This document shows positions 1 to 64,000 of a DNA stretch of 64,000 nucleotides, piece after piece (within the stretch, counting starts at the first letter, position 1; every line of letters begins with the position of its first letter). The stretch lies in the sequence record NC_031126.1; one strand, written 5' to 3'. The notes beneath the pieces are model-generated. The model worked only from the letters and a program-made list of their open reading frames with translations. It was not told where the DNA came from and made no database searches. The position numbers were made by a program, and so were the translations under genes.

Positions 1-870
1 TTGTTTACGCATGCCGAACTTGTCACGATGCTGTTAACCGGCACCGGGGCGAAGTTAGTCAGTGGAACCGAGGGCTGGTATAAGTTCTTTTATCAGGGCA
101 CTATCATTTATCTACCGGTCACGCCGGTGGCAAACACCATCAGTTGGAGTCTGCTTTACGGGGCAGGTATCGTTTATGGTGTTGATGGGGTCGGGACCTA
201 TCCGATGTCGCCTGCGGTTAATCAAGGCAAAATCTTAACAAAAGATACAGCCAGTGACGGGCGTATTTATCTTCGACCAAAACTACCCACCGCCAGCAAG
301 AATGACCCTATGACAACAGCCACTGGGACACTTCCAATAGCGGACACTGCTGGTAGCGTTCTTGATTTGATGTTGAAGGTTCGTGATGGTACCTGGGAAA
401 GCAACTCGTACAGCGATTGGTCGCAATGGGTGCAGATGCGCAATAGCGTGCAGGGGCAGACGCAGAACAACAAACTGATTACGATGTTGGGGCAAAGCGC
501 TACTAACGTCAACAAAACTACAGCGGGCGCGGGGTATTACTGGTGGCCTGTCTTAGAGTTAGTTGACAAAAATGGCACCACTTTAGGATTGGAAGAGCTT
601 CGGGGTAACGTTGATCGTACTCTGACACCTATCACCTTTACGCCACAACTGACGCTACAAATTGCGCCGATTGCGATGACTAACGCAAAGACCGTTGAGT
701 ATTCACCGATACTCTTTGGTACCGAAAACAGTCTAGCGATATCACCGACTGCGTTTGCGTTACCGAAAACGGTTGACTTCACGCCAATCACCTTCTCCGC
801 AGAAATCTATACCCCACCTGCTAAACCATCGTTATCGACAATGAATGGTGAATTAGACGGGTTCAAATAG
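1..870 (+). CDS. Virion/receptor-binding protein, class A of triplet 1 (5'-truncated by window edge)
   Basis: Open from base 1. WYKFFYQGTIIYLP, W..LYGAGIVYG and WWPVLEL motifs shared with downstream paralogues; ends LSTMNGELDGFK. Confidence 0.8.
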   Translation: MFTHAELVTMLLTGTGAKLVSGTEGWYKFFYQGTIIYLPVTPVANTISWSLLYGAGIVYGVDGVGTYPMSPAVNQGKILTKDTASDGRIYLRPKLPTASKNDPMTTATGTLPIADTAGSVLDLMLKVRDGTWESNSYSDWSQWVQMRNSVQGQTQNNKLITMLGQSATNVNKTTAGAGYYWWPVLELVDKNGTTLGLEELRGNVDRTLTPITFTPQLTLQIAPIAMTNAKTVEYSPILFGTENSLAISPTAFALPKTVDFTPITFSAEIYTPPAKPSLSTMNGELDGFK

Positions 871-881
871 AGGTATTCATC

Positions 882-1877
882 ATGTCATTTACATTGCGTT
901 GGAAGAACCCAAACGTAATCTCCACGGTGGTCAACATTTACCGTGATACCAAAGATATTTTAGTCACTGCTCTACCTGCCCCTATCGCAACACTGACTAA
1001 CGGCGAAACTGAGTGGCGGGATAATACAGCCTTACCGGGCGGAACCTACTGGTATTTAGCCACTGTGACCGCCAATGGGAAGACGGTAGCCACGTCTAGT
1101 CAGAAGTACGTCATTGAGGTCAAGCGCGGCATCGGGCCTATGAACTTCTTGTATGGCGATGACCGTCTGGGATTCTTAGGGCAAGTGCCTTATGAGGAGT
1201 TGTGGTCACCGCAACAGATGCCTGCTGGGTTCTTGTCAATGTTCCCCAATTTACTGACCGACCGTGTGGCGGTATATAAGTTTTCCCGCAACGGGAAAAT
1301 GTTGTACCTTATGTCAAACCCTAGCCAGTTCCCTGGATTTGCTAACTGGTCTTCGCTGTACCAAGCAGGTCTCGTATACGGTACAGACGACTTTGGGCCT
1401 GCGGGTGGACATGGTACACTACCCGATACCAAACAAGACGCGAAGATTATTCACAACGGTGATACCTACCGTATGCGTCTCGTTCGTGGTATCACTTCGG
1501 TAGGCACGCCTGCTGCCTTCCCGTTTAACGATGCGTATAACGCGAAAGATCATGATGCTGTGTCAGAGCTAACGGGTTCTTGCGAATTCAATGATCTGTT
1601 CTACACCCTTGTCGATCCCGTCCCCAATAAACAGCGTTGGGGAAACTGGAATGCCCTCAGTTATACCTACATCGGTCGCAGCGACATCGCCGCAAACCAA
1701 CCCTACTACTTAGGTGGTACGCTGTGTATGGAACATGATACCGTGGGTGATAGAGTTCTGCATCGTGGTATTTTTAGTACATCGTCAGCACAACCGGTGT
1801 CTGTTATTCAACGCATCAATTATGTTTCGCCATCTCAACAAGGCCGTTATTTGCCTGTGTTTGAATTGGTTGAATAA
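882..1877 (+). CDS. Virion/receptor-binding protein, class B of triplet 1
   Basis: RBS GAGGT. N-terminal MSFTLRWKNPN Fn3/Ig-like beta domain, GIGP linker, shared family domain ending YLPVFELVE. Confidence 0.8.
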   Translation: MSFTLRWKNPNVISTVVNIYRDTKDILVTALPAPIATLTNGETEWRDNTALPGGTYWYLATVTANGKTVATSSQKYVIEVKRGIGPMNFLYGDDRLGFLGQVPYEELWSPQQMPAGFLSMFPNLLTDRVAVYKFSRNGKMLYLMSNPSQFPGFANWSSLYQAGLVYGTDDFGPAGGHGTLPDTKQDAKIIHNGDTYRMRLVRGITSVGTPAAFPFNDAYNAKDHDAVSELTGSCEFNDLFYTLVDPVPNKQRWGNWNALSYTYIGRSDIAANQPYYLGGTLCMEHDTVGDRVLHRGIFSTSSAQPVSVIQRINYVSPSQQGRYLPVFELVE

Positions 1878-1886
1878 GGAGCGGTC

Positions 1887-2816
1887 ATGACCATTCGTTT
1901 AAGTTGGCCGACGCAGGTTGACAAAGCATTAACAGGCATTGAGATTTATCGGAAAACGGGGTGGGATGCAACGATTGATGTATACAATCCAGGCGTCCCA
2001 CTTGCCACGTTGGCGGGAAACGCTACTGAGTTTGTAGAGAATGTTGCTAACCTGACTTCGAAAACGATTTACAAATATTGGGTAGCGGCAGTAAAAGGCA
2101 CCGAACGTCTGTTCAGTCAGCCGATTACTCAAGGGTTCTATTTAGACACTGGACCTGGCCCACAAACGTTAAAGCGGGGTGATTGGTACGCGGGTTATTT
2201 CGGTACGCTGACGAATGCTGAGTTTTTTAACACTACAGAAATCAAGCAATTACTTCCCGCAGCACGCGGAAATTTATTCCAGTACGACCCGCAGCTTTGG
2301 TATAAGTTTGTTTATAAAGGCCGAATTATTTTTGTTCCGAGTAGTCGCCATGCGACAGGCTACAGTTTTATTAATGCGTACGCGCAGGGGATGGCTTACG
2401 GTACGGATGATAACGGCGTGATTGTCCCATCCGGTGCCGCCGCTACGAAGCAAGACGCCAAGATTAGCAAAGACGGGCGCACCTATCGCATTAGACTGCC
2501 GTATGCATTAGACTACGCTGCCGCAATCGGTAGCAGCGGTGACTACAACAGCGGCGAATGGCGTAACACCATGGGTAGAATGTTTACCGGGGCGTCTGCT
2601 AACTTTCCTTTGCAAGGTATAGCGTCCTGGGATTCGTTGGCGCTCCTGGGTAGCACCTCGGCTATAAATGATGCGGGGGCTGTAGCGGTGGTACCGATGT
2701 ATACGCAAGGCACGAATCTTTACGCATATGGGTATAGTCCAATGGCCTTTAACACGAATAATAATGTGGGTAGCGCCATGTCGATGTGGTTTGTCTTTGA
2801 ATTAATTTTACCGTAA
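1887..2816 (+). CDS. Virion/receptor-binding protein, class C of triplet 1
   Basis: RBS AGGAG. MTIRLSW..Q...IEIYR N-terminus, TGPGP..L.RGDW..GYFG linker, ends WFVFELILP. Confidence 0.8.
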   Translation: MTIRLSWPTQVDKALTGIEIYRKTGWDATIDVYNPGVPLATLAGNATEFVENVANLTSKTIYKYWVAAVKGTERLFSQPITQGFYLDTGPGPQTLKRGDWYAGYFGTLTNAEFFNTTEIKQLLPAARGNLFQYDPQLWYKFVYKGRIIFVPSSRHATGYSFINAYAQGMAYGTDDNGVIVPSGAAATKQDAKISKDGRTYRIRLPYALDYAAAIGSSGDYNSGEWRNTMGRMFTGASANFPLQGIASWDSLALLGSTSAINDAGAVAVVPMYTQGTNLYAYGYSPMAFNTNNNVGSAMSMWFVFELILP

Positions 2817-2828
2817 TGGAGTAATGCC

Positions 2829-4271
2829 ATGGGGTTGTATACAGAACCTTCGATGGAACTGCTCTGCCAACAAGTTGTCCGTGACAATCCCGAATTAGCA
2901 GGACGGATCACCGCTGGCTCTATTGGGGTCAGGGGTGTTCCTACTGCGAAGACCATTAATGGTCGAAACACGCAAATTACGTTGGTAGGGAAACCCGGCA
3001 AAGGGTTCGCTGGGGAAATAACAGTCTATTACGACCGTTTAGCGTTAACGAATCTTTATAACGCACCGTTGACGCTTTATGTTCCAAAAGAGAAAACAAA
3101 GGTTGCTGACCTTTTACCGTTGTTACGGGATTACTACGGTATTGCGTTGGACATCAATGAAATCACTGTCCCCTCTCAAAACATTAAGCCGCTGGCGACA
3201 TTGATGCCGTTGGTTATCACGGCCTCTAACAGCCCATGCTACACCGGAACGTTAACGGTTAATTACGCAGCGCAACCGTATGGCTATTTCCCAGACAGTG
3301 GTCCGGGTAGTAAACAGCTGTTAGCGGGCGATGAGGTGTATGGGTATTTTGGAGTGGTTGAGCAAAAAGACTTTGCTACCGCCACCGACTTATACACCAC
3401 AGCATTCCCTGGTGTGGATAAGTCCACCATTGAGCAAACCAACTTCACCTGGCGAAAGTTCTTCATGAACGGCAACGTCGTCTATTTACCGTCGGGGAAG
3501 GTAGGGACAACGTCGTGGGCCGGATTGTACGCAGCTGGGGCGGTGTACGGCGACGACACGACCGGAACGCCACCCTCTGGCACCACACCTGTGGTACAGA
3601 CGCTCTATTACAGTAAAACTGAAAACGGAAACACGTCGTATTTCAATTTACGTATTCCGAGTGACGGTGGTCGTGGGGAAGATGTTCCGTTAGGATTATT
3701 GGCGCGTCTGGGGAACGGTAATGATGCGGGTGTATGGGGTAAGGATACCGAGATACGTTACACCGAACAGGTTATCTTCAGTGCGCTGAGTGGCGCAAAG
3801 AACCTGGTAGGCAATCTTATCGGTAGCGGTGGTGCGTGGATTGACACCTGGACATCGTCGGGCTGGTTCCCTATTGTCGAGATGCTAGACAAATCGAACA
3901 TGGTGCTCCCCCTCGCAGATATCGAAGGTGAAGTTGTTTGGGCCTGTCGTCCGCTTGTGCCTACGCACAATGACGTTCCCGAAACCATACACCCATTAGA
4001 AATCCAAAGTGCGACCACCCCACTGCCAATACCGGTCTCAGTAAGTAGTAAGCAAGGTACACCACTGATGCACCCTATTCAACTACAAGAGCCTACGGTT
4101 GATATCGTAAGGCCGATAGTTGCTGGGGCCCGCACCTACTACGTGGCTATTCCTATCCAGTTGCAAGAGCCGCATGTTATCGCACCACGTCCTTTAGTGG
4201 CAACGCGCGGAGAACCTCTGATGAAATATGATATTGCGACCGCCAGCGGTGAGTTGGATGGTTTTCAATAA
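2829..4271 (+). CDS. Virion/receptor-binding protein, class A of triplet 2
   Basis: MGLY..P.ELLC...RDNP N-terminal anchor domain with RN..ITL.G...G...YYDR, PDSGPGSK linker, family domain, Pro-rich tail, ends ASGELDGFQ. Confidence 0.85.
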   Translation: MGLYTEPSMELLCQQVVRDNPELAGRITAGSIGVRGVPTAKTINGRNTQITLVGKPGKGFAGEITVYYDRLALTNLYNAPLTLYVPKEKTKVADLLPLLRDYYGIALDINEITVPSQNIKPLATLMPLVITASNSPCYTGTLTVNYAAQPYGYFPDSGPGSKQLLAGDEVYGYFGVVEQKDFATATDLYTTAFPGVDKSTIEQTNFTWRKFFMNGNVVYLPSGKVGTTSWAGLYAAGAVYGDDTTGTPPSGTTPVVQTLYYSKTENGNTSYFNLRIPSDGGRGEDVPLGLLARLGNGNDAGVWGKDTEIRYTEQVIFSALSGAKNLVGNLIGSGGAWIDTWTSSGWFPIVEMLDKSNMVLPLADIEGEVVWACRPLVPTHNDVPETIHPLEIQSATTPLPIPVSVSSKQGTPLMHPIQLQEPTVDIVRPIVAGARTYYVAIPIQLQEPHVIAPRPLVATRGEPLMKYDIATASGELDGFQ

Positions 4272-4281
4272 GGAGTAAGAC

Positions 4282-5271
4282 ATGGCATTTACACTACGTT
4301 GGAAAAACGATAACCCTGCCGGGTCTGTGGTGAAGGTCTATCGCGGAACTGCAAAGCTGGTACCAACGTCATTACCCGAACCCTTGGCAGTCTTGTCTAA
4401 TGGGGAAGAAACCTTTACGGATACCACCGTGGTATTGAATACAGGATATTACTACCTGTTAACCGTAACGGTGGGAAGTCGGACTGTTACGGGGCCGCAA
4501 AAATACATCGTCATTAAAAACCGACGCGGTATCGGCCCGATTGATTTGAAACAGGCGGGCGATACAGACGACTTAGCCTACTTGGGTGGAATGGATTACG
4601 TAGAACAGTTTACGTATAACGCTTTACCTGCGGGCTTACGTGCCCTCACCGGTTTTAGTGGGGATGGTGGGCTGAATATGTTTAAGTTCCTGCACCGTGG
4701 GCGTATACTGTATACGTTCCCTTACGGACGTTTCCACAATAAACTCATTTCGTGGAATGATATCTATAATGCCGGTTTGATGTATGGCATGGATGGGTTT
4801 GGGCCGGAAGGTGGGCATCCCGGTTTACCGGATATCGACCAGGGTGGGTTGTTTGATTGGCAGGGTGACACTTACCGCGTTCGCAGTCTACGTGGTTTGA
4901 CGGACGTGGGAGAACCTACGCTTTTGACCCTGCCTGATAGTCTACATGGTGTTGACCACGACACAACCGAATACGGTCGCTGTGAGTACAATGACCTCCT
5001 GTACCCGTTCTGCGATTGGATGCCTGATAAGCAACCTAATGCTAATTGGGGTTACGTCATGACCTACTCGTTCTTCAATTACGCAACGACGTGGACTGGC
5101 GCAGGTTTCCTTTGTCAGGAACGCGACCCAGACTCTGGTAAGGTATTGATGCGTGGCTCCGCACCTGCAACTTCGCCAGCCAATGCAAAAATCGACCTGA
5201 CGATGATCAAATTGATTGACCCCGCCGCAGCCGCAGGGTATTTCGTTCCTGTGATTGAGCTAATGGAGTAA
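4282..5271 (+). CDS. Virion/receptor-binding protein, class B of triplet 2
   Basis: MAFTLRWKNDN N-terminus, GIGP linker, ends FVPVIELME; paralogue of 882..1877. Confidence 0.8.
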   Translation: MAFTLRWKNDNPAGSVVKVYRGTAKLVPTSLPEPLAVLSNGEETFTDTTVVLNTGYYYLLTVTVGSRTVTGPQKYIVIKNRRGIGPIDLKQAGDTDDLAYLGGMDYVEQFTYNALPAGLRALTGFSGDGGLNMFKFLHRGRILYTFPYGRFHNKLISWNDIYNAGLMYGMDGFGPEGGHPGLPDIDQGGLFDWQGDTYRVRSLRGLTDVGEPTLLTLPDSLHGVDHDTTEYGRCEYNDLLYPFCDWMPDKQPNANWGYVMTYSFFNYATTWTGAGFLCQERDPDSGKVLMRGSAPATSPANAKIDLTMIKLIDPAAAAGYFVPVIELME

Positions 5272-5274
5272 GTC

Positions 5275-6174
5275 ATGTCAATTGTATTGAATTGGAAACA
5301 GCAACCAGGGCAGACGCTAGATTCAATCGAAATTTACCGTTACAACCCGAAAGATACACCGAACCCAACATCGCCAGGCACGCCGTTGGTTGTGTTGCCA
5401 GGCACGGCTACGTCGTACGAGGATACCTCGGTAGCGAACTTTAAGACATACCAGTACCGCATCGTGTCTGTAAAGGGCACAGACAAGGTAATGGGTTTCC
5501 CTATCATGCAGGGATTCTTCCCTTATACCGGACCAGGCCCTCAGGAGCTGATTCGCGGTGACTGGAACTGTGGCTACTTTGGATCACTGAAGAACACCGA
5601 GTTCTTCTTAGGTGCAGCGGAAATCAATGCGTTGGCGGGCGTTGCTATCTGGAACCAGAGCCCAGTATTGTTCCATAAGTTCATTTGGCATGACCGTATC
5701 CTGTTTATCCCGGATACTAACACGCACTCCAGTATAACCTGGCAACAGTGTTACTTATACGGCATTGTGTGGGGTACGGACGACTTCGGGTATGCCCCGA
5801 CATCTACCGCTAACGTGAATCAACGCCGGACGGTGATTAAAGACGGGTACGAGTATGTTGTGCGTTTACCGCGTATTGCGGATTATGGTTACACGGCAAG
5901 CTCTTCGCTCAGCTCCGCTTCGTTTCTCCGGGATGGTGAGTGGCACAATACCTTTTTGAGGTTATTCCACCAGAATGGGCTAATGCCACGTTTCGATGAC
6001 CAAGATCCGAAAACGGGAAATACCTATTTAACCCCCGGTTCGACATGGCTTGCAAACGCCTTTAACGCATCGAACCCTTACTACCACCGGCCAGATTACC
6101 CCGATTCTGTAACGTATTCAAGTTACAACAATAGCGGTATGTGCACAACGATATTAGAACTGGTGCTTAACTAA
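5275..6174 (+). CDS. Virion/receptor-binding protein, class C of triplet 2
   Basis: MSIVLNWKQQ...IEIYR, TGPGPQELIRGDWNCGYFG, ends ILELVLN. Confidence 0.8.
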   Translation: MSIVLNWKQQPGQTLDSIEIYRYNPKDTPNPTSPGTPLVVLPGTATSYEDTSVANFKTYQYRIVSVKGTDKVMGFPIMQGFFPYTGPGPQELIRGDWNCGYFGSLKNTEFFLGAAEINALAGVAIWNQSPVLFHKFIWHDRILFIPDTNTHSSITWQQCYLYGIVWGTDDFGYAPTSTANVNQRRTVIKDGYEYVVRLPRIADYGYTASSSLSSASFLRDGEWHNTFLRLFHQNGLMPRFDDQDPKTGNTYLTPGSTWLANAFNASNPYYHRPDYPDSVTYSSYNNSGMCTTILELVLN

Positions 6175-6185
6175 TAGGAGACAAC

Positions 6186-7577
6186 ATGGGGTTATACAGC
6201 CAACCGCCGCTAGAATTACTCTGTCGGCTCATTATGCGTGATAATCCCCATATCGCAATACCCCTCGACCCTACCAAGGTCATGGTGTTGAGCGGGCCGC
6301 TGACAACCGGGCTCGGTACTAGCGGGCGTAATGCCCGCGTTACCTTAAACGGCAAAACAGGGTCGGGGATTGTTGGCAGGAAAGAATTCTTTTACGATAG
6401 AATCAACGTAGGCTCACTGTTCAATGGAATTAATGTTATCTTTGAGGCCGAAGGCGGCTCGACCAAAGTTTCTGACCTGCTACCTGCTTTAAAAGAACAA
6501 TACGGTATTCAGTTGTCTGCGGATGATTTGTCTAACGGCAACACCGACTTAGGCTATGCTTATACCCCAACACCGGTCACATTTAACATTGCATCGACAA
6601 GCCTGGCGTACACAGGAACCCTCACCGCAACGTGGACACGTAAACCGGTAGGGATTTTCCCAGATTCGGGGCCGGGCTCCAAGAAGATGTTAATCGGTGA
6701 TATCAATAACGGTTACTTCGGGGTGGTCAGTCAGGCTGAGTTGTTCCCAACGGTTCGGCTGTACAATGCCTTGAAAGGCGACCTCGGCTCTACGTTCGTG
6801 GCCGCTATTGATAATGCCCACTATTGGTTCAAGTTTGCTTTGGATGGTGAGTATTACTTCTTCCCAAGCGCCAACATATTTGGCGGTGTTTCTTGGGCAG
6901 CTCTGAATACCGCAGGGTATGCTAAAGCGAATGCAAAGTTCCCTGTTGTTTTAGATACAGGCGATGGTAAGCGTTTCTTCCAAATGCGTTTACCGAAGAT
7001 GGGCAACGACGATCCCATGGATGCGCTACGTGGTGAAGCAAATAGTGACGCGGCGCGGTTGTTCAACAAAATCCATGCTGGCGCTTACGGTACCAGTGCC
7101 TGGGATAATAAGACCCCGGATGTTCTCGGTGTCTTCTGGTGGCTGAACCACCGTAAGTTGGATGGAAACTTAACTTCTGTCTTTGTTACCTCCATGAACC
7201 AGCAGTCAATCAGCAGCGGTCCGGAAACCAATAACAACAGTTGGCGGCCGATGTTGAAGGTAATAGATGGTCGATTAATTGCCGTGCCCATGCAGGATAT
7301 CACCGGTGTTGCCGTAGGGCGTATCAGAGCGCCCGTACTGACGATTGACCGCGAACCCGACCCGTTACAACCGAAGCGGGTATTGGACGTCACTGGGACC
7401 TTCTTGCGGTCTTTCCCTAAACCGTTCTTAAAAGAACCAGGGTACAATTACGTTCTCGCGGTTCGAAGCATCGTCCCAAGTCGTTCAGTAAAAAGCTTCC
7501 CTGTCACTATCACTGTCACAGTTGACACCCGTATTCCGTTAGCCACCGCCGATGGCGAACTGAGTGGATTTCGCTAG
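6186..7577 (+). CDS. Virion/receptor-binding protein, class A of triplet 3
   Basis: MGLYSQPPLELLC..IMRDNP, PDSGPGSKK, WRPMLKV, ends ADGELSGFR. Confidence 0.85.
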   Translation: MGLYSQPPLELLCRLIMRDNPHIAIPLDPTKVMVLSGPLTTGLGTSGRNARVTLNGKTGSGIVGRKEFFYDRINVGSLFNGINVIFEAEGGSTKVSDLLPALKEQYGIQLSADDLSNGNTDLGYAYTPTPVTFNIASTSLAYTGTLTATWTRKPVGIFPDSGPGSKKMLIGDINNGYFGVVSQAELFPTVRLYNALKGDLGSTFVAAIDNAHYWFKFALDGEYYFFPSANIFGGVSWAALNTAGYAKANAKFPVVLDTGDGKRFFQMRLPKMGNDDPMDALRGEANSDAARLFNKIHAGAYGTSAWDNKTPDVLGVFWWLNHRKLDGNLTSVFVTSMNQQSISSGPETNNNSWRPMLKVIDGRLIAVPMQDITGVAVGRIRAPVLTIDREPDPLQPKRVLDVTGTFLRSFPKPFLKEPGYNYVLAVRSIVPSRSVKSFPVTITVTVDTRIPLATADGELSGFR

Positions 7578-7588
7578 GAGATAACACC

Positions 7589-8626
7589 ATGGCATTAAAA
7601 CTTACCTGGGCTAACCCGAATGTGGTGGCCAACAGTATTGCTATTTATCGCGGGGATGCGGAATTGAATCCTGCGGCGTTACCGACGCCGCTTGTTGTGT
7701 TGACTAACGGTGAAACCACCTGGACTGACGCAACCGCCGACTACGGGAAAACGTTCTATTACATTCTCGGTACCCGGACAGCAAACGACGAAGTGTTGAC
7801 GGCTAGTCAAAAAATCCTGGTGGCGGATAATCGGGGTATTGGGCCATCGATATTAAAGTTCGGTGATGATAACCTGGGTTATTACGGCACCGTGTTAAGT
7901 TCGGACTTCGTAGGCTTCCCTGACCTACAGGCCGTTGCAGCGGTAACGATGTCCACATTAACCTGGAACCCAGTTTGGCACAAGTTCGTGCGTAACGGTA
8001 AAATCATCTATGTACCGGACGGTGTTCCGCCAGATTTTTACACCTGGCAACAGATCTATCAGTTCGGGTTTATGTATGGTATCGATGCGAACTACCCACC
8101 GGGTTTAACGTTAACGGGTTTAACTCCCACCAATCAAAACCGCATCATTGACTTCAAAGGTCAAAAATACCGTGTCCGCACGATTCGCGGCTGGAGTGAT
8201 GATCCAGTCAGCCAGTATGTGTCAACGGTCGTTAATGGCACCGAAAGTGATGCCGCAGCTCTAGCGATAAAGAATAATGAATTCAGTGACTTCATCTATG
8301 CGTTAATGACATATGTTCCACTGAAACAGCGTACTGAAAACTATGTCGAAACCGCAGACCCTGGCCTGTACGTGGGTGGGGCAATGAACGCTGGGTTTAA
8401 CCAGGATACTCAAATCCTGGAGATGAACCGTGGTCGTGTGTTGTGCCAAGAACGTGACACGGGTGGGGTAACCGCAAACATGCTGACGCGCGGGCTACGG
8501 CCTGTGGGTTATTCCTCAGTACCGGGTTGGACGAAAGCGAACCTGACGTATATTCAAAGCCGTCCCGCGAACGTCCAAGCACGTTGGCTCCCGGTGTTAG
8601 AACTCATTGATAGCGTTGCTCTTTAA
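7589..8626 (+). CDS. Virion/receptor-binding protein, class B of triplet 3
   Basis: MALKLTWANPN, GIGPSILKFGD, WHKFVRNGK, WLPVLEL. Confidence 0.8.
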   Translation: MALKLTWANPNVVANSIAIYRGDAELNPAALPTPLVVLTNGETTWTDATADYGKTFYYILGTRTANDEVLTASQKILVADNRGIGPSILKFGDDNLGYYGTVLSSDFVGFPDLQAVAAVTMSTLTWNPVWHKFVRNGKIIYVPDGVPPDFYTWQQIYQFGFMYGIDANYPPGLTLTGLTPTNQNRIIDFKGQKYRVRTIRGWSDDPVSQYVSTVVNGTESDAAALAIKNNEFSDFIYALMTYVPLKQRTENYVETADPGLYVGGAMNAGFNQDTQILEMNRGRVLCQERDTGGVTANMLTRGLRPVGYSSVPGWTKANLTYIQSRPANVQARWLPVLELIDSVAL

Positions 8627-8635
8627 GGAATCATT

Positions 8636-9520
8636 ATGGGCGTAAAATTAAACTGGGACTTGCAAGTGACCCAGAATCTGGATGCGATTGAAATCTATCG
8701 AAGCAATACACCGGTAGACTCTTCTAACCCAGGTTCGCCACTGGTGTCCCTCCCCGGCACTGCAACGCAGTTCGAAGACGTCACGGTCAAGAACAAAAAC
8801 CTCTATTACTACCGTATCGCTGCCCGCAAAGGCACGGAGCGTGGTTGGGGTGAAAACCAGCTAACGGGTTACTTCTCCGAAACTGGCCCTGGGCGTGCGT
8901 ACCCGTTACGCGGTGATTGGAATGCTGGGCTGATGGATATTATCCCACAGGCAAGCCTTATCACCCTGTCGGATTTCTTTGCGAAGCTGCCCCAACTAAC
9001 CAAATTCGGGGCTGTCTCCGGGAGCGTTACCAGCTGGTACAAAACCTGTCACAAAGGGAAAGTTATCTTTGTGCCAAGTGGGCCGATGCTGACAGCATCC
9101 TGGAGTGAGCTGTATGGTGCCAAAGCTATTTACGGTGAAGAAAGTTCAGTGCAGTTACCGAACGGTACTTTAGCCAGTGGTAAGCTGACGGTTGACATAA
9201 ACGGTTTGACATACATTGTACGTTGTCCAAAACTGTCCCCGGTTCCGTACTCCACGTACCTAACGACACAAGACCAAACACTCAACAGTGAGTGGCGCGA
9301 TACGGTATCGCGTTTGTGCTTGTTATCCACTGAACCGCAAGCCGGTGCTAAGTCACGGTTGTTTGACTTAGGCTCTGCACCAACGACCGTTTTGGGTGGC
9401 CACATTCAGACCACCGTTAACTGTTCAGCGATGTTGCCTGCTGCACCTGGTGCTTTATCCTACGGTGCAATGGCTACTCGTTATTCTGTCGGGCTTGTGC
9501 TCGAACTTGTTATGCCTTAA
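8636..9520 (+). CDS. Virion/receptor-binding protein, class C of triplet 3
   Basis: MGVKLNWDLQ...IEIYRS, TGPG...LRGDW, ends LVLELVMP. Confidence 0.8.
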   Translation: MGVKLNWDLQVTQNLDAIEIYRSNTPVDSSNPGSPLVSLPGTATQFEDVTVKNKNLYYYRIAARKGTERGWGENQLTGYFSETGPGRAYPLRGDWNAGLMDIIPQASLITLSDFFAKLPQLTKFGAVSGSVTSWYKTCHKGKVIFVPSGPMLTASWSELYGAKAIYGEESSVQLPNGTLASGKLTVDINGLTYIVRCPKLSPVPYSTYLTTQDQTLNSEWRDTVSRLCLLSTEPQAGAKSRLFDLGSAPTTVLGGHIQTTVNCSAMLPAAPGALSYGAMATRYSVGLVLELVMP

Positions 9521-9531
9521 AGGAGAAAAAC

Positions 9532-11061
9532 ATGGGGCTTTACAGCAAGACGTCACTGGATATGTTGTGCCAGTTAATCAAGCGGGATAATCCCCAGTTC
9601 ACCAATCCTCTCGATGCGCAAAGCATTATGGTGCTAAGTGGTCCGCTTACATCAGGTTTAGGTGCAAGCGGGCGCAACGCCCGCATTACATTAAACGGAC
9701 GAACGGGTACAGGGATAGTACAGAAAAAAGAATTCTTTTACGACCGGATTAATATCGGGACGTTGTTTAACGGTATTACGGTTGTATTTGATGCAGCAGG
9801 AAGTTCTAAGACAATAGCGGATTTGCTCCCCGCGCTCAATGAGCAATATGGTTTATCTTTAGAGGCGACAGACCTCAGTAACGGGACGACTGCGCTCAGT
9901 TACGGATACGAACCATCACAGGTTACACTTAACATCGCTGGCACCTCGGTAGCATATACCGGGAGTCTAACTGTAACCTGGTCACGTAAACCGGTGGGAA
10001 TATATCCCGACTCCGGCCCTGGTAGTAAAGTGTTGTTAATAGGAACGTTGGATGAAGGTTACTTTGGTTTAGTACCAGAGACCGAGCTTTTCAGTGCACC
10101 CACGTTGCATTCAAAAATCAACGAGGGAATGGCCACACCAGCAGGAACATTGTCAGCACAGCCTGCAACGCGGCAGTGGTATAAGTTTGCACGGGATGGA
10201 AAAATACTCTACCTTGCAAACTACAACCACATTACCATCCGATGGCAGGAATTGTACGCGCGTGGTGCGGTCTATGAAACAGACCAACCTGCCGACAAAC
10301 AATTCCCATCTGATGCGGTAATAGTCGCGCAGAAACCCGTCATTCGAAAGGTTGAGTCTGGACGTGAATGGTATTTATCACCGTGTATGCCCCGACTATC
10401 GTCAACGTTCCCTTGGGATTATACGGCACCTAACGTTACCCCTGACCCCACAGGAGACGTGGCAAGACTGTTTGCTAGGATTGTAAAATCGGGCGGGTTT
10501 GCTACCGGGGAATGGGATGGGCAGACTATCGACGGTGGCGGGTTCTGGTTTTCCACTACGTCTGGTAACGATCCAACAAAGGCATTCGGTAGCAGCATGA
10601 CGGGGCTTCAACAGAACGTTTATGACAAAGCCAGTTTTAATGGCGGCTGGAGACCAATGCTGGAATTGGTGGACTTAGATAAGGTGGCGGTACCGTTAGA
10701 GAACTTTATTGGTACCCCAGACGGCGTTTTACGTAAACCGTTATTCACCATCGACCCAGACACCGGTGATGTTTTACTGGTTGTCTCGACGGTAAGTTGG
10801 GAAATACTCGGTACGTTAGATAAACCGCTCTTTACGCCAGTCGTTGACGCGCCCTCTGGAGTCGCAGAAGTCACTTGGCTCCGCCCCACCGAAACACGGG
10901 CGGTACTCGCCCAGCTCCATACCGATCCTCCGTTAAATGTAACGCAGGCAATCGGGAGTACACTATTACGAGTTCCTGTCGTTCAGATTACATCTGATTA
11001 CAAGGAAGTGGTAGCATTTAATCTATCCACTGCTAACGGCGAACTCGACGGCTTTAAATAA
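9532..11061 (+). CDS. Virion/receptor-binding protein, class A of triplet 4
   Basis: N-terminal ~165 aa visibly highly similar to 6186..7577 (SGPLT.GLG.SGRNAR.TLNG, KEFFYDRIN.G.LFNGI); GWRPMLEL; ends ANGELDGFK. Confidence 0.85.
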   Translation: MGLYSKTSLDMLCQLIKRDNPQFTNPLDAQSIMVLSGPLTSGLGASGRNARITLNGRTGTGIVQKKEFFYDRINIGTLFNGITVVFDAAGSSKTIADLLPALNEQYGLSLEATDLSNGTTALSYGYEPSQVTLNIAGTSVAYTGSLTVTWSRKPVGIYPDSGPGSKVLLIGTLDEGYFGLVPETELFSAPTLHSKINEGMATPAGTLSAQPATRQWYKFARDGKILYLANYNHITIRWQELYARGAVYETDQPADKQFPSDAVIVAQKPVIRKVESGREWYLSPCMPRLSSTFPWDYTAPNVTPDPTGDVARLFARIVKSGGFATGEWDGQTIDGGGFWFSTTSGNDPTKAFGSSMTGLQQNVYDKASFNGGWRPMLELVDLDKVAVPLENFIGTPDGVLRKPLFTIDPDTGDVLLVVSTVSWEILGTLDKPLFTPVVDAPSGVAEVTWLRPTETRAVLAQLHTDPPLNVTQAIGSTLLRVPVVQITSDYKEVVAFNLSTANGELDGFK

Positions 11062-11073
11062 GAGGACTTACTC

Positions 11074-12054
11074 ATGGCCTTAAAACTTAAATGGAAAAAT
11101 CCTAACAAGGGAAACACGACGGTTGATATTTATCGTGGTGATACACCCGCCGTGGATTTAACCACACCCTTGGTCACACTCACCGAGGGTGAGTTAGAAT
11201 GGGTAGACACCACCGCATTGTTTGGTAAGACGTATTACTACGTGTGGGCGGTCAACACCCACAACGACCGGGTCGTTAGTCAGCCCCAGAAAATTGAGGT
11301 TAACGATCGTAAAGGGCCAGGCCCTAACTTGCTGAAACACGGCAATGAATCTTACGGTTATTTCGGTAGCTTACCTGCCGCAGATTTCGTTAATAGCTCA
11401 ACTATTCTATCCGCTTTAAAATCAACATCCGGTATACCGCCCGGACCGTTCTATCCAACGTGGTATAAATTTATCCGTAATGGTAAAGTCCTTTTTGTAC
11501 CGAGCATTTGTTTCGGTGATGTTACTTGGACAAACCTGTATAACGCCGGTGGTGTTTACGGTACGGACGATATGGGCGGGATCAATTCCCCAGGAACGGT
11601 CAATCAACTTTCTACATTCGAATTGAACGGGGATTTATTCCTGGTGCGATTGGCGAAAGGGGTACCCGATGGGATGGAGTGGGCGGGCGATGTCGTAAAC
11701 TTAAATACGTTACCTGAAGCGCAAGGTATTTATTCGGAGTATGAAGATTTATTCTATCCGTTAATTCCACAATCACCAACACGCCAACGTATGGTGACAG
11801 TCGAAGGTGTTAACCCAACCGGCGTCATTCCAAGTGGTACGTATGGCAACCGTACCGCCATCGGTGTATTCGTGCAGGAGGCGCAGGGAACAGCTAACGC
11901 TTTACAGCGTGGTCAGGGAACGTATAACTACGACAACCACAGCCGAGGAACCGTAGAGGCTTTTGCCCTGCGTGGGCGTACTTCTTCTTCGGTCTGGTGG
12001 CCGGTTATTGAATACATTGGACGTGTCAATGAAGTCACGTTAGGGGGACTGTGA
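11074..12054 (+). CDS. Virion/receptor-binding protein, class B of triplet 4
   Basis: MALKLKWKNPN, GPGPNLLKHG, WYKFIRNGK, WWPVIEY. Confidence 0.8.
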   Translation: MALKLKWKNPNKGNTTVDIYRGDTPAVDLTTPLVTLTEGELEWVDTTALFGKTYYYVWAVNTHNDRVVSQPQKIEVNDRKGPGPNLLKHGNESYGYFGSLPAADFVNSSTILSALKSTSGIPPGPFYPTWYKFIRNGKVLFVPSICFGDVTWTNLYNAGGVYGTDDMGGINSPGTVNQLSTFELNGDLFLVRLAKGVPDGMEWAGDVVNLNTLPEAQGIYSEYEDLFYPLIPQSPTRQRMVTVEGVNPTGVIPSGTYGNRTAIGVFVQEAQGTANALQRGQGTYNYDNHSRGTVEAFALRGRTSSSVWWPVIEYIGRVNEVTLGGL

Positions 12055-12956
12055 TGGGCATTAAGTTAAAATGGGACGACCAAGCCGATCAACAATTGGA
12101 CGCTATTGAGATTTATCGTAGTGATACCCAAATTGACGAAAACAATCCTGGCACACCCATTGTGGTATTGGGGGGTGATGCGGTGGAGTGGGAAGACGAT
12201 AGCGTACGTATCGGAAATACCTACTACTACAGCATTGCGGTGGTGAAGGGAAGCAATCGCTCATTCGCGGCTAATCAAACACAAGGTTACTATTCCAATC
12301 TCGGCCCTGGCCCGTCCAAGGTAATTCGTGGGGATTGGGTGCGGGGCTACTTCGGTGAGATAACACCAACCGAATGGGCAACCGTCACGGATATCACGGA
12401 TAAAATTAAAGCCAAGCTGAAAAGTGTTGTTGGTATCACGTTGGCCACAAACACGTCCGATATCTGGTATAAGTTTGTCTATAAAGGCAAGATTCTGCTT
12501 ATTCCTAATCGACAACTTATCACCAGTAGTAACTGGCAGAATGGTTATAACGCGGGTTTCATTTATGGTACAGATGATTTCGGTAAAACCCCGGAGGGTG
12601 ATGCCGGTAATGTTAATCAGTTAACTGTAATTGAAGTGGGGGGTTATCAGTTTATTGCCCGTGCCATTCGTTTAAGTGATAAACCAACCACGGAATATCT
12701 GACTGCCGCTGCTGATTTCAACGACAGCGAATGGAAAAGTACCTACGCGCGTTTACGTAACGATGCCGCGGCGTTGACTGACCCGACGATACAGCCGCGT
12801 GTCTCTGACCTAGGCTCTATTAACGGGACGGGTAGTGCACATATGGCGGACGCAACAAAACTCGCCACCGTGTCGAACACTGCACCTGAGGTTTTGACTA
12901 GCGCTGTGAAAACCGCATCCATTAACTGGATGGTAGTGTTGGAATTGATACCGTAA
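12051..12956 (+). CDS. Virion/receptor-binding protein, class C of triplet 4
   Basis: MGIKLKWDDQ...IEIYRS, LGPGPSKVIRGDW; start overlaps the previous stop (GTGATG); ends VVLELIP. Confidence 0.8.
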   Translation: MMGIKLKWDDQADQQLDAIEIYRSDTQIDENNPGTPIVVLGGDAVEWEDDSVRIGNTYYYSIAVVKGSNRSFAANQTQGYYSNLGPGPSKVIRGDWVRGYFGEITPTEWATVTDITDKIKAKLKSVVGITLATNTSDIWYKFVYKGKILLIPNRQLITSSNWQNGYNAGFIYGTDDFGKTPEGDAGNVNQLTVIEVGGYQFIARAIRLSDKPTTEYLTAAADFNDSEWKSTYARLRNDAAALTDPTIQPRVSDLGSINGTGSAHMADATKLATVSNTAPEVLTSAVKTASINWMVVLELIP

Positions 12957-13008
12957 ACAAAAAAGAAAAGGCTCTACACCCCAGAAGGAGTGTAGAGGTC
13001 TTTTTTAT
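12957..13008. terminator. Bidirectional intrinsic terminator
   Basis: Stem CTCTACACC(C)C-AGAA-GGAGTGTAGAG flanked by A-tract and T-tract, between convergent genes. Confidence 0.8.
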
Positions 13009-13475
13009 TTGACGAGTGATTCGCCTGAGTCGGGTGCAAGTACACACTGCAAGAACGTCATTCCGATACCATCTCCGGTGTTTGGATTCACCGTGGATGT
13101 GGAGAAGACCGGGGCTCTAGCACCGAGGGCATGTATTCGGTAGTAACGCGCCCCTGTAGACAAATCAACGGCACCATCAATCTTACCCAACAGGTCTTTA
13201 TAGAGCTGAGGTGATTCGACTTTGCCGTCTGGGTAAGTGGCTACCCAACCCGCACCATTATCAATGACCGTAGCCGAATAGGGTTGTAACTGCAATGACC
13301 CCAACTGCGGTTGGAAGCGCGTGAAGTTTTCCTTCGTGGCGCTACACTGATAAATTGTGAAGGAAGTTGCTTCAACCGGAACTGTGCCAAATTGGCCAGA
13401 TTGATTTGGTGCAATTGCGCACCCTGCCAGCAGCGTAGACATCACGACTACCATCAGCATTAGACGTTTTAACAT
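13005..13475 (-). CDS. Putative lipoprotein (moron-like)
   Basis: Basic N-terminus, hydrophobic stretch, lipobox LAGC; RBS AGGA; antisense to the flanking structural genes. Confidence 0.75.
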   Translation of the reverse strand: MLKRLMLMVVVMSTLLAGCAIAPNQSGQFGTVPVEATSFTIYQCSATKENFTRFQPQLGSLQLQPYSATVIDNGAGWVATYPDGKVESPQLYKDLLGKIDGAVDLSTGARYYRIHALGARAPVFSTSTVNPNTGDGIGMTFLQCVLAPDSGESLVK

Positions 13476-13595
13476 AACGTTTCCTTTTTCTTAAATTATT
13501 GACGAGCAGTCGTCATAATACAGACCTAGTCTGTAAAACATGCGGGCGTTAAACCGCATTTTCTATGAACCATGGTAAATCAATGAGGTAATACA

Positions 13596-14129
13596 ATGGC
13601 TATTGTTTCTGCCCAGACGCAACTCGTTGCTCTGTTTAATGCTAAGAACACCGGCCTCGCGCAAGCGCTGGCTGTTGCTGATGTGGACTTTGGCGCAGTT
13701 GCGGTTTACACCCCAGGCGATGGTGGTGATACCCGTAACTCCAAACTGACCATTACAGCGAAGGCTGGCTCTGAACACTTCTCCGGTGAGAAAGAGCTGC
13801 ACTATACCCGTCTCGCGGGTGCTGGATTGGTAGGCAACAAAGCGCTTACCGAAGACCAGGCTGACTGGGACACCGATGAAGAAGTGCTGGCCAAGTTCAA
13901 CGCTGACGTTATCGCTGCGGGTAAAACCGAAGATGCGTTTGTGGAGAGTGAACTGACCTTCACCCGCACTGACGGTCAAGACGGTGCGAAAGTTATCACT
14001 GTTGCGATCAAAGCAGGTCACATCAAATTCATCGAAGGTGATGCTGCTGTGTACACCATTACTCAAGAAGTCGTGAAGACTGACCTGAGCACCACCAATG
14101 GTGAGCTGGACGGCTTTACTACCTCTTAA
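13596..14129 (+). CDS. Virion structural protein (short anchor-domain paralogue)
   Basis: RBS GAGGT. Homologous to the class A N-terminus (L..LFN..N; RNS.LTITA; F.GEKELHYTR); ends LSTTNGELDGFTTS; codon use rich in GCT/GGT/CTG/ACC suggests high expression. Confidence 0.8.
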   Translation: MAIVSAQTQLVALFNAKNTGLAQALAVADVDFGAVAVYTPGDGGDTRNSKLTITAKAGSEHFSGEKELHYTRLAGAGLVGNKALTEDQADWDTDEEVLAKFNADVIAAGKTEDAFVESELTFTRTDGQDGAKVITVAIKAGHIKFIEGDAAVYTITQEVVKTDLSTTNGELDGFTTS

Positions 14130-14143
14130 TCGAGTAGGTACTA

Positions 14144-14175
14144 AGGGGGCCGAAAGGCTCCCTGTTTCTTTTTTT
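14144..14175 (+). terminator. Intrinsic terminator
   Basis: GGGGGCC-GAAA-GGCTCCC followed by a T-rich tract. Confidence 0.75.
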
Positions 14176-14201
14176 AATGACCACAACAAAGGAGAATAAT
14201 T

Positions 14202-14756
14202 GTGGCAATCGTAACAGCGCAACAACAACTATGTGATTTGTATAATGCCGCTAACCCAGAGTTACCACATCCGCTGACGCCAGAAGATGTTACTTTCGGT
14301 TCTCGTGGCCCGTACACCCCTGAAGATACAGAAGGTATGGAGTTTATCCCTAACTTCGCACTCAACCTGACTGCCTCTCCGGATAGCCCACATTTCCGTG
14401 AAGACATTACGGTTCATTACCGTCGTGTGCCTGTCGGATTTATTTCCGACGGCGGTGAAATGCCGGTCGAGGGTGCCGTTACGGACTGGAACAACGATGC
14501 CTTCGTTATTGATTATATCAACGAGCGATTGCAAGTGCAGTATCTCCGTGATGAGTTGACTGAAGACGACCTTATCATTGACCGTGCGAACAACAACGAC
14601 TCGACGGCACTGAATATTCTCGTCACACTGATGAACCACATCAAATTCGAAAATGTTGCTTTCACCCTCGCCCTCCCGCTGGAAGCAGAGAAGATTGATA
14701 TCTCTACTCTCGATGGCGAATTAAATGGTTTTGAATACACCCCGCCCGTAGTCTAA
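14202..14756 (+). CDS. Virion structural protein (short anchor-domain paralogue)
   Basis: GTG start after GGAG; MAIVTAQQQLCDLYNAANP paralogous to 13596; ends ISTLDGELNGFEYTPPVV. Confidence 0.75.
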   Translation: MAIVTAQQQLCDLYNAANPELPHPLTPEDVTFGSRGPYTPEDTEGMEFIPNFALNLTASPDSPHFREDITVHYRRVPVGFISDGGEMPVEGAVTDWNNDAFVIDYINERLQVQYLRDELTEDDLIIDRANNNDSTALNILVTLMNHIKFENVAFTLALPLEAEKIDISTLDGELNGFEYTPPVV

Positions 14757-14763
14757 ATTTGGA

Positions 14764-15282
14764 GTGCTTATGGCGCAGACATTGCAAGAGAAGTTCATTG
14801 ATTTAATCAATACAAAGAATCCCGGACTGAACCTTACATTGGCCGATGTTACCTTTGGTGACCCTGCGCCATATACGCCGAGCACCGAGGGCGATGCGCG
14901 CAATACTGTTTTGACATTGACAGCGAAACCTGAAAGTCCTGGATTCCGTGGCAGTAAAGAGTATCACTTTACACGTTTTAATCTGACCCATCCTAATGGG
15001 GAAGATGCGTATAGTTGGGCAGTCACTGACGTACATGAGCCTTGGCAGGATGATGCGTATGCGTTACAGCAATTCAACATGAACCTGCCAAACGATAAAC
15101 CTACGTTAGATGATGTAACCATCACCCGCTGGACGGTGCCGGAAGAACCAAACAACCTTTACGTGAAAATCAAACTTCACGACACGCTTTTAAAATGGTG
15201 GGGCTCGTTTGTTATTCAGGTCGAGGATGTAGGTAAACAGCAGTTGATGTTTGCCACAGGTGAGTTAGACGGCTTCAATTAA
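14764..15282 (+). CDS. Virion structural protein (short anchor-domain paralogue)
   Basis: Probable start ATG 14770. LIN.KNP, DVTFGDP.PYTP, RNTVLTLTA, F.GSKEYHFTR; ends ATGELDGFN. Confidence 0.75.
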   Translation: MLMAQTLQEKFIDLINTKNPGLNLTLADVTFGDPAPYTPSTEGDARNTVLTLTAKPESPGFRGSKEYHFTRFNLTHPNGEDAYSWAVTDVHEPWQDDAYALQQFNMNLPNDKPTLDDVTITRWTVPEEPNNLYVKIKLHDTLLKWWGSFVIQVEDVGKQQLMFATGELDGFN

Positions 15283-15330
15283 TAAAAAAGAGTACCTACA
15301 CCCTTTGGGGTGTAGGTACTCTTTATTTTA
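15283..15330. terminator. Bidirectional intrinsic terminator
   Basis: Perfect 17-bp stem AAAGAGTACCTACACCC-TTTG-GGGTGTAGGTACTCTTT between convergent operons. Confidence 0.9.
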
Positions 15331-15349
15331 AACGCCCTAGGAGCGATTC

Positions 15350-16063
15350 TCAGACCTTTAATAACGGAGTCTGCGTAATCGGCTCACTTACAGGCTGAAC
15401 GCCCCAGAACTCCGCAGAGGCGTTAAATGGCCGCTTGATGTTCTGGTAACGCATGTTCACACAGCGGTGTGTAGTCAAGTCGTAACGTTCGTGTTCCGGT
15501 ACTGCCAATTCAATATCATCCCGGAAGAACAAATAGTTGCGATTGTAGTTCAGCGTAATGTCGGACGGAGACGGGTAGCTGTACTCATGCGGGTTATCGT
15601 TCTTGTCAGCATAAGACGGCCAACCGAAACGGTGGACGGCTTCGTAGAAAGACTGCGCAACAAAACTATCAACGCCGGTCATTTCCATAATGCGTAAGAA
15701 CATCAAATCCGCAAACGCTTTATCCGTCGAACGTGACAGGTTACCCGACGGGGTATCTGGATAAGGAACCGGTGAAGGTGCACGCTGATATAGCAGGTCG
15801 TGTATACACGCAGCAGCAGCCCATGGTCCGTCCGGATGCAATAACGGTTGTAGTGCAGGCGGGATGCTCGCCAAGTCCGTCACAAAGCCCGCAGGGGCTG
15901 TCACATACATTGTTTTATCCGGATGTGTTCCCGTCAGATACACCATGTTATCCATCCCGGCATGGTCACGATACAACGACCGTAACGTGAATGGAACCCG
16001 GAAATCATCAGTCAGCACAAACCACTGTTTGTCCAGCACTTTGTATTTCATTTCTTGAATCAC
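15350..16063 (-). CDS. DUF1353 family protein
   Basis: P.GFVTDLASIP and A..AACIHDLLY motifs characteristic of DUF1353; GTG start overlaps the upstream stop. Confidence 0.85.
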   Translation of the reverse strand: MIQEMKYKVLDKQWFVLTDDFRVPFTLRSLYRDHAGMDNMVYLTGTHPDKTMYVTAPAGFVTDLASIPPALQPLLHPDGPWAAAACIHDLLYQRAPSPVPYPDTPSGNLSRSTDKAFADLMFLRIMEMTGVDSFVAQSFYEAVHRFGWPSYADKNDNPHEYSYPSPSDITLNYNRNYLFFRDDIELAVPEHERYDLTTHRCVNMRYQNIKRPFNASAEFWGVQPVSEPITQTPLLKV

Positions 16064-16194
16064 TGGAACACCTTAATCAGAAAGTACCCCACCAGAATGG
16101 AGACACTCAACCACAACACCGCAGGAGGCGGATCATCATCCGTAAAAAACGCATTCAATTTCTTCTGGAATAATTCAGGCAAATGTCTTTTCAT
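16060..16194 (-). CDS. Small single-pass membrane protein, 44 aa (not in ORF track); possible holin/antiholin-like
   Basis: Manual translation MKRHLPELFQKKLNAFFTDDDPPPAVLWLSVSILVGYFLIKVFQ*; AGGA RBS; TGA overlaps the DUF1353 GTG (GTGA coupling). Confidence 0.65.
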   Translation of the reverse strand: MKRHLPELFQKKLNAFFTDDDPPPAVLWLSVSILVGYFLIKVFQ

Positions 16195-16210
16195 AGTGGG
16201 GTCCTGTTGA

Positions 16211-16813
16211 TTATTTAGAGCATACGCCTACCTTGATAGCGTAGTCGCCCATTTCACGGTACACACGGTCGTACCAGCCGTAGGTGAACTCTTCGTTCTG
16301 TACGCGCTTCTCAGAGATTTCTGTGTAGTAAGAAACCTGATGACAAGTCAGTGCAAACATCAGGCGGTTAACGCCGTCCACACCACGCGCTTTCACGTAA
16401 CCCTGCACCGCGTTCATAGTCAGTGTACCAATACCACCATCTGCGGAGATGTCAGAATACAGCTTACCCTGACGGTTCAGCACATTGAGGATGCGTTGCA
16501 GTGACTTGATGCAGTTGGCACGACCTGCGTTGATACCGAAGTCAAACATACGGTCAGCAAGCAGTGGGTTCAGTGCCATAAAGGTGTCGAGACGCATACG
16601 GTCCCACCAACCCTTCTTGTAAATTGCGATGGCTTGTGCGTAGGTCAGGTCACGCATATCGCCGGTGTAACCGTTCTCACGAGCGGTCGTTTGTGTTACC
16701 CCGTATTTGGTAGGCCCGCCTAAGTCATTCGGGTTATTCACATAACCGCCTTCCAGATTAACTTTGGCAGCGATAATGCCTTCCATACTCCAACGGTCTA
16801 CTGGCATTGCCAT
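16211..16813 (-). CDS. Glycoside hydrolase family 108 lysozyme with C-terminal peptidoglycan-binding region
   Basis: EGGYVNNPNDLGGPTKYGVT catalytic motif, MFDFGINAG, DG.IG..T, and a Y/F.YGW..R C-terminal motif. Confidence 0.92.
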   Translation of the reverse strand: MAMPVDRWSMEGIIAAKVNLEGGYVNNPNDLGGPTKYGVTQTTARENGYTGDMRDLTYAQAIAIYKKGWWDRMRLDTFMALNPLLADRMFDFGINAGRANCIKSLQRILNVLNRQGKLYSDISADGGIGTLTMNAVQGYVKARGVDGVNRLMFALTCHQVSYYTEISEKRVQNEEFTYGWYDRVYREMGDYAIKVGVCSK

Positions 16814-16851
16814 AACTAAGTCCTCTCATGTAATTGCATTAGTCATAACAA

Positions 16852-16892
16852 CAAAAAAATTAAAAGAGAGTGTGCCCCGAAGGGCACACCGT
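16852..16892 (-). terminator. Intrinsic terminator ending the radical SAM cassette
   Basis: On the minus strand GTGTGCCC-TTCG-GGGCACAC followed by TCTCTTTTAATTTTTTT. Confidence 0.8.
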
Positions 16893-16893
16893 C

Positions 16894-17550
16894 TTACGCC
16901 AGGTTTTCTTCCTTGGCCATTGCCATCACCGCAGTGAAGTCATTCTGCTCTGCCAGCGTGCGAAGTTTTTGTTTCTTCACATTCAGCGCCATATGTAGGT
17001 CATTATCACGTTGGATAATCGCCGCATACAGTTCCTGCACGTTTGCCAAATCAAACGGCTCGACTGGGGTGTTCATCGCATCAATCCAATACATCGGGTC
17101 AACCGCAGACTGAATATAACCAGCCAGAGCAGCACGCGATTTCTCGGTCGCTTGATAACGACGCTCACCAACAACAATGTCTTCGTAACGCAGGTTTTCG
17201 TAACGGGTATTCAACTCACCCAAGATACGGTTAAACTCACGCCACATGTGGCCGACTGTCGACGCCAATCCTTTACGGATATCATCTAACGGCAGCTCCA
17301 GCACATCTGCGATAAACTCCTTGGTCTTCTTCATGATGAAGTTGACCTCAACATCAGACAGGTCGTAACCTTTTAAAGCAGCGATTGCTGCCTTGTCTGA
17401 CATTCCGTTTAACAGATGGTAATGCAGGAGAGTACAGAACCCCTGCTTAGTTGCATCTTCGCTGCGGTGAATCGCCTGATAGTTACCATGACGGTCAATC
17501 GGCGCTCCCATCTCGAAGTAACGACGTTTTATTTCGTCATTATTAAGCAT
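16894..17550 (-). CDS. DUF4376-like tail-fibre-associated/assembly protein
   Basis: C-terminal half R....R...I.V....YQA.EKSR..L.G.......YWIDA.N..V.......EL..AI..R....H.....K matches the DUF4376 pattern, recognised by eye. Confidence 0.7.
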   Translation of the reverse strand: MLNNDEIKRRYFEMGAPIDRHGNYQAIHRSEDATKQGFCTLLHYHLLNGMSDKAAIAALKGYDLSDVEVNFIMKKTKEFIADVLELPLDDIRKGLASTVGHMWREFNRILGELNTRYENLRYEDIVVGERRYQATEKSRAALAGYIQSAVDPMYWIDAMNTPVEPFDLANVQELYAAIIQRDNDLHMALNVKKQKLRTLAEQNDFTAVMAMAKEENLA

Positions 17551-18086
17551 TCATTCGCTCCTACCAGCCCCAGTTCCATCGCCAGCCCGAAATCAAACAT
17601 CTGGAAATCGGTCTCTAACTCATCACCGAAGTGGAAGTTAAGAGTTTTGGCTTCGTCCTGGTTCTGTTCCATATATCCAAACACCATATGCATCTCTTCC
17701 CCGAAAGCATCATACTGCTCCAGGGAACGACAAGCACGCACGCGGATCTCAGGCCAGTTCATGGCGAGACCTAACAGATTTTCGGCATCCATATTGCGCG
17801 TACTACGGCGCAGGATTTCGATTTTGTGGCGCGGGAAGGTTTTGATGCGTTCCTCGATACCGGGGTTACGCTTCTCCACTTCCTGCAACGAGAGATGACC
17901 ACCTTCCAAACCAGACAGTGGAACAATCACGTTCAGCCCAAAGCGAACACACAGGGCTTCCACTTCCTTGGAGAAGTCTTCAGCCGGTACAATCGCGTGA
18001 ACGTTGTACAGCTTATGTTTACGGAGAAACAAGTCTACCAGGTGAAGACTACGCTTCGTAAAATTGTGTATTAGCAGGGACTTCAT
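17529..18086 (-). CDS. Hypothetical protein in the radical SAM cassette
   Basis: 185 aa; GGAG RBS; overlaps both neighbours; no recognised motif. Confidence 0.7.
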   Translation of the reverse strand: MKSLLIHNFTKRSLHLVDLFLRKHKLYNVHAIVPAEDFSKEVEALCVRFGLNVIVPLSGLEGGHLSLQEVEKRNPGIEERIKTFPRHKIEILRRSTRNMDAENLLGLAMNWPEIRVRACRSLEQYDAFGEEMHMVFGYMEQNQDEAKTLNFHFGDELETDFQMFDFGLAMELGLVGANECLIMTK

Positions 18087-19389
18087 TCGCAGGTGCTCCT
18101 AATTGAGTTTTCTTTTCTGCCTCAGAGCGAGCACGTACACAAGATACGCAATAGCACTGGGTTTTATCGTTCAAGTCGGTGTAGCGGATTGTACCGGTCT
18201 TCTGATAGAAGTATTCGGCTACAAGCAGCTTAGCCGTCGTCCAACCACATTGGCGACGTTCGCCGTGGTATTCGCGACGTGCTTCCAGTTCACCGTCCCC
18301 ATTTTCGTACGCAGCAGCAGCACAGCTACCACAGGCGTGTTTCATTGGGCAACCCAGGCAAGTTTCTGGGTAGTTAGTGTACTGCTTATTGATTTCACCT
18401 AACAGCTTACCGCCGTCGGTGTTCACAATCTCACGCCCCACGAGTTCGCCAATAGCCTGACGCGTGGTAACGGTTGACATGAAGCGGTTACAACCGTAAA
18501 TCTTACGGTCAAAGCCCAGGCAGGTCATGTGCGTTACGGTACCACAGAATGGACGCACACGCTCAGGGTCGAGACGAGTAGCTTCATCATCCAGCAGTTT
18601 CTGACGCCAATCCGGGTCCCACGTTGCCATGAAATCCAGGCCATCTGGGAAGATGTGAGTCAGACGGTTACGCGGGTCTTTCTGCAAGCCCTTTTCAAAC
18701 CAGTAGTCGATAACGTCCATCATCTGGTTAGCAATTTCCAGAGCGGAACTACGTGGCAGCACATCTTCGTACGTCACGTTACCGGACAGTGTACCACCGC
18801 CAGTGACATCAATCAGGTGCTTCATTGACGCGCCATATTTCGGCAGCGTATCAGCAGTGAAAGTAGCCTTCACACCCAGCTCGAGGATTCCCACGGACTT
18901 GAGGTAGTTATAGCCCTTCATAGCCTTCTCGTACGAACCTTCACGCGTGGTAGTGAAGATACGGTACTTATCATGCACTTCCGGCAGGCCATCAATAGAT
19001 ACGCCGATCGACAGTCTGTCTTTCCAGCGTTCGATGATTTCGCGGTTCAACGGTTTGTCAAACAACGTACCGTTTGTGGAGATAGAGAAGATAACATCAC
19101 GACCATCACGAGCGGCCAGTTCTTCTGCGGCTTCAAATACACCCAGCAGAATCTTCGGCTGCATCATTGGCTCGCCACCGATGATGTCGATAATCACTTC
19201 CACGTTCGGGAGGTGACGGTCACGGTCGAAACACGCATGGATGAAGTCTACCGCATCTGCTACTTTGTTGTTACGCGGATACTTACGTTCGTAGCAATAC
19301 TCACAATCGAGGTTGCACGACAGGTTGGTCACGACCTGATAGGTCTTTGTGATTTTCGGCTCTACGGCCGGAATGAAACTATCGCGCAT
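18049..19389 (-). CDS. Radical SAM/SPASM peptide maturase, CXXX-repeat target family-like (TIGR04115-like)
   Basis: CNLDCEYC (CX3CX2C), IIGGEP, STNGTL, SIDG...HDKYR..GSY; SPASM cysteines C..C..GCNRF..CLGCPMKHACGSC..C; extra C-terminal CYCVSC. Confidence 0.93.
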   Translation of the reverse strand: MRDSFIPAVEPKITKTYQVVTNLSCNLDCEYCYERKYPRNNKVADAVDFIHACFDRDRHLPNVEVIIDIIGGEPMMQPKILLGVFEAAEELAARDGRDVIFSISTNGTLFDKPLNREIIERWKDRLSIGVSIDGLPEVHDKYRIFTTTREGSYEKAMKGYNYLKSVGILELGVKATFTADTLPKYGASMKHLIDVTGGGTLSGNVTYEDVLPRSSALEIANQMMDVIDYWFEKGLQKDPRNRLTHIFPDGLDFMATWDPDWRQKLLDDEATRLDPERVRPFCGTVTHMTCLGFDRKIYGCNRFMSTVTTRQAIGELVGREIVNTDGGKLLGEINKQYTNYPETCLGCPMKHACGSCAAAAYENGDGELEARREYHGERRQCGWTTAKLLVAEYFYQKTGTIRYTDLNDKTQCYCVSCVRARSEAEKKTQLGAPANEVPANTQFYEA

Positions 19390-20284
19390 TGTTTAGCCCC
19401 GCCTGAATAGTTCGATTGATGTACTTGTACGCATCAAAGCCGATGACTTCGGCCAGACGGTTACACCCAGAGTCAATAGTATCGACTGCATTCTGACTCT
19501 GCTCAAAAGTCGAATCCGACTTCACCCACACCAGTTGGCTGCAATCGTCACAATGCTGAGCGAAGAACTTATTGATGCTCAGTGGAATGTGCGAATCGTT
19601 GATACGATTCAGATAGGTCAGCTGCTCGTGCATTTTGTTGTAGCCGTACATGAAGTTCATGACGTGGTCAGGCGACAACGGTTTGGGCATGAAGTTATCG
19701 AACATCAGACGGAAGCCCTGGAACCCGTAGTGATACGTCGCACGGTGCAGTTCCAGTAAATCGTCCTGCCAGCGCTTATCACCCAGCTGCTCACGGGTTA
19801 CGACAGACCACAGGCTCACGTTATTGAGAGCGTGCAGGGTATCAAACACCTCAAAGCGACCTTCTTCTGCAATACGCAGTAAAGGACGTTCTGATTTTTC
19901 GTATCCGTCAAACGAGACGAAGATACGGTCAAGCTGGGAGAGTAGCGGAAGCTGCTCAGGGCTCAGACGCAACGCGTTAGTGTACATCTCGTGTTGCAGG
20001 TGCGGGTAACGTTCTTTCAGTTCTGCCATGAACTCCTGGATTTTCTTGAAAGCCAGCAACGGCTCTCCGCCTGTCCAGTTAATCTGGCGGATTGATGGAT
20101 GCTTTTCCAGCACCTCGAACAGTTTATCTTTCTGGATGTCGCGCGCAACGTCCTTGACATCCATATACCCCGCACCACCACAGAAGCTACAATCTAAGTT
20201 GCACTTCGAGGTGGTAACGATAGACAGTTCCATGGGAGTGTCTGTCGGGTCGCGACGAATGGCCGACACAGCTTCTTCACTCAT
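19379..20284 (-). CDS. Second radical SAM protein (short, Twitch-like C-terminus)
   Basis: CNLDCSFC (CX3CX2C), WTGGEPLL, YTN.L, VSFDG; only CDDC and GC as C-terminal cysteines. Confidence 0.9.
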   Translation of the reverse strand: MSEEAVSAIRRDPTDTPMELSIVTTSKCNLDCSFCGGAGYMDVKDVARDIQKDKLFEVLEKHPSIRQINWTGGEPLLAFKKIQEFMAELKERYPHLQHEMYTNALRLSPEQLPLLSQLDRIFVSFDGYEKSERPLLRIAEEGRFEVFDTLHALNNVSLWSVVTREQLGDKRWQDDLLELHRATYHYGFQGFRLMFDNFMPKPLSPDHVMNFMYGYNKMHEQLTYLNRINDSHIPLSINKFFAQHCDDCSQLVWVKSDSTFEQSQNAVDTIDSGCNRLAEVIGFDAYKYINRTIQAGLNNAR

Positions 20285-20305
20285 TGCAGGTTTACTCCAG
20301 TATTT

Positions 20306-21193
20306 TTATTCGAATGTCAGTGCGAACAGTGGGTCTTCTTTGATGTCCACACCCTGCTTCAATACGAAGGGGTCATGGTAGGCAGCAAGAATCTTGTTCA
20401 ACACTTCATGACGCTCGTTAATGCGTTCCAGGTCATCGAGAGTAACCTTACGTTCGAGGATTGCACTAGCGGCCACTTGCTCTTCAACGCTCAGGTCAAC
20501 CTTCTGCATTAAGAAGCTCACCAGCTTCGTTAAGTCTGCTTCGGTACCCGGCGCTTCACCGTATTTCCACTGCACCAGATACTGCATCCACGGCTTGCGG
20601 ATACGCTTGGTGATTTCGTGTTCGTCGGTGATGGCAACAAATTTCTTCTCGCTGTGCAGCCATTTAAACTTATAGCTGAATGCTAAAAGGTCAAGCATCT
20701 TGTGGATGCCAAGGCTTTCGTAGCCTTCGATTGGGTAATAGATTTCTACCCCTTCGTAGTGCTCGGTTTCCGCAGGCACTTGCGAATACCAGAATGGCAG
20801 AGAACTCGGGTAGTCCCAGCTCCACTCACGACGCACCATTGGCTTGAGACCCGTTTCTGCAAACGGCGTCAGCAGCATTTCCAAATCACCGCACTGGTTC
20901 AACACACCATCGCTGAAGAAGTATTTACGGTCAATGAACTTGCCGTTGATTTCCTGCTCACCGGTATTCAGGTAGATATGCTCAACCTTGTGCCCAGCCA
21001 ACATGTAATCATTCAGCACTTCGAAGTTTTTCGGATTGATTAACTCACGTCCGCGAACCTTCGGCCATTCAGCAGGCAGCTGAGTAATCAACAGGATTTC
21101 GCCTGTCAGATGATACTTCACGCTGTCATAGATGCTGATTTGTAATGGAAAGTTTTGCGTTGTGCGAAACGCAAGGTGCATATCGTTCTTCAT
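20306..21193 (-). CDS. Hypothetical protein in the radical SAM cassette
   Basis: 295 aa, GGGGAG RBS; lies between the Cys-rich peptides and the radical SAM genes; aromatic-rich N-terminal part, helical C-terminal part. Confidence 0.75.
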   Translation of the reverse strand: MKNDMHLAFRTTQNFPLQISIYDSVKYHLTGEILLITQLPAEWPKVRGRELINPKNFEVLNDYMLAGHKVEHIYLNTGEQEINGKFIDRKYFFSDGVLNQCGDLEMLLTPFAETGLKPMVRREWSWDYPSSLPFWYSQVPAETEHYEGVEIYYPIEGYESLGIHKMLDLLAFSYKFKWLHSEKKFVAITDEHEITKRIRKPWMQYLVQWKYGEAPGTEADLTKLVSFLMQKVDLSVEEQVAASAILERKVTLDDLERINERHEVLNKILAAYHDPFVLKQGVDIKEDPLFALTFE

Positions 21194-21205
21194 TTAAAAC
21201 TCCCC

Positions 21206-21424
21206 TTAACGGTTTCCTGCCCCGTGACTACAGCCACCGCTGCACGTCCAGCTGCAAGACCCGCCGCAATTGTAATGCGATAGTGGGAGACCCGCCAGAT
21301 TGTTCGTGGTGCTTACCGTACCACTATTACGAATATAATCGTTCGCATCGTCGGTACGGATGTAGCCTTCCACTTGCACCAGCTTGTCTCTGATACTTTT
21401 AAGTGATATCACAGTAACCCCCAA
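21206..21424 (-). CDS. Cys-rich peptide 3 (short core), putative radical SAM substrate
   Basis: ISLK..RD.L..VE leader homologous to peptides 1 and 2; core CGGSCSWTCSGGC (4 Cys); likely start GTG 21412 or TTG 21424. Confidence 0.75.
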   Translation of the reverse strand: MGVTVISLKSIRDKLVQVEGYIRTDDANDYIRNSGTVSTTNNLAGLPLSHYNCGGSCSWTCSGGCSHGAGNR

Positions 21425-21459
21425 GTGTGTAAAAAATATGGTGAGGGTCGGCTACACTG

Positions 21460-21855
21460 TTAGCGCATCGGCCCGGAACATCCTGAACATCCGGAGCAGC
21501 TTGAGCTGCACGATGAACTACAACCGCCTGTACAGGTTCCAGAGCAACCGCTAGAGCAGCTACCAGAGCAACCTGAACAGCCCGTACACGTCGACGAACA
21601 GCCTGACGTACAACTTGCAGAGCAACTGGCCCCGCACGTTCCTGATGCCGAGCCTGAGCATCCACCTGAGCACGATGAGCAGCTCCAACTACAGGTACCG
21701 CCACAGTCATAGTGCTCACGGGAGAAACCCCCGAAACGCTGTGAGTTATTGGTTCCCTTGTTGCGGATGTAGGTTTGTACACCGGCGGTGTTTTTCAATG
21801 ACGCAGCATCGATAGCATTAAGCCGGTTTTGAATATCTTTAAGGTTGATTGCCAT
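21460..21855 (-). CDS. Cys-rich CxxxC/CxxC repeat peptide 2, putative radical SAM substrate (TIGR04114-like)
   Basis: 50-aa Cys-free N-terminus MAINLKDIQNRL, then 20 Cys in a Ser/Gly/Thr repeat starting DCGGTCSWSC and ending CSGCSGCSGPMR; GGGG RBS. Confidence 0.88.
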   Translation of the reverse strand: MAINLKDIQNRLNAIDAASLKNTAGVQTYIRNKGTNNSQRFGGFSREHYDCGGTCSWSCSSCSGGCSGSASGTCGASCSASCTSGCSSTCTGCSGCSGSCSSGCSGTCTGGCSSSCSSSCSGCSGCSGPMR

Positions 21856-21864
21856 GTTTTTCCC

Positions 21865-22248
21865 CTACGGCCCCGAACAGCCGGAACAGCCACCGCAGCC
21901 GGAACCACAGGAACCAGAACAGCCGCTACATTTACCAGAGCAGCTACCAGAGCAACTCCCGGAACAACCGGAACAACCTGAACAGCCGGTAGAACACCCG
22001 CCTGTACATGCACCGGTACACGTTGAGGTACAAGTACCCGAACAACTCGTACACGATGCGGAACAACCATTAGAGCACGACCAGCTACACGTTCCACCAC
22101 AGTCCAACTGAGCAGGCGTCCAACCAGCGAAGCGATCCGCTGCGTTAAAGGCCCCTGATGCTACCTGGGGATCAACCCGAGGTCCAGTTGCGTAAGTGTT
22201 CTCCACGCTTTGCAGGCGGTCGCGTACGTTTTTTAATGAGATTGCCAT
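21865..22248 (-). CDS. Cys-rich CxxxC/CxxC repeat peptide 1, putative radical SAM substrate (TIGR04114-like)
   Basis: 49-aa Cys-free N-terminus MAISLKNVRDRL, then 21 Cys starting DCGGTCSWSC and ending CSGCSGP; AAGGA RBS. Confidence 0.88.
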   Translation of the reverse strand: MAISLKNVRDRLQSVENTYATGPRVDPQVASGAFNAADRFAGWTPAQLDCGGTCSWSCSNGCSASCTSCSGTCTSTCTGACTGGCSTGCSGCSGCSGSCSGSCSGKCSGCSGSCGSGCGGCSGCSGP

Positions 22249-22310
22249 ACGTTTCCTTTAATAAATAAGGGAGGACACTGCCATATAGACAGGTCCTCGC
22301 GTAAAGAGAC

Positions 22311-23516
22311 TTATTTGGTACCTGCTTCCGCCTGTACGTCGTCTCGAGAAGTAAGGCTCGAGTTGACGTGTACCGCAGCCTGAACCACACCGCCGTACTG
22401 CTTGTGGAGATATTTCGGGTGCGGGTTATCCGCATTGACGTGCGTATTCAGGTTCTGAGACACCGTCGAAATAGCAGAGGTGTTGTTGGCGACCTGTTGA
22501 CGCAGCGCCGTCAAGTCTTGCTGGAGCTGCTGAATCTGTTGCTGGGTATCTTGACCCGAGTTTTCCAGGTCAGTGATACGTTGATTCAAGCCCGCAATCA
22601 CCTGATTCTGGTCAGTGACCATTTTCTGGAGTTGCGCTACGAGGTCGTTCAGATTCGCCATCTGCAACGCCATGCGCTGATAGTTCTGCGCTACTGAGTT
22701 CAGCTGATCGTTCCAGGAACCCAGAGCAGCCACTACCGCATCAATGCGTTGGTTGATTGCCGTATCTGCCGCTTTCAAATCCCCGATGTCTGCCAGCACA
22801 GCATTGATTGCTGTCTGCACACCTTGAATCAGTGCACGGATTTCCGTTTCAGTTAAACCGTTCGCCTGATGGATATCCAAGCTGTGAACGTTACCTTGGG
22901 CGTTGATGTGATTATTCAGTGCAGCCATAAACTGCGTCTGCATATTCTCAATCAACACTTTCAGTTGTTCTAACTGTACGGTGTTACCTGAATTAATGCT
23001 GTCACGGATACCTGCCAGTTCGGTAATGATGTATTCAAAACCAAAGATGTCGCCGATGTCTTTAAAGGACGGAGCAGCCGCAAAGGTATCCGGTACATTA
23101 CGCAGGTCTTTGAAGTTTACCACACGGTCATCCAGGTTCGCGTCAATCAGCGCCTGTTTAATCGCAGCGATGTTCGCTGACTGTGGACCACCGGTGACTT
23201 GCGCACTGGCAACAACATCGGTCGGGATGGCGCTGTTTGTAACAACGACAGCCATACAGATTTCTTTGTTACCGGCAAGCTTCTGGTAAACGGGGTGGAT
23301 GTAGATAAGCTCGTAATCGACACCGCGCTTATACGTTGTGTTTGGCGAGTTCGCTGGTCGCAGTTTAAAGGTATCTGCGTAGAACGGCCCCGCCGGGAAA
23401 GCGAACGCACGGTTAACTTTCCCACCACCCAACACGATAGGAATACTGACGGCGTTAGACGTCATCTTCCCCGTGAGGTCGAGTGGATACTGAAGTAAAA
23501 TATCTGGCATGGCCAA
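22311..23516 (-). CDS. Tail fibre shaft / virion structural protein with long coiled coil
   Basis: N-terminal GPFY..../GVDY baseplate-type domain shared with the long fibres; Gln/Leu heptad coiled coil; H..ADNPHPKYL fibre motif near the C-terminus. Confidence 0.75.
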   Translation of the reverse strand: MAMPDILLQYPLDLTGKMTSNAVSIPIVLGGGKVNRAFAFPAGPFYADTFKLRPANSPNTTYKRGVDYELIYIHPVYQKLAGNKEICMAVVVTNSAIPTDVVASAQVTGGPQSANIAAIKQALIDANLDDRVVNFKDLRNVPDTFAAAPSFKDIGDIFGFEYIITELAGIRDSINSGNTVQLEQLKVLIENMQTQFMAALNNHINAQGNVHSLDIHQANGLTETEIRALIQGVQTAINAVLADIGDLKAADTAINQRIDAVVAALGSWNDQLNSVAQNYQRMALQMANLNDLVAQLQKMVTDQNQVIAGLNQRITDLENSGQDTQQQIQQLQQDLTALRQQVANNTSAISTVSQNLNTHVNADNPHPKYLHKQYGGVVQAAVHVNSSLTSRDDVQAEAGTK

Positions 23517-23549
23517 ACTCCCTTATCGGGACATCCCTGTCCCCATGAT

Positions 23550-26500
23550 TTATAACCTCGGCATAAGATTAACGGCGATGTCTGTTGCGGTTTCCAGTCC
23601 ATTCAACCCTACCCATTTTGTTGCGACGATCATCGAGGTGGCATCCTCAGCAACAATAACTGGTGGTGAACAGGAACAGTTACCGGCAGAAACAACAGGC
23701 CAGAAGTTCTTCGTCGTGGTCGGCAACGTGATGGTTTCAGCATCAATAACACAGTTTGGAATCTTAGCATTGACGCTACTATAGGAGAGCGGGGTATCAA
23801 CGCCAGATGAAGCCAATAATGTCTCTGTCGTACCATCGAAATCATAAATGGCATAAGCACACCATTTAGACCCAAGCACTAAGGACATCGCTGGTACAAT
23901 CATCGACTGCATATCCACCACCATACGCTGACCCGGCGTTACCGTGAAGGTAGCCGAATTCGCATTCCCCGGAGAAACCACGATAGGTACACCGTTGGTC
24001 TGGAATGTCGTATCCCCGGACGTAGCAGCTTGAAGATAAATGTAGACTTTGATTTGTGATTTCGTTGGAGTAACCAACGGCCTCATCCACCAATAGGTAT
24101 TCTCAGGAATCGTCCCAAGGTTAATACCAGTCCACATCAGCCCTTTGGCTGCTGCCGCAGAGTTTTCCGCAGCCGTTGCTAAAGCACCGGACGCTTTTGG
24201 GAAGAACTTAGCAGCTTCATTTCCAGGTTCCCCGATTGCCCACACTTTCGGTGTTTTGATAATGGTCGCACGACGTTCAGAACGCTTCTGCGGTGAAATC
24301 ACCGAGTTGCTGTAACGCGCATCAAGATATGCCGGAGTTGTGGCCGGTTGCATTAACATCTCTTTGCGGAGCAGCCCTATCGGCGATAATGCTTGGTCAG
24401 TACGGCGGTCTACGTCATGACGGTATTCTGTCCCGGCGTGTTCCAACATCTGTTTCAAGCCACCCATACGCTTCACCTTCTCAAGTTGAGTGTCGATGAT
24501 GCGTGAGCTGTCTGTCGTAATCGTCCCCAGATACAAACGGTTATCAGTATCCGCCTGGCGTGTGTCCAGCAATTGGTACTGCGGAACGTTATTCACCAAC
24601 GCGACATGCACGTAGAAGATACGATTCTGGTAATTACCAGGGAAGGCGGATTTCAAATCAACGGAATAGGGTGCAGCACTATAATACTTCGCACCAATAC
24701 GCCAGCTGGTTGTTTCCGTCATGTAGAAGTTCCACCCTTCGGCGGTCTTCACCCCGGCCAGTATCTCTACCGGTGCACCAGACGGCACATACATCCCCGA
24801 CGCCATCCATTCGGCAAGTGACGCTGAACTCCCCGCACAGAACGCTGGCCCAATCGCATTTAAGCTCGTGAGGCACAACTTGTCCTTTAATGGCACCATG
24901 TACGAAGGATCGTAATTAGTACGATGCATGCGGAGATGTGCTACCGTCGCTACAAACGACGTACTGGCATCGTATACGATTTCCAAATTCAACGCACCCG
25001 TGTTACCCACCTGGTTAACCGTAAGCACGTTTGGAATATATAGGATACCTTTCTTGTCGGTGCCTTCACAAAGGATGGATTGGCCGTAACGGCGACCACG
25101 CCCACTGAAATCCGTAAGTGAGATATTAGTGGTAGTGTAGTCCAAGTCATTCGTCGACCAGATACGGGTGACCGTACTCACCGGGAAAGACACATCGCCT
25201 GTAGCTGAAACAGTCGGTGTTACTCGAAACAGGTAATAATCAATAAGCGTCTTACCGTTACGCACCGCCATACACGCAGCCTGTACCATCCATACGGCAT
25301 TAGATGCCTTAGGGCGGAACGTAAACAGCGAAATGAGCAGCTTGTCTGCGGCGTTGATACGCTCAAACGCAAACCCGTTCCCGGCACCTGACCCTGGAGA
25401 GGACTTTACGATGCCAATCAACTTGTTCCATTCGGTGGAAGAGATGTTCAATGTGTCTGACGTTGGAGTAGACCCAACGGCCTGATAGTTCTGGCTACCG
25501 GCCGCATCCCAATAGCAACCGTTTAAGGTGCCATCGTTAATCGCAGCAGTACACACATACGGCATGGTGGTCAACTTGAGATAAGTGTTCCAATCAAATG
25601 CCGTGCGGTTATTCGTCGGGCCAAAGCCACCGTAAGCCGGATCATATCGGGTGTTCGGATCGCACTCAACCAAGATAGCACGGTTAGCCTGCACTGGGCT
25701 CATCAGATAACTGTTTGAGCCCACGAACACCGGCGAACTCATGGACATCTCGTAGAGTGACCCACGGCCCTGGTCAAACGACCACGACGCCACACCGGGG
25801 GCACCAGGTTTCGATTTACCTGACAAGAAGTCAAACGCATCTAATCCATTCGGGAGTTTACTGGTACTGCAACCCGCCACAGAAGTAGTTTCTGGGGTAT
25901 CCCAGAATACCGTTAAGTTATCGCCATTAAACGACACATATGTGCGGTTATTGGCTGTACCGTTCGGCCACTTCACATCCTGATTGTAATCGTTAATCTT
26001 CACACCGTTGGCGAATGTGATTCCAGTCTCATCCACCACCATCGGGAAGATTTCCGGGTTATCAATGGCGATAGCCTTACTCTCAAAGTCGAAAGTAAAG
26101 GAAGTAGGCCACCGTTTAAAACCTTGGCCGCCTGATGCGTTAGCTAACCAGACCGATACACAAAAACCCATGCGGAACTGGGTGTTTTTCACGACACCTG
26201 CGCGGTTTGCATGGGGACCATGTTGTACGTTCTTTCCATCCGTCCAGAAATCCCACCCAGCTTGTGTGAAATAGTGAGTACCGTCGCGTTGATTGATGCG
26301 ATCGGTAAGCGTTGCTTTCAACAGTGTATAATCACCGTTGGTGCCAACGCCACCGGTCAGCGGGAAGTTTGTGAACACCTCGTTCGGTTTACCCGACCAC
26401 ACTGCCACGCAATAACGCGTATTGTCCAGAAGCGCCTTGATAAGATAAACTTTATCTTTATACACCACTAACTGCATGGTTAACGCATCCATGACCAACG

Positions 26501-28577
26501 CACGCGTCGCACCATCAATATTTTCCTGTGGCGGCGTGAACACCGAGACGGCCGTATGTTTAGCGTGATTGAGCGTACCGTTAAACAATATCAAATACTG
26601 TCTGCCGTCGGAGCCGAGAGCAACCATTCCGTCGTCACCCGGCAGGAGAATCTTCACGAGTCTCACACCCGGAGCCAGCGTCGCTAACCCTACCGGTTTA
26701 TACGTCACCGAGGTCTGTTGGCGGTTGTTCAAAGCACCACCATCCGTCATCTCCGCGTAAGCGTAATAGATGTTATCCGTTCCAGGAATCCCATCCGTGG
26801 CGTTACGCAGCACGTATAATGTACCGGCCTCTTTCCGCACCACACCCAGACGTCCATCACCGTCAAGACACTTTTGATAACCCGCGAAGTTACCTACGGT
26901 GGGTATCGGTAAGAAACCTGGGTTACCGAACTGTGAACCGGCCGTTGTCCATGCAGGCAGTAATTCATTCACAACACCTTTAACAGTGTTGATTTTCTGC
27001 TGAACGTTATAGCCTTGCTTCGATGTCGCCACCTTATTAGTTGTGGCATCAATAGCATCCCATAGTTGTACCAGACCCGCTACGGTATCAGACGCGGTAG
27101 GTACACCTGTCAAGTCCGCAAAGGTGTGGGTGTGGTCGCTCAGCGCTTTGGTGTTCAATACCGCACGGATAGCGGTGGTCACCGGCTTCTCATTCGGGGT
27201 GGTGTTCTCCACGTTCCCCAGACCTAAGTCAGAAGCTAACAGGGTCAGTTCCTGGTTCCCGGTACTTGGGTTAGTAACAAAGCCTTTGTTGTTGACTTTG
27301 TACGTGGCGTCCACGTAGTTATCCAGCGTGGTTTTCAGCGCAGTAACTGCTGCCTGGGAGATGGCCGCACCCGCAGAGATGTTAGCCGATACAGACGTCA
27401 CCAATAGCAGACCTGGTGTTGTTGTGGTTGCCGTTGGTACTACAGCCGTCATGTTAACCGGAGAGTAGTCTTTCGCACTACCATAAATCTTCACGCTGTC
27501 CGTGGACGAGAAGTAAGCATTGGCAGGTAACAACTTCACCGCAGATAGGTATAAAGAAACCATGTCTGGGGTAATCAAATACGCACCATTGAAGATAGGA
27601 GCCTTTGCGCCGGAGAGAGCATACATGGCGTTCAAGCCAGAAGTAACTTCTATCCCAATACCCGGTTCGTTCTTATCCGCATCTGCCGTAATAGTAATCG
27701 GCTTGGTGGTCGTGATAAGGAACTTGTCACCCTGCAACGTAATAACGTGACTGGAATCCGAAGTACGGAACGTCAACGCGCCGTTGCTCAGCACTTTCAA
27801 ACGGCCACGCAGTTCACCCAACACCACCGGCATCAGTGTATCGATATGGGTTTGTTGGATACCGTTACGTTTCATCAGGTCGACCAATTCATCAATGGTC
27901 TTACCGAATGCTTTGGTGGCATCCACAGCTTTGGTCAGTACCTTTAAGGCCCCCACTTCTTCTGCTGTGTATTGGTGAGCATTCTTCACCATGTGGTGCT
28001 GATACATGTTGTCGTCGAAGATTTTCTTGCCGTTGGCGAAGATAAGTTCGGTGACTTCAGTGTATGCATCATCCAACTCGCTGGCACGTTCGAGAATCCC
28101 TTTGCGGATGTCGTCAAGTGCCTTTACCACGTCATCACGAAGGATGGCTTCTTCTAAACTGGTCGGTGGGTCAATAGGAGCCACCACTGGTGCATAACGC
28201 ATCAGCTCAGACCAGTCGACGTTACGTGGGTCTTTCATGTCCGGTTTAACCAGGAACTTCCCGATTTCGGACTGCGGTACGCGATATTCACGACCGACGG
28301 AATAGATGGTGTAATTACACGACGTTTCGGTAATCAGCATGATGCCGCCGAAGACCTGGTCTTTCAGGGCTTCCGCAGCTTCTTTGAAATAGTAGCAAAG
28401 GTAGTAATCCAACCCCTCCGTCAATGGACGTGGGTTAGTGCCAGTGCTAGTCAGTTGTAAACCGGTGCGGTAGAACGGCCCCTCGGGCGGCACAACCGTA
28501 TTGTACCGGTTTGGGTACGTCTCTAGCTTTAGCGTCCCACTGAACGGGGCTGGGGCTGTCGTCGACATGAATAACAC
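23550..28577 (-). CDS. Long tail fibre protein 1 (1675 aa)
   Basis: Probable start ATG 28568. Shared N-terminal P..GPFY/G.DY/DW module, LGLGNVENT..KPV and HTH fibre repeats, large variable central domain. Confidence 0.85.
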   Translation of the reverse strand: MLFMSTTAPAPFSGTLKLETYPNRYNTVVPPEGPFYRTGLQLTSTGTNPRPLTEGLDYYLCYYFKEAAEALKDQVFGGIMLITETSCNYTIYSVGREYRVPQSEIGKFLVKPDMKDPRNVDWSELMRYAPVVAPIDPPTSLEEAILRDDVVKALDDIRKGILERASELDDAYTEVTELIFANGKKIFDDNMYQHHMVKNAHQYTAEEVGALKVLTKAVDATKAFGKTIDELVDLMKRNGIQQTHIDTLMPVVLGELRGRLKVLSNGALTFRTSDSSHVITLQGDKFLITTTKPITITADADKNEPGIGIEVTSGLNAMYALSGAKAPIFNGAYLITPDMVSLYLSAVKLLPANAYFSSTDSVKIYGSAKDYSPVNMTAVVPTATTTTPGLLLVTSVSANISAGAAISQAAVTALKTTLDNYVDATYKVNNKGFVTNPSTGNQELTLLASDLGLGNVENTTPNEKPVTTAIRAVLNTKALSDHTHTFADLTGVPTASDTVAGLVQLWDAIDATTNKVATSKQGYNVQQKINTVKGVVNELLPAWTTAGSQFGNPGFLPIPTVGNFAGYQKCLDGDGRLGVVRKEAGTLYVLRNATDGIPGTDNIYYAYAEMTDGGALNNRQQTSVTYKPVGLATLAPGVRLVKILLPGDDGMVALGSDGRQYLILFNGTLNHAKHTAVSVFTPPQENIDGATRALVMDALTMQLVVYKDKVYLIKALLDNTRYCVAVWSGKPNEVFTNFPLTGGVGTNGDYTLLKATLTDRINQRDGTHYFTQAGWDFWTDGKNVQHGPHANRAGVVKNTQFRMGFCVSVWLANASGGQGFKRWPTSFTFDFESKAIAIDNPEIFPMVVDETGITFANGVKINDYNQDVKWPNGTANNRTYVSFNGDNLTVFWDTPETTSVAGCSTSKLPNGLDAFDFLSGKSKPGAPGVASWSFDQGRGSLYEMSMSSPVFVGSNSYLMSPVQANRAILVECDPNTRYDPAYGGFGPTNNRTAFDWNTYLKLTTMPYVCTAAINDGTLNGCYWDAAGSQNYQAVGSTPTSDTLNISSTEWNKLIGIVKSSPGSGAGNGFAFERINAADKLLISLFTFRPKASNAVWMVQAACMAVRNGKTLIDYYLFRVTPTVSATGDVSFPVSTVTRIWSTNDLDYTTTNISLTDFSGRGRRYGQSILCEGTDKKGILYIPNVLTVNQVGNTGALNLEIVYDASTSFVATVAHLRMHRTNYDPSYMVPLKDKLCLTSLNAIGPAFCAGSSASLAEWMASGMYVPSGAPVEILAGVKTAEGWNFYMTETTSWRIGAKYYSAAPYSVDLKSAFPGNYQNRIFYVHVALVNNVPQYQLLDTRQADTDNRLYLGTITTDSSRIIDTQLEKVKRMGGLKQMLEHAGTEYRHDVDRRTDQALSPIGLLRKEMLMQPATTPAYLDARYSNSVISPQKRSERRATIIKTPKVWAIGEPGNEAAKFFPKASGALATAAENSAAAAKGLMWTGINLGTIPENTYWWMRPLVTPTKSQIKVYIYLQAATSGDTTFQTNGVPIVVSPGNANSATFTVTPGQRMVVDMQSMIVPAMSLVLGSKWCAYAIYDFDGTTETLLASSGVDTPLSYSSVNAKIPNCVIDAETITLPTTTKNFWPVVSAGNCSCSPPVIVAEDATSMIVATKWVGLNGLETATDIAVNLMPRL

Positions 28578-28587
28578 TCCTGCTTTT

Positions 28588-28622
28588 AAATAAAAACGGA
28601 TACCGCCCCCGAAAGGGCGGTA
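28588..28622 (-). terminator. Intrinsic terminator
   Basis: Stem TACCGCCC/GGGCGGTA followed on the minus strand by CCGTTTTTATTT. Confidence 0.7.
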
Positions 28623-28657
28623 GCTTGCGGACTAAGCACGCCCGCAAGCGTGCCGTC

Positions 28658-31600
28658 CTATACCCAACCGCCGAAACCTGTGCCGTCTGCTTGACGTTCA
28701 GCATCCATACGGTCTAACAACCACTCCCACATCTTTTCTGTCATGTGATACGGATTGCGCCTTACCATCATGTACCGCTTCCCAGTAGAGAACAACTCAA
28801 GTGGACTTGCCTGGGTAAACGTTTCCAAGACATTGCCGGATACATCATAGGTGGTTAACGTGAAGGCAAGCTTCAACGGAACACCCATGCTACCTGGGGC
28901 AGTGAACTCCAGGAAAATTGTACTCCCGCCGACGAAGCGGTCACTGTACGGCATGATTTCTACCGAACGTGGGGTGGTGTCGTTTGTGGTCTTCGTCCAG
29001 GTCTTAGTAGAAAGACCAGAAGAGTCATACCACAAATTCCCGTCGTACGAAGAACTGATACTTAACACCGCACGATAGGGAATAGAGTCCGGGGCGAGTT
29101 TAATCGCTGCGGTAATATTCGCTATATGTGACGGCGCTCCGTTATCAGCCCACGCACCAAACCACTTCATCCCGGAGGCCAATTTCAGAGGCGAACCTTG
29201 TCTCTGACGTCCTGCCCAGAATGGTGTTGGTAAGAACCCGTCGTGTGACCGCCCTACCGTACCGCTGTCTCCCGGTAAAGAGACCCACTCCGTCGACAAC
29301 AGATTCTCCGCTTGTAACGAAGTCGTTGTATTAAAAGTGGTATTGTTGTTCGATGCAGTAGCCAGAAGATTCTGGGCATCCGCATACGACTCAAACAACG
29401 AACGATAATAGTGGTATTTGGAATCATCGAACCCGGCGGACGACATATCCATCAGCGTCGGCAGACCTGCATAAACCTCGGCTGTCCCTGTGGAAGTCGG
29501 ACGATTAAAACCAACAAACCCAGAAAGATAATGTTGGAAGTCAATGTCAAACTTCACTTCTACTTCGGTAAGTCGAATAGTTTCTTCGGCACCGGTATAG
29601 AACAGTTGGAAGACACGCAAGATACGTGTGGTGCAATCATAGCGGTAACGGATAGCCCAACGTGGAAGTTGCTTTACCAACGAATCCATATCGAGTGCCG
29701 CCTTGGCTGTGATATTCTCACTACGCAATACCGTCACGGTACACGGCGCATCAACCAACTGATATTCGGGTAACGTTGTCCGAGCGGCCGCGGTTGCGGT
29801 GAGCGTCTTAGCGAAACCAATCTTCGGTTTACCGCCTCCAACACTCCACTTCATGAAACGGTTACGACGATATACCGGGTCAGCATCCGCACCATCCAAA
29901 ACACCACCGAACACTAACTCAAAACCAGGATGTTCAGTATGCGTTGTGCGGTACAGACTGCTTGCCGCAACAATGAATCCACCTTCGATGGTAGTGTGTC
30001 CATCTGCTTTCGGGTTGAACGGGGTTGTCCAGCGCAAAGGCGTTTGGTTTTTCACTTCCCACAGGCAGAGTAACTCACCGGGGGCAGCAGCGGCTTGAAC
30101 ATTAATCATGGTCTTGTCGTTGCTGTTAATCTTCGCCGTCGGGCCGTATACAGCTAACCCCAGTTCGAAGATAGTCTTACCCATCGGAAGCATTGCCGCA
30201 TTGTCAGATAACCGCCAATCTGCCCTTGTAGCTTTGTGGGCATCCGTACGATCAGCGTGGTCAGAGATTTCTTTCGCCATCCCGAAGTCGAACGTTTTCG
30301 GGAAGGTAACAGACGCGACGGTAAGTCCACCAACCGGTAAGTCGACATAACCAATCAGGGCGTGCTCGATATCGATGTCTTGCGATTCGACAGGTTCTGC
30401 ACGGCCGTAGATAGAGCCCGTAACCATATTCAGATAGAGATAATGACGTAACCCATCAGGTTGAGTCACAAACTCCTGTAACAAGGCAACAGGCTTACCC
30501 ACGTCTGACCGGGCGAGTGGTGCTTTACCATCCCAAATCTCGTACATTAACGCAGCGGGCTTAGCCGTATCTGTACAGTCTGCACGAATGGCAACAGTGT
30601 GCGCCGTACCCTCGTCGTTCTCAAAGGGGACGGTAACGTACGCTGGCGAGTTAGCAGAGATTTTCTCTACCCCATCAACATACACTGTAATCTTACCTCC
30701 GGCAGCGACATAAATGTCTAGCTTTCCGGTAAGCGTTACCACACGTTCTTTTGCCAAAACGGATACCACAGACAGATTACCCATCTGTCCCGCAGTGACG
30801 CCCATCGGAACAGCCAGTAAAGGTAACGCTGGTTGGTTTGAAATGCCCGTCCAGTCCAGAGTACCGTTTTGCACAGAAGATGCCCAGGTACGTTCCATGG
30901 CGTTGTACGGACTAAACCATTGGAACATCGGTGTGGTCTGTAAATCGATTGTCCCACTGACTACACCCGACTTCTTTTCGCCTTGCGACAAGTAGAAGTA
31001 TTCCAAATCCTGTACGGTCAAGCCACGTTTAGTCGCAGCAACTGTCCAGGTCGACGCATTCACCGCTGAGAAATCTGTGGCAGCGCCAGGCTTCACATCT
31101 TGTACAGCCGCCGCGATAATATCCAATCGGTCACTCAGGGCTTTCAGGAGGTTAGGTGCCACCCCCTTCTGTGCCGCTAATCCGTCCTCGAGGGACGTGT
31201 AGCGCGCAATACCTTTCTGGCTGCTCGATGCTAAAGGCAACAGCAAATCATCCCAGGCGTGCTTGTGTCCCTTGATAGACAGTTCATCAAGGTCGACTTG
31301 CTGCTCTTGGGAAATTGGCTTGTTCATATCGGCAGTGTTATCAACATTCCCCAGACCGATATCCGCTTTCACTAAGGTGCGTGAACCTGTGTCCATTGCT
31401 CCTGAGTTAATCATGGTGGTCTTCGGTACATAACCGCTGGCCTTACCTTCATACGGTGTCAATGACCCCGGTGTAGCCGCCATGTTGGTTTCTGTGCCTG
31501 GTCCCGCTTTCAACTTCGCAATCCCTTTTACGGTAGTGCTCGCAGAAGGTGGAGTAAGTGTACCTTTAACCGGGTCAAGGCGTGACCCCTTCCCGGTAAA

Positions 31601-32749
31601 CGACACCCCATTACGACCTTGAATCCACAGCTTATTATCGTCAGGGTCAGTGCTACCACCCTCACTTCCGTCGCTCTGATATTCAAGCAACAGGTTCGTG
31701 GTGAGCAACACTTTTCCGTTCAACGTTAGCTTATCCATCCCCAGGCCGGTTCCAGACGACTCAATACGCAGGGTGTTCACCCCCGACTTCCATTCCATGT
31801 AGCGAATGGTTGTCTCTTCTGGGTTATAACCCGCGGACAGAATCACCGAACCGTTAGTCTTGATCGTAAAGGAAGTGTCTGTGAACGTAATCTCAGACGT
31901 GCCCGATTTCGATTTGAACAGAGAGCGGTTAGCGGCCAGTTGTTGGACAAATACACCATCGACATCTTTACATGCCCACTTTTCGATGTACATGTCGATA
32001 TCGCTTTGCTGGAGCCCCAGGGCACGTATTTCAGCAGTCAGGGTACGTAAGGTCTTCCCGTAGGCTAAAAACGTGTCAGGGGCTTTCAGGTTCGCAGGAT
32101 GGGCACCCGTTTGTGCTATCGTAATATCGTGTGCTTTATGGGTAGCGATATGCGCTGGGTAGTTAAAAGCGGTAATCTCGCCCTGTAAACCCTCGACTGT
32201 CACTTTCAACGCGTCGAGTTTATCACGAATCGCTTGGTTTGCCGTCCCTGCATCTAATTCTACATCGCGTACCGCAGAAGCCAGATATTTCTTGTTCAGC
32301 AAATCAGCCCAACTGGTTGCTGCCGGTTTAGGCGGATACAACGTCGGACGTTTATCGAGTTTCAACCAATCCACATCTACCGGGTTGTTCAGATGTTTCA
32401 CCAGGTAGTCGAGAATATCGACAAATGGCGAGTAGAACGTATCACCCAGGGTCTGTCCGGCAAAGCGCAGCGCACCCCCGATATCCGGGTTAATCAACTG
32501 CACCCCACAAAACACCGGGGAAGCCACCGAGTCCTCCAGCTCAGGAAGCTGGTAAGCCAGTTGGTAATCTTTCCCCAGTGTCAGTGGCGAGGTGCTACCC
32601 GCCACGGTGACGACCAGATTGAAGCCAAAGAAAGGTCGGTGGTCTAAAATGATAACCCGGTCTTCTGGTTTATCACCTTCTACAATCCGGTCTTCCAGGA
32701 AGGCGTTCTCAGGATTGGTACCCTTCCAGTCGTAAGGATACGATTGCAT
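28658..32749 (-). CDS. Long tail fibre protein 2 (1363 aa)
   Basis: Paralogous N-terminus (RPFF, GKDY, DW....RP..YPP), IGLGNVDNTADMNKPIS, GHKH, AS..KG.A repeats. Confidence 0.85.
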   Translation of the reverse strand: MQSYPYDWKGTNPENAFLEDRIVEGDKPEDRVIILDHRPFFGFNLVVTVAGSTSPLTLGKDYQLAYQLPELEDSVASPVFCGVQLINPDIGGALRFAGQTLGDTFYSPFVDILDYLVKHLNNPVDVDWLKLDKRPTLYPPKPAATSWADLLNKKYLASAVRDVELDAGTANQAIRDKLDALKVTVEGLQGEITAFNYPAHIATHKAHDITIAQTGAHPANLKAPDTFLAYGKTLRTLTAEIRALGLQQSDIDMYIEKWACKDVDGVFVQQLAANRSLFKSKSGTSEITFTDTSFTIKTNGSVILSAGYNPEETTIRYMEWKSGVNTLRIESSGTGLGMDKLTLNGKVLLTTNLLLEYQSDGSEGGSTDPDDNKLWIQGRNGVSFTGKGSRLDPVKGTLTPPSASTTVKGIAKLKAGPGTETNMAATPGSLTPYEGKASGYVPKTTMINSGAMDTGSRTLVKADIGLGNVDNTADMNKPISQEQQVDLDELSIKGHKHAWDDLLLPLASSSQKGIARYTSLEDGLAAQKGVAPNLLKALSDRLDIIAAAVQDVKPGAATDFSAVNASTWTVAATKRGLTVQDLEYFYLSQGEKKSGVVSGTIDLQTTPMFQWFSPYNAMERTWASSVQNGTLDWTGISNQPALPLLAVPMGVTAGQMGNLSVVSVLAKERVVTLTGKLDIYVAAGGKITVYVDGVEKISANSPAYVTVPFENDEGTAHTVAIRADCTDTAKPAALMYEIWDGKAPLARSDVGKPVALLQEFVTQPDGLRHYLYLNMVTGSIYGRAEPVESQDIDIEHALIGYVDLPVGGLTVASVTFPKTFDFGMAKEISDHADRTDAHKATRADWRLSDNAAMLPMGKTIFELGLAVYGPTAKINSNDKTMINVQAAAAPGELLCLWEVKNQTPLRWTTPFNPKADGHTTIEGGFIVAASSLYRTTHTEHPGFELVFGGVLDGADADPVYRRNRFMKWSVGGGKPKIGFAKTLTATAAARTTLPEYQLVDAPCTVTVLRSENITAKAALDMDSLVKQLPRWAIRYRYDCTTRILRVFQLFYTGAEETIRLTEVEVKFDIDFQHYLSGFVGFNRPTSTGTAEVYAGLPTLMDMSSAGFDDSKYHYYRSLFESYADAQNLLATASNNNTTFNTTTSLQAENLLSTEWVSLPGDSGTVGRSHDGFLPTPFWAGRQRQGSPLKLASGMKWFGAWADNGAPSHIANITAAIKLAPDSIPYRAVLSISSSYDGNLWYDSSGLSTKTWTKTTNDTTPRSVEIMPYSDRFVGGSTIFLEFTAPGSMGVPLKLAFTLTTYDVSGNVLETFTQASPLELFSTGKRYMMVRRNPYHMTEKMWEWLLDRMDAERQADGTGFGGWV

Positions 32750-32760
32750 TTATAGTCTCC

Positions 32761-35700
32761 TTAATCACGCACTACCACCGCGGTGTAATTAACACCATCG
32801 CTGTAGGTCGCTAAGCGGTCTTTATTCAGGTAATCAGGAACCCCGTCTGGTCGCTTCGCGGCCGTTGCCATATCCTTCGCAGCCGCAGCTGTACGAACAT
32901 CGGCATTCGATAGCTTGCTTGCAGAAGGTGCAGTGATAACACGGATACGGTTCATCTCTGAAAGCGTATGGATGTAATCGAACGCGGTGTCGTAACCTGG
33001 ACGTGGTGCAAAATTCCCCATGTCGTAGGTCAGTGCAACGGTTGCGTCCGAAGCCAATGTGCCGCCGATTCCATGATACACAGGCCAAGTAGGCACACTC
33101 ACCAGGGGAGAGATATCAACCTGGGCTGCGGTCAAGTACGGTGCCAAATCATACGCTTCCGTTACGGCTGCTGCGCCATACGTGCGCCAGAAGGTCACAC
33201 GTTTACCGACTAAGTCTACTGAGAAAGTAAACCCGAGTGGATTGACATTCACGCCGCCGGTAATCTGCAATGCGCCGCTCGCGTTGTGATCGAGATTGAA
33301 AGTAACGGATGCGGCCATATTCTGCCAATCGTTAGCCGTCGTGAACGAAGAGGCATTGATACCAATCAACACCTGGCGGTTAGTGCCGTAGTTGATCGCA
33401 AAGCCCAAATAACACAACGTCCCTTCGCTACCCGTGATGTTGTTAGTTCGCTGAATAAGCAGAGAGATTCGGTTACGTCGCTCTTTGCTATCTTTCCAGG
33501 AAGCCAATACAACTTCGAACACATTCGATGCAGTAACATCACTTGATGAGAACGCAGCAACAATGTTCCCCGATTTCTTAATCGGACACTGGTGAACCAG
33601 ATGACGGTGATTAGCAACACCCGTACCGGTCTTCTTCAACAACAGACTTGTCGAGCTTGGCCAGTCCACGTTTTCCATTGGTACGTAGTCTGGACCTTTA
33701 AGCATACGCCAGTCGCCGTCAAAACGTCGTGTTCCCGGTACTCCGTTGTTCCAAGTCGGACCATCGTTCGTAAATGTGTAACCGAACTGAGCCTGCGTCA
33801 TGGCGCGTGGAATATGGGCGCTTACGTCGGCGGCATGTTCTTCCAACTCACGGAAGTTGCCAAGGCGGGTGGTGTTACGGATGGACAAACCGGAGATTTG
33901 CGTTTCATCTGTGTAGATTTCACCAATGCGGGTTAACGTATCCGTTTCCGCAAAGTTGATACTATCTTTCAACACATACTGCGCAGTGTCGCCAACAATA
34001 TCCACATACACGCCAATCACGGTATCTTCATGATTCACCGGGAATAGTTCAGACAGGTTAAAGGTAGCGGTCGGGACAGCGTAGTCTTTCTTCACGAAAT
34101 AGTTATTCGGGTTCAGCACCACCATCCAACCGTTAAAACTGCCGCCATTCATCACCTCATTATTACCGGATGCGCCGAAACGCAAAATATCGATAATCGC
34201 TTCGGTATCAGAATTACCAACGGTAGCCTCTAACTTCTCAACCGTATCGTACTGAGTCGCCACGTACTGACCTTCTAACGCCAGCGTTGCATCATTAACC
34301 AAACCACCGAACTGCACCAAACCCGCTTTCGCGGTAGTGGCGTCGCCAATCCCGAATGCAGAAGCATCATGAGTGTGACCGTTCTTCGCGTACTTCGCCA
34401 TTTCCTGGCGCTGTAAGCTAGACGTTGGTAGTGACAAGTCAGCAATGTTCTCCACAGCATCCAGGTTGAAGCTGGTCTTATCCAGCGACACAGATGACAT
34501 CAGAGACAGGCCGTTGATATACGCCTTCGCTTGTTCCAGTTTACCGGTGAACTCATTCGCCAGTTTCTGAATCAGGGCCGGGGTAGCAGCCAACGATTCT
34601 GAATTGCCGAACTCAGTGGTCAGCATTCGCAGAGCTAAAGCAGCGTTGTCTGTGTCATCTGGGGCTACCCAGGTGAAGATAAACGGCATCGACTGAATAC
34701 CGCTACCACTCACAGTCATCGTGGCTGTTGGGGTGGCGTAGAAGATACCAGAACCCCCACCTTCGTTACCCGGTAAGTACGGGGCAACTGTAGTCGGGTC
34801 AAGAATCTTCTTACCGTTCCATTGCAGCTCACGCGCATCTGGATACAGCACCATTACGTTAGCACCCGCATTAAAGGTAATCGGTTGACTACCCGCACTA
34901 ATCGTTGAAGAGTCGCGTGCAATCAAACGCACAACCTTATCATCGACTTGCAGGTTGGTACCGACACCGGAGGCTTCGGTGTCTTTGGCAGACGTAATAG
35001 AAGAAAGACCCGGCAGCATCGTAAATGTGCCTGTGATGGTGCGAGGCGTTGCGCTCTTCCTGAGCATCTTATCGGAGAAGTCGGTGGCCTTAGCGCTACG
35101 TTGGTTAACGTAATCCGCCAACTGCGCTTGGGACTTACCGTAAGCCAATGTGGCGTCGTCAGCGATACCATTCAACTCAATAGCGCGCATACGTCCGTAA
35201 GACTGATCACCGTGTGGGTTATCTTTACGAAGAATATGCGCGTGTGCTGGAGATTCGCGATATAGTTTATCAACGAGACTGTGATATTTCTTCAGTAACG
35301 TTAATACATCAGAACCGTCGGGGATTTCAATTGTAGCGCCCGGCAAAGCAGAAAACTTGATACTATCTCCTACGCTGCTAATATGCCTAAACCGGAAATC
35401 GGTACCGCGGTCTAATGTTACGGCAATTCCTAACTGTATGAATCGTGCGGCGAATGCGGCAGGGGGGTTATTCATATCCATCAACGAGTGAAGTACAATC
35501 ACCCCGTCCTGCGTAATGGTTAACTCGACTGTTCTAGCCGACCGTTTACGATCTATAGTTACCGTAAATGGTTTCTTGAAGAAGTTAGCATCGACCGTCT
35601 TCGTGGCCCAAACAAACGACTCTTGTTTATCAAAGGAATCGTAAGTGATAAGAAAACGGAAGGTGTCGCCGTTTAATAACTCCAGCGTGGCATTACGAAA

Positions 35701-36453
35701 AGGGCTTCCCCAATATCCAATTATAGTCATCCACCAATACGGGGCGGTGGATGCAGACACATAACTCGGTAGGTTATACGTTGCCTGGAATTTAAAATCA
35801 GATAAGGCGTAATTACTGGAGGATAATATCGCATACTGATCGGAATTTACCTGATTGGTAATAAATCCAGCCGAATTATCATACGTGAATCTAGGCTCGA
35901 TAAAGTCGTTGGCGACCCTAACCGCAGTGTTGTTCGCCATCGGGTCGGGGATAGGCGGAAGTTCCGTTATCTTTTTACCGATTTCAACGATAGCCTGCAT
36001 TAACTCACGTTCACCTTTCCAGTTATCCCAGTCAAACTGAATATCTACTGGCGGGAAATAAACATCACCGATTACATCTTCCCATTGACAGTCACTTGGG
36101 AATTTATTGGCATTCGCTGCTCGCTCAGCATTGATCTGTGCGGTAGTTGCTTCCCCTTTGCCGACGTAATGGGCAGTGATTGTGAAGCTCGAGGTGTATT
36201 TCGGGTTTACAATCCAAATCATCCCGTGCACAGACCGTCCAGTGCGCAACGTTCCGGTCATGTATGGATGGGTGATAAGATAGTCACCGCCGAGCTTTAA
36301 AACGGTAGAGCCGCTCTTCACGACCAGAGAATGGGAGTAAAAAGGGCCGTTAGAAGGTACCAGCATTCGGTACTTGGTGCCGATAACCGCAACCGCTAAA
36401 TCGCGGATTAAGTTCCCCGCTATATTCTGATGCGGGTCAAATTCGACTGCCAT
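32761..36453 (-). CDS. Long tail fibre protein 3 (1230 aa)
   Basis: Paralogous N-terminus (P..GPFY, GGDY, WEDV), inserted beta-sandwich-like domain, VENIAD..LP.S, GHTH, AT..KAGLVQ repeats. Confidence 0.85.
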   Translation of the reverse strand: MAVEFDPHQNIAGNLIRDLAVAVIGTKYRMLVPSNGPFYSHSLVVKSGSTVLKLGGDYLITHPYMTGTLRTGRSVHGMIWIVNPKYTSSFTITAHYVGKGEATTAQINAERAANANKFPSDCQWEDVIGDVYFPPVDIQFDWDNWKGERELMQAIVEIGKKITELPPIPDPMANNTAVRVANDFIEPRFTYDNSAGFITNQVNSDQYAILSSSNYALSDFKFQATYNLPSYVSASTAPYWWMTIIGYWGSPFRNATLELLNGDTFRFLITYDSFDKQESFVWATKTVDANFFKKPFTVTIDRKRSARTVELTITQDGVIVLHSLMDMNNPPAAFAARFIQLGIAVTLDRGTDFRFRHISSVGDSIKFSALPGATIEIPDGSDVLTLLKKYHSLVDKLYRESPAHAHILRKDNPHGDQSYGRMRAIELNGIADDATLAYGKSQAQLADYVNQRSAKATDFSDKMLRKSATPRTITGTFTMLPGLSSITSAKDTEASGVGTNLQVDDKVVRLIARDSSTISAGSQPITFNAGANVMVLYPDARELQWNGKKILDPTTVAPYLPGNEGGGSGIFYATPTATMTVSGSGIQSMPFIFTWVAPDDTDNAALALRMLTTEFGNSESLAATPALIQKLANEFTGKLEQAKAYINGLSLMSSVSLDKTSFNLDAVENIADLSLPTSSLQRQEMAKYAKNGHTHDASAFGIGDATTAKAGLVQFGGLVNDATLALEGQYVATQYDTVEKLEATVGNSDTEAIIDILRFGASGNNEVMNGGSFNGWMVVLNPNNYFVKKDYAVPTATFNLSELFPVNHEDTVIGVYVDIVGDTAQYVLKDSINFAETDTLTRIGEIYTDETQISGLSIRNTTRLGNFRELEEHAADVSAHIPRAMTQAQFGYTFTNDGPTWNNGVPGTRRFDGDWRMLKGPDYVPMENVDWPSSTSLLLKKTGTGVANHRHLVHQCPIKKSGNIVAAFSSSDVTASNVFEVVLASWKDSKERRNRISLLIQRTNNITGSEGTLCYLGFAINYGTNRQVLIGINASSFTTANDWQNMAASVTFNLDHNASGALQITGGVNVNPLGFTFSVDLVGKRVTFWRTYGAAAVTEAYDLAPYLTAAQVDISPLVSVPTWPVYHGIGGTLASDATVALTYDMGNFAPRPGYDTAFDYIHTLSEMNRIRVITAPSASKLSNADVRTAAAAKDMATAAKRPDGVPDYLNKDRLATYSDGVNYTAVVVRD

Positions 36454-36519
36454 GTTATACTCCTTTTGTCTAAGGCCGTCACGTTCATACTATGACCTTC
36501 AACCTTAGAGGAACCGCTT

Positions 36520-37776
36520 GTGGACGCTATTTATCAAGTGCGGGCGGACAGCGCGTATGGCTTCAACCGAGAGTCCCGGACTTGGGAAACCATCGACGTT
36601 ACACAGCCGCTAAAAACCCTGTATGCCACCTACCACTCCTTTGAGGTAGGTCTGGAATCGCTGGGGTTGCTTTACACTCTGCATAGTCAGGATTACAAAG
36701 CCGATATACAAAACCGCACCGGTACATTACAAGATTGGCTGGATAGCAAAGCCGGTGTGGCGTTAACACTACTGACCGACGGATTGCCGGTACTGGAGTT
36801 CTCACACGCACACTGGCAGTCGCTCAATGCCAACGTAGGGCCGGAAGCTTACATCTGCCCCCCAAACTACCATTACACTCAAGACTTCGCGTTAGAGGAC
36901 GCCCACGACGTTGTTATCGTGAGCGAAGCTGACCGCGATGTTCTCCGTAATAATGCGCTCTACTGTATCAACGGACAATGGGTGCCCTCTGGGGCGGATT
37001 CAGTCGGTGTACGTTTACCGGGTGCCGGTAACATCGTGAGACGTACCGGTTATCTCGATATTGGGTGTCTGGTATTCAATGACATCGGGAATGTGCAGAC
37101 CATCCCTATCAAAGGACTGACACTGTCGAAGCTTGATACCAGTCGCGATTACAACTCTACCTTACTACTGACATTACCAACCAGCATTACCGGTAAGAAA
37201 GTGGGCTATGTGATTGGTGGGATTTTGCATTGGCTGAAACCGGAGTTCTATTTCAGCGACAAAGCAATCATGTTGAGTCTGCCTAATTTCAGTCTGGTGA
37301 AGACGGTTCTGGAAACTCGCGACTATTACGATTGGGATAGTATCGGTGTGGGTGACTTGTCTACTGCTACATTGGTATCCCGTATTCGTAATCCGGAAAC
37401 CATGAAGGCATTACTGGAACATGAGTCTTCCTTTATCGTGGTGGTGGATAATCCGTATCTGGAATTCGAACACATTGGGATTAACCACGGGGCTTCGTAC
37501 GGTCGGTTCCATCTGCGTGACCCGAATGACATCGACAGTGAAAAACCACTGGGGATGTTGAACAACGAATTTGGGAAGACGGTAAGCTACTGGCCTACGT
37601 GGCAGGAAGGAGAGTGGACGTTCCACACTACCGAGATTACTCGGCAGAACTATCTTTTCTCTCACGCTAAGTGGCAAAACCAAAATGCGATTACGGATGT
37701 TAAACCGATTGTCGCACCAAGCCCGTATCGTGTGATTAATGTTGAAATGGTACGCATCAAAGCACGAAAAAAATAA
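36520..37776 (+). CDS. Putative virion structural (baseplate-region) protein
   Basis: 418 aa divergent from the fibre operon; GAGGA RBS with GTG start; location and composition suggest a jumbo-phage structural gene; function not recognised. Confidence 0.6.
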   Translation: MDAIYQVRADSAYGFNRESRTWETIDVTQPLKTLYATYHSFEVGLESLGLLYTLHSQDYKADIQNRTGTLQDWLDSKAGVALTLLTDGLPVLEFSHAHWQSLNANVGPEAYICPPNYHYTQDFALEDAHDVVIVSEADRDVLRNNALYCINGQWVPSGADSVGVRLPGAGNIVRRTGYLDIGCLVFNDIGNVQTIPIKGLTLSKLDTSRDYNSTLLLTLPTSITGKKVGYVIGGILHWLKPEFYFSDKAIMLSLPNFSLVKTVLETRDYYDWDSIGVGDLSTATLVSRIRNPETMKALLEHESSFIVVVDNPYLEFEHIGINHGASYGRFHLRDPNDIDSEKPLGMLNNEFGKTVSYWPTWQEGEWTFHTTEITRQNYLFSHAKWQNQNAITDVKPIVAPSPYRVINVEMVRIKARKK

Positions 37777-37823
37777 AGGTAAACTCCTACTCCCGATTGG
37801 GAGTAGGAGACCTATTACTTTTT
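37777..37823. terminator. Bidirectional intrinsic terminator
   Basis: CTCCTACTCCC-GATT-GGGAGTAGGAG perfect 11-bp stem between convergent genes. Confidence 0.8.
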
Positions 37824-37827
37824 GCGA

Positions 37828-38037
37828 TTAGTCTTTTTTGTAGACGATCGCATCACCGTGCTGTTTGTTGTTACCGGAGATGCCGATAACTTTGAATGCG
37901 TCGCCGCCTTTCGCTTCGGCTGCTTTCGCCAGCTCGGCAGTTACTTCATCAACGGTGCTGCCGCTTGCAGATACGTTGCCAATTTTCTTATACTCAGCTG
38001 GAATATTCTCAGCGGAAGCAAATTCTTTAATGCTCAT
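37828..38037 (-). CDS. DUF1471 (YdgH/BhsA/McbA-like) protein lacking a signal peptide
   Basis: KIG.VSASG.T.DE....LA..AE..G...FKV.G.SGNN..HG.A.VYK is the DUF1471 signature; GAGGG RBS directly before ATG. Confidence 0.85.
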   Translation of the reverse strand: MSIKEFASAENIPAEYKKIGNVSASGSTVDEVTAELAKAAEAKGGDAFKVIGISGNNKQHGDAIVYKKD

Positions 38038-38098
38038 CGTGAATCCCTCTATTGATTAAGTAGGCAGTATGCCATAAAGCATAGTAACAGGCTGTCCT

Positions 38099-38135
38099 GT
38101 AAAAAGAAAAATACCGCTATCCCGAAGGACAGCGG
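38099..38135 (-). terminator. Intrinsic terminator downstream of the spike gene
   Basis: Minus strand CCGCTGTCC-TTCG-GGATAGCGG followed by TATTTTTCTTTTT. Confidence 0.75.
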
Positions 38136-38309
38136 ATTTCCCCTACGACTTTAATTTAAACCCGAAGGTCTGCCGTAGCCCTATTGTGAATCTTCAAACT
38201 TTTTTGCGAAAAAAGTGGCCGATGCTCGCAAGCGATGAGATAAAAGAGTTTGTCGATTATTCGACGCTTGTGACCTTCGTCATATACCAGGCACCATCTG
38301 TAAAAAGAG

Positions 38310-39257
38310 TTACTGTGGTTTGGATACCAAGTTACCGTCACCTTGCTCACGGTGCGTATGCACAGAGAAGGTGATGTTGGCAATCACCGCATCGGTAACA
38401 GTGAACAGGCCCTTACCTTCGCCCGTACCGCCGTAGGAGAAGTCTTTACCTACGTCGAAGTTTCCGGTATAGGTTGACTTCGGTGAATCGGTTGTCCACT
38501 GTTTCGTTTTCCAGTCCACGGTCTTGGCTGCCGTGGCATCCCAGATATCGCACTTCACCTTAACCAGCTTCGTTTCCATGTTAATGGACTTGGTGGTAAA
38601 GATGAAGGCGTCTTCTTTATTAATGTTAATCTTCGAGCGCATGGCGTTCTCGAAGCCCAGGTCGTATTCCTGAGAGTTCATGTAATACTGGTTGCCTAAG
38701 TCATCACGGCACAGCCACGTTCCGTCACGCGTGTTGAATTGCCAAATATAGGCATTCTTCTCACCGTTCGACATTGACGTACGAATCGTGATGTGTTTAT
38801 CCATCGGGGAGAAGTTCATGACATAGGCATTCGACAAGTCATCCGCCATCTGGTTCTTCGGGTCACCTGACCAGGCGTAAATGGCATCCTCTAAACGCTT
38901 CACGTTTGAGGAGTTCAAGTCTACCCAGAAATAGATGTCCGTTTTGCCGAGGCGATAAATGAGGACTTGGTCTTCTTTCTTTACATCTGGCGAATTGACG
39001 CGGTTGGAGTTGAACTTCCACCACTTCGCGGTGATGTGATTCCCCTCTTTGACTTTCAGGTTATCCGTCGCTGTCCCGGTCGAATACTGGTGCTCAGTCT
39101 CACTCTCTTGGACGGCGACCTTTGTCGGCTCCATAAAGCTGACTTCGATCGGTATGATTTTCACTCGGTCGGTGCCACGCGGTTTATCTTCTGCCACCAC
39201 ACCCAGCGAGTAGAAATCGACATTAGACTTTTCCACGCTTACCTCCTCGGTTCTCAT
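38310..39257 (-). CDS. Baseplate central spike (gpV/gp5-like) with C-terminal HxH metal-binding tip
   Basis: OB-fold-like N-terminus (GVVAEDK, P.V...DQV.I), beta-helix-like middle, C-terminal SVHTH.EQGDG; probable start GTG 39236 after GAGGAGG. Confidence 0.8.
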   Translation of the reverse strand: MRTEEVSVEKSNVDFYSLGVVAEDKPRGTDRVKIIPIEVSFMEPTKVAVQESETEHQYSTGTATDNLKVKEGNHITAKWWKFNSNRVNSPDVKKEDQVLIYRLGKTDIYFWVDLNSSNVKRLEDAIYAWSGDPKNQMADDLSNAYVMNFSPMDKHITIRTSMSNGEKNAYIWQFNTRDGTWLCRDDLGNQYYMNSQEYDLGFENAMRSKININKEDAFIFTTKSINMETKLVKVKCDIWDATAAKTVDWKTKQWTTDSPKSTYTGNFDVGKDFSYGGTGEGKGLFTVTDAVIANITFSVHTHREQGDGNLVSKPQ

Positions 39258-39470
39258 ATTACTCTTTTTTACGGATCGATCTCTTCTTTTTGCTTGAGGG
39301 AAACTTCAGGGGGTAAGGGGGATCTGTGTGACTATTGCATAGATCTCGGAGGAGGAATGGAATGACTCCGACTTCCTTTAGTTCTGTTATCTGTTGACCC
39401 TAGTCTTTTTACACAAGCAAGCCGTGGTATGGCGCTTAGCCATACGGATACCGTTTTCGTCTTCTATTGA

Positions 39471-40223
39471 TTGAAGACGTCGTTATCCTTTCTTCCTTTT
39501 TCAGAGGTTTTAGAAATGACCAGAATTAAATACGATTTTGATTTCAATACAGGTGTTAAGATTTTAGAGCCGCATTTACTGCGGACGTCAGATAGATCGT
39601 GGAATTTAAAAATGGGTCAGTTGTTTGCAGACTCCGGCCTATCAAGCATTGCTGCGCCGTACTATCGTCTCAGTGAACTTAGACCAGTAAATCCGTGTGA
39701 GGATCGTGAGGGCGGTGGCGTCGTACTTGAACTTCGCAATAACGACTATTTGCGTCAACTGTCCAACAACTACGGTAAGATGCTGCAAGCCGCCTATGAA
39801 AATAACGGTAAGGCAGTCTCCGTAGACGGCGTATCTGCACAGGTTAAGATTTGCCGCCACGGCAACAGTGGTGTGGATACGGTCGTTGAGTTGTGGGTAC
39901 ACGGTACCATTAACGATGGTCACGCGATGGGTGTGCAGCCCTTTACCGAATGCTTCGTTTATGAAGCTTCACTCCGCCGCGAAGAAAACCCCACGGGGGC
40001 AACTGAATTTGGTACCGAAGAAGAACGTATCCCGGATGTGGGCGAACGTAGTATGTCTTCACCGGTCTATCTGGTGCAAGCTCAGAACGTTAAGTCTGCT
40101 TTCGGTGTTACCGTGAAGGATAACCCGGAACGTATTTACGTAATGGCCCGGTGGGCGGGGTGGAGTAGTGTGAAGTTTTACGGCGGGCAGGTGTTGCTGA
40201 TAGCGGACATCACCGTGCGGTAA
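39471..40223 (+). CDS. Hypothetical protein
   Basis: Long ORF, probable start ATG 39516 after GAGG; followed by a terminator. Confidence 0.65.
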   Translation: MKTSLSFLPFSEVLEMTRIKYDFDFNTGVKILEPHLLRTSDRSWNLKMGQLFADSGLSSIAAPYYRLSELRPVNPCEDREGGGVVLELRNNDYLRQLSNNYGKMLQAAYENNGKAVSVDGVSAQVKICRHGNSGVDTVVELWVHGTINDGHAMGVQPFTECFVYEASLRREENPTGATEFGTEEERIPDVGERSMSSPVYLVQAQNVKSAFGVTVKDNPERIYVMARWAGWSSVKFYGGQVLLIADITVR

Positions 40224-40230
40224 TAGAAAC

Positions 40231-40266
40231 AGGGAGCCTTCGGGCTCCCTAGGATTATATATTTTT
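40231..40266 (+). terminator. Intrinsic terminator
   Basis: AGGGAGCC-TTCG-GGCTCCCT hairpin followed by an AT/T-rich tract. Confidence 0.7.
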
Positions 40267-40288
40267 TCAGATATATATTACCTAAGTG
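40267..40288 (+). promoter_or_regulatory. Putative phage early promoter (copy 1)
   Basis: TCAGATATATATTACCTAAGTG; contains TATATTAC, the phiKZ early-promoter core; one of four similar intergenic copies. Confidence 0.65.
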
Positions 40289-40331
40289 AGAATTCAATCA
40301 GTTCTTTTAAATCGTCTATCAAGGATAAATC

Positions 40332-40979
40332 ATGAAAGTATTAGATCGCGCCATCGCAAAAACTCACGAAACTAACGACGCCACGTTTCTTATCAACGCG
40401 GTAGTTTATAAAGTCTGCCAGCGCCGTGGTAAGCAAGTTGTACCTACGGTCTTCGCGGACTACACAGACCTCGGCTCTGTGCCGGAAGATCTGGTAACTA
40501 AACCGGATATCGTTGCGGCAGAAGATGATCGTATTGCCTCTATGGCACCACGCATCACGGAGCTGTTGGCTAAGCATTATCGCGACGTTAAAGATTTGGT
40601 TATCGTCGTTAAGTTGAAGGATTCAGTAACCGTCGAAGGTACAGTAGATTTCGGTGGGCAGGCATTCCCTTCGACAAACCAGACGAACATTATCCTACAG
40701 GTGAAAGTAACCGGTAAGGACAAGGTGTATCTGAACTTCCACTCTGAATTCGTGGATATTGATGCGCCTTGGTGGGATGTAGCAATGCCGCGTCTACCTT
40801 TGCCAGAAGCAACCTCGGAAGATGACCCAGTTTATCTGATGTCTTCGGCTTATGTTAAAGATGTGTGCATGGTCGATGGCGTGGACGTTCACATTCTTGA
40901 CTCGGTCAGTATTGCCGCTTTGGCCATCGGTTGGTCAGATAGCGAATCTTACGGCAACTCCCTCCTTCTCCTGAACTAA
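40332..40979 (+). CDS. Hypothetical protein
   Basis: 215 aa, AAGGA RBS, first gene after the early promoter motif. Confidence 0.75.
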   Translation: MKVLDRAIAKTHETNDATFLINAVVYKVCQRRGKQVVPTVFADYTDLGSVPEDLVTKPDIVAAEDDRIASMAPRITELLAKHYRDVKDLVIVVKLKDSVTVEGTVDFGGQAFPSTNQTNIILQVKVTGKDKVYLNFHSEFVDIDAPWWDVAMPRLPLPEATSEDDPVYLMSSAYVKDVCMVDGVDVHILDSVSIAALAIGWSDSESYGNSLLLLN

Positions 40980-40994
40980 TACGGAGCCACACCC

Positions 40995-41561
40995 ATGTTA
41001 ATTTACCAGATGACTGCGGAACAGATCATTAACGCGTACGGCAAGAAAATGCCAAACGTTATCACTGCACTGGAGAAGACTCCGGTCGAGCAGTACGCAG
41101 TCTTTGAAGAAGACGGCATCCCGAAAGCGGTCTTTGCGGTTCTCCATCAGGCTATCCCGATGATGGGTAAGGGCCTCCATCTCTTAACGGCTATTGCTAC
41201 TGTGATGTTCGACCTTAATCCGAAACTGATGCAGCGTTACCGCACCCAGTACGGTAAGAAAGGTGATGTCATCGCTTACGATTTACCATCCCATGTTCAC
41301 ATCGAGGAGATGGATGCCAGTGTCGTTCGTTATTCGCCTACAGAAGAAGCTGAGGGCCATTCTGTCATAGCGTATCACGGTATTGAACTGGATGATTCTG
41401 ATTTGAATATAACTGAGCGCGACCTTACCGATATGGTTAATCAAGCGCCGGGGGTACGTTTCAGTTTGGGCTACACGAACCAAGCCAAACAACACAGCAT
41501 GGGCCGATATTTGGCAGAAGTCCATGGTTATACAATCACACGACGCGTTTACATTCTGTAA
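40995..41561 (+). CDS. Hypothetical protein (possible degenerate GNAT-like fold)
   Basis: 188 aa, GGAG RBS; C-terminal YL...HGYTI.RRVY resembles the end of 42184..42759. Confidence 0.7.
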   Translation: MLIYQMTAEQIINAYGKKMPNVITALEKTPVEQYAVFEEDGIPKAVFAVLHQAIPMMGKGLHLLTAIATVMFDLNPKLMQRYRTQYGKKGDVIAYDLPSHVHIEEMDASVVRYSPTEEAEGHSVIAYHGIELDDSDLNITERDLTDMVNQAPGVRFSLGYTNQAKQHSMGRYLAEVHGYTITRRVYIL

Positions 41562-41572
41562 AGGAGAACACT

Positions 41573-42109
41573 ATGAACTACCAAGGTTTTGTTGTCGCTA
41601 ATGATTATCAGAATGACTATCCACCGATCGTTCTGAAACGTAGAAGTGCTTTAGAGCTGGCAGACGTCATTCAGAGCCACACTCTGATTCCGGTTTCCGT
41701 ACCGATCGATAACCCGTTCATCAACCGCCCGGAAGACCCGTTCTTCGAGCCTAAGATGTTACGTGAACTGGGTTGGGACGACCAAAAGATTCGCGAGCGT
41801 CTCTTGGACAACGAACGCGTCCACGCACAAATCACCAATACCAACTTCTGGGCAGAAGTGGTAGCACCGATCGAAGATGTTAATTACACAGCTGGGGATT
41901 TATTTGAGCAGGACCTTGAGAACTTCATGGAGCTGCCTGTAAGTACCGAACTGTTCTTTAGCTTCAACGAAAACATCGCTGATGCGCAGGCTAAGCATTA
42001 CGACGGTGTGGTGTTCAAAGGCATGGCAGCCTGCCGCGAAAGCAGCATGGTTATCAGCTTCCGTTCTGGTGCTATCCGCTACGGTACCGAAGAACGTTTG
42101 CCACTGTAA
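41573..42109 (+). CDS. Hypothetical protein
   Basis: 178 aa, AGGAG RBS; hairpin terminator follows at ~42116-42150. Confidence 0.75.
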   Translation: MNYQGFVVANDYQNDYPPIVLKRRSALELADVIQSHTLIPVSVPIDNPFINRPEDPFFEPKMLRELGWDDQKIRERLLDNERVHAQITNTNFWAEVVAPIEDVNYTAGDLFEQDLENFMELPVSTELFFSFNENIADAQAKHYDGVVFKGMAACRESSMVISFRSGAIRYGTEERLPL

Positions 42110-42183
42110 TTGATTGAGGGGCGCTAAGACGCCCCCTTTCTCATTTTTTACGCGACGACCCATTCATTTTAGGAGTTTGACTT

Positions 42184-42759
42184 ATGTTACAAATCCACAC
42201 GTATCTTAACACTACCGAACTGGAACGCTTACATCGCGAAGGCGAGTTACCGAAAGGTGACATCCTTGGTACTGCGCGTCTTTACATGGCGAAAGAACCT
42301 GGCAGTGTTCTGATTCTATTACGTGACGCGGGAACATGGGACGTGAATGCGGTGTTTGTGGATATCCCAGATGCGAATGACCGTTTATCTCGCAACATCT
42401 ACTGTATCTATTCTGAGGTAGATACAATCGATGCTGAGTTGTTCCGTGGTTATCTGCGGGACAGCCGCTTCCGTATCAGTGAGGTACACCTGCCGTCTAA
42501 TACCCGTTTAGATAACGAGTATTCTACATGGCGCATCATGCGACACAAAAAGCAGGCCATCGGTGTTCTGACACGCTTCAAGTTCATGTCAGCAGATAAG
42601 ATTGAGAAAGATATCAAGACGATTGCAGAGCACGGTGAAACCGCCCGCCTTGAGCTTCATCTGTCCATGCCGGTGCGGAAGGCAGATGAAGACATCTGTA
42701 AGCGTTTAACGCAGTACGGCTTCACAACCCGTAAATACATCTATCACGTTATCCCATAA
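42184..42759 (+). CDS. Hypothetical protein (possible degenerate GNAT-like fold)
   Basis: 191 aa, AGGAG RBS; ends RLTQYGFTTRKYIY. Confidence 0.7.
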   Translation: MLQIHTYLNTTELERLHREGELPKGDILGTARLYMAKEPGSVLILLRDAGTWDVNAVFVDIPDANDRLSRNIYCIYSEVDTIDAELFRGYLRDSRFRISEVHLPSNTRLDNEYSTWRIMRHKKQAIGVLTRFKFMSADKIEKDIKTIAEHGETARLELHLSMPVRKADEDICKRLTQYGFTTRKYIYHVIP

Positions 42760-42770
42760 TAGAAAATATC

Positions 42771-42792
42771 TCAGATAGATATTATCTAGGTG
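42771..42792 (+). promoter_or_regulatory. Putative phage early promoter (copy 2)
   Basis: TCAGATAGATATTATCTAGGTG, intergenic, ~50 nt before the next ATG. Confidence 0.65.
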
Positions 42793-42841
42793 GAGTTAGG
42801 CATTTACTCCATTCAATTACTACCCATTAAGGACTATTAAC

Positions 42842-43303
42842 ATGGCTTTGAACGAAGAGTTTACCAATACAGTCAAGTCCCTCGATGCTCGTGATAAGGT
42901 TCTGTCTTATCTGCAAACGCATCGCCGTCAGGTTATGAACCTGTTTTCTCTGGTTATTACAGAAACGCACCAGTGTGAAGCCGGTAAGAAGCAGAAATTC
43001 GCAGATGGTGTTCTCGAAGGACTGCCTCGTCGTTTCAAAGATTGTTTTATGGATGATTTTGGCGACTGGGCATCCCGCTATGCTGGGCATGTCTTGACGT
43101 CGCCAAGCGACAACGATATCAGCGATCTCTCTTTCGAAGTGGATGTCATTCGTGGCGATGGTGAAGTTGTGTTGGTGCTCACCGATTACAATACCCGCTA
43201 CACTGTCCGTGACGCGTATCGTTTCGAAGACCTGGTGGCTTATCTGCGTGCCGGTCTCGAATGGAACCCGCGTGCTCGTACCTTCTTTATCCCGCGTTCT
43301 TAA
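42842..43303 (+). CDS. Hypothetical protein
   Basis: 153 aa, AAGGA RBS; terminator hairpin GGCGGCC-TTCG-GGTCGCC at 43315-43332. Confidence 0.75.
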   Translation: MALNEEFTNTVKSLDARDKVLSYLQTHRRQVMNLFSLVITETHQCEAGKKQKFADGVLEGLPRRFKDCFMDDFGDWASRYAGHVLTSPSDNDISDLSFEVDVIRGDGEVVLVLTDYNTRYTVRDAYRFEDLVAYLRAGLEWNPRARTFFIPRS

Positions 43304-43351
43304 TAGCGCAACCCGGCGGCCTTCGGGTCGCCACCTTTATTTTATTCGGCA

Positions 43352-43603
43352 GTGGAGACTATCATGGAAGTCGTTTCGGTTAACGCAGTAAACAAAGAAC
43401 TCATGCGTTACCGTATCATTACTTGCAATACTGATATCGGTGATGTCAAGCAAGTGTTGTTATTTCCCGAAGGTATGGTTGGTACATTAGGCCCACTGTC
43501 ATCCTTCAAACCCCTGTGTTGCAGTATGCTCATTACTGAGCTAACACCCCCGTACGAAACACATCGTCTGAATGTGAAGTGCGGTAAATACGTCCTTAAT
43601 TAA
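43352..43603 (+). CDS. Hypothetical protein
   Basis: ~80 aa; ATG at 43364 after GGAG is the likelier start. Confidence 0.55.
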   Translation: METIMEVVSVNAVNKELMRYRIITCNTDIGDVKQVLLFPEGMVGTLGPLSSFKPLCCSMLITELTPPYETHRLNVKCGKYVLN

Positions 43604-43614
43604 GAGAATAAGAA

Positions 43615-43992
43615 ATGCGTAAGATTTTGATTGCAATTGCGGCAGTATGTTTCACCTTGGCGGCAGGTTTGTCTTTTGCGGATACCAAACCAAAAGACCT
43701 GAATGATTTTACTCCGATGGATGATACCTATCCGGTAGCACCTGACGAACATGCAATACCATTAGCAGAACGCTACGACTTCATAGCGTACCGTTTAGAG
43801 AACGACAAAGGCCAATGTACTGGCGTGGCTCTGGCAAATAGTAATACCCGATTCTATCAGCGCATGGAAGATATTGGTTGCGACCCTATCATCGACCACG
43901 TCTCCATGTCACCTTCCGAAGTAGCAGATTATATCACTGTTAACTTCTATCACAAGACGGTCAATGTTGGCCGGATTACGATTCATCAGTAA
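43615..43992 (+). CDS. Secreted/periplasmic small protein, paralogue 1
   Basis: Sec signal peptide MRKILIAIAAVCFTLAAGLSFA; mature part with a C..(~20)..CDP pair; ends VGRITIHQ. Confidence 0.75.
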   Translation: MRKILIAIAAVCFTLAAGLSFADTKPKDLNDFTPMDDTYPVAPDEHAIPLAERYDFIAYRLENDKGQCTGVALANSNTRFYQRMEDIGCDPIIDHVSMSPSEVADYITVNFYHKTVNVGRITIHQ

Positions 43993-44004
43993 AGGAGTAG
44001 TACC

Positions 44005-44409
44005 ATGAAACGTTTCATCGTTGCAGCAGTTTTCGCTTTGACCTCTCTTGTGGCGTTCTCCGCAGCGGCGGTGGACGTTTTCATCCCTAATAACGTGGTA
44101 GACCGTAACGACCACAATCAGCAGTATTGGTGTCAGGCCGAAGACTTGAAAACCTCAATGTGTTCTCTGGTCTCTGTGTCCGATGACACGAATTACGTAT
44201 TAATTAAAGACCTACCCGGTGTCGCCTGCGAAGATAATAGCTTCGGGGTCATCAATACCGTAGATGGTGTTGGTGAAAACATCGAGTATGATGGCGGCCA
44301 ATGTAAAGGTGATGTGAAAGCACGCTTTGTACGTGGCACAGCGAACGGCCAGCTGTACGTTCAAATATACAACAGCAAAAAAGTAATAGGTAATTACCCG
44401 GTGCATTAA
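44005..44409 (+). CDS. Secreted/periplasmic small protein, paralogue 2
   Basis: Signal peptide MKRFIVAAVFALTSLVAFSAAA; 4 Cys in the mature part; ends IGNYPVH. Confidence 0.78.
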   Translation: MKRFIVAAVFALTSLVAFSAAAVDVFIPNNVVDRNDHNQQYWCQAEDLKTSMCSLVSVSDDTNYVLIKDLPGVACEDNSFGVINTVDGVGENIEYDGGQCKGDVKARFVRGTANGQLYVQIYNSKKVIGNYPVH

Positions 44410-44418
44410 GGAGTCACC

Positions 44419-44796
44419 ATGAAACGTTTTCTGCTGTGCGCGTTGGTTTTCTCGGGAGCTGTAGTTGCAAATACAACAGTAGGCGATTTAACGTTGAAGA
44501 GCATTGTTGACCAACGTTACAGCCCACCCACCTTTGCAGTATGTACTACCGCAACAACGGACTGCTACGAAGCAGCCACTATGGAAGAGTTCACGCTTAT
44601 CCATAAACCGGGCGATGATAAATGCCCGGCAGGCTATTACTTCATGCTGAATCGCAAAGAAGGTGTCGTCGATGACGTTAACACTGCAACCTGCGACCCA
44701 TCATTGAAGTTATCCTTCGACCCGAAAGGCCGTGCTTTGCAGCTTCATCTGTTTGGAAATGATATTGGTCGCGTACCGCTTGACCAATCGAAGTAA
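44419..44796 (+). CDS. Secreted/periplasmic small protein, paralogue 3
   Basis: Signal peptide MKRFLLCALVFSGAVVA; 4 Cys in the mature part incl. CDP; ends IGRVPLDQSK; terminator at ~44815-44859. Confidence 0.78.
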   Translation: MKRFLLCALVFSGAVVANTTVGDLTLKSIVDQRYSPPTFAVCTTATTDCYEAATMEEFTLIHKPGDDKCPAGYYFMLNRKEGVVDDVNTATCDPSLKLSFDPKGRALQLHLFGNDIGRVPLDQSK

Positions 44797-44889
44797 TAAG
44801 TGAGTGTAGTCTTTGGCCCTATCCAGGATTTCCCAACGAGTGGGATAGGGTCCTTTTTTCTGACCATCAATGATTATCAAGGAATACCC

Positions 44890-45429
44890 ATGAACATTTT
44901 AAATACTTTTACCGAAGCCCGCAAATACTTTGAAGTTATCGCCGCCTACAACATCGACCGTTTCCGTTTCCAGTCAATGATAAGTACAGCCCACAAACTC
45001 GAAACATTGAACGAAGCAATACGCACCCATATGCCAATGGATGAAATCGCCAAAGGTGTGGCGAGCGTAAGTAATTACTGGTATTACAAAACCATTCATT
45101 CTCCAATGTTCAAAGACCAACATGAAATCTTTGAGCATGTACAAACCTGGGCCGAACAACACGGCTTGTCTTTCAGTATCTCGGCAGACAGTTTTAACAC
45201 TGATGTCTACTGTAACCACATGCTGGTCAAGAACCCGCATTCGGGTGGCTACGAAATCTTTAACCTGGAAACTGGCACTGCATTTGCAGCGTCAACTTTA
45301 CCGGCACGGAATACTCGCTCAGCAACCGTGACTGAGATTAACGGTAAATATGTTCCAGTCCTCAATTTTACTCGCCGTGAGTGTGGTGCGAAGTCGTTGG
45401 CCGTTATCGGTCATCAGGCAACGCATTAG
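44890..45429 (+). CDS. Hypothetical protein
   Basis: Start reassigned to ATG 44890 (AAGGA RBS); the track start at 44800 runs through a terminator. Confidence 0.7.
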   Translation: MNILNTFTEARKYFEVIAAYNIDRFRFQSMISTAHKLETLNEAIRTHMPMDEIAKGVASVSNYWYYKTIHSPMFKDQHEIFEHVQTWAEQHGLSFSISADSFNTDVYCNHMLVKNPHSGGYEIFNLETGTAFAASTLPARNTRSATVTEINGKYVPVLNFTRRECGAKSLAVIGHQATH

Positions 45430-45488
45430 TCGCAGGGGGTGGGGGTTTATTGCCCGCCCCTTTTTTTTATCATGAAGGAAAAAATAAC

Positions 45489-46088
45489 ATGTCGCAAAGT
45501 GACCACTTTCTGCTTAATGCAGTGCGCTCATTAACTAGCTATGAGCGCACCCGCGCTGGCCGCTTTATCCACGTCGGATGCCCGAAGGAACTGTTCGATA
45601 AGTTTCTTGCGCACAAACAACTTGGCCCATGGTTGCGGAGGAACTTCCCAGAGTCTCTAAAGATGTTAAAAGACTGGGATAGTAAACCTACCCGAGATGA
45701 GCGCGATGCTCGCCTTGACCCGTACAAGGTGATTAACGACCGCTTCTTAGCGCAACGTGTGATCATGTACTACACCCACAATGGATATTCGTGGGCCGAG
45801 TGGGCTGATTGGGAAAATAACACCAATCACCTTCTTGAGATTGAAGCGGATACAGCGGTTGAACCCGCGCTACCGGCAGGTGCTCTCATGGAATTTGAAA
45901 ATCCAAAAACCATGTATCTCGAATCGCTGTTCCTGCATGGCACGATGCCGCTGTATAATCACAAACTGTGCATCTGGTTAACCGAGCAGGTAATAGAAGT
46001 ATTGCAGTCTGACGTGGCATGGCAGCAGGGTGAGAAAGTTCGTGAGATGCAAGAGATTCGTCTTGCTTCAACGAAACGGAGCCAGTAA
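45489..46088 (+). CDS. Hypothetical protein
   Basis: Start reassigned to ATG 45489 (GAAGGA RBS); the track start at 45381 spans the terminator at 45434-45468. Confidence 0.7.
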   Translation: MSQSDHFLLNAVRSLTSYERTRAGRFIHVGCPKELFDKFLAHKQLGPWLRRNFPESLKMLKDWDSKPTRDERDARLDPYKVINDRFLAQRVIMYYTHNGYSWAEWADWENNTNHLLEIEADTAVEPALPAGALMEFENPKTMYLESLFLHGTMPLYNHKLCIWLTEQVIEVLQSDVAWQQGEKVREMQEIRLASTKRSQ

Positions 46089-46092
46089 TAAC

Positions 46093-46133
46093 GAGAGAAC
46101 CCTCCGGGGTTCTCTTCTTTTTTTCTTTTTTTT
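46093..46133 (+). terminator. Intrinsic terminator
   Basis: GAGAACCC-TCCG-GGGTTCTC followed by a long T tract. Confidence 0.8.
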
Positions 46134-46186
46134 ACATGAGGTATTAGTCATTATGTAGAACTCAAACTTTCGCATTAGGTCAAAAA

Positions 46187-48697
46187 ATGTTCAAAGTAGA
46201 ACGGATTACATTAAAAGGCTTTACCGGGATGGGTCTGCACGAAATCGAAACATTTGATTTTAAAGTGGAATCAATGACGACCATCATTCTGGGCGGGAAT
46301 GGTTGCGGTAAGACCAGTTTACTGGCAGTGTATTTCCCGTTAGCACCAAGCAAAACCGAATTTGTCGATGGGGGTTCATACACCAACGTCGCTAAATGCG
46401 ATGACAAACGCTATAAGTTTTTTGTCAAAAAGAACGGCAGCAGCTTAGTCTGCTCAATTACTGATATGGATACCGGTGCGCTTATCGTCGATGGCGTCAA
46501 TCCCAAAGTTTACAATGCGCGCGTCGAAGATATCACCGGGCTGAATAAAGAAGTAAAAGAACTCGTTAACGGCGAATCTGTCCTGACGCGGGCGAATACT
46601 GAATTACGGCGTCGTTGGTTTACGCGGCTGTCTACCTCAGATTTGAGCTTTGCGTTAGACTTCTACAAGAAGCTGCGGAAGAACCTGAGTTTGACCAACG
46701 GGGCTATCGATCACACGGCGAAGAAAGTCGCCGACATGAAAATGCGGGTGATTGAAGACGAAGGAGAGCGTGAGCGTCTGTCTCAACGTTTAACGGAGTT
46801 GGAGCAAGAGCTAGGCGAGCTGAACAAACTCATCAACTGCCTACCTGGCATCAGCATTGGTGTGTCTGCATCGACGATTCGTTCTAAGCTGAATGGGTTA
46901 GGTCCAGATGTTGAGGAGATACTGGCTGCTAAGACGCTACCGACACCGGTCACCATCGAAGCTGCATTGCATAGCCTGAATACGTGGCGTGAGTTGTCTT
47001 CGGCCGCAGAGGCCAGCGTTAACACGTACAATAAAGAATTGTCGTTGCTGCTAGACGAGGTGAACCGTCAGGAATATCTGATGCGTAACCACGCGGGATT
47101 AAAGGATACACTGGAGCGTTTGAGTTTGGACCTTACTAACCATTGCGTTGAGCATTGGATGTGGGGTGATTTGGCGATGAGCGATACCATCTCCATTCAA
47201 ATGCTGCGTAAAGCGCAATCAGATGCTCGTCAGTGGTCGCGTGAGCTGTCAGGGGCAGTGGACTATGTCCACACCAACGACAAGCTGAGAAAGGCGGAGG
47301 AAGACCTCCTGAACCACGACGCCACATCGGTTGCTTATAAAGAGAAACGCCAGCGAGCGGTGAATATCCTTGAACGCCTACAACACGACCGTACTCACTT
47401 CCTCGATACTCAGGAAGTGGACTGTCCGAAATGTAATTATCGTTTCCGTCCGGGCGTCAATGATAGTCTTGAAAACATCGATGCCAGCATTGCAAAACAG
47501 AATGGGTGGATTCGTGAGCTGGATGTCGCGCTTGAAACGCACATGCAAACACGTTCGGTATTAGAAGAAGATGTGAACGCTAAGCGGAAAATCCGTGATG
47601 TTATCATGACTTATTCTCGCGACCCAATTGTGGCACTGTTTTTCAAGACAGTTCAAGCGGAAGATGCGTTTGTTCCTAACCGTCACAAGTTATCCAGTCT
47701 GGTGAATCACTTCCTAACCGAGCTGGAAGAAGCCATCAGTTACCGGACAACATACGACCAACTCAAGAAAGCGGAGCGGGAATGGGATGAAGCGGTACGT
47801 GCAGTAGGCAATGTGGATGTGGCGCTTGAAAAGAAAGTGCAGCGTTTGCGGGGTCTACTGGATGAAGAATCCGTTAAACTTACTACTGCCCGTGCTGGAT
47901 TGAAAGACGCGCAAGATGAGCACGACCGACAACAATCGCTCTATGCGCGCGCTGACGTGGTTCTGCGGGCTTGGGAAGGGATAGAGCAGGATATCGAGAC
48001 TTCGACTAACAACGAGGCTGTGAGATACCTTATACAGCAGCGTGAGAACAAACTCGATGCCTACGCTACGGCGCGTGACCGTTTCCGTGGGATGGAATCA
48101 GAAATGATTACGTTGGCTGGGCTGGAAGCGGAATTGACCGACCTGAAAGTAAGGCAGTTTAATAACCGTCAGATGATTACTGCATTCTCACCTGAAAAAG
48201 GTGTGCTTAGTCGTTACATCTACAACTCGGTAGTCCGCATCACGGAACTGATGAATAAATACATTGGGGCCGTGTGGAACTATCCGATGCAGGTCCTGCC
48301 GTGTGACGTCAGTGAAGGTGATATGGATTACACCTTCCCTTATCTGCTGAACAATCAACCGACGCCGGTTCCGGACGTCTGTAAAGGTTCTAAAGCACAA
48401 CAGAACATCTTTAACTTAGCGTATCGCCTGACAGGGTACAAAGCCATGAATTTACATGGCTATCCATTGTTATTGGATGAACCCTCTGAAGGCATGGATG
48501 AAGAGCACCGGCATGCGTTAGTGGGTTTTATCAAAATGCTGATTAATTCTGGTGAGTTCTCGCAGGTTATTGTGGTTTCACACGATGCTGATGTGCACTC
48601 GAAACTTAATGAAGCATCCTATTGTGTTATCGATCCAACGGGCGTTACATTGCCCCCGGTGTACAATACGGGTGTGAAGATTGTTTACGCGGACTGA
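46187..48697 (+). CDS. sbcC: SbcC/Rad50-like SMC ATPase (recombination/repair exonuclease subunit)
   Basis: Walker A GGNGCGKTS, long coiled coils with a CPKC zinc hook, signature-like SKAQQ, Walker B LLLDEP, terminal VSH. Confidence 0.92.
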   Translation: MFKVERITLKGFTGMGLHEIETFDFKVESMTTIILGGNGCGKTSLLAVYFPLAPSKTEFVDGGSYTNVAKCDDKRYKFFVKKNGSSLVCSITDMDTGALIVDGVNPKVYNARVEDITGLNKEVKELVNGESVLTRANTELRRRWFTRLSTSDLSFALDFYKKLRKNLSLTNGAIDHTAKKVADMKMRVIEDEGERERLSQRLTELEQELGELNKLINCLPGISIGVSASTIRSKLNGLGPDVEEILAAKTLPTPVTIEAALHSLNTWRELSSAAEASVNTYNKELSLLLDEVNRQEYLMRNHAGLKDTLERLSLDLTNHCVEHWMWGDLAMSDTISIQMLRKAQSDARQWSRELSGAVDYVHTNDKLRKAEEDLLNHDATSVAYKEKRQRAVNILERLQHDRTHFLDTQEVDCPKCNYRFRPGVNDSLENIDASIAKQNGWIRELDVALETHMQTRSVLEEDVNAKRKIRDVIMTYSRDPIVALFFKTVQAEDAFVPNRHKLSSLVNHFLTELEEAISYRTTYDQLKKAEREWDEAVRAVGNVDVALEKKVQRLRGLLDEESVKLTTARAGLKDAQDEHDRQQSLYARADVVLRAWEGIEQDIETSTNNEAVRYLIQQRENKLDAYATARDRFRGMESEMITLAGLEAELTDLKVRQFNNRQMITAFSPEKGVLSRYIYNSVVRITELMNKYIGAVWNYPMQVLPCDVSEGDMDYTFPYLLNNQPTPVPDVCKGSKAQQNIFNLAYRLTGYKAMNLHGYPLLLDEPSEGMDEEHRHALVGFIKMLINSGEFSQVIVVSHDADVHSKLNEASYCVIDPTGVTLPPVYNTGVKIVYAD

Positions 48698-48700
48698 TAA

Positions 48701-48850
48701 ATGTTTAATGCGTTAGTGACTGTTATTGCTTGGACGTGTGGGGCCGCTTATGTGGCTGGCCTCTTCACTGCTGTACTTATTGCACAACTTTGGCCAATGC
48801 CGGGTCGTGTTCTGGATTCCTGCTGGAAAAAATATAAGGAGTCGAAATGA
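48701..48850 (+). CDS. Small membrane protein, 49 aa (not in ORF track)
   Basis: MFNALVTVIAWTCGAAYVAGLFTAVLIAQLWPMPGRVLDSCWKKYKESK*; its stop overlaps the next ATG (ATGA). Confidence 0.55.
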   Translation: MFNALVTVIAWTCGAAYVAGLFTAVLIAQLWPMPGRVLDSCWKKYKESK

Positions 48851-48987
48851 CTGCTGAGTCGTTCGATGCGATTGTTACATCAGTGGCGTTTACGGGCCTC
48901 TGTTTGTGGATTGTGGGTAAAGCCCTCGGTTGGGTTTTGAAGCATGCAGAAAAGAAAGGAGCCTTAGATGGCCAAACAAACTGGTAA
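48847..48987 (+). CDS. Small membrane protein, 46 aa (not in ORF track)
   Basis: MTAESFDAIVTSVAFTGLCLWIVGKALGWVLKHAEKKGALDGQTNW*; AAGGAG RBS. Confidence 0.6.
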   Translation: MTAESFDAIVTSVAFTGLCLWIVGKALGWVLKHAEKKGALDGQTNW

Positions 48988-49183
48988 GTGGTCTAAGACC
49001 AGCTTTTGGTTAGAGCTGGCGTTTGTTGTTATCCTGAGTGCGATGGCGATGTGGAAGGGACCTGACCGCTTTGACTTTATCATTGCGTTGCTGGTAGGCT
49101 TTGTGTGGGGTGCCCGCTACGTCAAAGAACCTTGTATTTTCAAACGGATGATTCTGCGTAAGAAATGCGACTGTTGCAAATAA
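48968..49183 (+). CDS. Small two-TM membrane protein
   Basis: 71 aa, two hydrophobic segments, basic Cys-ending tail; AAGGAG RBS. Confidence 0.7.
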   Translation: MAKQTGKWSKTSFWLELAFVVILSAMAMWKGPDRFDFIIALLVGFVWGARYVKEPCIFKRMILRKKCDCCK

Positions 49184-49281
49184 TCTTTGGGCTCCTACTC
49201 AGTGGCGGTGTAGGAGCTGTATGTTTTACGCTGGGTGCAGTATTGTGTCTCACTCAAGGCTGGTTCTAAGGGGTATCAGCA

Positions 49282-49512
49282 ATGGAAGAAGACAGCATAG
49301 AAGCAAGAGCAAAAACTATTATCTGTATTCAACTTGGTGTAGGCTTGGGGATAGGTCGTGGCATCAAGTTTGAAGAGCCTGAAGTGTGTCGTGATGACGG
49401 GTTTTTAGAAGAACGTCGTTGGGGCGAGGATTGGCGTGGGGATAGCCTGCGTCATGAACGAAGGCTGCGCAATAGAACACACGGTCGAATTATACGTCCG
49501 CAGAAACGTTAA
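49282..49512 (+). CDS. Hypothetical small basic protein
   Basis: 76 aa, AAGGGG RBS, Arg-rich C-terminus. Confidence 0.5.
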   Translation: MEEDSIEARAKTIICIQLGVGLGIGRGIKFEEPEVCRDDGFLEERRWGEDWRGDSLRHERRLRNRTHGRIIRPQKR

Positions 49513-49626
49513 AATAATAACCGCAAATCGTATGCGGGTAAATAAGATAGATACACGCACAAATCTTTACTTCGTTACTTCATTCTCAGCAAACGTTGGC
49601 TGCTGGGACCACTCAGGAAATCCAAG

Positions 49627-50106
49627 ATGACCGAGATTGTTATCCTTGATAACGCTTCGCAGTTGACATCAGAGCAGCAGAAGCAGGTTCTTAAACTACA
49701 TTACTCTTTTTTGAATTATCAGCGGTCCGCACTTGAAGCCGACCACCCCATCCCAGAATTACGTGTTGAGCAACTGTTTGCGGGCAACCGCATCGGCCTT
49801 GCAATGCATAACGGGCAACCGGTGGCTTACTGCGTTTACCGTATTATCGGCGGTGTCTTAAAGATACGCTCCATCTTCGTTATGGAATCGTTCCGTCGTA
49901 ATGGCCTTATGACTGATTTACTCAACAACATCCGCCAGCACTCAACGTTCTGGCAGGCGTGTCTGACCGTCCACAAAAATTGTAAAGCCGCCGTTTCGTT
50001 CTTCAAAGGGCGGGGTTACAAAGCCACCGATGATGGCGACTGGGCACAGATGGCCTACTTTGTGACTGAAAGTAGCTCAGAAACACCCTTAGCAGCAACA
50101 GCATAA
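49627..50106 (+). CDS. GNAT family acetyltransferase
   Basis: IRSIFV.ESFRRNGL.T.LL (motif A) and N..A..FF..RGY (motif B). Confidence 0.85.
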   Translation: MTEIVILDNASQLTSEQQKQVLKLHYSFLNYQRSALEADHPIPELRVEQLFAGNRIGLAMHNGQPVAYCVYRIIGGVLKIRSIFVMESFRRNGLMTDLLNNIRQHSTFWQACLTVHKNCKAAVSFFKGRGYKATDDGDWAQMAYFVTESSSETPLAATA

Positions 50107-50174
50107 ACGACAAGCTCTCCTACGTATACTTTTTCACTATGAGTGAAACTGTGTTTACGTAAGGAGAGCTATTT

Positions 50175-50504
50175 ATGTTTAACCCGCAACTTTCTGCATT
50201 CCCTGTTGAAATCTGTTGGCAGGAATATTCCCGCGTTATCCCTTTCTTGAAGGATACTTTGATGGAAAACCCGAAGCACGTTAACGTTGGTACCATTGGT
50301 CATGTTGACCATAGCCGTACCGCCGTTTCGGCTTGTGTATCTGGTGCGCTGGGCACGCTACCGAAACAAGGTTACGATTGGACACCGCTGACCAAACATC
50401 AGCAACCGTTAAATGCGATGAACGCCACCATGTTGGATGTTCTCGAAGATGCCTTACTCAACGGTAAAAATGTCCACTTAGCGCGTATCCATCCGGTGGA
50501 ATAG
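50175..50504 (+). CDS. Small protein carrying the EF-Tu N-terminal motif [12 protein letters not shown]
   Basis: Exact 12-residue match to the EF-Tu N-terminus at 50277-50312; an internal AAGGA RBS with ATG 50262 would give an 80-aa product starting [20 protein letters not shown]. Confidence 0.7.
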   Translation: [109 protein letters not shown]

Positions 50505-50515
50505 TTTTTTACGTC

Positions 50516-51082
50516 ATGAACCTTTGTTGTGTTGAATCCCAGGAGCTTATCATGAACTACGAAGATATCGTCAGTGCTATCGGTGAAGAATGGAGTGCCC
50601 GACACGACCAAGGCGAAGCTGGTACTTTTGCGGTAAAGGCAATGGGTAAGATTGTTACTCCCTGGGCGCGCGAGTACATCGCCCAAGGGTACGAGCCACT
50701 GATAGCCGAATATGAGAAATCGTTAGTGGCATCAAAGTCAGGTTATGGCCGGGTCTTTTACATTTATGGTGACCGGTCGGAAATGGTTTTACACATCGAA
50801 GTTCCTAGTGCGGATTTGAAAGCACTCTGGCCGATACCTTTACCACAGCAAGCGGTCATCGCTTTGACTGAGTTAACGGGTCGTGTTGATCCGCCCATTG
50901 AAATTATCAATGAAGAAAATCGACTTTACGCTAACTCGGGCTTGGCTATTGCTTTGACGTATTACGAACAATACATTCATCCAGTACGTGACGGTTACAA
51001 ACGGGTGTTCTATTACACCCGCAAATTAGCCTTCCCGCATCCGTATGTCTTTACTCACATTGACACGGAGTTAGCATCATGA
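50516..51082 (+). CDS. Hypothetical protein
   Basis: ~180 aa; AGGAG RBS before ATG ~50550; stop overlaps the next start. Confidence 0.7.
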   Translation: MNLCCVESQELIMNYEDIVSAIGEEWSARHDQGEAGTFAVKAMGKIVTPWAREYIAQGYEPLIAEYEKSLVASKSGYGRVFYIYGDRSEMVLHIEVPSADLKALWPIPLPQQAVIALTELTGRVDPPIEIINEENRLYANSGLAIALTYYEQYIHPVRDGYKRVFYYTRKLAFPHPYVFTHIDTELAS

Positions 51083-51384
51083 GGGATGGTTGGGTAAAAG
51101 TAATGTGGGTACGTCCCGAGCTTGACTTAACGAGGTTTCCGCCAGTGTCCAGTATTCGAAATACAAAAAAAGCAATAGCCTGCTCCATAGACCGGGCTTT
51201 GGGTTTCCCATCGGCAAACGAAAAGACCATCTTTGTTACGGCATTAAAACCGGGGCAGGAAGAGTCTGCTTTAAAAGAAGCAGTGACAAAACGGATCTGC
51301 GGGCACATCGAGAAGATTTGCCAGTCCGAGTGGAACCGTTTGGCTAACGTGGGGTCGAGAACAATTGCTAATCTTCCGCGATGA
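51079..51384 (+). CDS. Hypothetical protein
   Basis: 101 aa, ATGA overlap with the upstream gene. Confidence 0.55.
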   Translation: MRDGWVKVMWVRPELDLTRFPPVSSIRNTKKAIACSIDRALGFPSANEKTIFVTALKPGQEESALKEAVTKRICGHIEKICQSEWNRLANVGSRTIANLPR

Positions 51385-51850
51385 AGCCCATATCGACGGA
51401 GACCTCTTTAACGCGAAAGAACCCTACAAAGTGGTGACGATTAACTGCGTAGGGGCGATGGGCAAAGGAATTGCCCTCGCTTGTAAAGAGCGTTTTCCTA
51501 GAATCTATGAGGACTACCGCTTGCGTTGCAAGCAAAATGAGATTCTAATCGGTAACGTCTATCTCTACGAGGAAGAGAAAATTATCTTGTTACCGACTAA
51601 AACTCATTTTAAGTACCGTTCAGAAATCGCATACGTGACCACTGGCATCGATGCCCTGGCCCGTCTTGGAAACGACCTGAGCGAAGACATCGCTATCCCG
51701 CCTTTAGGCATGGCGAATGGTTGGCTGCGCGAGTATGAACGCGCCATCATTTATCGTCATCTGTACGACGCACTGAATTCCGGAGAACGTAACTATCGCA
51801 TCTACTTACCCAAAGCGTTAATGATAGAGGCTAAGAAAACTCTACTGTAA
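51365..51850 (+). CDS. Macrodomain (DarG/TARG1-like ADP-ribosyl glycohydrolase)
   Basis: GDLF, TINCVGAMGKGIAL..K..FP, I.LLPTK.H, IAIP.LG..NG.L motifs. Confidence 0.88.
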   Translation: MLIFRDEAHIDGDLFNAKEPYKVVTINCVGAMGKGIALACKERFPRIYEDYRLRCKQNEILIGNVYLYEEEKIILLPTKTHFKYRSEIAYVTTGIDALARLGNDLSEDIAIPPLGMANGWLREYERAIIYRHLYDALNSGERNYRIYLPKALMIEAKKTLL

Positions 51851-51857
51851 ACATTCT

Positions 51858-51879
51858 TAAATAGATATTATCTATTGGG
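51858..51879 (+). promoter_or_regulatory. Putative phage early promoter (copy 3)
   Basis: TAAATAGATATTATCTATTGGG, intergenic, upstream of the SLT gene. Confidence 0.55.
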
Positions 51880-51963
51880 CACTTAACAAGGAGTCAATCG
51901 CTGTCCGCGCCGTCAACTCGTGGTGAGTGGCGGAAAAGTATACATCCCTCCGGAGAACCGATC

Positions 51964-52734
51964 ATGTTTCGTATCATTTTTCTTATTCTGGCAGTAATGT
52001 TGACGTTTAATGCACACGCATCAAAATCCACTTCTGCGAAGAAAGACTACAGTACAGAGTTCGCCAAAATCGAACACAGGTTTGTGAAAGTCAAACCGAT
52101 GATTGAGAAAATTTCAGCACAGCAAGGTGTACACGCTGGCCTGATGACTACTCTCATCTATAAGGAATCACGCTTCGATCCGAAAGCGAAGAACAAAGAA
52201 GGCAGCAGCGCACACAGCCTCGTCCAAATGACCCGGCCCACGAAACGTTCGATGCTCAAGTTGTACGGCAAGCAGCTAGGACTGCCCAAGAACGCCGATC
52301 TGAATAACCCCCGCAATGCTATCTTATTAGCTACTGCTTATCTCAACCACATTGAGGGTGAACTGGAAAGACGACTCAAACGCAAGCCGACTAATGCCGA
52401 GATTTATCTCGGGTACCGTTTCGGCGAAGGTACTGCGTACACCATGATTAAGAAGAAGTCTCCCCGTGGAGCCAGAGAGATGCGTCAGTATAAACGTGAT
52501 GCTTCTTTCTACAGCGCACTGGTAGAACCTGTGGTAACCGCAGAAACCCCTAAACAGCTTGCTTTTGTGAAGACAGATGACACTGAGAAGGTCATCGAAA
52601 TTCAGCAAATCTGGCACACGTTATACGGCGCATACGCACCGGTAACAAGCCCACGTCAGTTGGCGGCCAATAACATCAATATAGGAGCGAACCTTGAACA
52701 TCGTCACACAACCCTGGTATCCAGGATTATGTAA
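51964..52734 (+). CDS. Lytic transglycosylase (SLT, phiKZ gp144-like catalytic domain) with N-terminal signal peptide
   Basis: MFRIIFLILAVMLTFNAHA signal; LIYKESRFDP.A.N..SSA..L.Q (catalytic Glu), D..NP..AI...T.YL, ..T.AEIY.GY.FG.G. Confidence 0.85.
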   Translation: MFRIIFLILAVMLTFNAHASKSTSAKKDYSTEFAKIEHRFVKVKPMIEKISAQQGVHAGLMTTLIYKESRFDPKAKNKEGSSAHSLVQMTRPTKRSMLKLYGKQLGLPKNADLNNPRNAILLATAYLNHIEGELERRLKRKPTNAEIYLGYRFGEGTAYTMIKKKSPRGAREMRQYKRDASFYSALVEPVVTAETPKQLAFVKTDDTEKVIEIQQIWHTLYGAYAPVTSPRQLAANNINIGANLEHRHTTLVSRIM

Positions 52735-53215
52735 AGCAGCCCAGTTAACCGCAGAAGACGTTCTGGCACTGGTCTTGCAGTCCACCGCGAAAGATGGCGG
52801 TGAAATGGTTAGTCGTGAAGACTTCGCGACCAAGCATGAGTTCTACGACGCGCTGAACAGTGCGTTCGGTGACGATGAAGACGAAGGGTTGGAGTTCGAC
52901 TGGAACATCAATCTTTCTCTGTTGTGGATTTGCGGTTTACGTCCGTCGATTAGTGACACGGAAATCGGTCAGGTTCTCACCTGGCGTCATTCTGACCCGT
53001 ACAATACTGACATGACCTTCAAGCAAGCGTACATGGCAGTGACGGTTCGTTTACAGGAACTGTGGTTGGGCGATGTGACTTACTGTCAGCGTTCGTTCCT
53101 GACCATTCTGGAAAAGCTGGCCATTACGCACAAAATCTGGCGTAGTGACACGGCACCGGAACAACTCTTCGTTATTGAAACGCAGGTGATTCCAAACCAG
53201 CCGTTCTTCGAATAA
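52694..53215 (+). CDS. Hypothetical protein
   Basis: Acidic ~170-aa ORF, start uncertain; terminator AACCAGACC-TCCG-GGTCTGGTT at 53222-53243. Confidence 0.6.
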   Translation: MNIVTQPWYPGLCKAAQLTAEDVLALVLQSTAKDGGEMVSREDFATKHEFYDALNSAFGDDEDEGLEFDWNINLSLLWICGLRPSISDTEIGQVLTWRHSDPYNTDMTFKQAYMAVTVRLQELWLGDVTYCQRSFLTILEKLAITHKIWRSDTAPEQLFVIETQVIPNQPFFE

Positions 53216-53336
53216 CAACTGAACCAGACCTCCGGGTCTGGTTCTTTTTAATTTTAATGGGAAATCCAAAAGTTTGGCTGACGTGCATAATTTACGTATT
53301 AGGCCAGTCTTTTGATTATACTACCGGAGCACACCC

Positions 53337-53921
53337 ATGTCCGTATTACCTGATATCATTATTGATAAAATCATTGCTTGGACACCTACTGGCAATGCCT
53401 TCCGTGGCAAGTTAATGACCCGCTATCTGTTCTGGGTACTACTGGCCTTTAGCTTCCCGCTGATGGTCATCTTTTGGTTTGGTCTGTTCGGCACATTAGA
53501 TTCCATACTCGGTCGTCCTGTATTGGATGATAAGGTACTCCCCACCATTGAAGTAATCTGGTGTACGCCGTTCTGCGCTTTCCTACTACGTGGTTGGCTT
53601 AAACGCAGTTGGGCAAAGAAATCGATTCTGACTACAGATGATGTATACTCACTGATTGGCTACGGTAAAGAATTGATAAAGACCAACGGTAAGAAGATTT
53701 CTTGGTCGGTTATCGTTGCGGGTAGTAAGCCAGTGACTTTACTAGGGAACGGGGAGAGTATCCCACGGTTCCCGACGAGGGTACGCAGTAATGATGTTAT
53801 AGGTGGTATTCTCTGTGCCATGTACCAGGAAGGCGGGTGGAGCGTTCTCCCCAAAGAAGCCTGGTCTTTCTTCAATGAATACCCATTCGCATTCCGTGCT
53901 TTTTATTCTAACTACCGTTAA
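53337..53921 (+). CDS. Hypothetical membrane protein
   Basis: 194 aa with two N-terminal hydrophobic helices; GGAG RBS. Confidence 0.7.
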   Translation: MSVLPDIIIDKIIAWTPTGNAFRGKLMTRYLFWVLLAFSFPLMVIFWFGLFGTLDSILGRPVLDDKVLPTIEVIWCTPFCAFLLRGWLKRSWAKKSILTTDDVYSLIGYGKELIKTNGKKISWSVIVAGSKPVTLLGNGESIPRFPTRVRSNDVIGGILCAMYQEGGWSVLPKEAWSFFNEYPFAFRAFYSNYR

Positions 53922-53941
53922 TTATTAATAAGGATTATCCA

Positions 53942-54889
53942 ATGTTTACTCGTGAAATTATCAAAACTGTCGCACTCGCTTTGAATGACCGTTTCTATCA
54001 GACCAACCTGAATACGTTGGCGGCGTTGAGTCAGTTGCTACAGCGTAAACGCAACGGTTCGAATCACATCACGGATTACGAATTCTCTGCTATGCTACAT
54101 ACGCAGATTGAACGCGTCTTCCCGATTCCGTTTTTACGAATCGTAGTAGACGGCCGGAATCGTACCCTGACGATGGATGGCCATATGTTCGTACTACCGG
54201 AAGTGAAACCAGAACATGGGCACCATTTATTCCTATCCGGATACAACACCAATCCGTGGAACGTGGTTATCTCGGATGAAGAAGGTAACTACCACATCAT
54301 TGCATCCGGTGACCGCTATGCCATTCCACATGGCGAAATCAGCATTCCTTTCGACTTGGATGGGGCGGCACGTATGCCTGGTGCAATTCGACATGATAAC
54401 GTACTGATTTCCGGCAGCACGGTAACCTGGATTATCAATAGCTGGAGTGGCGCTGGTAAAATCCTGGCAAACACTGACAGTGGCCCAATCCCGATGGAGT
54501 TCCAACGTGTATTGAACCAGGATGCAAGTCCACTGGAACTGAATACAGCGGATAGCCTGAAAAGCACTTACATCGACCAAGACCTGTCTGAATCAATGGG
54601 TCTGGAACAACAACCGTATCCTTACAACGTTCACGATGTTATTGAGGCGTTGGTGCTGGCTAACAAGCTTAATGAAGATCTGCGCGGACGCATTCCCACC
54701 AACCAGACCACCGAAGCAGATAAAGAAGCGCTGGCCGCAGCGGTGAAGATTCAGGGTACCATTCAGTTCAATGATCTGTTGGCCGAAGTAATGGCTCTGC
54801 CTCCTAAGAAGCGTACGCAGAAAGCACTCAATGAAATTATTCCACGTCATCTGGAAAATATCTTGACTGTGCTCAACGCGAAAAAATAA
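53942..54889 (+). CDS. Hypothetical protein
   Basis: 315 aa, AAGGA RBS. Confidence 0.75.
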   Translation: MFTREIIKTVALALNDRFYQTNLNTLAALSQLLQRKRNGSNHITDYEFSAMLHTQIERVFPIPFLRIVVDGRNRTLTMDGHMFVLPEVKPEHGHHLFLSGYNTNPWNVVISDEEGNYHIIASGDRYAIPHGEISIPFDLDGAARMPGAIRHDNVLISGSTVTWIINSWSGAGKILANTDSGPIPMEFQRVLNQDASPLELNTADSLKSTYIDQDLSESMGLEQQPYPYNVHDVIEALVLANKLNEDLRGRIPTNQTTEADKEALAAAVKIQGTIQFNDLLAEVMALPPKKRTQKALNEIIPRHLENILTVLNAKK

Positions 54890-54935
54890 AAGGTACTACC
54901 CACTCCTTTACGGGAGTGGGTAGCTTTCTTTTTTT
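54887..54935. terminator. Bidirectional intrinsic terminator
   Basis: CTACCCACTCC-TTTACG-GGAGTGGGTAG flanked by A and T tracts, between convergent genes. Confidence 0.8.
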
Positions 54936-55551
54936 AATTCGACAAACCGTTCGCTTTCAGAATCTCAATCAACTGTGCATTGAGAGTCTCTAACTCGTTG
55001 TTGCGCTGAGTCAGGGTGTAGACTTGCTCTGAGAGCGGTGTGGTATTACGGATGTTCTGCTTACGCAGTGCTTCCATACGGACGTGGTCTTCTTCGGTGA
55101 TAACACCTTCGAATTCCAGTACCGTTACCTCTGGCGTTGTCTTCACACCAATCGTTCCCGTGACCAATGTACCGAGGTCAGCGGAGAGCTTATCCACATC
55201 TACGTAACCGGGCGTCGGGCCACAGTCAATTACAATCACATTACGACGGTAATCAAGCGTAGATTGTCCCGGATAGCTTTCGAGGAAGGTGTTGGGGATA
55301 AAGCGAATCTCACCGTCAGTGGATTTGAAGGTCAGTATCGCGGCATCCATATCAGCATCGTCCAGATAATCCTGGCGTGCCAAACCAGCCGGTTCGTAGT
55401 ATTCAGAGAACACATCAATCCCGGCACGTTTCAGTTCCGGGAAAGTACGAATGGCTTCTAAACGGTAGACCACGTCAACCGGAACTTCAAACGGTGTGTT
55501 CGTAACAAACGAACCTTCCGTGTTCTCCGGTGGCGTTAATGGAAAACGCAT
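54934..55551 (-). CDS. Putative virion structural protein
   Basis: 205 aa with a C-terminal coiled coil; coupled to the upstream 453-aa gene (GAGG RBS). Confidence 0.65.
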   Translation of the reverse strand: MRFPLTPPENTEGSFVTNTPFEVPVDVVYRLEAIRTFPELKRAGIDVFSEYYEPAGLARQDYLDDADMDAAILTFKSTDGEIRFIPNTFLESYPGQSTLDYRRNVIVIDCGPTPGYVDVDKLSADLGTLVTGTIGVKTTPEVTVLEFEGVITEEDHVRMEALRKQNIRNTTPLSEQVYTLTQRNNELETLNAQLIEILKANGLSN

Positions 55552-55560
55552 CTAGCCTCC

Positions 55561-56922
55561 TCAGCTCTGCCAGACGGCTTTACGAGCCAGTACGCGGAAC
55601 TCTACGTTGTCGAATTCAAACACCCAGTAATAGATGGCAGGATTTTCATCGTCCACCAACTTCACGATATCCAATGAAGTGTTATACGGATGGTATTCTT
55701 CGGCAGCAATCATTGCACGGAAGTACAGGTCAACCCACTCGCTGGTCGTCTTCGACATACGAGCAATGTCTGGGTTTGTCGTACCGATTAACGCGTAGTC
55801 TGGAATGATGTCATGCAAAGTTGCTTTACGTGAATCATTTTCAGTACCAGCGATGGCTACCGCACCAAGCGATTTATACACGGACGGCAGTTCACAAACA
55901 TCGGTTTCCGGCATCGGAACTTCGTTGTTGTTTTTCTGCACAGCGGTCAGTGTCTCCCAAGCACCGAAGGTTGAGATAGCCTTCACCTGGAAATCATATG
56001 GGAGGAGCGGAGAGTATTGTGCTGCGATATCTTCCTGGTTAGGGATTCCACGGATACTCCAACCAGGGACGATGGTGAACTTGGTCGTGGTAAAGATTTC
56101 CGGGAACACTTTCACCCACTCGATAACACCGTTATTCGAGTTCGCTAAGATATACTCTCGTAATGCTTGTTTGATTCTGCTCGGGTTCATACCCGCGCGG
56201 CCATAGATGAGCAACGACATTGGGATGATCATTGTGGAGTTATAATCCTCACGATCATGCCAGGTGTATTCGTTGGTCAGAATGGAGGTGTACGGGTACT
56301 CACCTCGAATCTCGTTCGCCTTTTTATGGTGGTCCGGAAGGTTGAAACCCGACATGGCAATTTCAACAATAGACTTGACCGCCATGAAAGTATCTACCGG
56401 AAGAATGGGCATTAACACCTCAATCTCCCATCCGGTATAGTCCTGACTAAAATCTTCATCAGCAAACCAAACCATGATTTGGTTATCACTGTCGGCCGGG
56501 TTTTCTACCTGACCGGCAGCGACTTCATATTTCCAGCTTATCCAGCGTGGAAACCAGTTTCCGTTCATCTGGATCATTGCTCCAGTAGAAACGGCGCTGA
56601 TGGTATTCTGATACTGTCCTACTAACAGACGTTGAAACTCGGTCTCATCGTTTTTGAAGTTACCCAGAATGGACTGATTGTAAACCCATTGGGTAAGTGC
56701 TAAAATGTGGTCGGTGAAACCCGCCGGAACTTTTACCTTTACCGTATCGCGCAGGTAAGTAAAAGCTACGAGTTCGACCTGGAGGTTTGCCTTTGTGAAG
56801 ACCTGTTTGTTCTTCGCAAAAGACTTGGACAGCTCAGACAATTCGCCGACGGGAGCTACTGCACCATCGGCATCATTATCAGTCAGCGCTGTAATATTGA
56901 TAAAGCCTTGTATATCTAACAT
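55561..56922 (-). CDS. Putative virion structural protein
   Basis: 453 aa; style and divergent position resemble conserved jumbo-phage structural genes; function not recognised. Confidence 0.65.
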   Translation of the reverse strand: MLDIQGFINITALTDNDADGAVAPVGELSELSKSFAKNKQVFTKANLQVELVAFTYLRDTVKVKVPAGFTDHILALTQWVYNQSILGNFKNDETEFQRLLVGQYQNTISAVSTGAMIQMNGNWFPRWISWKYEVAAGQVENPADSDNQIMVWFADEDFSQDYTGWEIEVLMPILPVDTFMAVKSIVEIAMSGFNLPDHHKKANEIRGEYPYTSILTNEYTWHDREDYNSTMIIPMSLLIYGRAGMNPSRIKQALREYILANSNNGVIEWVKVFPEIFTTTKFTIVPGWSIRGIPNQEDIAAQYSPLLPYDFQVKAISTFGAWETLTAVQKNNNEVPMPETDVCELPSVYKSLGAVAIAGTENDSRKATLHDIIPDYALIGTTNPDIARMSKTTSEWVDLYFRAMIAAEEYHPYNTSLDIVKLVDDENPAIYYWVFEFDNVEFRVLARKAVWQS

Positions 56923-56939
56923 TATAAGAAAACTCCGAG

Positions 56940-57443
56940 GTGAGCATGATAGCTGGAATCGTTAAACTACTTCCATTTCTACAGATACTTCTGGAAGCCT
57001 TTCAGCCGGGCGATGGTGAGAGAGTCACCCGCGTCGGTAAAATTACTACACTCGCCTTTGTTTTGCTTTTGACCTATTCGATGTTTGTTTCCTATGCATA
57101 CGTGGTTCAATACCACTCTCTGGTACAAGTACGTGAGCACGACCAGTACATGGAACGTCAGTCCAATGACAAAGATAAAACTTTGGACTTGCAAGCTGAC
57201 GAGTTACGGGCGCTTTACGCACGTATATTCGAATGTCTAAGCAGTCGGCCGCCATATGAAAGTGGCAGTGGACATGCTCAGAAACAACCGGATATGCCTG
57301 CGGCTCCAGTAGCAGCGCCCGAAGCTCCGATACATGCTTCGCCGTCGCCCACGAAAAAGGAAAGTGCGGCGAATAAACCTGTTGGTCCTGCCGACATGAA
57401 TAGGTTCCGTATGGAGATTCTTAAAAATCTTAACGAGGAGTAA
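56940..57443 (+). CDS. Inner-membrane protein with coiled coil and Pro-rich linker (i-spanin-like)
   Basis: TM helix LAFVLLLTYSMFVSYAYVV, periplasmic-type heptad segment, Pro/Ala-rich region; directly upstream of a lipoprotein. Confidence 0.55.
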   Translation: MSMIAGIVKLLPFLQILLEAFQPGDGERVTRVGKITTLAFVLLLTYSMFVSYAYVVQYHSLVQVREHDQYMERQSNDKDKTLDLQADELRALYARIFECLSSRPPYESGSGHAQKQPDMPAAPVAAPEAPIHASPSPTKKESAANKPVGPADMNRFRMEILKNLNEE

Positions 57444-57445
57444 AG

Positions 57446-57916
57446 ATGAGAGCCCTGTTACTCTGCATGACGCTTTTACTGGTGGCTTGCAGTGGCATGG
57501 TTAATGATGACAGAAAGAGCGCAAGCACGGCCTCTGTATGGCCCCTGCGTAACTTGGAGTCTCCACCGACATTGCAAATGGGGATAAGGTCGACCGAAGA
57601 CCCCGGTTTTCAGACCTACATCTCCGAAGTGAATGCGTATGCTTATTACGTGTTCGTCTACGCTCGGAATCTCAACGACTATGCGAAAATGCGCAACTGG
57701 CGAATCCCACAACCGGCTCCCATTTGTGAACGTTTCGAAATCGGTTCATTGAATTCCATTCCGAGTAAAGTAGAGCTGTCAGAGACCGCACGAAATCCGC
57801 AGGATATCAGTCGGGATTTGGCAACGCAATTGAAACGACTTCTCGGCAATTATCGCCAGGATAGAACGGCGTTTTCGCGCGCGCTTCAAGCACATTATGC
57901 CACTTGTATTAACTGA
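57446..57916 (+). CDS. Lipoprotein (o-spanin-like)
   Basis: MRALLLCMTLLLVAC lipobox; GAGGAG RBS; helical C-terminus ending in Cys. Confidence 0.6.
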   Translation: MRALLLCMTLLLVACSGMVNDDRKSASTASVWPLRNLESPPTLQMGIRSTEDPGFQTYISEVNAYAYYVFVYARNLNDYAKMRNWRIPQPAPICERFEIGSLNSIPSKVELSETARNPQDISRDLATQLKRLLGNYRQDRTAFSRALQAHYATCIN

Positions 57917-57919
57917 AAG

Positions 57920-57960
57920 AGTTACCTCACTACCTTCGGGTAGTGAGGTGCTTTATTTTT
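57920..57960 (+). terminator. Intrinsic terminator
   Basis: ACCTCACTACC-TTCG-GGTAGTGAGGT followed by CTTTATTTTT. Confidence 0.85.
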
Positions 57961-58003
57961 ACAGCACCAACCATTCTAATGTATACCCAAAAGGAGAGTT
58001 CAC

Positions 58004-58771
58004 ATGTCCACTGACATCGCTGTAGGCAGTCAACGCACGCCTTCAATCCACGAAGCAGCACCTGTACGTGTTCCAGTAATTGTTATCGGTGTTGACGCCG
58101 AAACCAAATCCATGCGTTCCGATGCCTACCCGATTGCTCTGGGTATGGCTGCTTGGGATGTAACCACTTTACGCCTCATCGGTGCGTTCTATCAGACCAT
58201 CGACCCGAATGACGAAAAAGCTAAAGCTATCTTCCATGAAGACCCAGGCACGATGGCCTGGTGGCGTGGTGAAGGTGATAACCCTGCCTATGCGCCGTCA
58301 CCGGAAGCGTATAAAGAAGCTTTCTCTGGCACCATGAAGATGCCGGAAGTATTGTGGGCCGCCTATAAGTTCCTCGAAGGATTTAAAGCGGGCAACAAGA
58401 ATGTTACGCTGACTATGCGTGGGCCAGACTTCGATGCACCGGTTCTGATGAACGCGTTTGCCCAGTGTGACGTCCCGACGAGTATTTTACGACGCTTCTC
58501 TATGCTGGACTCTGACCGTACTGCCGAACGTATTGCATCAGCGATGGGCCTTGAGCCAAACTATGAAGCGGAGTCCCACAACTGGACTCGTGGTAAGGAA
58601 GCGTATTTACACCATGCTGGTTACGATGCTGCGCGTGAAGGTTATGTCACGGCGCGTATCTATCACCTGGCCTTGATTGGCAAGCGTCATGGATTTGAGC
58701 GTATGGTTGAAGCACATCATCAGATCTGTACCGGTGAATACGCCCCTATGGAATTTTTAAGAGAGGCATAA
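58004..58771 (+). CDS. DEDDh 3'-5' exonuclease (DnaQ/RNase T-like)
   Basis: ExoI GVDAET, ExoII RGPDFD, ExoIII HHAGYDA..E. Confidence 0.88.
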   Translation: MSTDIAVGSQRTPSIHEAAPVRVPVIVIGVDAETKSMRSDAYPIALGMAAWDVTTLRLIGAFYQTIDPNDEKAKAIFHEDPGTMAWWRGEGDNPAYAPSPEAYKEAFSGTMKMPEVLWAAYKFLEGFKAGNKNVTLTMRGPDFDAPVLMNAFAQCDVPTSILRRFSMLDSDRTAERIASAMGLEPNYEAESHNWTRGKEAYLHHAGYDAAREGYVTARIYHLALIGKRHGFERMVEAHHQICTGEYAPMEFLREA

Positions 58772-60297
58772 TGGACATCAAAGATGTAGATGTTGCAATC
58801 ATCTACACCGATGGTAGTCACCTGAACACCCCGCCCGGAACCGGTGCGGGGATTCACGGCTATCTATTTAATCACGGTGTACTCGAAGACAACATGGCTT
58901 ATCGTTATAACGGTGCTACGGAACACGTCACCACGATGGGCTACAAGAAGTTTCCGCAAGATGTGAAAGTCCCGGATGTTCCCGATACGGTAGAATTCGT
59001 GGATGCGTTTATTCCGGTACCCGCACACTTCTGGTCTGACGTGGCTGAATTGACTGCGTTTATCACGCTGTTCGAATCCGCGCCTTTCCGTGCTAAGAAC
59101 TATGTCGTCTACGTCGATGCGTCTTATCTGGTAAATGCCTGGAACCTGTGGATTGATAACTGGAAGAAAAAGAATTGGACGAAGGCTGATGGTAGTCCAA
59201 TTGGCAACCGGGATTTGATTATCAAGATTAGCGAAATCAAAGACCGTATGCACAGCGAAGGTCGCAGTGTTCGTGTGGTCAAGATTAAAGGCCATGCTGG
59301 GCATTATGGTAATGAACGTGCTGATCAGATGGCAGGTAAAGCATCAGCCATGGTTGCCGCCGGTAAAGGGATTGAGTATCGCCCTTACTGGTCAACCGAA
59401 GAGTTGCCTGAGGAACTGACTCTTGAAGGGCCAGAGGAATCATTGGCTGCGGGGATTACCGATTTCCCACTTCTGACCTCCACGGTGAAGTTCTGTTATC
59501 CGATGGTAAACGAACCACATCCGGAAGTGACAGTTAATGGTGAGTCCTGGAAGTATATGTTCGGCGGTAACCACGCAAAGAACAAGGATGACGTGGTCTT
59601 CATTGGTAAGATGATTCCCGATGCACAATTCGCTGTCTTCTTTAACAAAGACGGCTGGGATAACGTCTACACATTGGTGAACACGCACTGTGACCGTGCT
59701 TGGGAGGGCGTTCCGCGTCTCCAACGTTTTGATCCAATGGCCATCGTGTACAACGACTTCATTAAGCGTAAGAAGTTTGTTGAAGCGACGAAGGATGGGT
59801 TGCCGTTGAGCCACATGCCGTTAAGTGACGACCGTAATGTTTGCATGTTTGATGATTTGCTAATCACCCGTTTGCTACGACCAGCGTTGCTGTCGTATCG
59901 TGCGTTGGAGATTCGCGATGAGTTAGCAGGCTGGTTACGTGACTCCATTGAAGGGCAACGTGATGTGGTACTGAATGATATCACGGACTTGCTGTTTGAC
60001 GAGAACGGTAAGCCTCGTAAGGACTTCTACCGTACCGTTGACCGTTCGTTCAGTGTAAAGGTGGGCTATGCACATACCGAGAAGACCATCCCGGTGATTC
60101 TGACGCGTGGTACCGATATTCCGGGACGTACGGAACTGAACCGTATCAAAGAACCTACAGGTCGCTACTACGTCGCTACACGCCGCACACAGGAGCGTTG
60201 TGTCGAGTATGCAGTGGTTTACATCGGTGAGCAGCATCATGGCCTGTGGTGTGGCTACTACGCTAATAAGCGTATCTTGCAAGAGGAAGAGGTGTGA
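58771..60297 (+). CDS. rnhA: Ribonuclease HI with long C-terminal extension
   Basis: YTDGS, AEL.A, VDASY, W..NW...NW....G.PI.N.DL, KIKGHAGH.GNERAD. Confidence 0.93.
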   Translation: MDIKDVDVAIIYTDGSHLNTPPGTGAGIHGYLFNHGVLEDNMAYRYNGATEHVTTMGYKKFPQDVKVPDVPDTVEFVDAFIPVPAHFWSDVAELTAFITLFESAPFRAKNYVVYVDASYLVNAWNLWIDNWKKKNWTKADGSPIGNRDLIIKISEIKDRMHSEGRSVRVVKIKGHAGHYGNERADQMAGKASAMVAAGKGIEYRPYWSTEELPEELTLEGPEESLAAGITDFPLLTSTVKFCYPMVNEPHPEVTVNGESWKYMFGGNHAKNKDDVVFIGKMIPDAQFAVFFNKDGWDNVYTLVNTHCDRAWEGVPRLQRFDPMAIVYNDFIKRKKFVEATKDGLPLSHMPLSDDRNVCMFDDLLITRLLRPALLSYRALEIRDELAGWLRDSIEGQRDVVLNDITDLLFDENGKPRKDFYRTVDRSFSVKVGYAHTEKTIPVILTRGTDIPGRTELNRIKEPTGRYYVATRRTQERCVEYAVVYIGEQHHGLWCGYYANKRILQEEEV

Positions 60298-61052
60298 TAA
60301 AACTCATCAGTGAAACATTAACGATGCACAGCCAAACGTTAATGGAAGCGATGAAAGAGTATGCGTACAAGACGTGGGTGACCAATAGCGCAGAGTGTGG
60401 GGTAGGTAATGCTATCCCTAACTTTGACCACGATGCAGTGAGCCGCGAAGGCATGGCCGGGGTAGTCGCCCGGCTTATCCTCGATGCGCTTGCCGCGACA
60501 AACGCGCGCTATGATTACATACACCATCCGGAGGTGGAACTCCCGCAAAACCCGACACCCAAGTATAAAGCTTGGCGTGAATCAGGTAATGCCGGTATGT
60601 TCACCATCATGGAAATGTACGATGCTCATTGTCGTGAATTGAAAATGTCACCGTTGTTAAATGCGGCCATCAAATGGTTCACTACGCAGTTTGTCGATGA
60701 GATGTATCGTCTCGGATTTGCCGATGACCGTTTCCCAGGTTGGGATAACGATTCGGTGGTCTATGTCACATGGGAAACACTGACCCAGCAGCTGTTGGAT
60801 GGACGGGTCATTCTTCCGGTGTTGAGCTACACTGACTACGACTGGAAAGCCGAGGCACCTTCTATTGATGGAATCCGTAAGGAGATAGCAGAAACACCAT
60901 ACGGTTTCTTGTTCCAGAACGACAGCTATGTGATGTACGATTACGCAGCACGCTACATTCTCGATCCCGATGACCAAGATTCGGATGAAGATCCGGGAGT
61001 TGAACTTTACGCCTTGAAGCCCGAGGTAATAGAACAACTCAAAAATCTCTGA
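60294..61052 (+). CDS. Hypothetical protein
   Basis: 252 aa, GTGA overlap with the RNase H stop. Confidence 0.7.
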   Translation: MIKLISETLTMHSQTLMEAMKEYAYKTWVTNSAECGVGNAIPNFDHDAVSREGMAGVVARLILDALAATNARYDYIHHPEVELPQNPTPKYKAWRESGNAGMFTIMEMYDAHCRELKMSPLLNAAIKWFTTQFVDEMYRLGFADDRFPGWDNDSVVYVTWETLTQQLLDGRVILPVLSYTDYDWKAEAPSIDGIRKEIAETPYGFLFQNDSYVMYDYAARYILDPDDQDSDEDPGVELYALKPEVIEQLKNL

Positions 61053-61071
61053 GATAGATATTATCTTGGTG
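61050..61071 (+). promoter_or_regulatory. Putative phage early promoter (copy 4)
   Basis: TGAGATAGATATTATCTTGGTG, ~22 nt before the next ATG. Confidence 0.65.
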
Positions 61072-61093
61072 ATGTGTTCAGAAGGAGTATCAA

Positions 61094-61831
61094 ATGCTTA
61101 CCATAGAGGTACCTGAATTACGACGGTACAATCCGGAATTCTTCCGGCAGCTGTTTGACCAGCTATGGCCCGGATTTCATCTCGGGCATCTTGGTGAGGG
61201 TTTGCACGAACCACATCTCGTTGATGTATTCTTTGTGGATAGCGTCTCCATTACGATGGAGACGTTTACCCGTTCAATTGATGAGATGGTGCAAGCTGTT
61301 AATGTAAGGCGTCCCCTCGACCTGAACTATGTGATTTACGACTACAACGATTACATGGATACGTACGCGTTTGAAGACCCCGAGATGCCCAATATCGACA
61401 TGGAGCGTCTTGAGGGTCTAATGTTTGATTTTTTCCATTACCTTATCGAGTACATGATAGCGCCGGAGTTTCTGGCAGCGGTCACCGCAGAACTCACAAG
61501 GTCATGGGAGAGTCTCAATAACATCGTTGGGAAATATGGCGTCATTGGTATTTGGTACGAGCCGTATGTTGGTGCGAACAACATGTGGGTTAGTGGGGAC
61601 AAAGTCTTCGGTATTCAGGAAGGCGATTTCCGGGTGATGCATACCGCGCCTTGGGAGGGGAACCACAGCAACAGTGCTTTCTATCCTCACCTCAGTAATG
61701 CAGATGATGAATTCTACTGGCTTGCCCCGTACATGATTAAATCAAGTTACGCGAACGATATTATCCCGCGTGGAGAAACCGTTAGCTTATGTCGTCTCAA
61801 TGAAAGCGTCATCCGTCAGATGGATCAATAA
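61094..61831 (+). CDS. Hypothetical acidic protein
   Basis: 245 aa, AAGGAG RBS. Confidence 0.75.
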   Translation: MLTIEVPELRRYNPEFFRQLFDQLWPGFHLGHLGEGLHEPHLVDVFFVDSVSITMETFTRSIDEMVQAVNVRRPLDLNYVIYDYNDYMDTYAFEDPEMPNIDMERLEGLMFDFFHYLIEYMIAPEFLAAVTAELTRSWESLNNIVGKYGVIGIWYEPYVGANNMWVSGDKVFGIQEGDFRVMHTAPWEGNHSNSAFYPHLSNADDEFYWLAPYMIKSSYANDIIPRGETVSLCRLNESVIRQMDQ

Positions 61832-61841
61832 GGAGAATCAA

Positions 61842-62207
61842 ATGAATATTTTAGAAACTATAGGTAAGTACGCAGCAGATTTTAATAACCCAGGTGTGAT
61901 GTTAGTCTTCGTGCCACGCGATCTGAATATGGATGCCGCTGGCCCACAAAAGCCTGGTGTTTTTGATGCGACCGGCGATAGTCGTTTCGACTGTACACGC
62001 CTGCGTAATATTCGTGCGGAGGCAGTGGAGACTAACCAGCTCCGCATACTGTTTATCGCTTCTGGTACCGGTGGGTCTTTGTTGGAGAACGAAGTCGATG
62101 TGTCATTATCGGTAGAATTCGGAATGACTAGCGGCTGGGTAAAAGTCCAGAAATTCCGTTCCGTTGCTGAGAAACCAAAAGACACGGTATTCATCTACGA
62201 GGCGTAA
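61842..62207 (+). CDS. Hypothetical protein
   Basis: Start reassigned to ATG 61842 (AAGGAG RBS). Confidence 0.7.
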   Translation: MNILETIGKYAADFNNPGVMLVFVPRDLNMDAAGPQKPGVFDATGDSRFDCTRLRNIRAEAVETNQLRILFIASGTGGSLLENEVDVSLSVEFGMTSGWVKVQKFRSVAEKPKDTVFIYEA

Positions 62208-62209
62208 GC

Positions 62210-63043
62210 ATGAAACGTGTACATCTGCACTTACTGTCGGCATTACACGATCACCTCCACCGTATGGCTGGGCCTAAATACCATAACGCGGCACAGACCG
62301 CGTATTTGGTTGTGGCGAGGGAGATAGCGAAGTTATATCTCCCGGATATGCACGCGTCTGTCTATCACTCCCTGACGGCCAGACTGTTTGATATTGAACA
62401 GTCGGCAGTTGGTCTCGCCCGTATGGCACCACTCGAGTATCGCGATGCTTGGTTATGTCAGGACTTGCGTGAGTCGGGCTGTATGTCTGACTGTGAGAAG
62501 GCGGTGGAATTAGTCTCACGTATCTGTGGGAATTACGACTGGGCGGCACGTCACCGTAAACACCACCCTCTGGATTCCAGTTATGAAACAAACATCGGTA
62601 TTTTGAACACGCTATACGACGTGGCTAACTACTACGATGCGTATCTGATGTTTGCTACCGACGAAGACCTGTTGCGTTACAGCATGTGGTTCGCTGGAGA
62701 TATGGAAGAGGAAGCGGAGGGATTCTATGTTCGTTTCTATCACGATATCGGTGACGACGCTGAATATGAAGCGTTGCTGAAAGAGTTCCCAGCTAATGGT
62801 CTACCACATAAGTTCATGTGGCGACACGACCATGCGCCGTGCACACCAATCACCGGTGAAACGCGGTACAAGAACATCTCGATTCTCGATTTAGAGAAAT
62901 ACGGGAAACACTGCATCGATAAGCTCTCCAAAGGGGACGAGTTATGCGTTGTGTTTACAGCCACGCGCTTATGCGATTACAAGTCGGTTATAGCCGTATC
63001 CCAGTTTCGGGACAAAATGAAAACGGTGGATGGGAATACTTGA
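62210..63043 (+). CDS. Hypothetical protein
   Basis: 277 aa, GAGG RBS. Confidence 0.7.
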   Translation: MKRVHLHLLSALHDHLHRMAGPKYHNAAQTAYLVVAREIAKLYLPDMHASVYHSLTARLFDIEQSAVGLARMAPLEYRDAWLCQDLRESGCMSDCEKAVELVSRICGNYDWAARHRKHHPLDSSYETNIGILNTLYDVANYYDAYLMFATDEDLLRYSMWFAGDMEEEAEGFYVRFYHDIGDDAEYEALLKEFPANGLPHKFMWRHDHAPCTPITGETRYKNISILDLEKYGKHCIDKLSKGDELCVVFTATRLCDYKSVIAVSQFRDKMKTVDGNT

Positions 63044-63405
63044 TGTTAGCGTCGCTGGTGATGGAGTGTGCCACCCGCGGATACATTCTCCCTAGCGTCC
63101 GACAACAACATCACGTTACGACGATTCTGCGTGAGAAATACAATTTCATGTTCACCACGCATGAAGTCAATTTTAAACGTATCTACGATATTGTACGAGA
63201 CCATCTAGCCGAAGTCATTTACGAACTCCGTACCGAGTTACGAATGATTCTCGACACCCACAACCTGACCCAGACCGATTTGTATTTTACGCCTGTCGAC
63301 TTAGTGCAGTGTCGTTATCACATTCGGTCTTTAGAAGAACAAACCATAGATGCTTTGGCATTAAGGACTAGCGATGCAGTTAATTCTCGATTTCTCGCTC
63401 TCTGA
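63043..63405 (+). CDS. Hypothetical protein
   Basis: Start reassigned to ATG 63043 (TGATG coupling with the upstream stop). Confidence 0.6.
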   Translation: MLASLVMECATRGYILPSVRQQHHVTTILREKYNFMFTTHEVNFKRIYDIVRDHLAEVIYELRTELRMILDTHNLTQTDLYFTPVDLVQCRYHIRSLEEQTIDALALRTSDAVNSRFLAL

Positions 63406-63919
63406 TTCACGCGTTGCCTTGAATAAGGCTTTGGGTGAAATGAAAGCAGAACTGACGTTTGAAGTCAATGAAGCGGTAAGTAAGTACGAAAACAGTAAGA
63501 AGTCCGAAACAGGTAAGCCGCACTACCTGGTTGAGTCTGCTGCTGTAATCGATACGGCTATCTCCTACATCACTGACAAACTCCGGAACATTCTTCAGTT
63601 TCCGCATCGTATTCCATTTCTCTGCTACGAATCGATTGAAGAAATCCTCGCATTGATTCAGTCTGGCTTTACTTCAGCATCGCAATCGCTGGACGAAATT
63701 GCCACTATCAACATCAATGAAGTGTACGTCTCGATTCCACGCGAGTGGGACGAGTCAGTTAACACGTTTGAAATGGTAGGGTTATCGGAGTTATTTGATT
63801 CCGAGTCTATCCTTACCATGGATAACATCATCAAGCACGCCCAGGATAAAGTCATTCAAATCTGCCGTAACGAATTGGCCTACAATCTGGAGTGCATGCA
63901 AAAAGCGACCAGCGTATGA
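63374..63919 (+). CDS. Hypothetical protein
   Basis: 181 aa, AAGGA RBS. Confidence 0.7.
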   Translation: MQLILDFSLSDSRVALNKALGEMKAELTFEVNEAVSKYENSKKSETGKPHYLVESAAVIDTAISYITDKLRNILQFPHRIPFLCYESIEEILALIQSGFTSASQSLDEIATININEVYVSIPREWDESVNTFEMVGLSELFDSESILTMDNIIKHAQDKVIQICRNELAYNLECMQKATSV

Positions 63920-64000
63920 AATTGATAATCAACTTCACACCGGAAGGGCATGAAGACGTCTGGAAGAAATTGATGGGCGATTTGTTCTCCAACTATCGGC
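63916..64000 (+). CDS. Hypothetical protein, 3'-truncated by window edge
   Basis: ATGA overlap with the upstream stop; open to the end of the window (MKLIINFTPEGHEDVWKKLMGDLFSNYR). Confidence 0.5.
   Translation, partial: MKLIINFTPEGHEDVWKKLMGDLFSNYR

What the first reader, a model, noticed from the sequence alone, without database searches (positions are those of the whole stretch)
1..12956. Four tandem A-B-C triplet cassettes of paralogous putative adhesins
Seen: twelve tightly packed genes repeat in strict order A (460-510 aa, MGLY..ELLC..RDNP start, GELDGF end), B (~330 aa, MA(L/F)xLxWxN(P)N) and C (~300 aa, MxIxLxWxxQ..IEIYR). All share one domain entered through a G(P/I)GP..L..GD...GY(F/L)G linker. 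Inference: the unit of duplication is the triplet, which suggests a heterotrimeric A:B:C module (A anchors; B and C add Fn3-like arms). Four divergent copies could give four receptor specificities.
Basis: partly seen in the sequence, partly recalled or inferred. Interest (0 to 1): 0.68.

Follow-up and report, generated by a model that had tools for sequence, protein, structure and literature searches.

The report
Triplet gene cassettes of phage-head binding proteins
A giant fire-blight phage carries four back-to-back copies of a three-gene set. It belongs to a known but unexplained family of low-copy phage-head proteins, and its members look like lectin-type binding modules on conserved anchors, not tail adhesins.

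Summary
The window is Erwinia phage vB_EamM_ChrisDB, record positions 124001-188000. Twelve tightly packed + strand genes repeat as A-B-C four times, classes separate on a tree, and all share one about 200-260 aa domain.

The array is orthologous to Salmonella phage SPN3US gp145-153, part of the published 'paralog family B'. Mass spectrometry places every one of those proteins in tailless heads at low copy, not cleaved by the prohead protease. A tail-adhesin reading is therefore unlikely.

New here:
- B and C are an Fn3 domain plus the shared domain.
- A is the N-half of DUF7941 (fold match to phiKZ gp127), the shared domain, then a disordered repeat tail ending in a GELDGF tag.
- The shared domain resembles C-type-lectin-like folds only weakly. 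Its distal half is hypervariable.
- In other phages it is fused to GP38-adhesin, laminin-G and Kelch domains, or repeated up to 8 times in one chain.
- Relatives carry 1-4 triplets of four congruent types, so the triplet is the unit of gain and loss.

Best reading (about 0.5): low-copy, head-displayed binding modules. The A:B:C heterotrimer could not be tested because the complex predictor failed. The paralogy is already known; the triplet and domain anatomy appear unreported.

The parts
1..870 (+). A1, C-terminal 289 aa of ChrisDB gp162 (472 aa; the gene starts 548 nt upstream of the window). Contains the end of the shared domain, the repeat tail and the GELDGFK end.
882..1877 (+). B1 (331 aa): Fn3 plus shared lectin-like domain. 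Triplet type I.
1887..2816 (+). C1 (309 aa): Fn3 plus shared domain. Type I.
2829..4271 (+). A2 (480 aa): DUF7941 N-half (1-149), shared domain (about 157-353), repeat tail, GELDGFQ. Type II.
4282..5271 (+). B2 (329 aa). Type II.
5275..6174 (+). C2 (299 aa). Type II.
6186..7577 (+). A3 (463 aa). Type III. Ends GELSGFR.
7589..8626 (+). B3 (345 aa). Modelled at pLDDT 91: residues 1-80 are Fn3, about 83-340 the shared domain.
8636..9520 (+). C3 (294 aa). Type III.
9532..11061 (+). A4 (509 aa). In the model, 1-155 is the N-domain (matches phiKZ gp127, PDB 9xqd), 160-382 the shared domain, and 391-509 is disordered and ends GELDGFK.
11074..12054 (+). B4 (326 aa). Type IV.
12054..12956 (+). C4 (300 aa from the annotated ATG). 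Type IV. Last gene of the array.
12972..12997 (.). 11-bp-stem hairpin between the array and the convergent gene. Likely end of the transcription unit.
13596..14129 (+). mini-A (gp175, 177 aa): DUF7941 N-domain plus the same C-terminal tag. Ortholog of the abundant SPN3US head protein gp160.
14202..14756 (+). mini-A (gp176, 184 aa): N-domain plus GELNGF tag.
14764..15282 (+). mini-A (gp177, about 170 aa): N-domain plus GELDGFN end.

Best explanation
The twelve genes encode low-copy virion proteins that travel with the phage head, or with its head-proximal neck, and not with the baseplate. Each protein has a conserved N-terminal docking module and a faster-evolving C-type-lectin-like domain whose distal half is hypervariable. 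In A the docking module is the N-half of DUF7941; in B and C it is an Fn3 domain. A also has a disordered tail of about 100 residues with roughly three short repeats, ending in a conserved K-x-DL-x-T-x-x-GELDGF tag that three small DUF7941-only proteins share.

Shown here or in print: paralogy, class structure, en-bloc triplet duplication, cassette gain and loss among relatives, the Fn3 fold, the fold match of the A N-domain to phiKZ gp127, and head localisation and low copy of the SPN3US orthologs.

Inferred: the proteins sit on the outside of the capsid or neck and act as accessory ligand-binding modules, probably for glycans. That would give reversible adherence to the host envelope or exopolysaccharide, with A-B-C sets exchanged between phages as units. 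Whether A, B and C form one complex is open.
For: Identity and synteny:
- The window is ChrisDB.
- The SPN3US array is 7 DUF7941 genes, 3 triplets, then gp154/155. Gene numbering was checked against the paper's mutation coordinates.

Location (PMC10052503 Tables S2 and S6; PMC5105663):
- gp145-153 are all assigned to the head, with head/WT ratios of 1.06-1.67.
- PSM per kDa is 1.2-4.4, against 3.9 for the 12-copy portal.
- None is cleaved by the prohead protease, unlike the internal proteins gp47, 50, 53 and 54.

Folds:
- Fn3: VIA Z 8.5, rmsd about 2 A over about 75 residues. A profile match to the Fn3 of Pectobacterium/Dickeya pectate lyases has E 1.5e-4.
- A4 residues 5-151 against phiKZ gp127: Foldseek E 4.6e-4, VIA Z 8.9.
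- A4 residues 160-382: nearly all remaining top-50 rows are C-type-lectin-like folds or FGE-like enzymes built on it, Z 4-6.5.

Binding-module signature:
- N-domains are more conserved than the shared domain in 17 of 21 ortholog comparisons.
- The second half of the shared domain is hypervariable.
- dN in the ABC genes reaches 0.38, among the highest in 40 kb.

Domain partners elsewhere:
- SPN3US gp155 is a head protein at the same locus. It combines the DUF7941 N-domain with Pfam GP38 tail-fibre adhesin, E 7e-18.
- Laminin_G_3, Kelch, DUF285, Big_9 and Flg_new fusions occur.
- 2-8 tandem copies occur in single chains, one of them in a chimallin-encoding contig.

Cassette behaviour: four congruent triplet types, present in different combinations in six phages.
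Against: - No ChrisDB virion data exist in what I could reach. Location rests on orthology at 45-67% identity.
- The lectin-like assignment is weak: Z is at most 6.5, there is no Foldseek or sequence hit in the PDB, and no canonical C-type lectin motifs were identified.
- An outside location is inferred and not shown. The SPN3US authors tentatively labelled the abundant family members 'head ejection?'.
- phiKZ gp83, which carries the shared domain, is absent from the 3.5 A icosahedral capsid model. That fits either flexible outer proteins or internal ones.
- phiKZ gp127 (DUF7941) was docked in the baseplate and SPN3US gp237 was reassigned to the tail. The anchor domain is therefore not specific to the head.
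Confidence: 0.5

Rival explanations
1. They are internal head proteins, packaged with the DNA and perhaps ejected into the host, with no role in adhesion.
For: They are found in DNA-filled tailless heads. The SPN3US papers mark the abundant family members gp141, gp143 and gp160 as 'Head ejection?'. phiKZ gp83 is a head protein by mass spectrometry but is not among the ordered capsid proteins.
Against: None is processed by the prohead protease, whereas the internal and ejection proteins gp47, gp50, gp53 and gp54 are processed. Fn3 plus lectin-like architecture, fusions to GP38, LamG and Kelch domains, and the pattern of a conserved N-terminus with a variable C-terminus are typical of exposed binding proteins.
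Confidence: 0.22
2. They are purely architectural minor capsid or neck proteins, such as cement or vertex or portal-proximal braces. Paralogs fill quasi-equivalent positions and there is no external ligand.
For: The DUF7941 fold acts as a structural connector in the phiKZ baseplate. Copy numbers near the portal's would fit symmetry-related special positions. The seven upstream DUF7941 paralogs are conserved one-to-one across genera.
Against: Triplet number varies from 1 to 4 among close relatives with the same capsid type, which is hard to square with fixed structural positions. The ABC genes are among the fastest-evolving in the region.
Confidence: 0.17
3. They are tail or baseplate adhesins (receptor-binding proteins), the usual meaning of a phage adhesin, which the first reader's word suggests.
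For: phiKZ gp127 (DUF7941) sits in the outer baseplate. SPN3US family-B member gp237 is a tail protein. The array lies near a tail assembly chaperone and the giant fibre genes, and next to an EPS depolymerase in Machina and Kwan.
Against: All nine SPN3US orthologs persist in two independent tailless mutants at ratios of 1 or more, while true baseplate and fibre proteins (gp168-170) drop to 0.004-0.013. ChrisDB has a separate fibre module at 22311-36453.
Confidence: 0.08

Closest known systems
SPN3US 'paralog family B' (gp138-154 plus gp83, gp160, gp237; Thomas et al. 2016, Ali et al. 2017, PMC5105663, PMC5694885, PMC10052503)
   Same: Orthologous and syntenic. Both have seven DUF7941 genes followed by A-B-C triplets. 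ChrisDB types I and II match SPN3US gp145-147 and gp151-153 at 45-67% identity. The family is described as the largest paralog family in a phage, with head location and unknown function.
   Different: ChrisDB has four triplets (types I-IV), and SPN3US has three (I, II, II') plus gp154/gp155. In the passages and tables I read, the papers treat the family as one group. I found no mention of the A/B/C periodicity, the Fn3 and lectin-like domains, or the C-terminal tag.
phiKZ gp127 (PDB 9XQD chain 0; structural atlas PMC13250141) and Pfam DUF7941
   Same: The A-class N-domain (residues about 5-151) has the same fold: Foldseek E 4.6e-4, VIA Z 8.9. It scores 79-97 bits against DUF7941, above the 27-bit cut-off.
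   Different: gp127 is a full-length DUF7941 protein docked at 4.4-4.7 A in the outer baseplate. The A proteins keep only profile positions 1-155 of 276, and the SPN3US orthologs are in the head fraction.
T4 Hoc and other Ig/Fn3-bearing capsid decoration proteins
   Same: This is a working analogy. They are non-essential-looking capsid-borne proteins that expose Ig-like or Fn3 modules, are added without proteolytic processing, and are thought to give weak adherence to surfaces.
   Different: Hoc sits at every hexamer centre in about 155 copies and has no lectin-like domain. The SPN3US orthologs appear at roughly 4-14 copies. There is no sequence relation.
C-type-lectin-fold binding proteins of phages and bacteria (structural neighbours: Legionella Lcl C-terminal domain 8q4e, Treponema TvpA 2y3c, Bdellovibrio Bd2740 tip 8oks, Yersinia InvE 5n40)
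   Same: They share the overall alpha/beta fold, with a conserved core and a variable loop region used for ligand binding.
   Different: The resemblance is weak (Z 4-6.5, 6-13% identity). There is no diversity-generating retroelement. Iyer et al. 2021 reported no FGS domains, the diversified C-type-lectin-fold family, in jumbo phages.
T2/T6-type Gp38 tail-fibre adhesin (Pfam PF05268)
   Same: In SPN3US and CR5 the same locus holds a DUF7941-anchored protein. In SPN3US gp155 it carries a GP38 domain, E 7e-18; CR5_144 is its counterpart by synteny, size and tree position. This shows that the locus displays adhesin-type modules.
   Different: ChrisDB has no GP38 domain. Its cassettes use the lectin-like domain instead.

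Membership tests
SPN3US paralog family B | Detectable sequence homology to gp138-154 | tested here: met
   tblastn gives 45-67% identity for types I and II. They share phrog_3589 and phrog_1062.
SPN3US paralog family B | Same genomic position and order | tested here: met
   Seven DUF7941 genes, then A-B-C triplets, then small DUF7941 genes, a tail assembly chaperone and an endolysin in both phages, the last group in a different order.
SPN3US paralog family B | Presence in purified virions, in the head fraction | not testable with these tools
   Shown only for SPN3US. No ChrisDB proteome was found.
Pfam DUF7941 (PF25613) | Score above the gathering threshold over the whole 276-position profile | tested here: inconclusive
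   A2, A3 and A4 score 79-97 bits (cut-off 27) but cover only profile positions 1-155. B and C have no match.
Fibronectin type III domain | Seven-strand beta-sandwich superimposable on solved Fn3 domains | tested here: met
   B3 residues 1-79: VIA Z 8.2-8.5, rmsd 1.9-2.5 A, 71-78 residues aligned. The profile hits the Fn3 of pectate lyases at E 1.5e-4. No Pfam fn3 hit at E up to 1.
C-type lectin-like domain superfold | Fold match clearly above background | tested here: inconclusive
   A4 residues 160-382: nearly all top-50 rows below the gp127 match are C-type-lectin-like folds or FGE-like enzymes built on that fold, but Z is only 4-6.5. Foldseek PDB finds nothing for the domain, and the sequence profile finds nothing.
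C-type lectin-like domain superfold | Canonical Ca2+/sugar motifs (EPN/QPD, WND) and conserved disulfides | tested here: not met
   The conserved columns are G1, G3, G10, K50 and G109, with near-conserved G15, G18, F51, G55, W71, Y75, G78, R115, E149, G220 and E256. No such motifs or conserved cysteine pairs appear. Two proteins have no cysteine at all.
Phage tail receptor-binding protein | Part of the tail or baseplate | not testable with these tools
   Published ortholog data argue against it: head/WT ratio of 1.06 or more, against 0.013 or less for the fibre proteins.
Hoc-like hexamer decoration | One copy per hexamer centre (hundreds per capsid) | not testable with these tools
   Ortholog PSM per kDa is 1.2-4.4 against 3.9 for the portal, which suggests tens at most. 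The abundant members gp141 and gp160 are of other subtypes.

The most novel reading that the evidence does not exclude
Nucleus-forming jumbo phages carry on the head a second, modular host-recognition organ. A-proteins dock on the capsid through the DUF7941 N-domain and recruit cognate B and C through the repeat tail. This forms heteromeric lectin-like 'head adhesins' whose three-gene cassettes are swapped between phages to retune surface binding. In other chimalliviruses the same organ is one giant chain of up to eight such domains.
Probability: 0.2. Interest if true: 0.75.

Novelty: new member of a known kind. Interest (0 to 1): 0.5.

Why it matters
Paralog family B takes up about 9% of these 240-kb genomes (22 genes in ChrisDB). 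It has been called possibly the largest paralog family in any phage, and it has had no proposed function since 2016.

This analysis adds three things:
- A domain-level anatomy: docking module, variable lectin-like module and shared C-terminal tag.
- The recognition that three-gene cassettes are the evolving unit.
- The link to adhesin-type fusions.

Together these turn 'unknown head proteins' into a testable hypothesis of capsid-borne binding modules. If it is right, host range and adsorption of chimalliviruses, including fire-blight biocontrol phages, would depend on more than the tail fibres. The shared domain, with more than 2000 clusters at 50% identity and no solved structure, is a worthwhile structural target.

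Tried and rejected
There is no verdict on the heterotrimer.
- Pfam gave nothing significant for B or C.
- Foldseek against the PDB gave only Fn3 for B3. For A4 it gave only the gp127 match to the N-domain and nothing for the shared domain.
- A profile of the shared domain against PDB sequences gave only noise.
- dN/dS between ChrisDB and pEa_SNUABM_8: dS is saturated in half the genes, so only dN was used.
- One-to-one pairing between the seven tag-bearing proteins and the seven upstream DUF7941 proteins is rejected. Tag counts are 7, 5, 4, 4, 3 and 2 in six phages, while the upstream set stays at 7 or 9.
- Strict co-divergence of cognate A, B and C is not supported. The mosaic blocks between ChrisDB and pEa_SNUABM_8 do not respect triplet borders: A3 is 60% identical, but B3 and C3 are 83-89%.
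- pI and cysteine counts gave no clue to location.
- The sigma-70 promoter scan was below the shuffled expectation.
- Literature searches for DUF7941 or a reported triplet structure found nothing. The library is incomplete.
Full report
**Identity and observation**

The first 12,956 bases are 100% identical to Erwinia phage vB_EamM_ChrisDB (KX397366/NC_031126, Machinavirus), so the window is record positions 124001-188000. Twelve + strand ORFs fill positions 1-12956. Gaps between them are 3-12 nt, with one 1-nt overlap. The first ORF is cut by the window edge; the complete gene (gp162) is 472 aa.

All-vs-all BLASTP gives 105-329 bits within classes and 18-105 bits between them, at only 25-40% identity. 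The copies are real, ancient paralogs. A strong hairpin at 12972-12997 follows the last gene.

**The array is part of a larger family**

- Seven DUF7941 genes of 264-303 aa lie directly upstream of the window (ChrisDB gp155-161).
- Three genes of about 175 aa lie downstream at 13596-15282. They consist of the DUF7941 N-domain plus the same C-terminal tag as the A proteins. An earlier scan note (s1-415449) pointed to the seven-fold tag, and I verified it.
- The whole genome holds 15 DUF7941 ORFs.
- The shared domain occurs only in the twelve A/B/C genes.

**Domain anatomy**

A model of B3 (pLDDT 91) shows two parts.
- Residues 1-80 form an Fn3 domain: VIA Z 8.5, rmsd about 2 A. A profile match to the Fn3 of Pectobacterium/Dickeya pectate lyases has E 1.5e-4.
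- Residues about 83-340 form an alpha/beta domain with no Foldseek match in the PDB.

A model of A4 (pLDDT 77) shows three parts.
- Residues 1-155 match phiKZ gp127 in PDB 9XQD: Foldseek E 4.6e-4, VIA Z 8.9. This is the N-half of Pfam DUF7941.
- Residues 160-382 are the shared domain.
- Residues 391-509 are disordered.

With no Fn3 domain to dominate the list, nearly all the other top-50 VIA rows for A4 fall on the shared domain. They are C-type-lectin-like folds or FGE-like enzymes built on that fold (PvdO, EgtB, SenA), and include several bacterial adhesin tips. Z is only 4-6.5, so I treat this fold assignment as tentative.

In the alignment of the eleven in-window copies, the first half of the domain is conserved. 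The second half is hypervariable, with class-specific inserts.

The A tails contain about three imperfect repeats and end in K-x-DL-x-T-x-x-GELDGF.

**What is already known**

SPN3US has the same layout: seven DUF7941 genes, three A-B-C triplets, then gp154 and gp155. I checked the gene numbering against the mutation coordinates in the paper's Table S1. [quoted passage not shown]

PMC10052503 gives quantitative data.

| Protein(s) | Head/WT normalised PSM ratio |
|---|---|
| gp145-153 (the three triplets) | 1.06-1.67 |
| Major capsid protein | 1.39 |
| Fibre/baseplate proteins gp168-170 | 0.004-0.013 |

From the table values I calculate these PSM-per-kDa figures.

| Protein(s) | PSM per kDa |
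|---|---|
| The nine triplet proteins | 1.2-4.4 |
| Portal (12 copies) | 3.9 |
| gp141 | 23 |
| gp160 | 31.5 |
| Capsid protein | 95 |

The triplet proteins are therefore low copy, very roughly 4-14 per virion. None of the family is cleaved by the prohead protease, unlike the internal and ejection proteins.

**Conflicting cue**

phiKZ has only two relatives.
- gp83 combines the shared domain with a Kelch propeller and is annotated as a head protein.
- gp127 is a full DUF7941 protein. The 2026 phiKZ atlas docks it in the outer baseplate at 4.4-4.7 A (PMC13250141).

SPN3US family member gp237 was also reassigned to the tail. The docking domain is therefore used in both head and tail. For the triplets, however, the ortholog data say head.

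**Evolution**

On a shared-domain tree of 43 proteins from five phages, the A, B and C labels need the minimum number of changes (3; shuffled mean 21.8). B is one clade at 99% support. In all three classes ChrisDB copies split as {1,2}|{3,4}, which indicates two rounds of en-bloc triplet duplication.

Four triplet types can be traced across phages.

| Phage | Triplet content |
|---|---|
| ChrisDB and pEa_SNUABM_8 | I+II+III+IV |
| Machina | I+III+IV |
| SPN3US | I+II+II' plus gp154/155 |
| Kwan | I+II-like |
| CR5 | gp154/155-like pair plus one III/IV triplet |

- The seven upstream genes are conserved one-to-one, at 74-81% identity between ChrisDB and Machina. Triplet orthologs are 42-66% identical.
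- Against pEa_SNUABM_8, dN in the triplets reaches 0.31-0.38, among the highest in 40 kb. The divergence is blockwise mosaic.
- N-terminal domains are more conserved than the shared domain in 17 of 21 ortholog comparisons. This is the pattern expected for an anchored binding protein.

**Wider family**

A profile of the shared domain finds 2070 clusters at 50% identity, 1519 of them at E of 1e-10 or better. Architectures among the best 146 are as follows.

| Architecture | Count |
|---|---|
| Fn3 + domain | 79 |
| Single domain | 33 |
| Double domain | 19 |
| Triple domain | 7 |
| Fn3 + two domains | 2 |
| DUF7941 N-domain + domain | 2 |
| Fn3 + three domains | 1 |
| Four, five or eight tandem copies | 1 each |

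- The eight-copy protein (2172 aa) lies beside a chimallin gene on a 210-kb contig.
- Fusion partners are Laminin_G_3, Kelch, DUF285, Gly_rich_2, Big_9 and Flg_new.
- SPN3US gp155 is a head protein at the same locus. It joins the DUF7941 N-domain to a Pfam GP38 tail-fibre adhesin domain at E 7e-18.
- BFVD structural neighbours are all virion proteins of phiKZ-like phages.

These partners are typical of exposed binding proteins. The natural fusions also suggest that several copies of the domain work side by side.

**Reading**

The best-supported explanation is a set of low-copy, head- or neck-borne proteins that display variable lectin-like modules on conserved docking domains (about 0.5). Rivals are internal head proteins (0.22), purely architectural proteins (0.17) and tail adhesins (0.08).

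The heterotrimer idea remains open. The only direct test available, complex prediction, was lost and then unavailable. Indirect hints are the fused multi-domain chains and the similar abundance of the nine SPN3US proteins. The mosaic blocks do not respect triplet borders, which weakens a strict cognate co-evolution argument.

**Novelty**

The paralogy and head location are published, so this is a new member of a known kind. I found no report of the triplet periodicity, the cassette types, the Fn3 and lectin-like architecture or the C-terminal tag. The paper library is incomplete.

Noticed in passing
window 13005-13475 (- strand): A 156-aa protein with a lipoprotein-type signal peptide ending in a LAGC lipobox (phrog_9559). 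It is convergent with the array and conserved in Machina, SPN3US and pEa_SNUABM_8.
   Followed up: partly
window 22311-36453 (- strand): Three giant paralogs (1675, 1363 and 1230 aa) plus a 401-aa relative share N-terminal regions (phrog_7449/8078/7557/2163). By synteny, size and shared N-terminal homology they look like the counterparts of SPN3US 'paralog family C' gp167-170, the real tail-fibre/baseplate module.
   Followed up: partly
L002:21170-23347 (SPN3US gp155) and L010:13821-15989 (CR5_144): A protein of about 725 aa at the same locus joins the DUF7941 N-domain to a T2-type GP38 tail-fibre adhesin domain (shown by Pfam for SPN3US gp155 only). SPN3US mass spectrometry nevertheless assigns gp155 to the head (ratio 0.89). 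CR5_144 ends in a DTLDGFKK variant of the tag.
   Followed up: partly
L009:1280-3082 (Machina) and L011:4413-6311 (Kwan): An EPS depolymerase gene sits immediately upstream of the seven DUF7941 genes in Machina and Kwan. It is absent at that place in ChrisDB, pEa_SNUABM_8 and SPN3US. The Machina protein matches phrog_4250 only from profile position 145, so it lacks the usual N-terminal anchor.
   Followed up: no
L014/L015:8001-14519 (metagenomic chimallivirus contigs): A 2172-aa protein carries eight tandem copies of the shared domain followed by a DUF285 domain. It lies one gene from the chimallin gene, which is on the opposite strand.
   Followed up: partly
L009:9341-10714 (Machina gp155, A of type I): This A protein stops 13-15 residues early and lacks the GELDGF tag that its ChrisDB, SPN3US and Kwan orthologs carry.
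   Followed up: no
ChrisDB record 205784-206317 (- strand), outside the window: An isolated fifteenth DUF7941 ORF of 199 aa. It may be the counterpart of the tail-assigned SPN3US gp237.
   Followed up: no
window 46187-48697 (+ strand): An 836-aa SbcC-like subunit of a palindrome-specific endonuclease (phrog_77).
   Followed up: no

Follow-up and report, generated by a model that had tools for sequence, protein, structure and literature searches.

A radical SAM cassette paired with cysteine-repeat proteins in the tail-fibre block of a jumbo phage: a probable fibre-maturation module

Erwinia phage vB_EamM_ChrisDB, a jumbo phage, carries a minus-strand string of eight genes in which cysteine-repeat proteins are paired with two radical SAM enzymes directly after four fibre-type genes. 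We read this cassette as a tail-fibre maturation module in which the Cys-repeat tracts would be structural parts of the fibre tip, and we put the probability of this reading at roughly 60%. Across phages, Cys peptides and enzyme occur together far more often than chance would allow, and the module occurs in hundreds of phage contigs, not in one jumbo phage alone. Given that the same tract is the C-terminal tail of fibre proteins elsewhere, we interpret the cassette in terms of fibre-tip maturation rather than as an antibiotic pathway.

The window, that is, the whole stretch of DNA analysed, comprises 64,000 nucleotides of sequence record NC_031126.1, with the cassette at 16894-22248, and all eight open reading frames proposed there by the initial annotation were found as placed. 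The string begins with P1 (21865-22248, 127 aa), P2 (21460-21855, 131 aa) and P3 (21206-21424, 72 aa), each recognized as an ORF with a match to phrog_6085 (3.6e-45, 6.4e-53 and 1.3e-26, respectively). The initial annotation had described all three as Cys-repeat peptides, which is apt for P1 and P2, with 21 and 20 Cys, but not for P3, a short paralogue with four Cys only. These are followed on the same strand by gp185 (20306-21193), a putative accessory protein of 295 aa that matches phrog_8030; gp184 (19379-20284), a short radical SAM enzyme of 301 aa (PF04055 at 5.8e-14) that lacks a SPASM domain; gp183 (18049-19389), a radical SAM/SPASM enzyme of 446 aa with a seven-Cys SPASM region; gp182 (17529-18086), a 185-aa protein of no named family that matches phrog_7988; and gp181 (16894-17550), a DUF4376 protein of 218 aa (PF14301 at 1.8e-10 and 41.6 bits, cut-off 25; also phrog_8169). 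The last four genes overlap in series, as claimed, by 11, 38 and 22 nt from the coordinates, with gp182 overlapping both of its neighbours. Directly beyond the last stop codon a terminator-like hairpin on the minus strand (16890-16869; 9 pairs, 6 of them G-C) closes the gene string; it is a consensus match only, and while the hairpin of the proposed terminator is present, its T-run is weak.

Upstream of the cassette lie gp189 (22311-23516), a short fibre-type protein of 401 aa with a phrog_2163 match at 4.7e-108 and coiled-coil matches, and, as context outside the cassette, the large fibre/baseplate paralogues gp190 (23550-28577), gp191 (28658-32749) and gp192 (32761-36453), all on the minus strand. 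Their designation as fibre genes was borne out: an N-terminal phrog_2163 domain is common to all four, gp190-gp192 also give weak tail-fibre matches, and the orthologues in phage SPN3US, gp167-170 (gp167 being that of gp189), are virion proteins.

The Cys peptides are poorly represented in public records. P1 is absent from the RefSeq annotation, which calls a plus-strand ORF at its site, and a search of the protein database with the P2 N-terminus returned two called proteins only, as would be expected if gene callers miss the Cys-peptide ORFs. In the SPN3US annotation behind the published virion proteome one Cys peptide is read in an incorrect frame and two others are not called; thus, while gp167-173 were detected in SPN3US virions and gp161-166, the stretch with the enzymes, were not, the published proteomics could not have detected the Cys peptides of this type. 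In the public records of this phage group each genome lacks two or three real genes or has them wrongly framed, and existing virion proteomes therefore need to be searched anew.

P1 consists of an N-terminal part of ~49 residues followed by a 75-residue tract that holds all 21 Cys, and the N-terminal 50 residues of P2 are conserved across 57 phage records. Candidates for P3 were found in 10 of 18 jumbo-type loci (with readable sequence for six and an ORF start not resolved in four), and none was found in the CR5/Phobos/Wellington-type loci. Defined as at least six Cys at a spacing of 2-3 residues, the Cys-repeat pattern occurs just twice in the 64-kb window and is absent from all 68 remoter radical SAM loci used as controls. 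Among the jumbo-phage relatives three residues separate the Cys in 500 of 580 repeat units, and Ser or Thr directly follows Cys in 79% of the three-residue units. The tracts are composed almost exclusively of Cys, Ser, Thr and Gly, and acidic residues amount to about 0% in the jumbo-phage tier: at each of the three inter-Cys positions of its 500 three-residue units, Asp and Glu fall outside the eight most frequent residues, a list that reaches down to residues in 0-1% of units.

The Cys tracts are under very strong purifying selection. In the Cys reading frame dN/dS was 0.01-0.11 in the repeat tract (0.02-0.08 for P1, 0.01-0.11 for P2) and 0.12-0.22 in the N-terminal part, and it was higher in all other reading frames. 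Values this low within the tract led us to rule out the idea that variable residues between fixed Cys provide receptor diversity. Structural comparison offered little further: a sequence search of PDB chains with P1 returned nothing, even at E = 10, and the AlphaFold2 model of P2, built on a five-sequence alignment, had a pLDDT of 41, with only an N-terminal helix (residues 5-21) moderately confident. The proposal that the peptides are TIGR04114 targets gained no support, since P1-P3 had no NCBIfam match at E <= 0.01, TIGR04114 and TIGR04117 included; this is a low-power test, given the biased composition of the queries and the shortness of the repeat models, and the targets of canonical TIGR04115 enzymes themselves match the target models weakly, at 20-21 bits.

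In the enzyme gp183 the cluster motif begins after only 24 residues. In an alignment of 17 relatives the radical SAM CX3CX2C motif (C25/C29/C32), the N204/E208 pair and the SPASM cysteines C282, C300, C344, C347, C353 and C356 are invariant, and C381 is present in ~90%; the last four of the invariant SPASM cysteines account for the CX2CX5CX2C spacing pointed out initially. The best NCBIfam matches were to the PapB family NF047865 (126.4 bits, cut-off 340) and the CXXX-repeat family TIGR04115 (114.4 bits, E = 8.1e-33, cut-off 350), followed by the QhpD family (66 bits), sulfatase maturases (62 bits) and TIGR04463 (50.7 bits, cut-off 525), and the best PDB sequence match was CteB (5wgg, 1.7e-10). 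The affinity to thioether-type maturases that had been suggested is therefore upheld by the two closest families, but the assignment to TIGR04115 itself is not, gp183 remaining far short of the curated cut-off for each named family. The features by which TIGR04115 would be recognized, namely the CX3CX2C motif, a seven-Cys SPASM region and an adjacent Cys-repeat gene, are all present, with P1, P2 and P3 lying 2-3 kb upstream on the same strand. The enzyme gp183 is the predicted modifier of the Cys tracts. No PqqD-type Pfam match, as expected of a recognition element (RRE), was seen in any cassette protein, and neither a leader protease nor an exporter nor an immunity gene was detected in the cassette or its flanks with Pfam, NCBIfam or PHROGs. 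The initial annotation was thus correct that no transporter or protease accompanies the enzymes, and it overstated the case in calling the peptide-modification pathway complete.

In the second radical SAM enzyme, gp184, C28, C32 and C35 are invariant among 31 relatives, and its C-terminal Cys are also kept, that at position 245 in 77% and those at 248 and 274 in 100%. Against NCBIfam it reached no specific family above cut-off, the weak best match being to MoaA (44 bits). The gene for gp185 was found in 33 loci; in the two closer tiers of relatives its place is invariably between the Cys gene and the enzymes. The protein is rare, with only 41 representative clusters among 1.84 billion proteins. 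Its AlphaFold2 model is of good quality (pLDDT 88.2, pTM 0.82), and a fold search of the PDB with that model gave no match better than E = 0.7, because of which a role for gp185 as the recognition element that the cassette seems to lack was set aside, though not disproved. The remaining two proteins belong to the jumbo-phage tier only: gp182, for which there was no Pfam or NCBIfam match, is limited to 21 loci of SPN3US-like jumbo phages (18 from IMG/VR plus L001-L003, which duplicate two of those phages), and gp181 is likewise restricted.

Relatives of gp183 are encoded on 325 IMG/VR contigs. In the synteny survey that had been suggested as a check, a co-directional Cys-repeat ORF lies within ~3 kb of the enzyme gene in 85 of the 87 loci examined, the two exceptions both being cut off by contig ends, and every one of the 126 Cys ORFs is co-directional with its enzyme gene. 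Searching in the reverse direction, from the Cys tail, recovered an enzyme in 17 of 21 loci; of the four without one, three are truncated at a contig end, and the fourth, L315, has a Cys tract but lacks an enzyme within 6-9 kb. When seeded with the jumbo-phage peptides, the reverse search returned jumbo relatives only, and a degenerate DNA pattern (a Trp-containing Cys pentad plus four repeat units) gave almost entirely chance matches, 1 of 80 loci being genuine among the matches listed. The adjacency of enzyme and Cys ORF was seen in three unrelated phage architectures. The TIGR04115 scores of the relatives form a continuum, running from 586 (L043), 513 (L080) and 400 bits (L037), which at the cut-off of 350 bits are members, to 307 and 274 bits just below it, and on small phage contigs the canonical members occupy the tail-fibre slot.

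The link to the fibre itself comes from the middle tier, where most carrier phages have a tail-fibre protein whose C-terminal tail is the Cys tract. The tract-bearing proteins matched tail-fibre PHROGs at 1e-51 to 1e-54 in locus L033, 2e-40 in L031 and 3e-32 in L034, and more weakly, at about 1e-10, in L028 and L035, and the tails of the proteins from these loci match phrog_6085, the same PHROG as the ChrisDB peptides. The tract that elsewhere terminates fibre proteins of 250-570 aa has been split off in ChrisDB and the other SPN3US-like jumbo phages, which carry it on two or three separate small proteins. The likeness extends beyond the tract: the N-terminal ~50 residues of the small Cys proteins are homologous to the pre-tract stretch of the fused fibres, with phrog_6085 positions 18-50 aligning to the stretch that precedes the tract. 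The earlier preference for virion components over secreted antibiotics is strengthened by these tails of real fibre proteins.

The cassette always lies within a fibre or baseplate block. In L058 the Cys proteins come after baseplate wedge genes; in the prophage L006 the order is a T7-type fibre, a 79-aa Cys peptide, a gp185-like gene and two enzymes; and in L072, a locus unrelated to that of ChrisDB, a baseplate gene is followed by a gp189-like fibre gene (phrog_2163 at 1.8e-46, tail-fibre phrog_7037), which stands directly before the enzyme, and then by the Cys protein. With its N-terminal docking domain and coiled coil, gp189 is the likely partner of the Cys peptides.

We propose that gp183 would modify the Cys tracts, its inferred substrates, in the host cytoplasm, and that the likeliest chemistry, by analogy with its nearest characterized relatives, would be the formation of Cys-sulfur-to-carbon thioether cross-links. 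The second radical SAM enzyme gp184 and the accessory protein gp185, with its novel fold, may be lineage-specific helpers, and the remoter phages make do with the SPASM enzyme alone. The covalently stapled, redox-independent product would then be added to the fibre apparatus, with the gp189-type short fibre as its probable site, such that the small Cys proteins would end up in the virion. More tentatively, and at somewhat less than even odds, thioether cross-linking installed by enzymes may be a widespread and hitherto unrecognized step in making fibre tips, with the CXXX-repeat family, long classed as an orphan system of peptide maturation in bacteria, largely a phage and prophage fibre-maturation system. 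It would then be the first case in which a structural protein of the virion depends for its maturation on a dedicated iron-sulfur radical enzyme.

Several other explanations were weighed against this one. It is conceivable that P1-P3 are precursors of a diffusible antibacterial or signal, matured by the enzymes and freed by lysis, given that the peptides have a leader-plus-core layout and gp183 is of a RiPP-type family. We consider such a classical RiPP very unlikely, however, as leader protease, exporter and immunity genes were not found, the 'leader' is homologous to fibre sequence, the tract terminates full-length fibre proteins in other phages, and the cassette keeps to fibre or baseplate blocks. 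That the enzymes are unrelated to the peptides, and serve nucleotide, cofactor or DNA modification as the radical SAM genes of other phages do, would fit the weak MoaA match of gp184, but would make the adjacency coincidental; its recurrence in three unrelated architectures and in both search directions, with none in the control loci, brings this explanation close to exclusion by the synteny counts.

A structural role for the tracts could also be reconciled with a different chemistry or a different fate. The tracts might be held together through metal ions, or through disulfides that arise once the cell has lysed, with the enzymes carrying out oxidation of Cys or Ser, epimerization or methylation. 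Tracts built of Cys, Ser, Thr and Gly without an acidic acceptor, a SPASM superfamily that includes the sulfatase maturases weakly matched by gp183, and a gp184 that fits no particular chemistry are all compatible with this. On the other hand, the nearest named families of gp183 and its best solved relative, CteB, form thioethers, and in the SCIFF/CteB system Thr is known to serve as an acceptor; we regard the metal or disulfide explanation as unlikely. Alternatively, the Cys proteins and tails could act in assembly only, as chaperones or scaffolds of fibre trimerization that are removed before the particle is mature. Many fibre proteins do have C-terminal chaperone segments that are later cut off, the DUF4376 gene and a 'tail assembly chaperone' gene (15350-16063) are near at hand, and SPN3US gp161-166 are absent from virions. 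Two or three dedicated iron-sulfur enzymes would nevertheless be a heavy cost for a discarded part, the selection on the tract is very strong, and the module contains no protease, all of which makes an assembly-only role, in our estimate, rather improbable.

If the tail-fibre maturation reading is correct, the cassette would represent a new kind of post-translational chemistry in virion assembly. It would give a biological role to an orphan radical SAM family, explain a conserved eight-gene block of SPN3US, the genetic model for giant phages, and define a class of fibre-tip structures that are very dense in Cys and probably very stable. ChrisDB and hundreds of unrelated phages pair either Cys-repeat fibre tips or small proteins resembling fibres with a radical SAM enzyme dedicated to them, and cross-links made by enzymes may thus be an unrecognized way of building phage fibres.

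In agreement with the initial view that the system is uncharacterized, we found no description of the cassette in the searchable literature, nor any of the CXXX-repeat family as a phage or tail-fibre system; a cyanophage paper with a radical SAM 'antibiotic' gene proved unrelated. The TIGR04115/TIGR04114/TIGR04117 'CXXX-repeat' system was defined in silico, and to our knowledge its product has not been characterized. As in ChrisDB, its radical SAM/SPASM enzyme adjoins a protein in which every third or fourth residue is Cys, but gp183 scores just 114 bits against that family, the peptides do not match the target model, and the jumbo-phage version adds gp184, gp185, gp182 and gp181. The ranthipeptide maturases PapB (freyrasin) and CteB (SCIFF) share the three-cluster radical SAM/SPASM architecture with gp183, which in contrast has no N-terminal recognition domain; PapB uses Asp/Glu acceptors in Cys-X3-Asp/Glu units that the phage tracts do not contain, and the putative phage substrates are proteins of 70-570 aa rather than short secreted peptides.

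The SPASM enzyme CrpC of Methanococcus voltae (TIGR04463) puts thioether links into CrpA, a large Cys-repeat protein whose N-terminal ~47 residues are leader-like and recur in paralogous substrates (PMC13692751). P1-P3 of ChrisDB likewise share their N-terminus, but CrpC belongs to a different enzyme family from gp183, its host is an archaeon, CrpA has Gln/Asp acceptors in its repeats, and nothing connects the pair with viruses or fibres. In the QhpD/QhpC pair of quinohemoprotein amine dehydrogenase a SPASM enzyme cross-links Cys to carbon in a subunit that is retained by a larger assembly, although in that enzyme subunit QhpD forms three defined links, to Asp/Glu, while the phage tracts would need tens. 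Finally, self-catalysed covalent cross-links stabilize the virion in the HK97 capsid, and there, as in the module proposed here, covalent bonds harden a phage structural protein; the HK97 links form in the head and without a separate enzyme, whereas here a dedicated iron-sulfur enzyme would act on parts of the fibre before assembly.

Erwinia phage vB_EamM_ChrisDB (NC_031126.1; 244,840 bp, genus Machinavirus) is a bacteriophage, since its host, Erwinia amylovora, is a bacterium. Positions 16894-22248 of the window match it with 100% identity. In window coordinates (position in NC_031126.1 minus 124,000), the ORF map gives an unbroken string of minus-strand genes that opens with three large fibre/baseplate paralogues, gp190-gp192 (32761-36453, 28658-32749 and 23550-28577), and the short fibre-type protein gp189 (401 aa; 22311-23516), all four of which share a phrog_2163 N-terminal domain. 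The string continues with three Cys-repeat proteins, P1 (21865-22248), P2 (21460-21855) and P3 (21206-21424), followed by the accessory protein gp185 (295 aa; 20306-21193), the short radical SAM protein gp184 (301 aa; 19379-20284), the radical SAM/SPASM enzyme gp183 (446 aa; 18049-19389), gp182 (185 aa; 17529-18086) and the DUF4376 protein gp181 (218 aa; 16894-17550). The last four genes overlap serially by 11, 38 and 22 nt, a terminator-like hairpin lies 3' of gp181 at 16890-16869, and the next gene encodes a GH108 endolysin. The initial annotation had described this gene string accurately. Searches of the cassette against NCBIfam, Pfam and PHROGs found no protease, transporter, immunity gene or recognition element.

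Elsewhere in the window, convergent genes that end at 15282 (+) and 15350 (-) are separated by a 17-pair hairpin with a T-run after it (15287-15324), which makes a far better candidate terminator than the hairpin closing the cassette. Three tandem plus-strand paralogues of phrog_4862 lie at 13596-14129, 14202-14756 and 14764-15282, the first of them 68% identical to gp160 of the jumbo phage SPN3US, a reported head protein present in >300 copies. The 12 consecutive plus-strand genes at 1-13063 (ChrisDB gp162-173, ~300-510 aa), annotated in the record as virion structural proteins, have a regular three-gene size pattern and look like a paralogue array.

P1, P2 and P3 all match a single PHROG, phrog_6085, with E-values of 1e-26 to 1e-53. 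When ChrisDB was compared with four relatives (dS ~0.6-1.8), dN/dS in the Cys frame was 0.01-0.11 over the repeat tract and 0.12-0.22 over the N-terminal part, and each of the other five reading frames gave a higher value, in most cases >1. On this sequence evidence the Cys ORFs are real genes. Both RefSeq and GenBank leave P1 unannotated and call instead an overlapping plus-strand 'gp188' (21854-22111); given the selection and family evidence, we favour the minus-strand Cys frame. SPN3US carries three equivalent Cys ORFs on the plus strand of its locus (L002 4097-4489, 4500-4904 and 4920-5126), where the first and third are unannotated and the annotated 'gp166' (4573-4908) is in the wrong frame of the second.

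In the enzyme gp183 a CX3CX2C motif spans residues 25-32, and the C-terminal half has seven conserved Cys, of which six are invariant and one is present in ~90% among 17 relatives down to 27% identity. Its highest scores against named families are to the PapB ranthipeptide maturases, at 126 bits (cut-off 340), and to the TIGR04115 CXXX-repeat maturases, at 114 bits (cut-off 350), and CteB is its sole solved sequence relative; gp183 is thus distantly related to the thioether-forming clade and falls in no curated family. The C-terminal ~45 residues (window 18049-18190) form an extension in the jumbo-phage enzymes that carries an extra small group of Cys (in the window protein, three within six residues) and is absent from the more distant tiers 2 and 3 described below. 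Comparison searches mark gp184 as a generic radical SAM protein, in whose C-terminal part two or three Cys are conserved. The predicted model of gp185 is confident (pLDDT 88) and a fold search with it returned no match among solved structures; the family comprises just 41 representative clusters in 1.84 billion proteins.

Phage records with the gp183-type enzyme number 99 (65 full length) and come from SPN3US-type jumbo phages of Erwinia, Salmonella, Cronobacter, Escherichia and Proteus; the N-terminus of the Cys peptides is present in 57 records. All 18 jumbo-type IMG/VR loci keep one gene order (gp189, P1, P2, (P3), gp185, gp184, gp183, gp182, gp181), with P3 limited to part of the group. 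Two jumbo-type contigs have an additional gp184-like radical SAM gene between P1 and P2 (L016 4530-5450 and L025 4531-5451).

To look beyond these phages, IMG/VR was scanned with a profile of the enzyme family alignment, which returned 325 contigs with an enzyme relative; 79 loci were kept, and loci obtained by protein look-ups were added. Profiles for local searches were derived from alignments of unaltered sequences. Counting from the best 80 loci per scan, and taking as a Cys-repeat ORF one that lies no further than ~3 kb from the enzyme gene and has at least 6 Cys at spacings of 2-3 residues, such an ORF was present in 85 of 87 loci, the other two being truncated by contig ends, and all 126 Cys-repeat ORFs lay on the same strand as the enzyme gene. 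The loci fall into three tiers, the jumbo phages constituting tier 1.

Tier 2 enzymes share 30-40% identity with gp183 and lie on contigs mostly of 15-42 kb, one prophage included; larger contigs of 213 and 284 kb (L027, L034) and ~167 kb (L004) could themselves be jumbo phages. In nine of the 11 tier 2 loci (eight distinct, L029 being identical to L030) the Cys tract forms the C-terminal tail of a 247-568-aa protein, and for five of these proteins there are hits to tail-fibre PHROGs, with E-values down to 1e-54. Their tails also match phrog_6085, and the part of the fibre immediately preceding the tract aligns to positions 18-50 of that profile. The remaining two, prophage L006 and its near-duplicate L007, have a free 79-aa Cys peptide, which in L006 is uncalled and follows a T7-type fibre gene, with a gp185-like gene and two enzymes after it. 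Genes like gp185 and gp184 are usually present in this tier.

Tier 3 (24-28% identity to gp183; contigs mostly 30-60 kb) includes canonical TIGR04115 enzymes scoring 586, 513 and 400 bits, whose neighbours are one or two Cys-rich proteins 150-540 aa long. No gp185-like gene was found in tier 3 loci, and gp184-like genes were found only in L046, which has three. 

Gene positions in the phage genomes agree with this picture. The Cys-rich genes of L058 come after the baseplate wedge genes, at the place expected for fibre genes, and L072 has the order baseplate wedge, gp189-like fibre protein (phrog_2163, 1.8e-46), enzyme, Cys-rich protein. In L084 a 416-aa protein adjoining the enzyme (6234-7487) has an SGNH/lipase-type esterase domain (phrog_6102, 2.9e-21) and, at its C-terminus, a Cys-repeat tract; evidently fibres are not the only possible carriers of the tract, and enzymatic tail proteins can bear it too.

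Two controls bear on the pairing of enzyme and tract. Bacterial species genomes supplied 80 loci, in which Cys-repeat ORFs accompanied 10 of the top 12 matches and none of the 68 remoter radical SAM loci (~0.9 Mb in all). A reverse scan from the fibre-tail alignment gave 21 loci, 17 of them with the enzyme and three truncated by contig ends; the true exception within the flank examined, L315, encodes a Cys-repeat protein of 250 aa with 22 Cys (5974-6723) and lacks a radical SAM gene in the 6-9 kb that flank it on each side. The case that enzyme and Cys tract form a functional pair is strong.

The tier 1 tracts contain 500 units with three residues between Cys and 80 with two; Ser or Thr fills the first position after Cys in 79%, Gly the second in 55%, and Gly, Ser or Thr the third in 82%, and acidic residues make up about 0%. 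A Cys-Ser/Thr-Trp/Phe-Ser/Thr/Gly-Cys pentad, CSWSC in P1 of the window, stands at the start of each of the 32 distinct tracts in tier 1 and of half the tracts in tier 2.

The published virion proteome of SPN3US lists gp167-173 and lacks gp161-166, which places the enzymes and accessory proteins outside the virion. The Cys peptides were undetectable in that work because they were absent from the annotation searched; their N-terminal parts include Lys and Arg residues and would be expected to yield normal tryptic peptides. We found no mention of the cassette, or of a link between radical SAM enzymes and fibres, in the SPN3US papers, a 2026 jumbo-phage review or the full-text literature covered, which excludes subscription journals; the absence of a published report is not proof of novelty.

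As read from the genes, fusion shows the tract to be part of a fibre in tier 2, and in tier 3 its position shows the same; for the window we infer this role from the N-terminal homology and the neighbouring gp189-type fibre. Were the cassette instead a classical secreted RiPP pathway, a protease or an exporter would be expected, but the searches of the cassette found neither; the fusion of the tract to fibres and the genome position of the cassette likewise argue against that reading.

The chemistry would most likely be thioether cross-linking, as suggested by the family affinity of gp183 and by precedent. The cytoplasm is reducing and would not permit disulfides where phage parts fold, and thioethers made by an enzyme could provide covalent stapling that is independent of redox conditions. 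The precedent is CrpC, which cross-links a large Cys-repeat protein with a leader-like N-terminus (PMC13692751).

Follow-up and report, generated by a model that had tools for sequence, protein, structure and literature searches.

What are three short, cysteine-studded peptides, followed by two radical-SAM enzymes, doing at the end of a block of phage tail-fibre genes? The locus lies in a 64,000-nucleotide stretch of sequence record NC_031126.1 (hereafter the window), which is identical (100%) to part of the genome of Erwinia phage vB_EamM_ChrisDB, a 244.8-kb SPN3US-like jumbo myovirus of Erwinia amylovora; subtracting 124,000 from a position in the ChrisDB record gives the window position. 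Along the minus strand, the genes for fibres of 1230, 1363 and 1675 aa lead to that of a 401-aa "virion structural protein", to the three peptides and to a 295-aa protein, after which come a 301-aa radical-SAM enzyme, a 446-aa radical-SAM/SPASM-type enzyme, a 185-aa protein, a 218-aa DUF4376 protein and a terminator-like hairpin. Beyond this hairpin are an endolysin gene and a gene for a DUF1353 "tail assembly chaperone", so that the cassette is placed between the 401-aa fibre gene and the lysin gene, and its location within the fibre gene block was the same in all the relatives examined. Our analysis leads us to believe that the peptides probably form part of a fibre and are modified by enzymes, a kind of component not described so far. 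The fibre genes and the peptides, with the motifs discussed below, are located as follows:

23550..36453, minus strand: genes of the three long fibres (1675, 1363 and 1230 aa), on the same strand as the 401-aa gene and immediately upstream of it
22311..23516, minus strand: 401-aa short fibre-like virion protein, with a conserved N-terminal domain and a coiled coil, and without a distal domain
21865..22248, minus strand: peptide 1, 127 aa, with an N-terminal region of 49 aa and a core of 78 aa holding 21 Cys (phrog_6085, E=3.6e-45)
22105..22143, minus strand: junction (pre-core) motif, residues 36-48 of peptide 1 (alignments A1 and A7)
22072..22101, minus strand: C-x-G-x-C-S-W-[ST]-C-S box at the start of the peptide 1 core, with invariant or nearly invariant columns in alignments A1 and A7
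21460..21855, minus strand: peptide 2, 131 aa, 20 Cys (phrog_6085, E=6.4e-53)
21206..21412, minus strand: peptide 3, 68 aa from a GTG start, with an N-terminal region and CSW box as in peptides 1 and 2, and 4 Cys without the long repeat

The cores of peptides 1 and 2 were described in an earlier note on this DNA as 21 and 20 Cys separated almost only by Ser, Gly, Thr or Ala, and this description is accurate: about 95% of the core residues are Cys, Ser, Gly, Thr or Ala, the Cys recur every 3-4 positions and account for 25-27% of the core, with small residues beside them, and Asp and Glu are absent from both cores. The Ala that the same note had spotted at one expected Cys of peptide 2 is there as well, where it creates the single spacing of 8; it is conserved in the Machina-, Erskine- and Seoulvirus relatives and replaced by Cys in CR5 and Kwan. 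The CSW box opens the core of each peptide, including peptide 3, whose open reading frame (21206-21424, minus strand) could give 72 aa from a TTG codon, although the GTG at position 21412 is the likelier start. All three peptides fall into PHROG 6085, whose function is unknown, and the trio of paralogues is found in fixed order in 30 related loci, which cover the Machina-, Erskine-, Seoul-, Derbicus- and Wellingtonvirus lineages as well as metagenomes. Throughout these 30 loci the Cys count of peptide 1 is fixed at exactly 21, while that of peptide 2 varies from 20 to 23 and that of peptide 3 from 2 to 4; an exactly conserved number of Cys suggests a part of fixed length. Truncation or breakage of the peptide 3 gene was considered and ruled out: the short core is kept in all relatives, and peptide 3 is therefore a conserved short form.

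Because synonymous sites are saturated between ChrisDB and phiEaH2 while dN/dS is low (approximately 0.05 in the cores and 0.14 in the N-terminal parts), the peptide genes are real and subject to strong purifying selection, and by the same measure the core is conserved more strongly than the leader-like region that precedes it. Public records mostly omit these peptides, or give them on the wrong strand or in the wrong frame. In RefSeq, in fact, peptide 1 is not annotated and an open reading frame on the plus strand is called in its place, and the SPN3US annotation has only a wrong-frame open reading frame within peptide 2.

The remaining genes of the cassette, which encode the candidate modifying machinery, are the following:

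20306..21193, minus strand: 295-aa partner of unknown fold (phrog_8030), with no Pfam or NCBIfam match
19379..20284, minus strand: radical-SAM enzyme of 301 aa (PF04055, E=5.8e-14; phrog_1802), without a full SPASM domain
18049..19389, minus strand: radical-SAM/SPASM-type enzyme of 446 aa, without a recognisable N-terminal leader-binding domain (PapB 126 bits and TIGR04115 114 bits, both below cut-off)
17529..18086, minus strand: 185-aa protein of unknown function, whose gene overlaps the radical-SAM gene; a constant member of the cassette
16894..17550, minus strand: 218-aa DUF4376 protein (PF14301, E=1.8e-10), encoded by the last gene ahead of the terminator

The radical-SAM domain PF04055 is present in both enzymes, each of which begins directly with the radical-SAM core and carries a CX3CX2C motif near its start (near residues 25-32 in the 446-aa and 28-35 in the 301-aa enzyme). 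The family of the 446-aa enzyme has seven invariant Cys in its C-terminal part (alignment A6) and aligns to SPASM families over most of its length, with the SPASM model itself not reported in the Pfam search; C-terminal Cys are few in the 301-aa enzyme. The 295-aa protein was modelled with AlphaFold2 at a pLDDT of 87.8, and a fold search of this model against the PDB gave no match. Its family comprises 12 loci, found only in the sub-clade closest to the window, and no relative was seen when bacterial genomes were scanned with it. Searches of the cassette with Pfam, NCBIfam and PHROGs revealed neither a protease nor an exporter or immunity gene, the 185-aa and 295-aa proteins being without assigned function.

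The N-terminal parts of the peptides had been read in the earlier note as segments of a fibre trimer, on account of a heptad helix and of a pre-core motif resembling strings in the three long fibres. The helix is seen in part, in that conserved hydrophobic residues occupy positions 5, 8, 12 and 15 with an a/d-like 3-4-3 spacing, but this pattern extends over two heptads only. As for the fibre strings, all three are present, in the 1230-aa fibre at residue 433, in the 1675-aa fibre at residue 219 and in the 1363-aa fibre at residue 225, yet leader HMM, PSSM and HMM-HMM comparison put their resemblance to the pre-core motif no higher than chance. A leader HMM built from 24 peptides and run against all open reading frames of the window matched only the three peptides and none of the fibre-string sites, while a motif PSSM ranked the three strings 89, 220 and 1503 among the 18,669 13-mers of the window, with better-scoring positions in the same fibres. 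The HMM-HMM comparison that had been proposed as a check, performed with hhalign between the leader alignment and the aligned fibre segments, gave a probability of 0.8%, and at a different site. BLASTP of the peptides against the fibres found no match, searching PHROGs with the leaders alone up to E=10 yielded no tail-fibre family, and the leader HMM found nothing in the longer homologues of the 401-aa fibre from a Vibrio phage and from Goslar. A search with the leader profile through 1.84 billion representative proteins retrieved the family itself and, beyond it, only two repeat proteins, of 577 and 1446 aa, which were rejected as artefacts since their scores are sums over repeats. The N-terminal 50 residues thus have no detectable homology to fibres at the sequence level.

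A link between the peptides and fibres does nevertheless emerge, and it comes from the other end of the molecule. By tracing distant homologues of the 446-aa enzyme into their contigs we arrived at three unrelated uncultured phages (L033, L037 and L045) whose tail-fibre proteins terminate in the junction motif, the C..CSW[ST]C box and a Cys repeat, and in which homologues of the 295-aa family and of the radical-SAM enzymes follow the module gene. The general idea of a fibre-related part is thereby supported in part, by this evidence and not by the motif evidence that was originally cited for it. The contig of L033 is siphovirus-like and includes a tail tip protein of the GpJ type; its 258-aa module protein has fibre-type repeats (Pfam "phage tail repeat", sub-threshold) and its final 70 residues contain the junction motif, the box and 13 repeat Cys, with a 295-aa homologue (BLASTP 2e-14; phrog_8030, 4.7e-12) and then three radical-SAM genes downstream. 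The N-terminal region of the peptides gives against it a weak but correctly placed match of 7.7 bits. The L037 protein is a collagen-like tail fibre of 432 aa (phrog_5073, E=6.5e-52) that ends in the junction, the CSW box and a Cys run, and is followed by a 234-aa protein of the 295-aa family and by two radical-SAM genes, and in L045 the module, with 28 Cys, is the C-terminus of a 401-aa protein. Both L037 and L045 match tail-fibre and minor-tail PHROG families, and phrog_6085, the peptide family itself, is matched by L033 (E=9.4e-6) and L045 (E=4.3e-12).

That junction and box are common to the jumbo-phage peptides and to these fused modules is visible in alignment A7. For the junction it was also assessed statistically, by scoring the 13 residues before the first Cys, a position fixed beforehand, with a PSSM derived from the jumbo-phage peptides against 6,924 background 13-mers. 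The three fused forms scored 19.6, 14.4 and 13.5, with p values between 3e-4 and 7e-4 each and a combined p of about 3e-8 by Fisher's method. Among the partner genes, the radical-SAM enzyme is 36-39% identical to its counterpart. Further tail fibres (L042-L044, PHROG E values down to 1e-55) have Cys runs at their end with a different junction, and in a prophage (L034) a 607-aa tail fibre is followed, 2 nt past its stop codon, by the start of a 79-aa Cys-repeat peptide whose N-terminus is only 14 aa long. Taking the non-jumbo lineages of the closest sub-clade together, six of seven carry the module covalently on a tail fibre, and in the seventh it abuts a fibre gene. The fused forms are all from uncultured contigs, and among cultured phages the enzyme clade occurs only in 62 SPN3US-like genomes. 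More widely, a related radical-SAM/SPASM gene was seen in 85 viral or prophage loci, of which 69 encode a Cys-repeat open reading frame, with up to 92 Cys in a run. Two places gave no information, L036 because it lies at a contig end and P0148 because no DNA accompanies it. The module is defined by the junction motif, the C..CSW[ST]C box and Cys every 3-4 residues, and it is constantly accompanied by a protein of the 295-aa family and by radical-SAM enzymes of the PapB/CXXX-repeat-maturase clade; in the jumbo phages it is found inside the fibre block, directly after a short coiled-coil fibre without the distal domain of its homologues.

This short fibre, the 401-aa protein, deserves attention in its own right. 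Its N-terminal domain is conserved in 169 phiKZ-like genomes, where the names given to it include short tail fibre and minor tail protein, and it belongs to phrog_2163, of which it covers only profile positions 4-380 of 574. The family also occurs in phages without the cassette and is therefore independent of the peptides. In such cassette-free phages the homologues are longer, with 515 aa in a Vibrio phage and 682 aa in Goslar, where a Peptidase_S74 domain forms the C-terminus, and in both the lysin gene comes directly after the fibre homologue, so that the cassette occupies precisely the place where these fibres terminate, and the fibre of the window lacks a distal part. According to the published SPN3US virion proteome, the 401-aa orthologue gp167 is found in virions and is missing from tailless particles, the long-fibre orthologues gp168-170 are tail proteins by mass spectrometry, and gp161-166 are not on the virion list. 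These last are the DUF4376 protein, a 188-aa protein, both radical-SAM enzymes, the 295-aa protein and the wrong-frame open reading frame gp166; the peptides themselves could not appear on that list, since they are unannotated or annotated in the wrong frame.

Based on the sequence comparisons above, the explanation to which we give modest preference is that the peptides are a split, trans-encoded form of a C-terminal, radical-SAM-modified Cys-repeat module that is borne covalently on the fibres of other phages. According to this explanation, the radical-SAM/SPASM enzyme, aided by the 295-aa protein, would recognise the junction and the box, the help of the latter protein being suggested by the fact that neither enzyme appears to have a leader-binding domain of its own. 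The Cys thiols would then be converted into a ladder of thioether-type cross-links, and the product might be a stiff thread resistant to protease and redox conditions. The fused forms need no equivalent of the first 30 or so peptide residues for recognition, which leaves this region available for a different function, docking for example: the amphipathic helix and linker that it is predicted to form, which have no counterpart in the fused forms, could dock the peptides onto a trimeric fibre, with the 401-aa protein as the likeliest partner. The N-terminus would then not be a cleaved leader.

Some features of the locus count against this explanation. Peptide 3 is almost devoid of the repeat and fits poorly in a symmetric three-chain rod; neither the enzymes nor the 295-aa protein are on the SPN3US virion list; the 401-aa family exists in cassette-free phages too and so can do without the peptides; the fused forms come only from uncultured contigs; and the helix spans just two heptads, in N-terminal regions of 50 residues without detectable fibre homology.

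The absence of gp161-166 from that list is in keeping with a different possibility, namely that the peptides, or the C-terminal tails in the fused forms, are an assembly aid that nucleates or clamps the fibre trimers and is then released or cut, so as to be absent from the finished virion. Their action might in this case be likened to that of Peptidase_S74, a self-cleaving chaperone domain that other fibres have at their C-terminus and that the Goslar homologue in fact carries where the 401-aa protein ends, and the DUF4376 protein at the end of the cassette and the nearby DUF1353 "tail assembly chaperone" gene would be at home in such a setting, as would a distant Cys-repeat protein (L110) in which the repeat is followed by a region resembling, by eye only, a self-splicing Hint domain. 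A long repeat conserved exactly, with its 21 Cys in all lineages, and served by two or three dedicated enzymes would however be a heavy cost if the clamp were only transient, neither a cleavage site nor a protease is evident, and we consider this possibility unlikely. Somewhat less likely still, in our opinion, is that the locus encodes an ordinary RiPP, whose 50-aa leader would be removed and whose free cross-linked core, be it a toxin, a signal or a metal binder, would be released at lysis, with the fibre neighbourhood being incidental. The layout is certainly that of ranthipeptide, SCIFF and CXXX-repeat systems, as a leader-like region and a repetitive core are encoded together with radical-SAM/SPASM enzymes, and the prophage L034 provides an example of a free peptide with a short N-terminus. 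A RiPP locus would be expected to differ from what we see, however, in that the cassette has no recognised protease, exporter or immunity gene, and that the core is conserved above the leader. Moreover, the covalent attachment of the module to a tail fibre in all but one of the closest non-jumbo lineages, and its abutting position in the remaining one, mean that the linkage to fibres recurs in unrelated types of phage, which disfavours coincidence.

A metal or iron-sulfur thread, in which free thiols would chelate metal in the manner of metallothionein while the radical-SAM enzymes acted elsewhere or on the CSW box only, would account for a core in which at least every fourth residue, approximately, is a Cys with small neighbours, and for peptide 3, where the box is kept and the repeat is missing. 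On the other hand, the characterised members of the enzyme clade, PapB and CteB, form Cys-derived thioethers, and the strict co-occurrence of long Cys runs and these enzymes in 69 of the 85 phage loci points to the run as being the substrate, so that we find such a thread very improbable.

Comparison with known systems helps to define what is new in the cassette. The closest in layout is the CXXX-repeat system (TIGR04114, TIGR04115 and TIGR04117), with which the window shares tandem repeats with Cys at every fourth position beside a short radical-SAM/SPASM enzyme without a leader-binding domain, the repeats of peptides 1 and 2 having their Cys every 3-4 residues. To our knowledge, this system has been defined computationally, and its product and function are uncharacterised. 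Some distant phage loci are true members: the radical-SAM enzymes of L047 and L088 score 401.6 and 404.3 bits (cut-off 350), and the repeat of L052 scores 43.5 (cut-off 20). The window proteins, in contrast, stay below, with 114.4 bits against a cut-off of 350 for the 446-aa enzyme (TIGR04115), scores of 14.5 (TIGR04114, cut-off 20) and 15.4 (TIGR04117, cut-off 50) for peptide 2, and no match for peptides 1 and 3, and the cassette is therefore a divergent CXXX relative. It also differs by its additional components, that is, the 295-aa partner, the second radical-SAM enzyme, the CSW box and junction, the three paralogues and the location in a fibre block. The best-scoring named family for the 446-aa enzyme is that of PapB and the freyrasin ranthipeptides (NF047865, E=1.4e-36), although its 126.4 bits are far under the cut-off of 340. 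PapB makes Cys-to-Asp beta-carbon thioethers, and its systems also have repeated Cys-X3 units in the substrate; the Cys-X3-Asp/Glu acceptor motifs are however absent from cores 1 and 2, where no Asp or Glu is available, so that the acceptor residue and the ring topology must differ from those of PapB. The only solved structure that the 446-aa enzyme matches by sequence is that of the SCIFF maturase CteB (PDB 5wgg, E=1.7e-10, over the radical-SAM core), which is a thioether-forming SPASM enzyme. The match begins at residue 100 of the chain and residue 18 of the query, the N-terminal peptide-binding domain of CteB being missing in the phage enzyme.

On the fibre side, Peptidase_S74 (PF13884), the intramolecular chaperone of tail fibres and endosialidases, resembles the fused Cys tails in being an addition to the C-terminus of a trimeric fibre, but it has no sequence relation to the Cys module, is autocatalytic and needs no radical-SAM enzymes. 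The collagen-like and repeat-type tail fibres of the PHROG families include the fibres of L033, L037 and L042-L045 with their C-terminal modules, whereas the window peptides lack a fibre body, and no fibre family is matched by their first 50 residues.

If these comparisons are taken together, it is a serious possibility, which we put forward tentatively, that the distal ends of tail fibres are cross-linked after translation by radical-SAM enzymes, that this is widespread in uncultured phages and prophages, and that the part so modified has been split into three docking peptides in the SPN3US-like jumbo phages. We know of no virion structural protein that has been shown to be matured by radical-SAM chemistry, and our search of the literature found no link of these peptides or of CXXX-repeat systems to tail fibres. 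Should the proposal be true, it would establish a new class of enzyme-matured virion structure and a new way to stiffen or protect receptor-binding fibres, and it would give a biological role to the long-orphaned, RiPP-like CXXX-repeat radical-SAM systems. It would also expose a systematic gap in annotation, as reference genomes, that of the genetic model SPN3US among them, lack the peptide genes or place them on the wrong strand or in the wrong frame, and the peptides are therefore invisible to proteomic studies.

Two further observations concern the peptide 3 family and the transcription of the locus. One metagenomic orthologue of peptide 3 (P0043) continues after the box into an extra beta-rich C-terminal domain of 140 aa, which shows that the N-terminal part is able to head a larger protein. 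This domain gave no better match than E=0.13, to the C-terminal part of a tail-fibre PHROG, and the structure predicted for the protein with no alignment had an unusable pLDDT of 31.7. As to transcription, the signals that we recognised are the following:

16869..16890, minus strand: strong intrinsic-terminator-like hairpin after the DUF4376 gene, which closes the unit
22272..22298, minus strand: conserved stem-loop between the 401-aa gene and peptide 1, with an invariant TATG loop and a U-rich tract after it

No other terminator-like hairpin was found between peptide 1 and position 16890. The stem-loop ahead of peptide 1 has a folding energy of -23 kcal/mol (z -2.5) and shows compensatory changes in its stem across 7 phages, and the TATG of its loop corresponds to the late-promoter consensus of phiKZ (PMC4666361).

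The reference annotations have overlooked the genes for the three small Cys-repeat peptides, both in the ChrisDB RefSeq record and in those of SPN3US, the related jumbo phage that serves as a genetic model, and of most relatives. The SPN3US record carries a wrong-frame ORF call inside peptide 2, and in most relatives the annotation consists of fragments or of ORFs on the opposite strand. From a collection of 5.8 billion proteins, only two members of this peptide family were recovered. The features concerned, together with the stem-loop upstream of peptide 1, are the following:

Window 21854-22111, plus strand: gp188, the ORF called over peptide 1 in ChrisDB RefSeq
Window 21865-22248, minus strand: peptide 1, the gene that the gp188 call overlaps
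L009 5425-5760: related locus, cited alongside window 21854-22111 for the annotation gap at the peptide genes
Window 22272-22298, minus strand: conserved stem-loop between peptide 1 and the gene for the 401-aa short fibre-like virion protein

Across seven phages, the stem of this element shows compensatory changes, and its loop holds an invariant TATG; the stem-loop has a U-rich tail. TATG is the late-promoter consensus of phiKZ (PMC4666361), and the stem-loop may terminate transcription, serve as a late promoter, or do both.

In L013, a 222-kb metagenomic relative, the orthologue of peptide 3 (8001-8633) is 210 aa long: after its usual N-terminus and box comes a beta-rich domain of 140 aa. 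Two IMG/VR relatives (L021 and L022) carry an insertion of about 960 nt, at about 1868-2829, that separates peptide 1 from peptide 2.

Several observations concern other Cys-repeat and radical-SAM loci. One phage whose fibre is fused to a Cys-repeat module (L033) encodes three consecutive radical-SAM genes (6306-9134) and, beyond them, a Cys-containing protein of 180 aa (10876-11418) for which Pfam gives a thrombospondin-type match. At L110 (3618-4733), the Cys-repeat protein extends into a further C-terminal region that, judged by eye, looks like a candidate Hint or intein-type self-cleaving domain. Two viral contigs encode very long Cys-repeat proteins, with 92 Cys (L047, 4789-6231) and 75 Cys (L101, 5154-6596) in one run; both adjoin true maturases of the CXXX-repeat radical-SAM family TIGR04115, and most very long proteins so placed share a conserved N-terminal domain of about 105-116 aa.

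The start of the window is taken up by an array of putative structural genes:

Window 1-12956, plus strand: about 12 consecutive genes, all annotated by RefSeq as (putative) virion structural proteins

Their sizes recur as about 330, 300 and 480 aa, repeated, and given this recurrence and the uniform annotation, the array probably encodes a family of paralogous baseplate or fibre proteins.

Finally, the list of homologue matches places the phage enzyme, the 446-aa radical-SAM/SPASM-type protein, on contigs of about 240 kb in numerous assemblies labelled "Salmonella enterica" or "Escherichia coli"; bacterial genome deposits therefore contain SPN3US-like phage genomes, by carriage or contamination.
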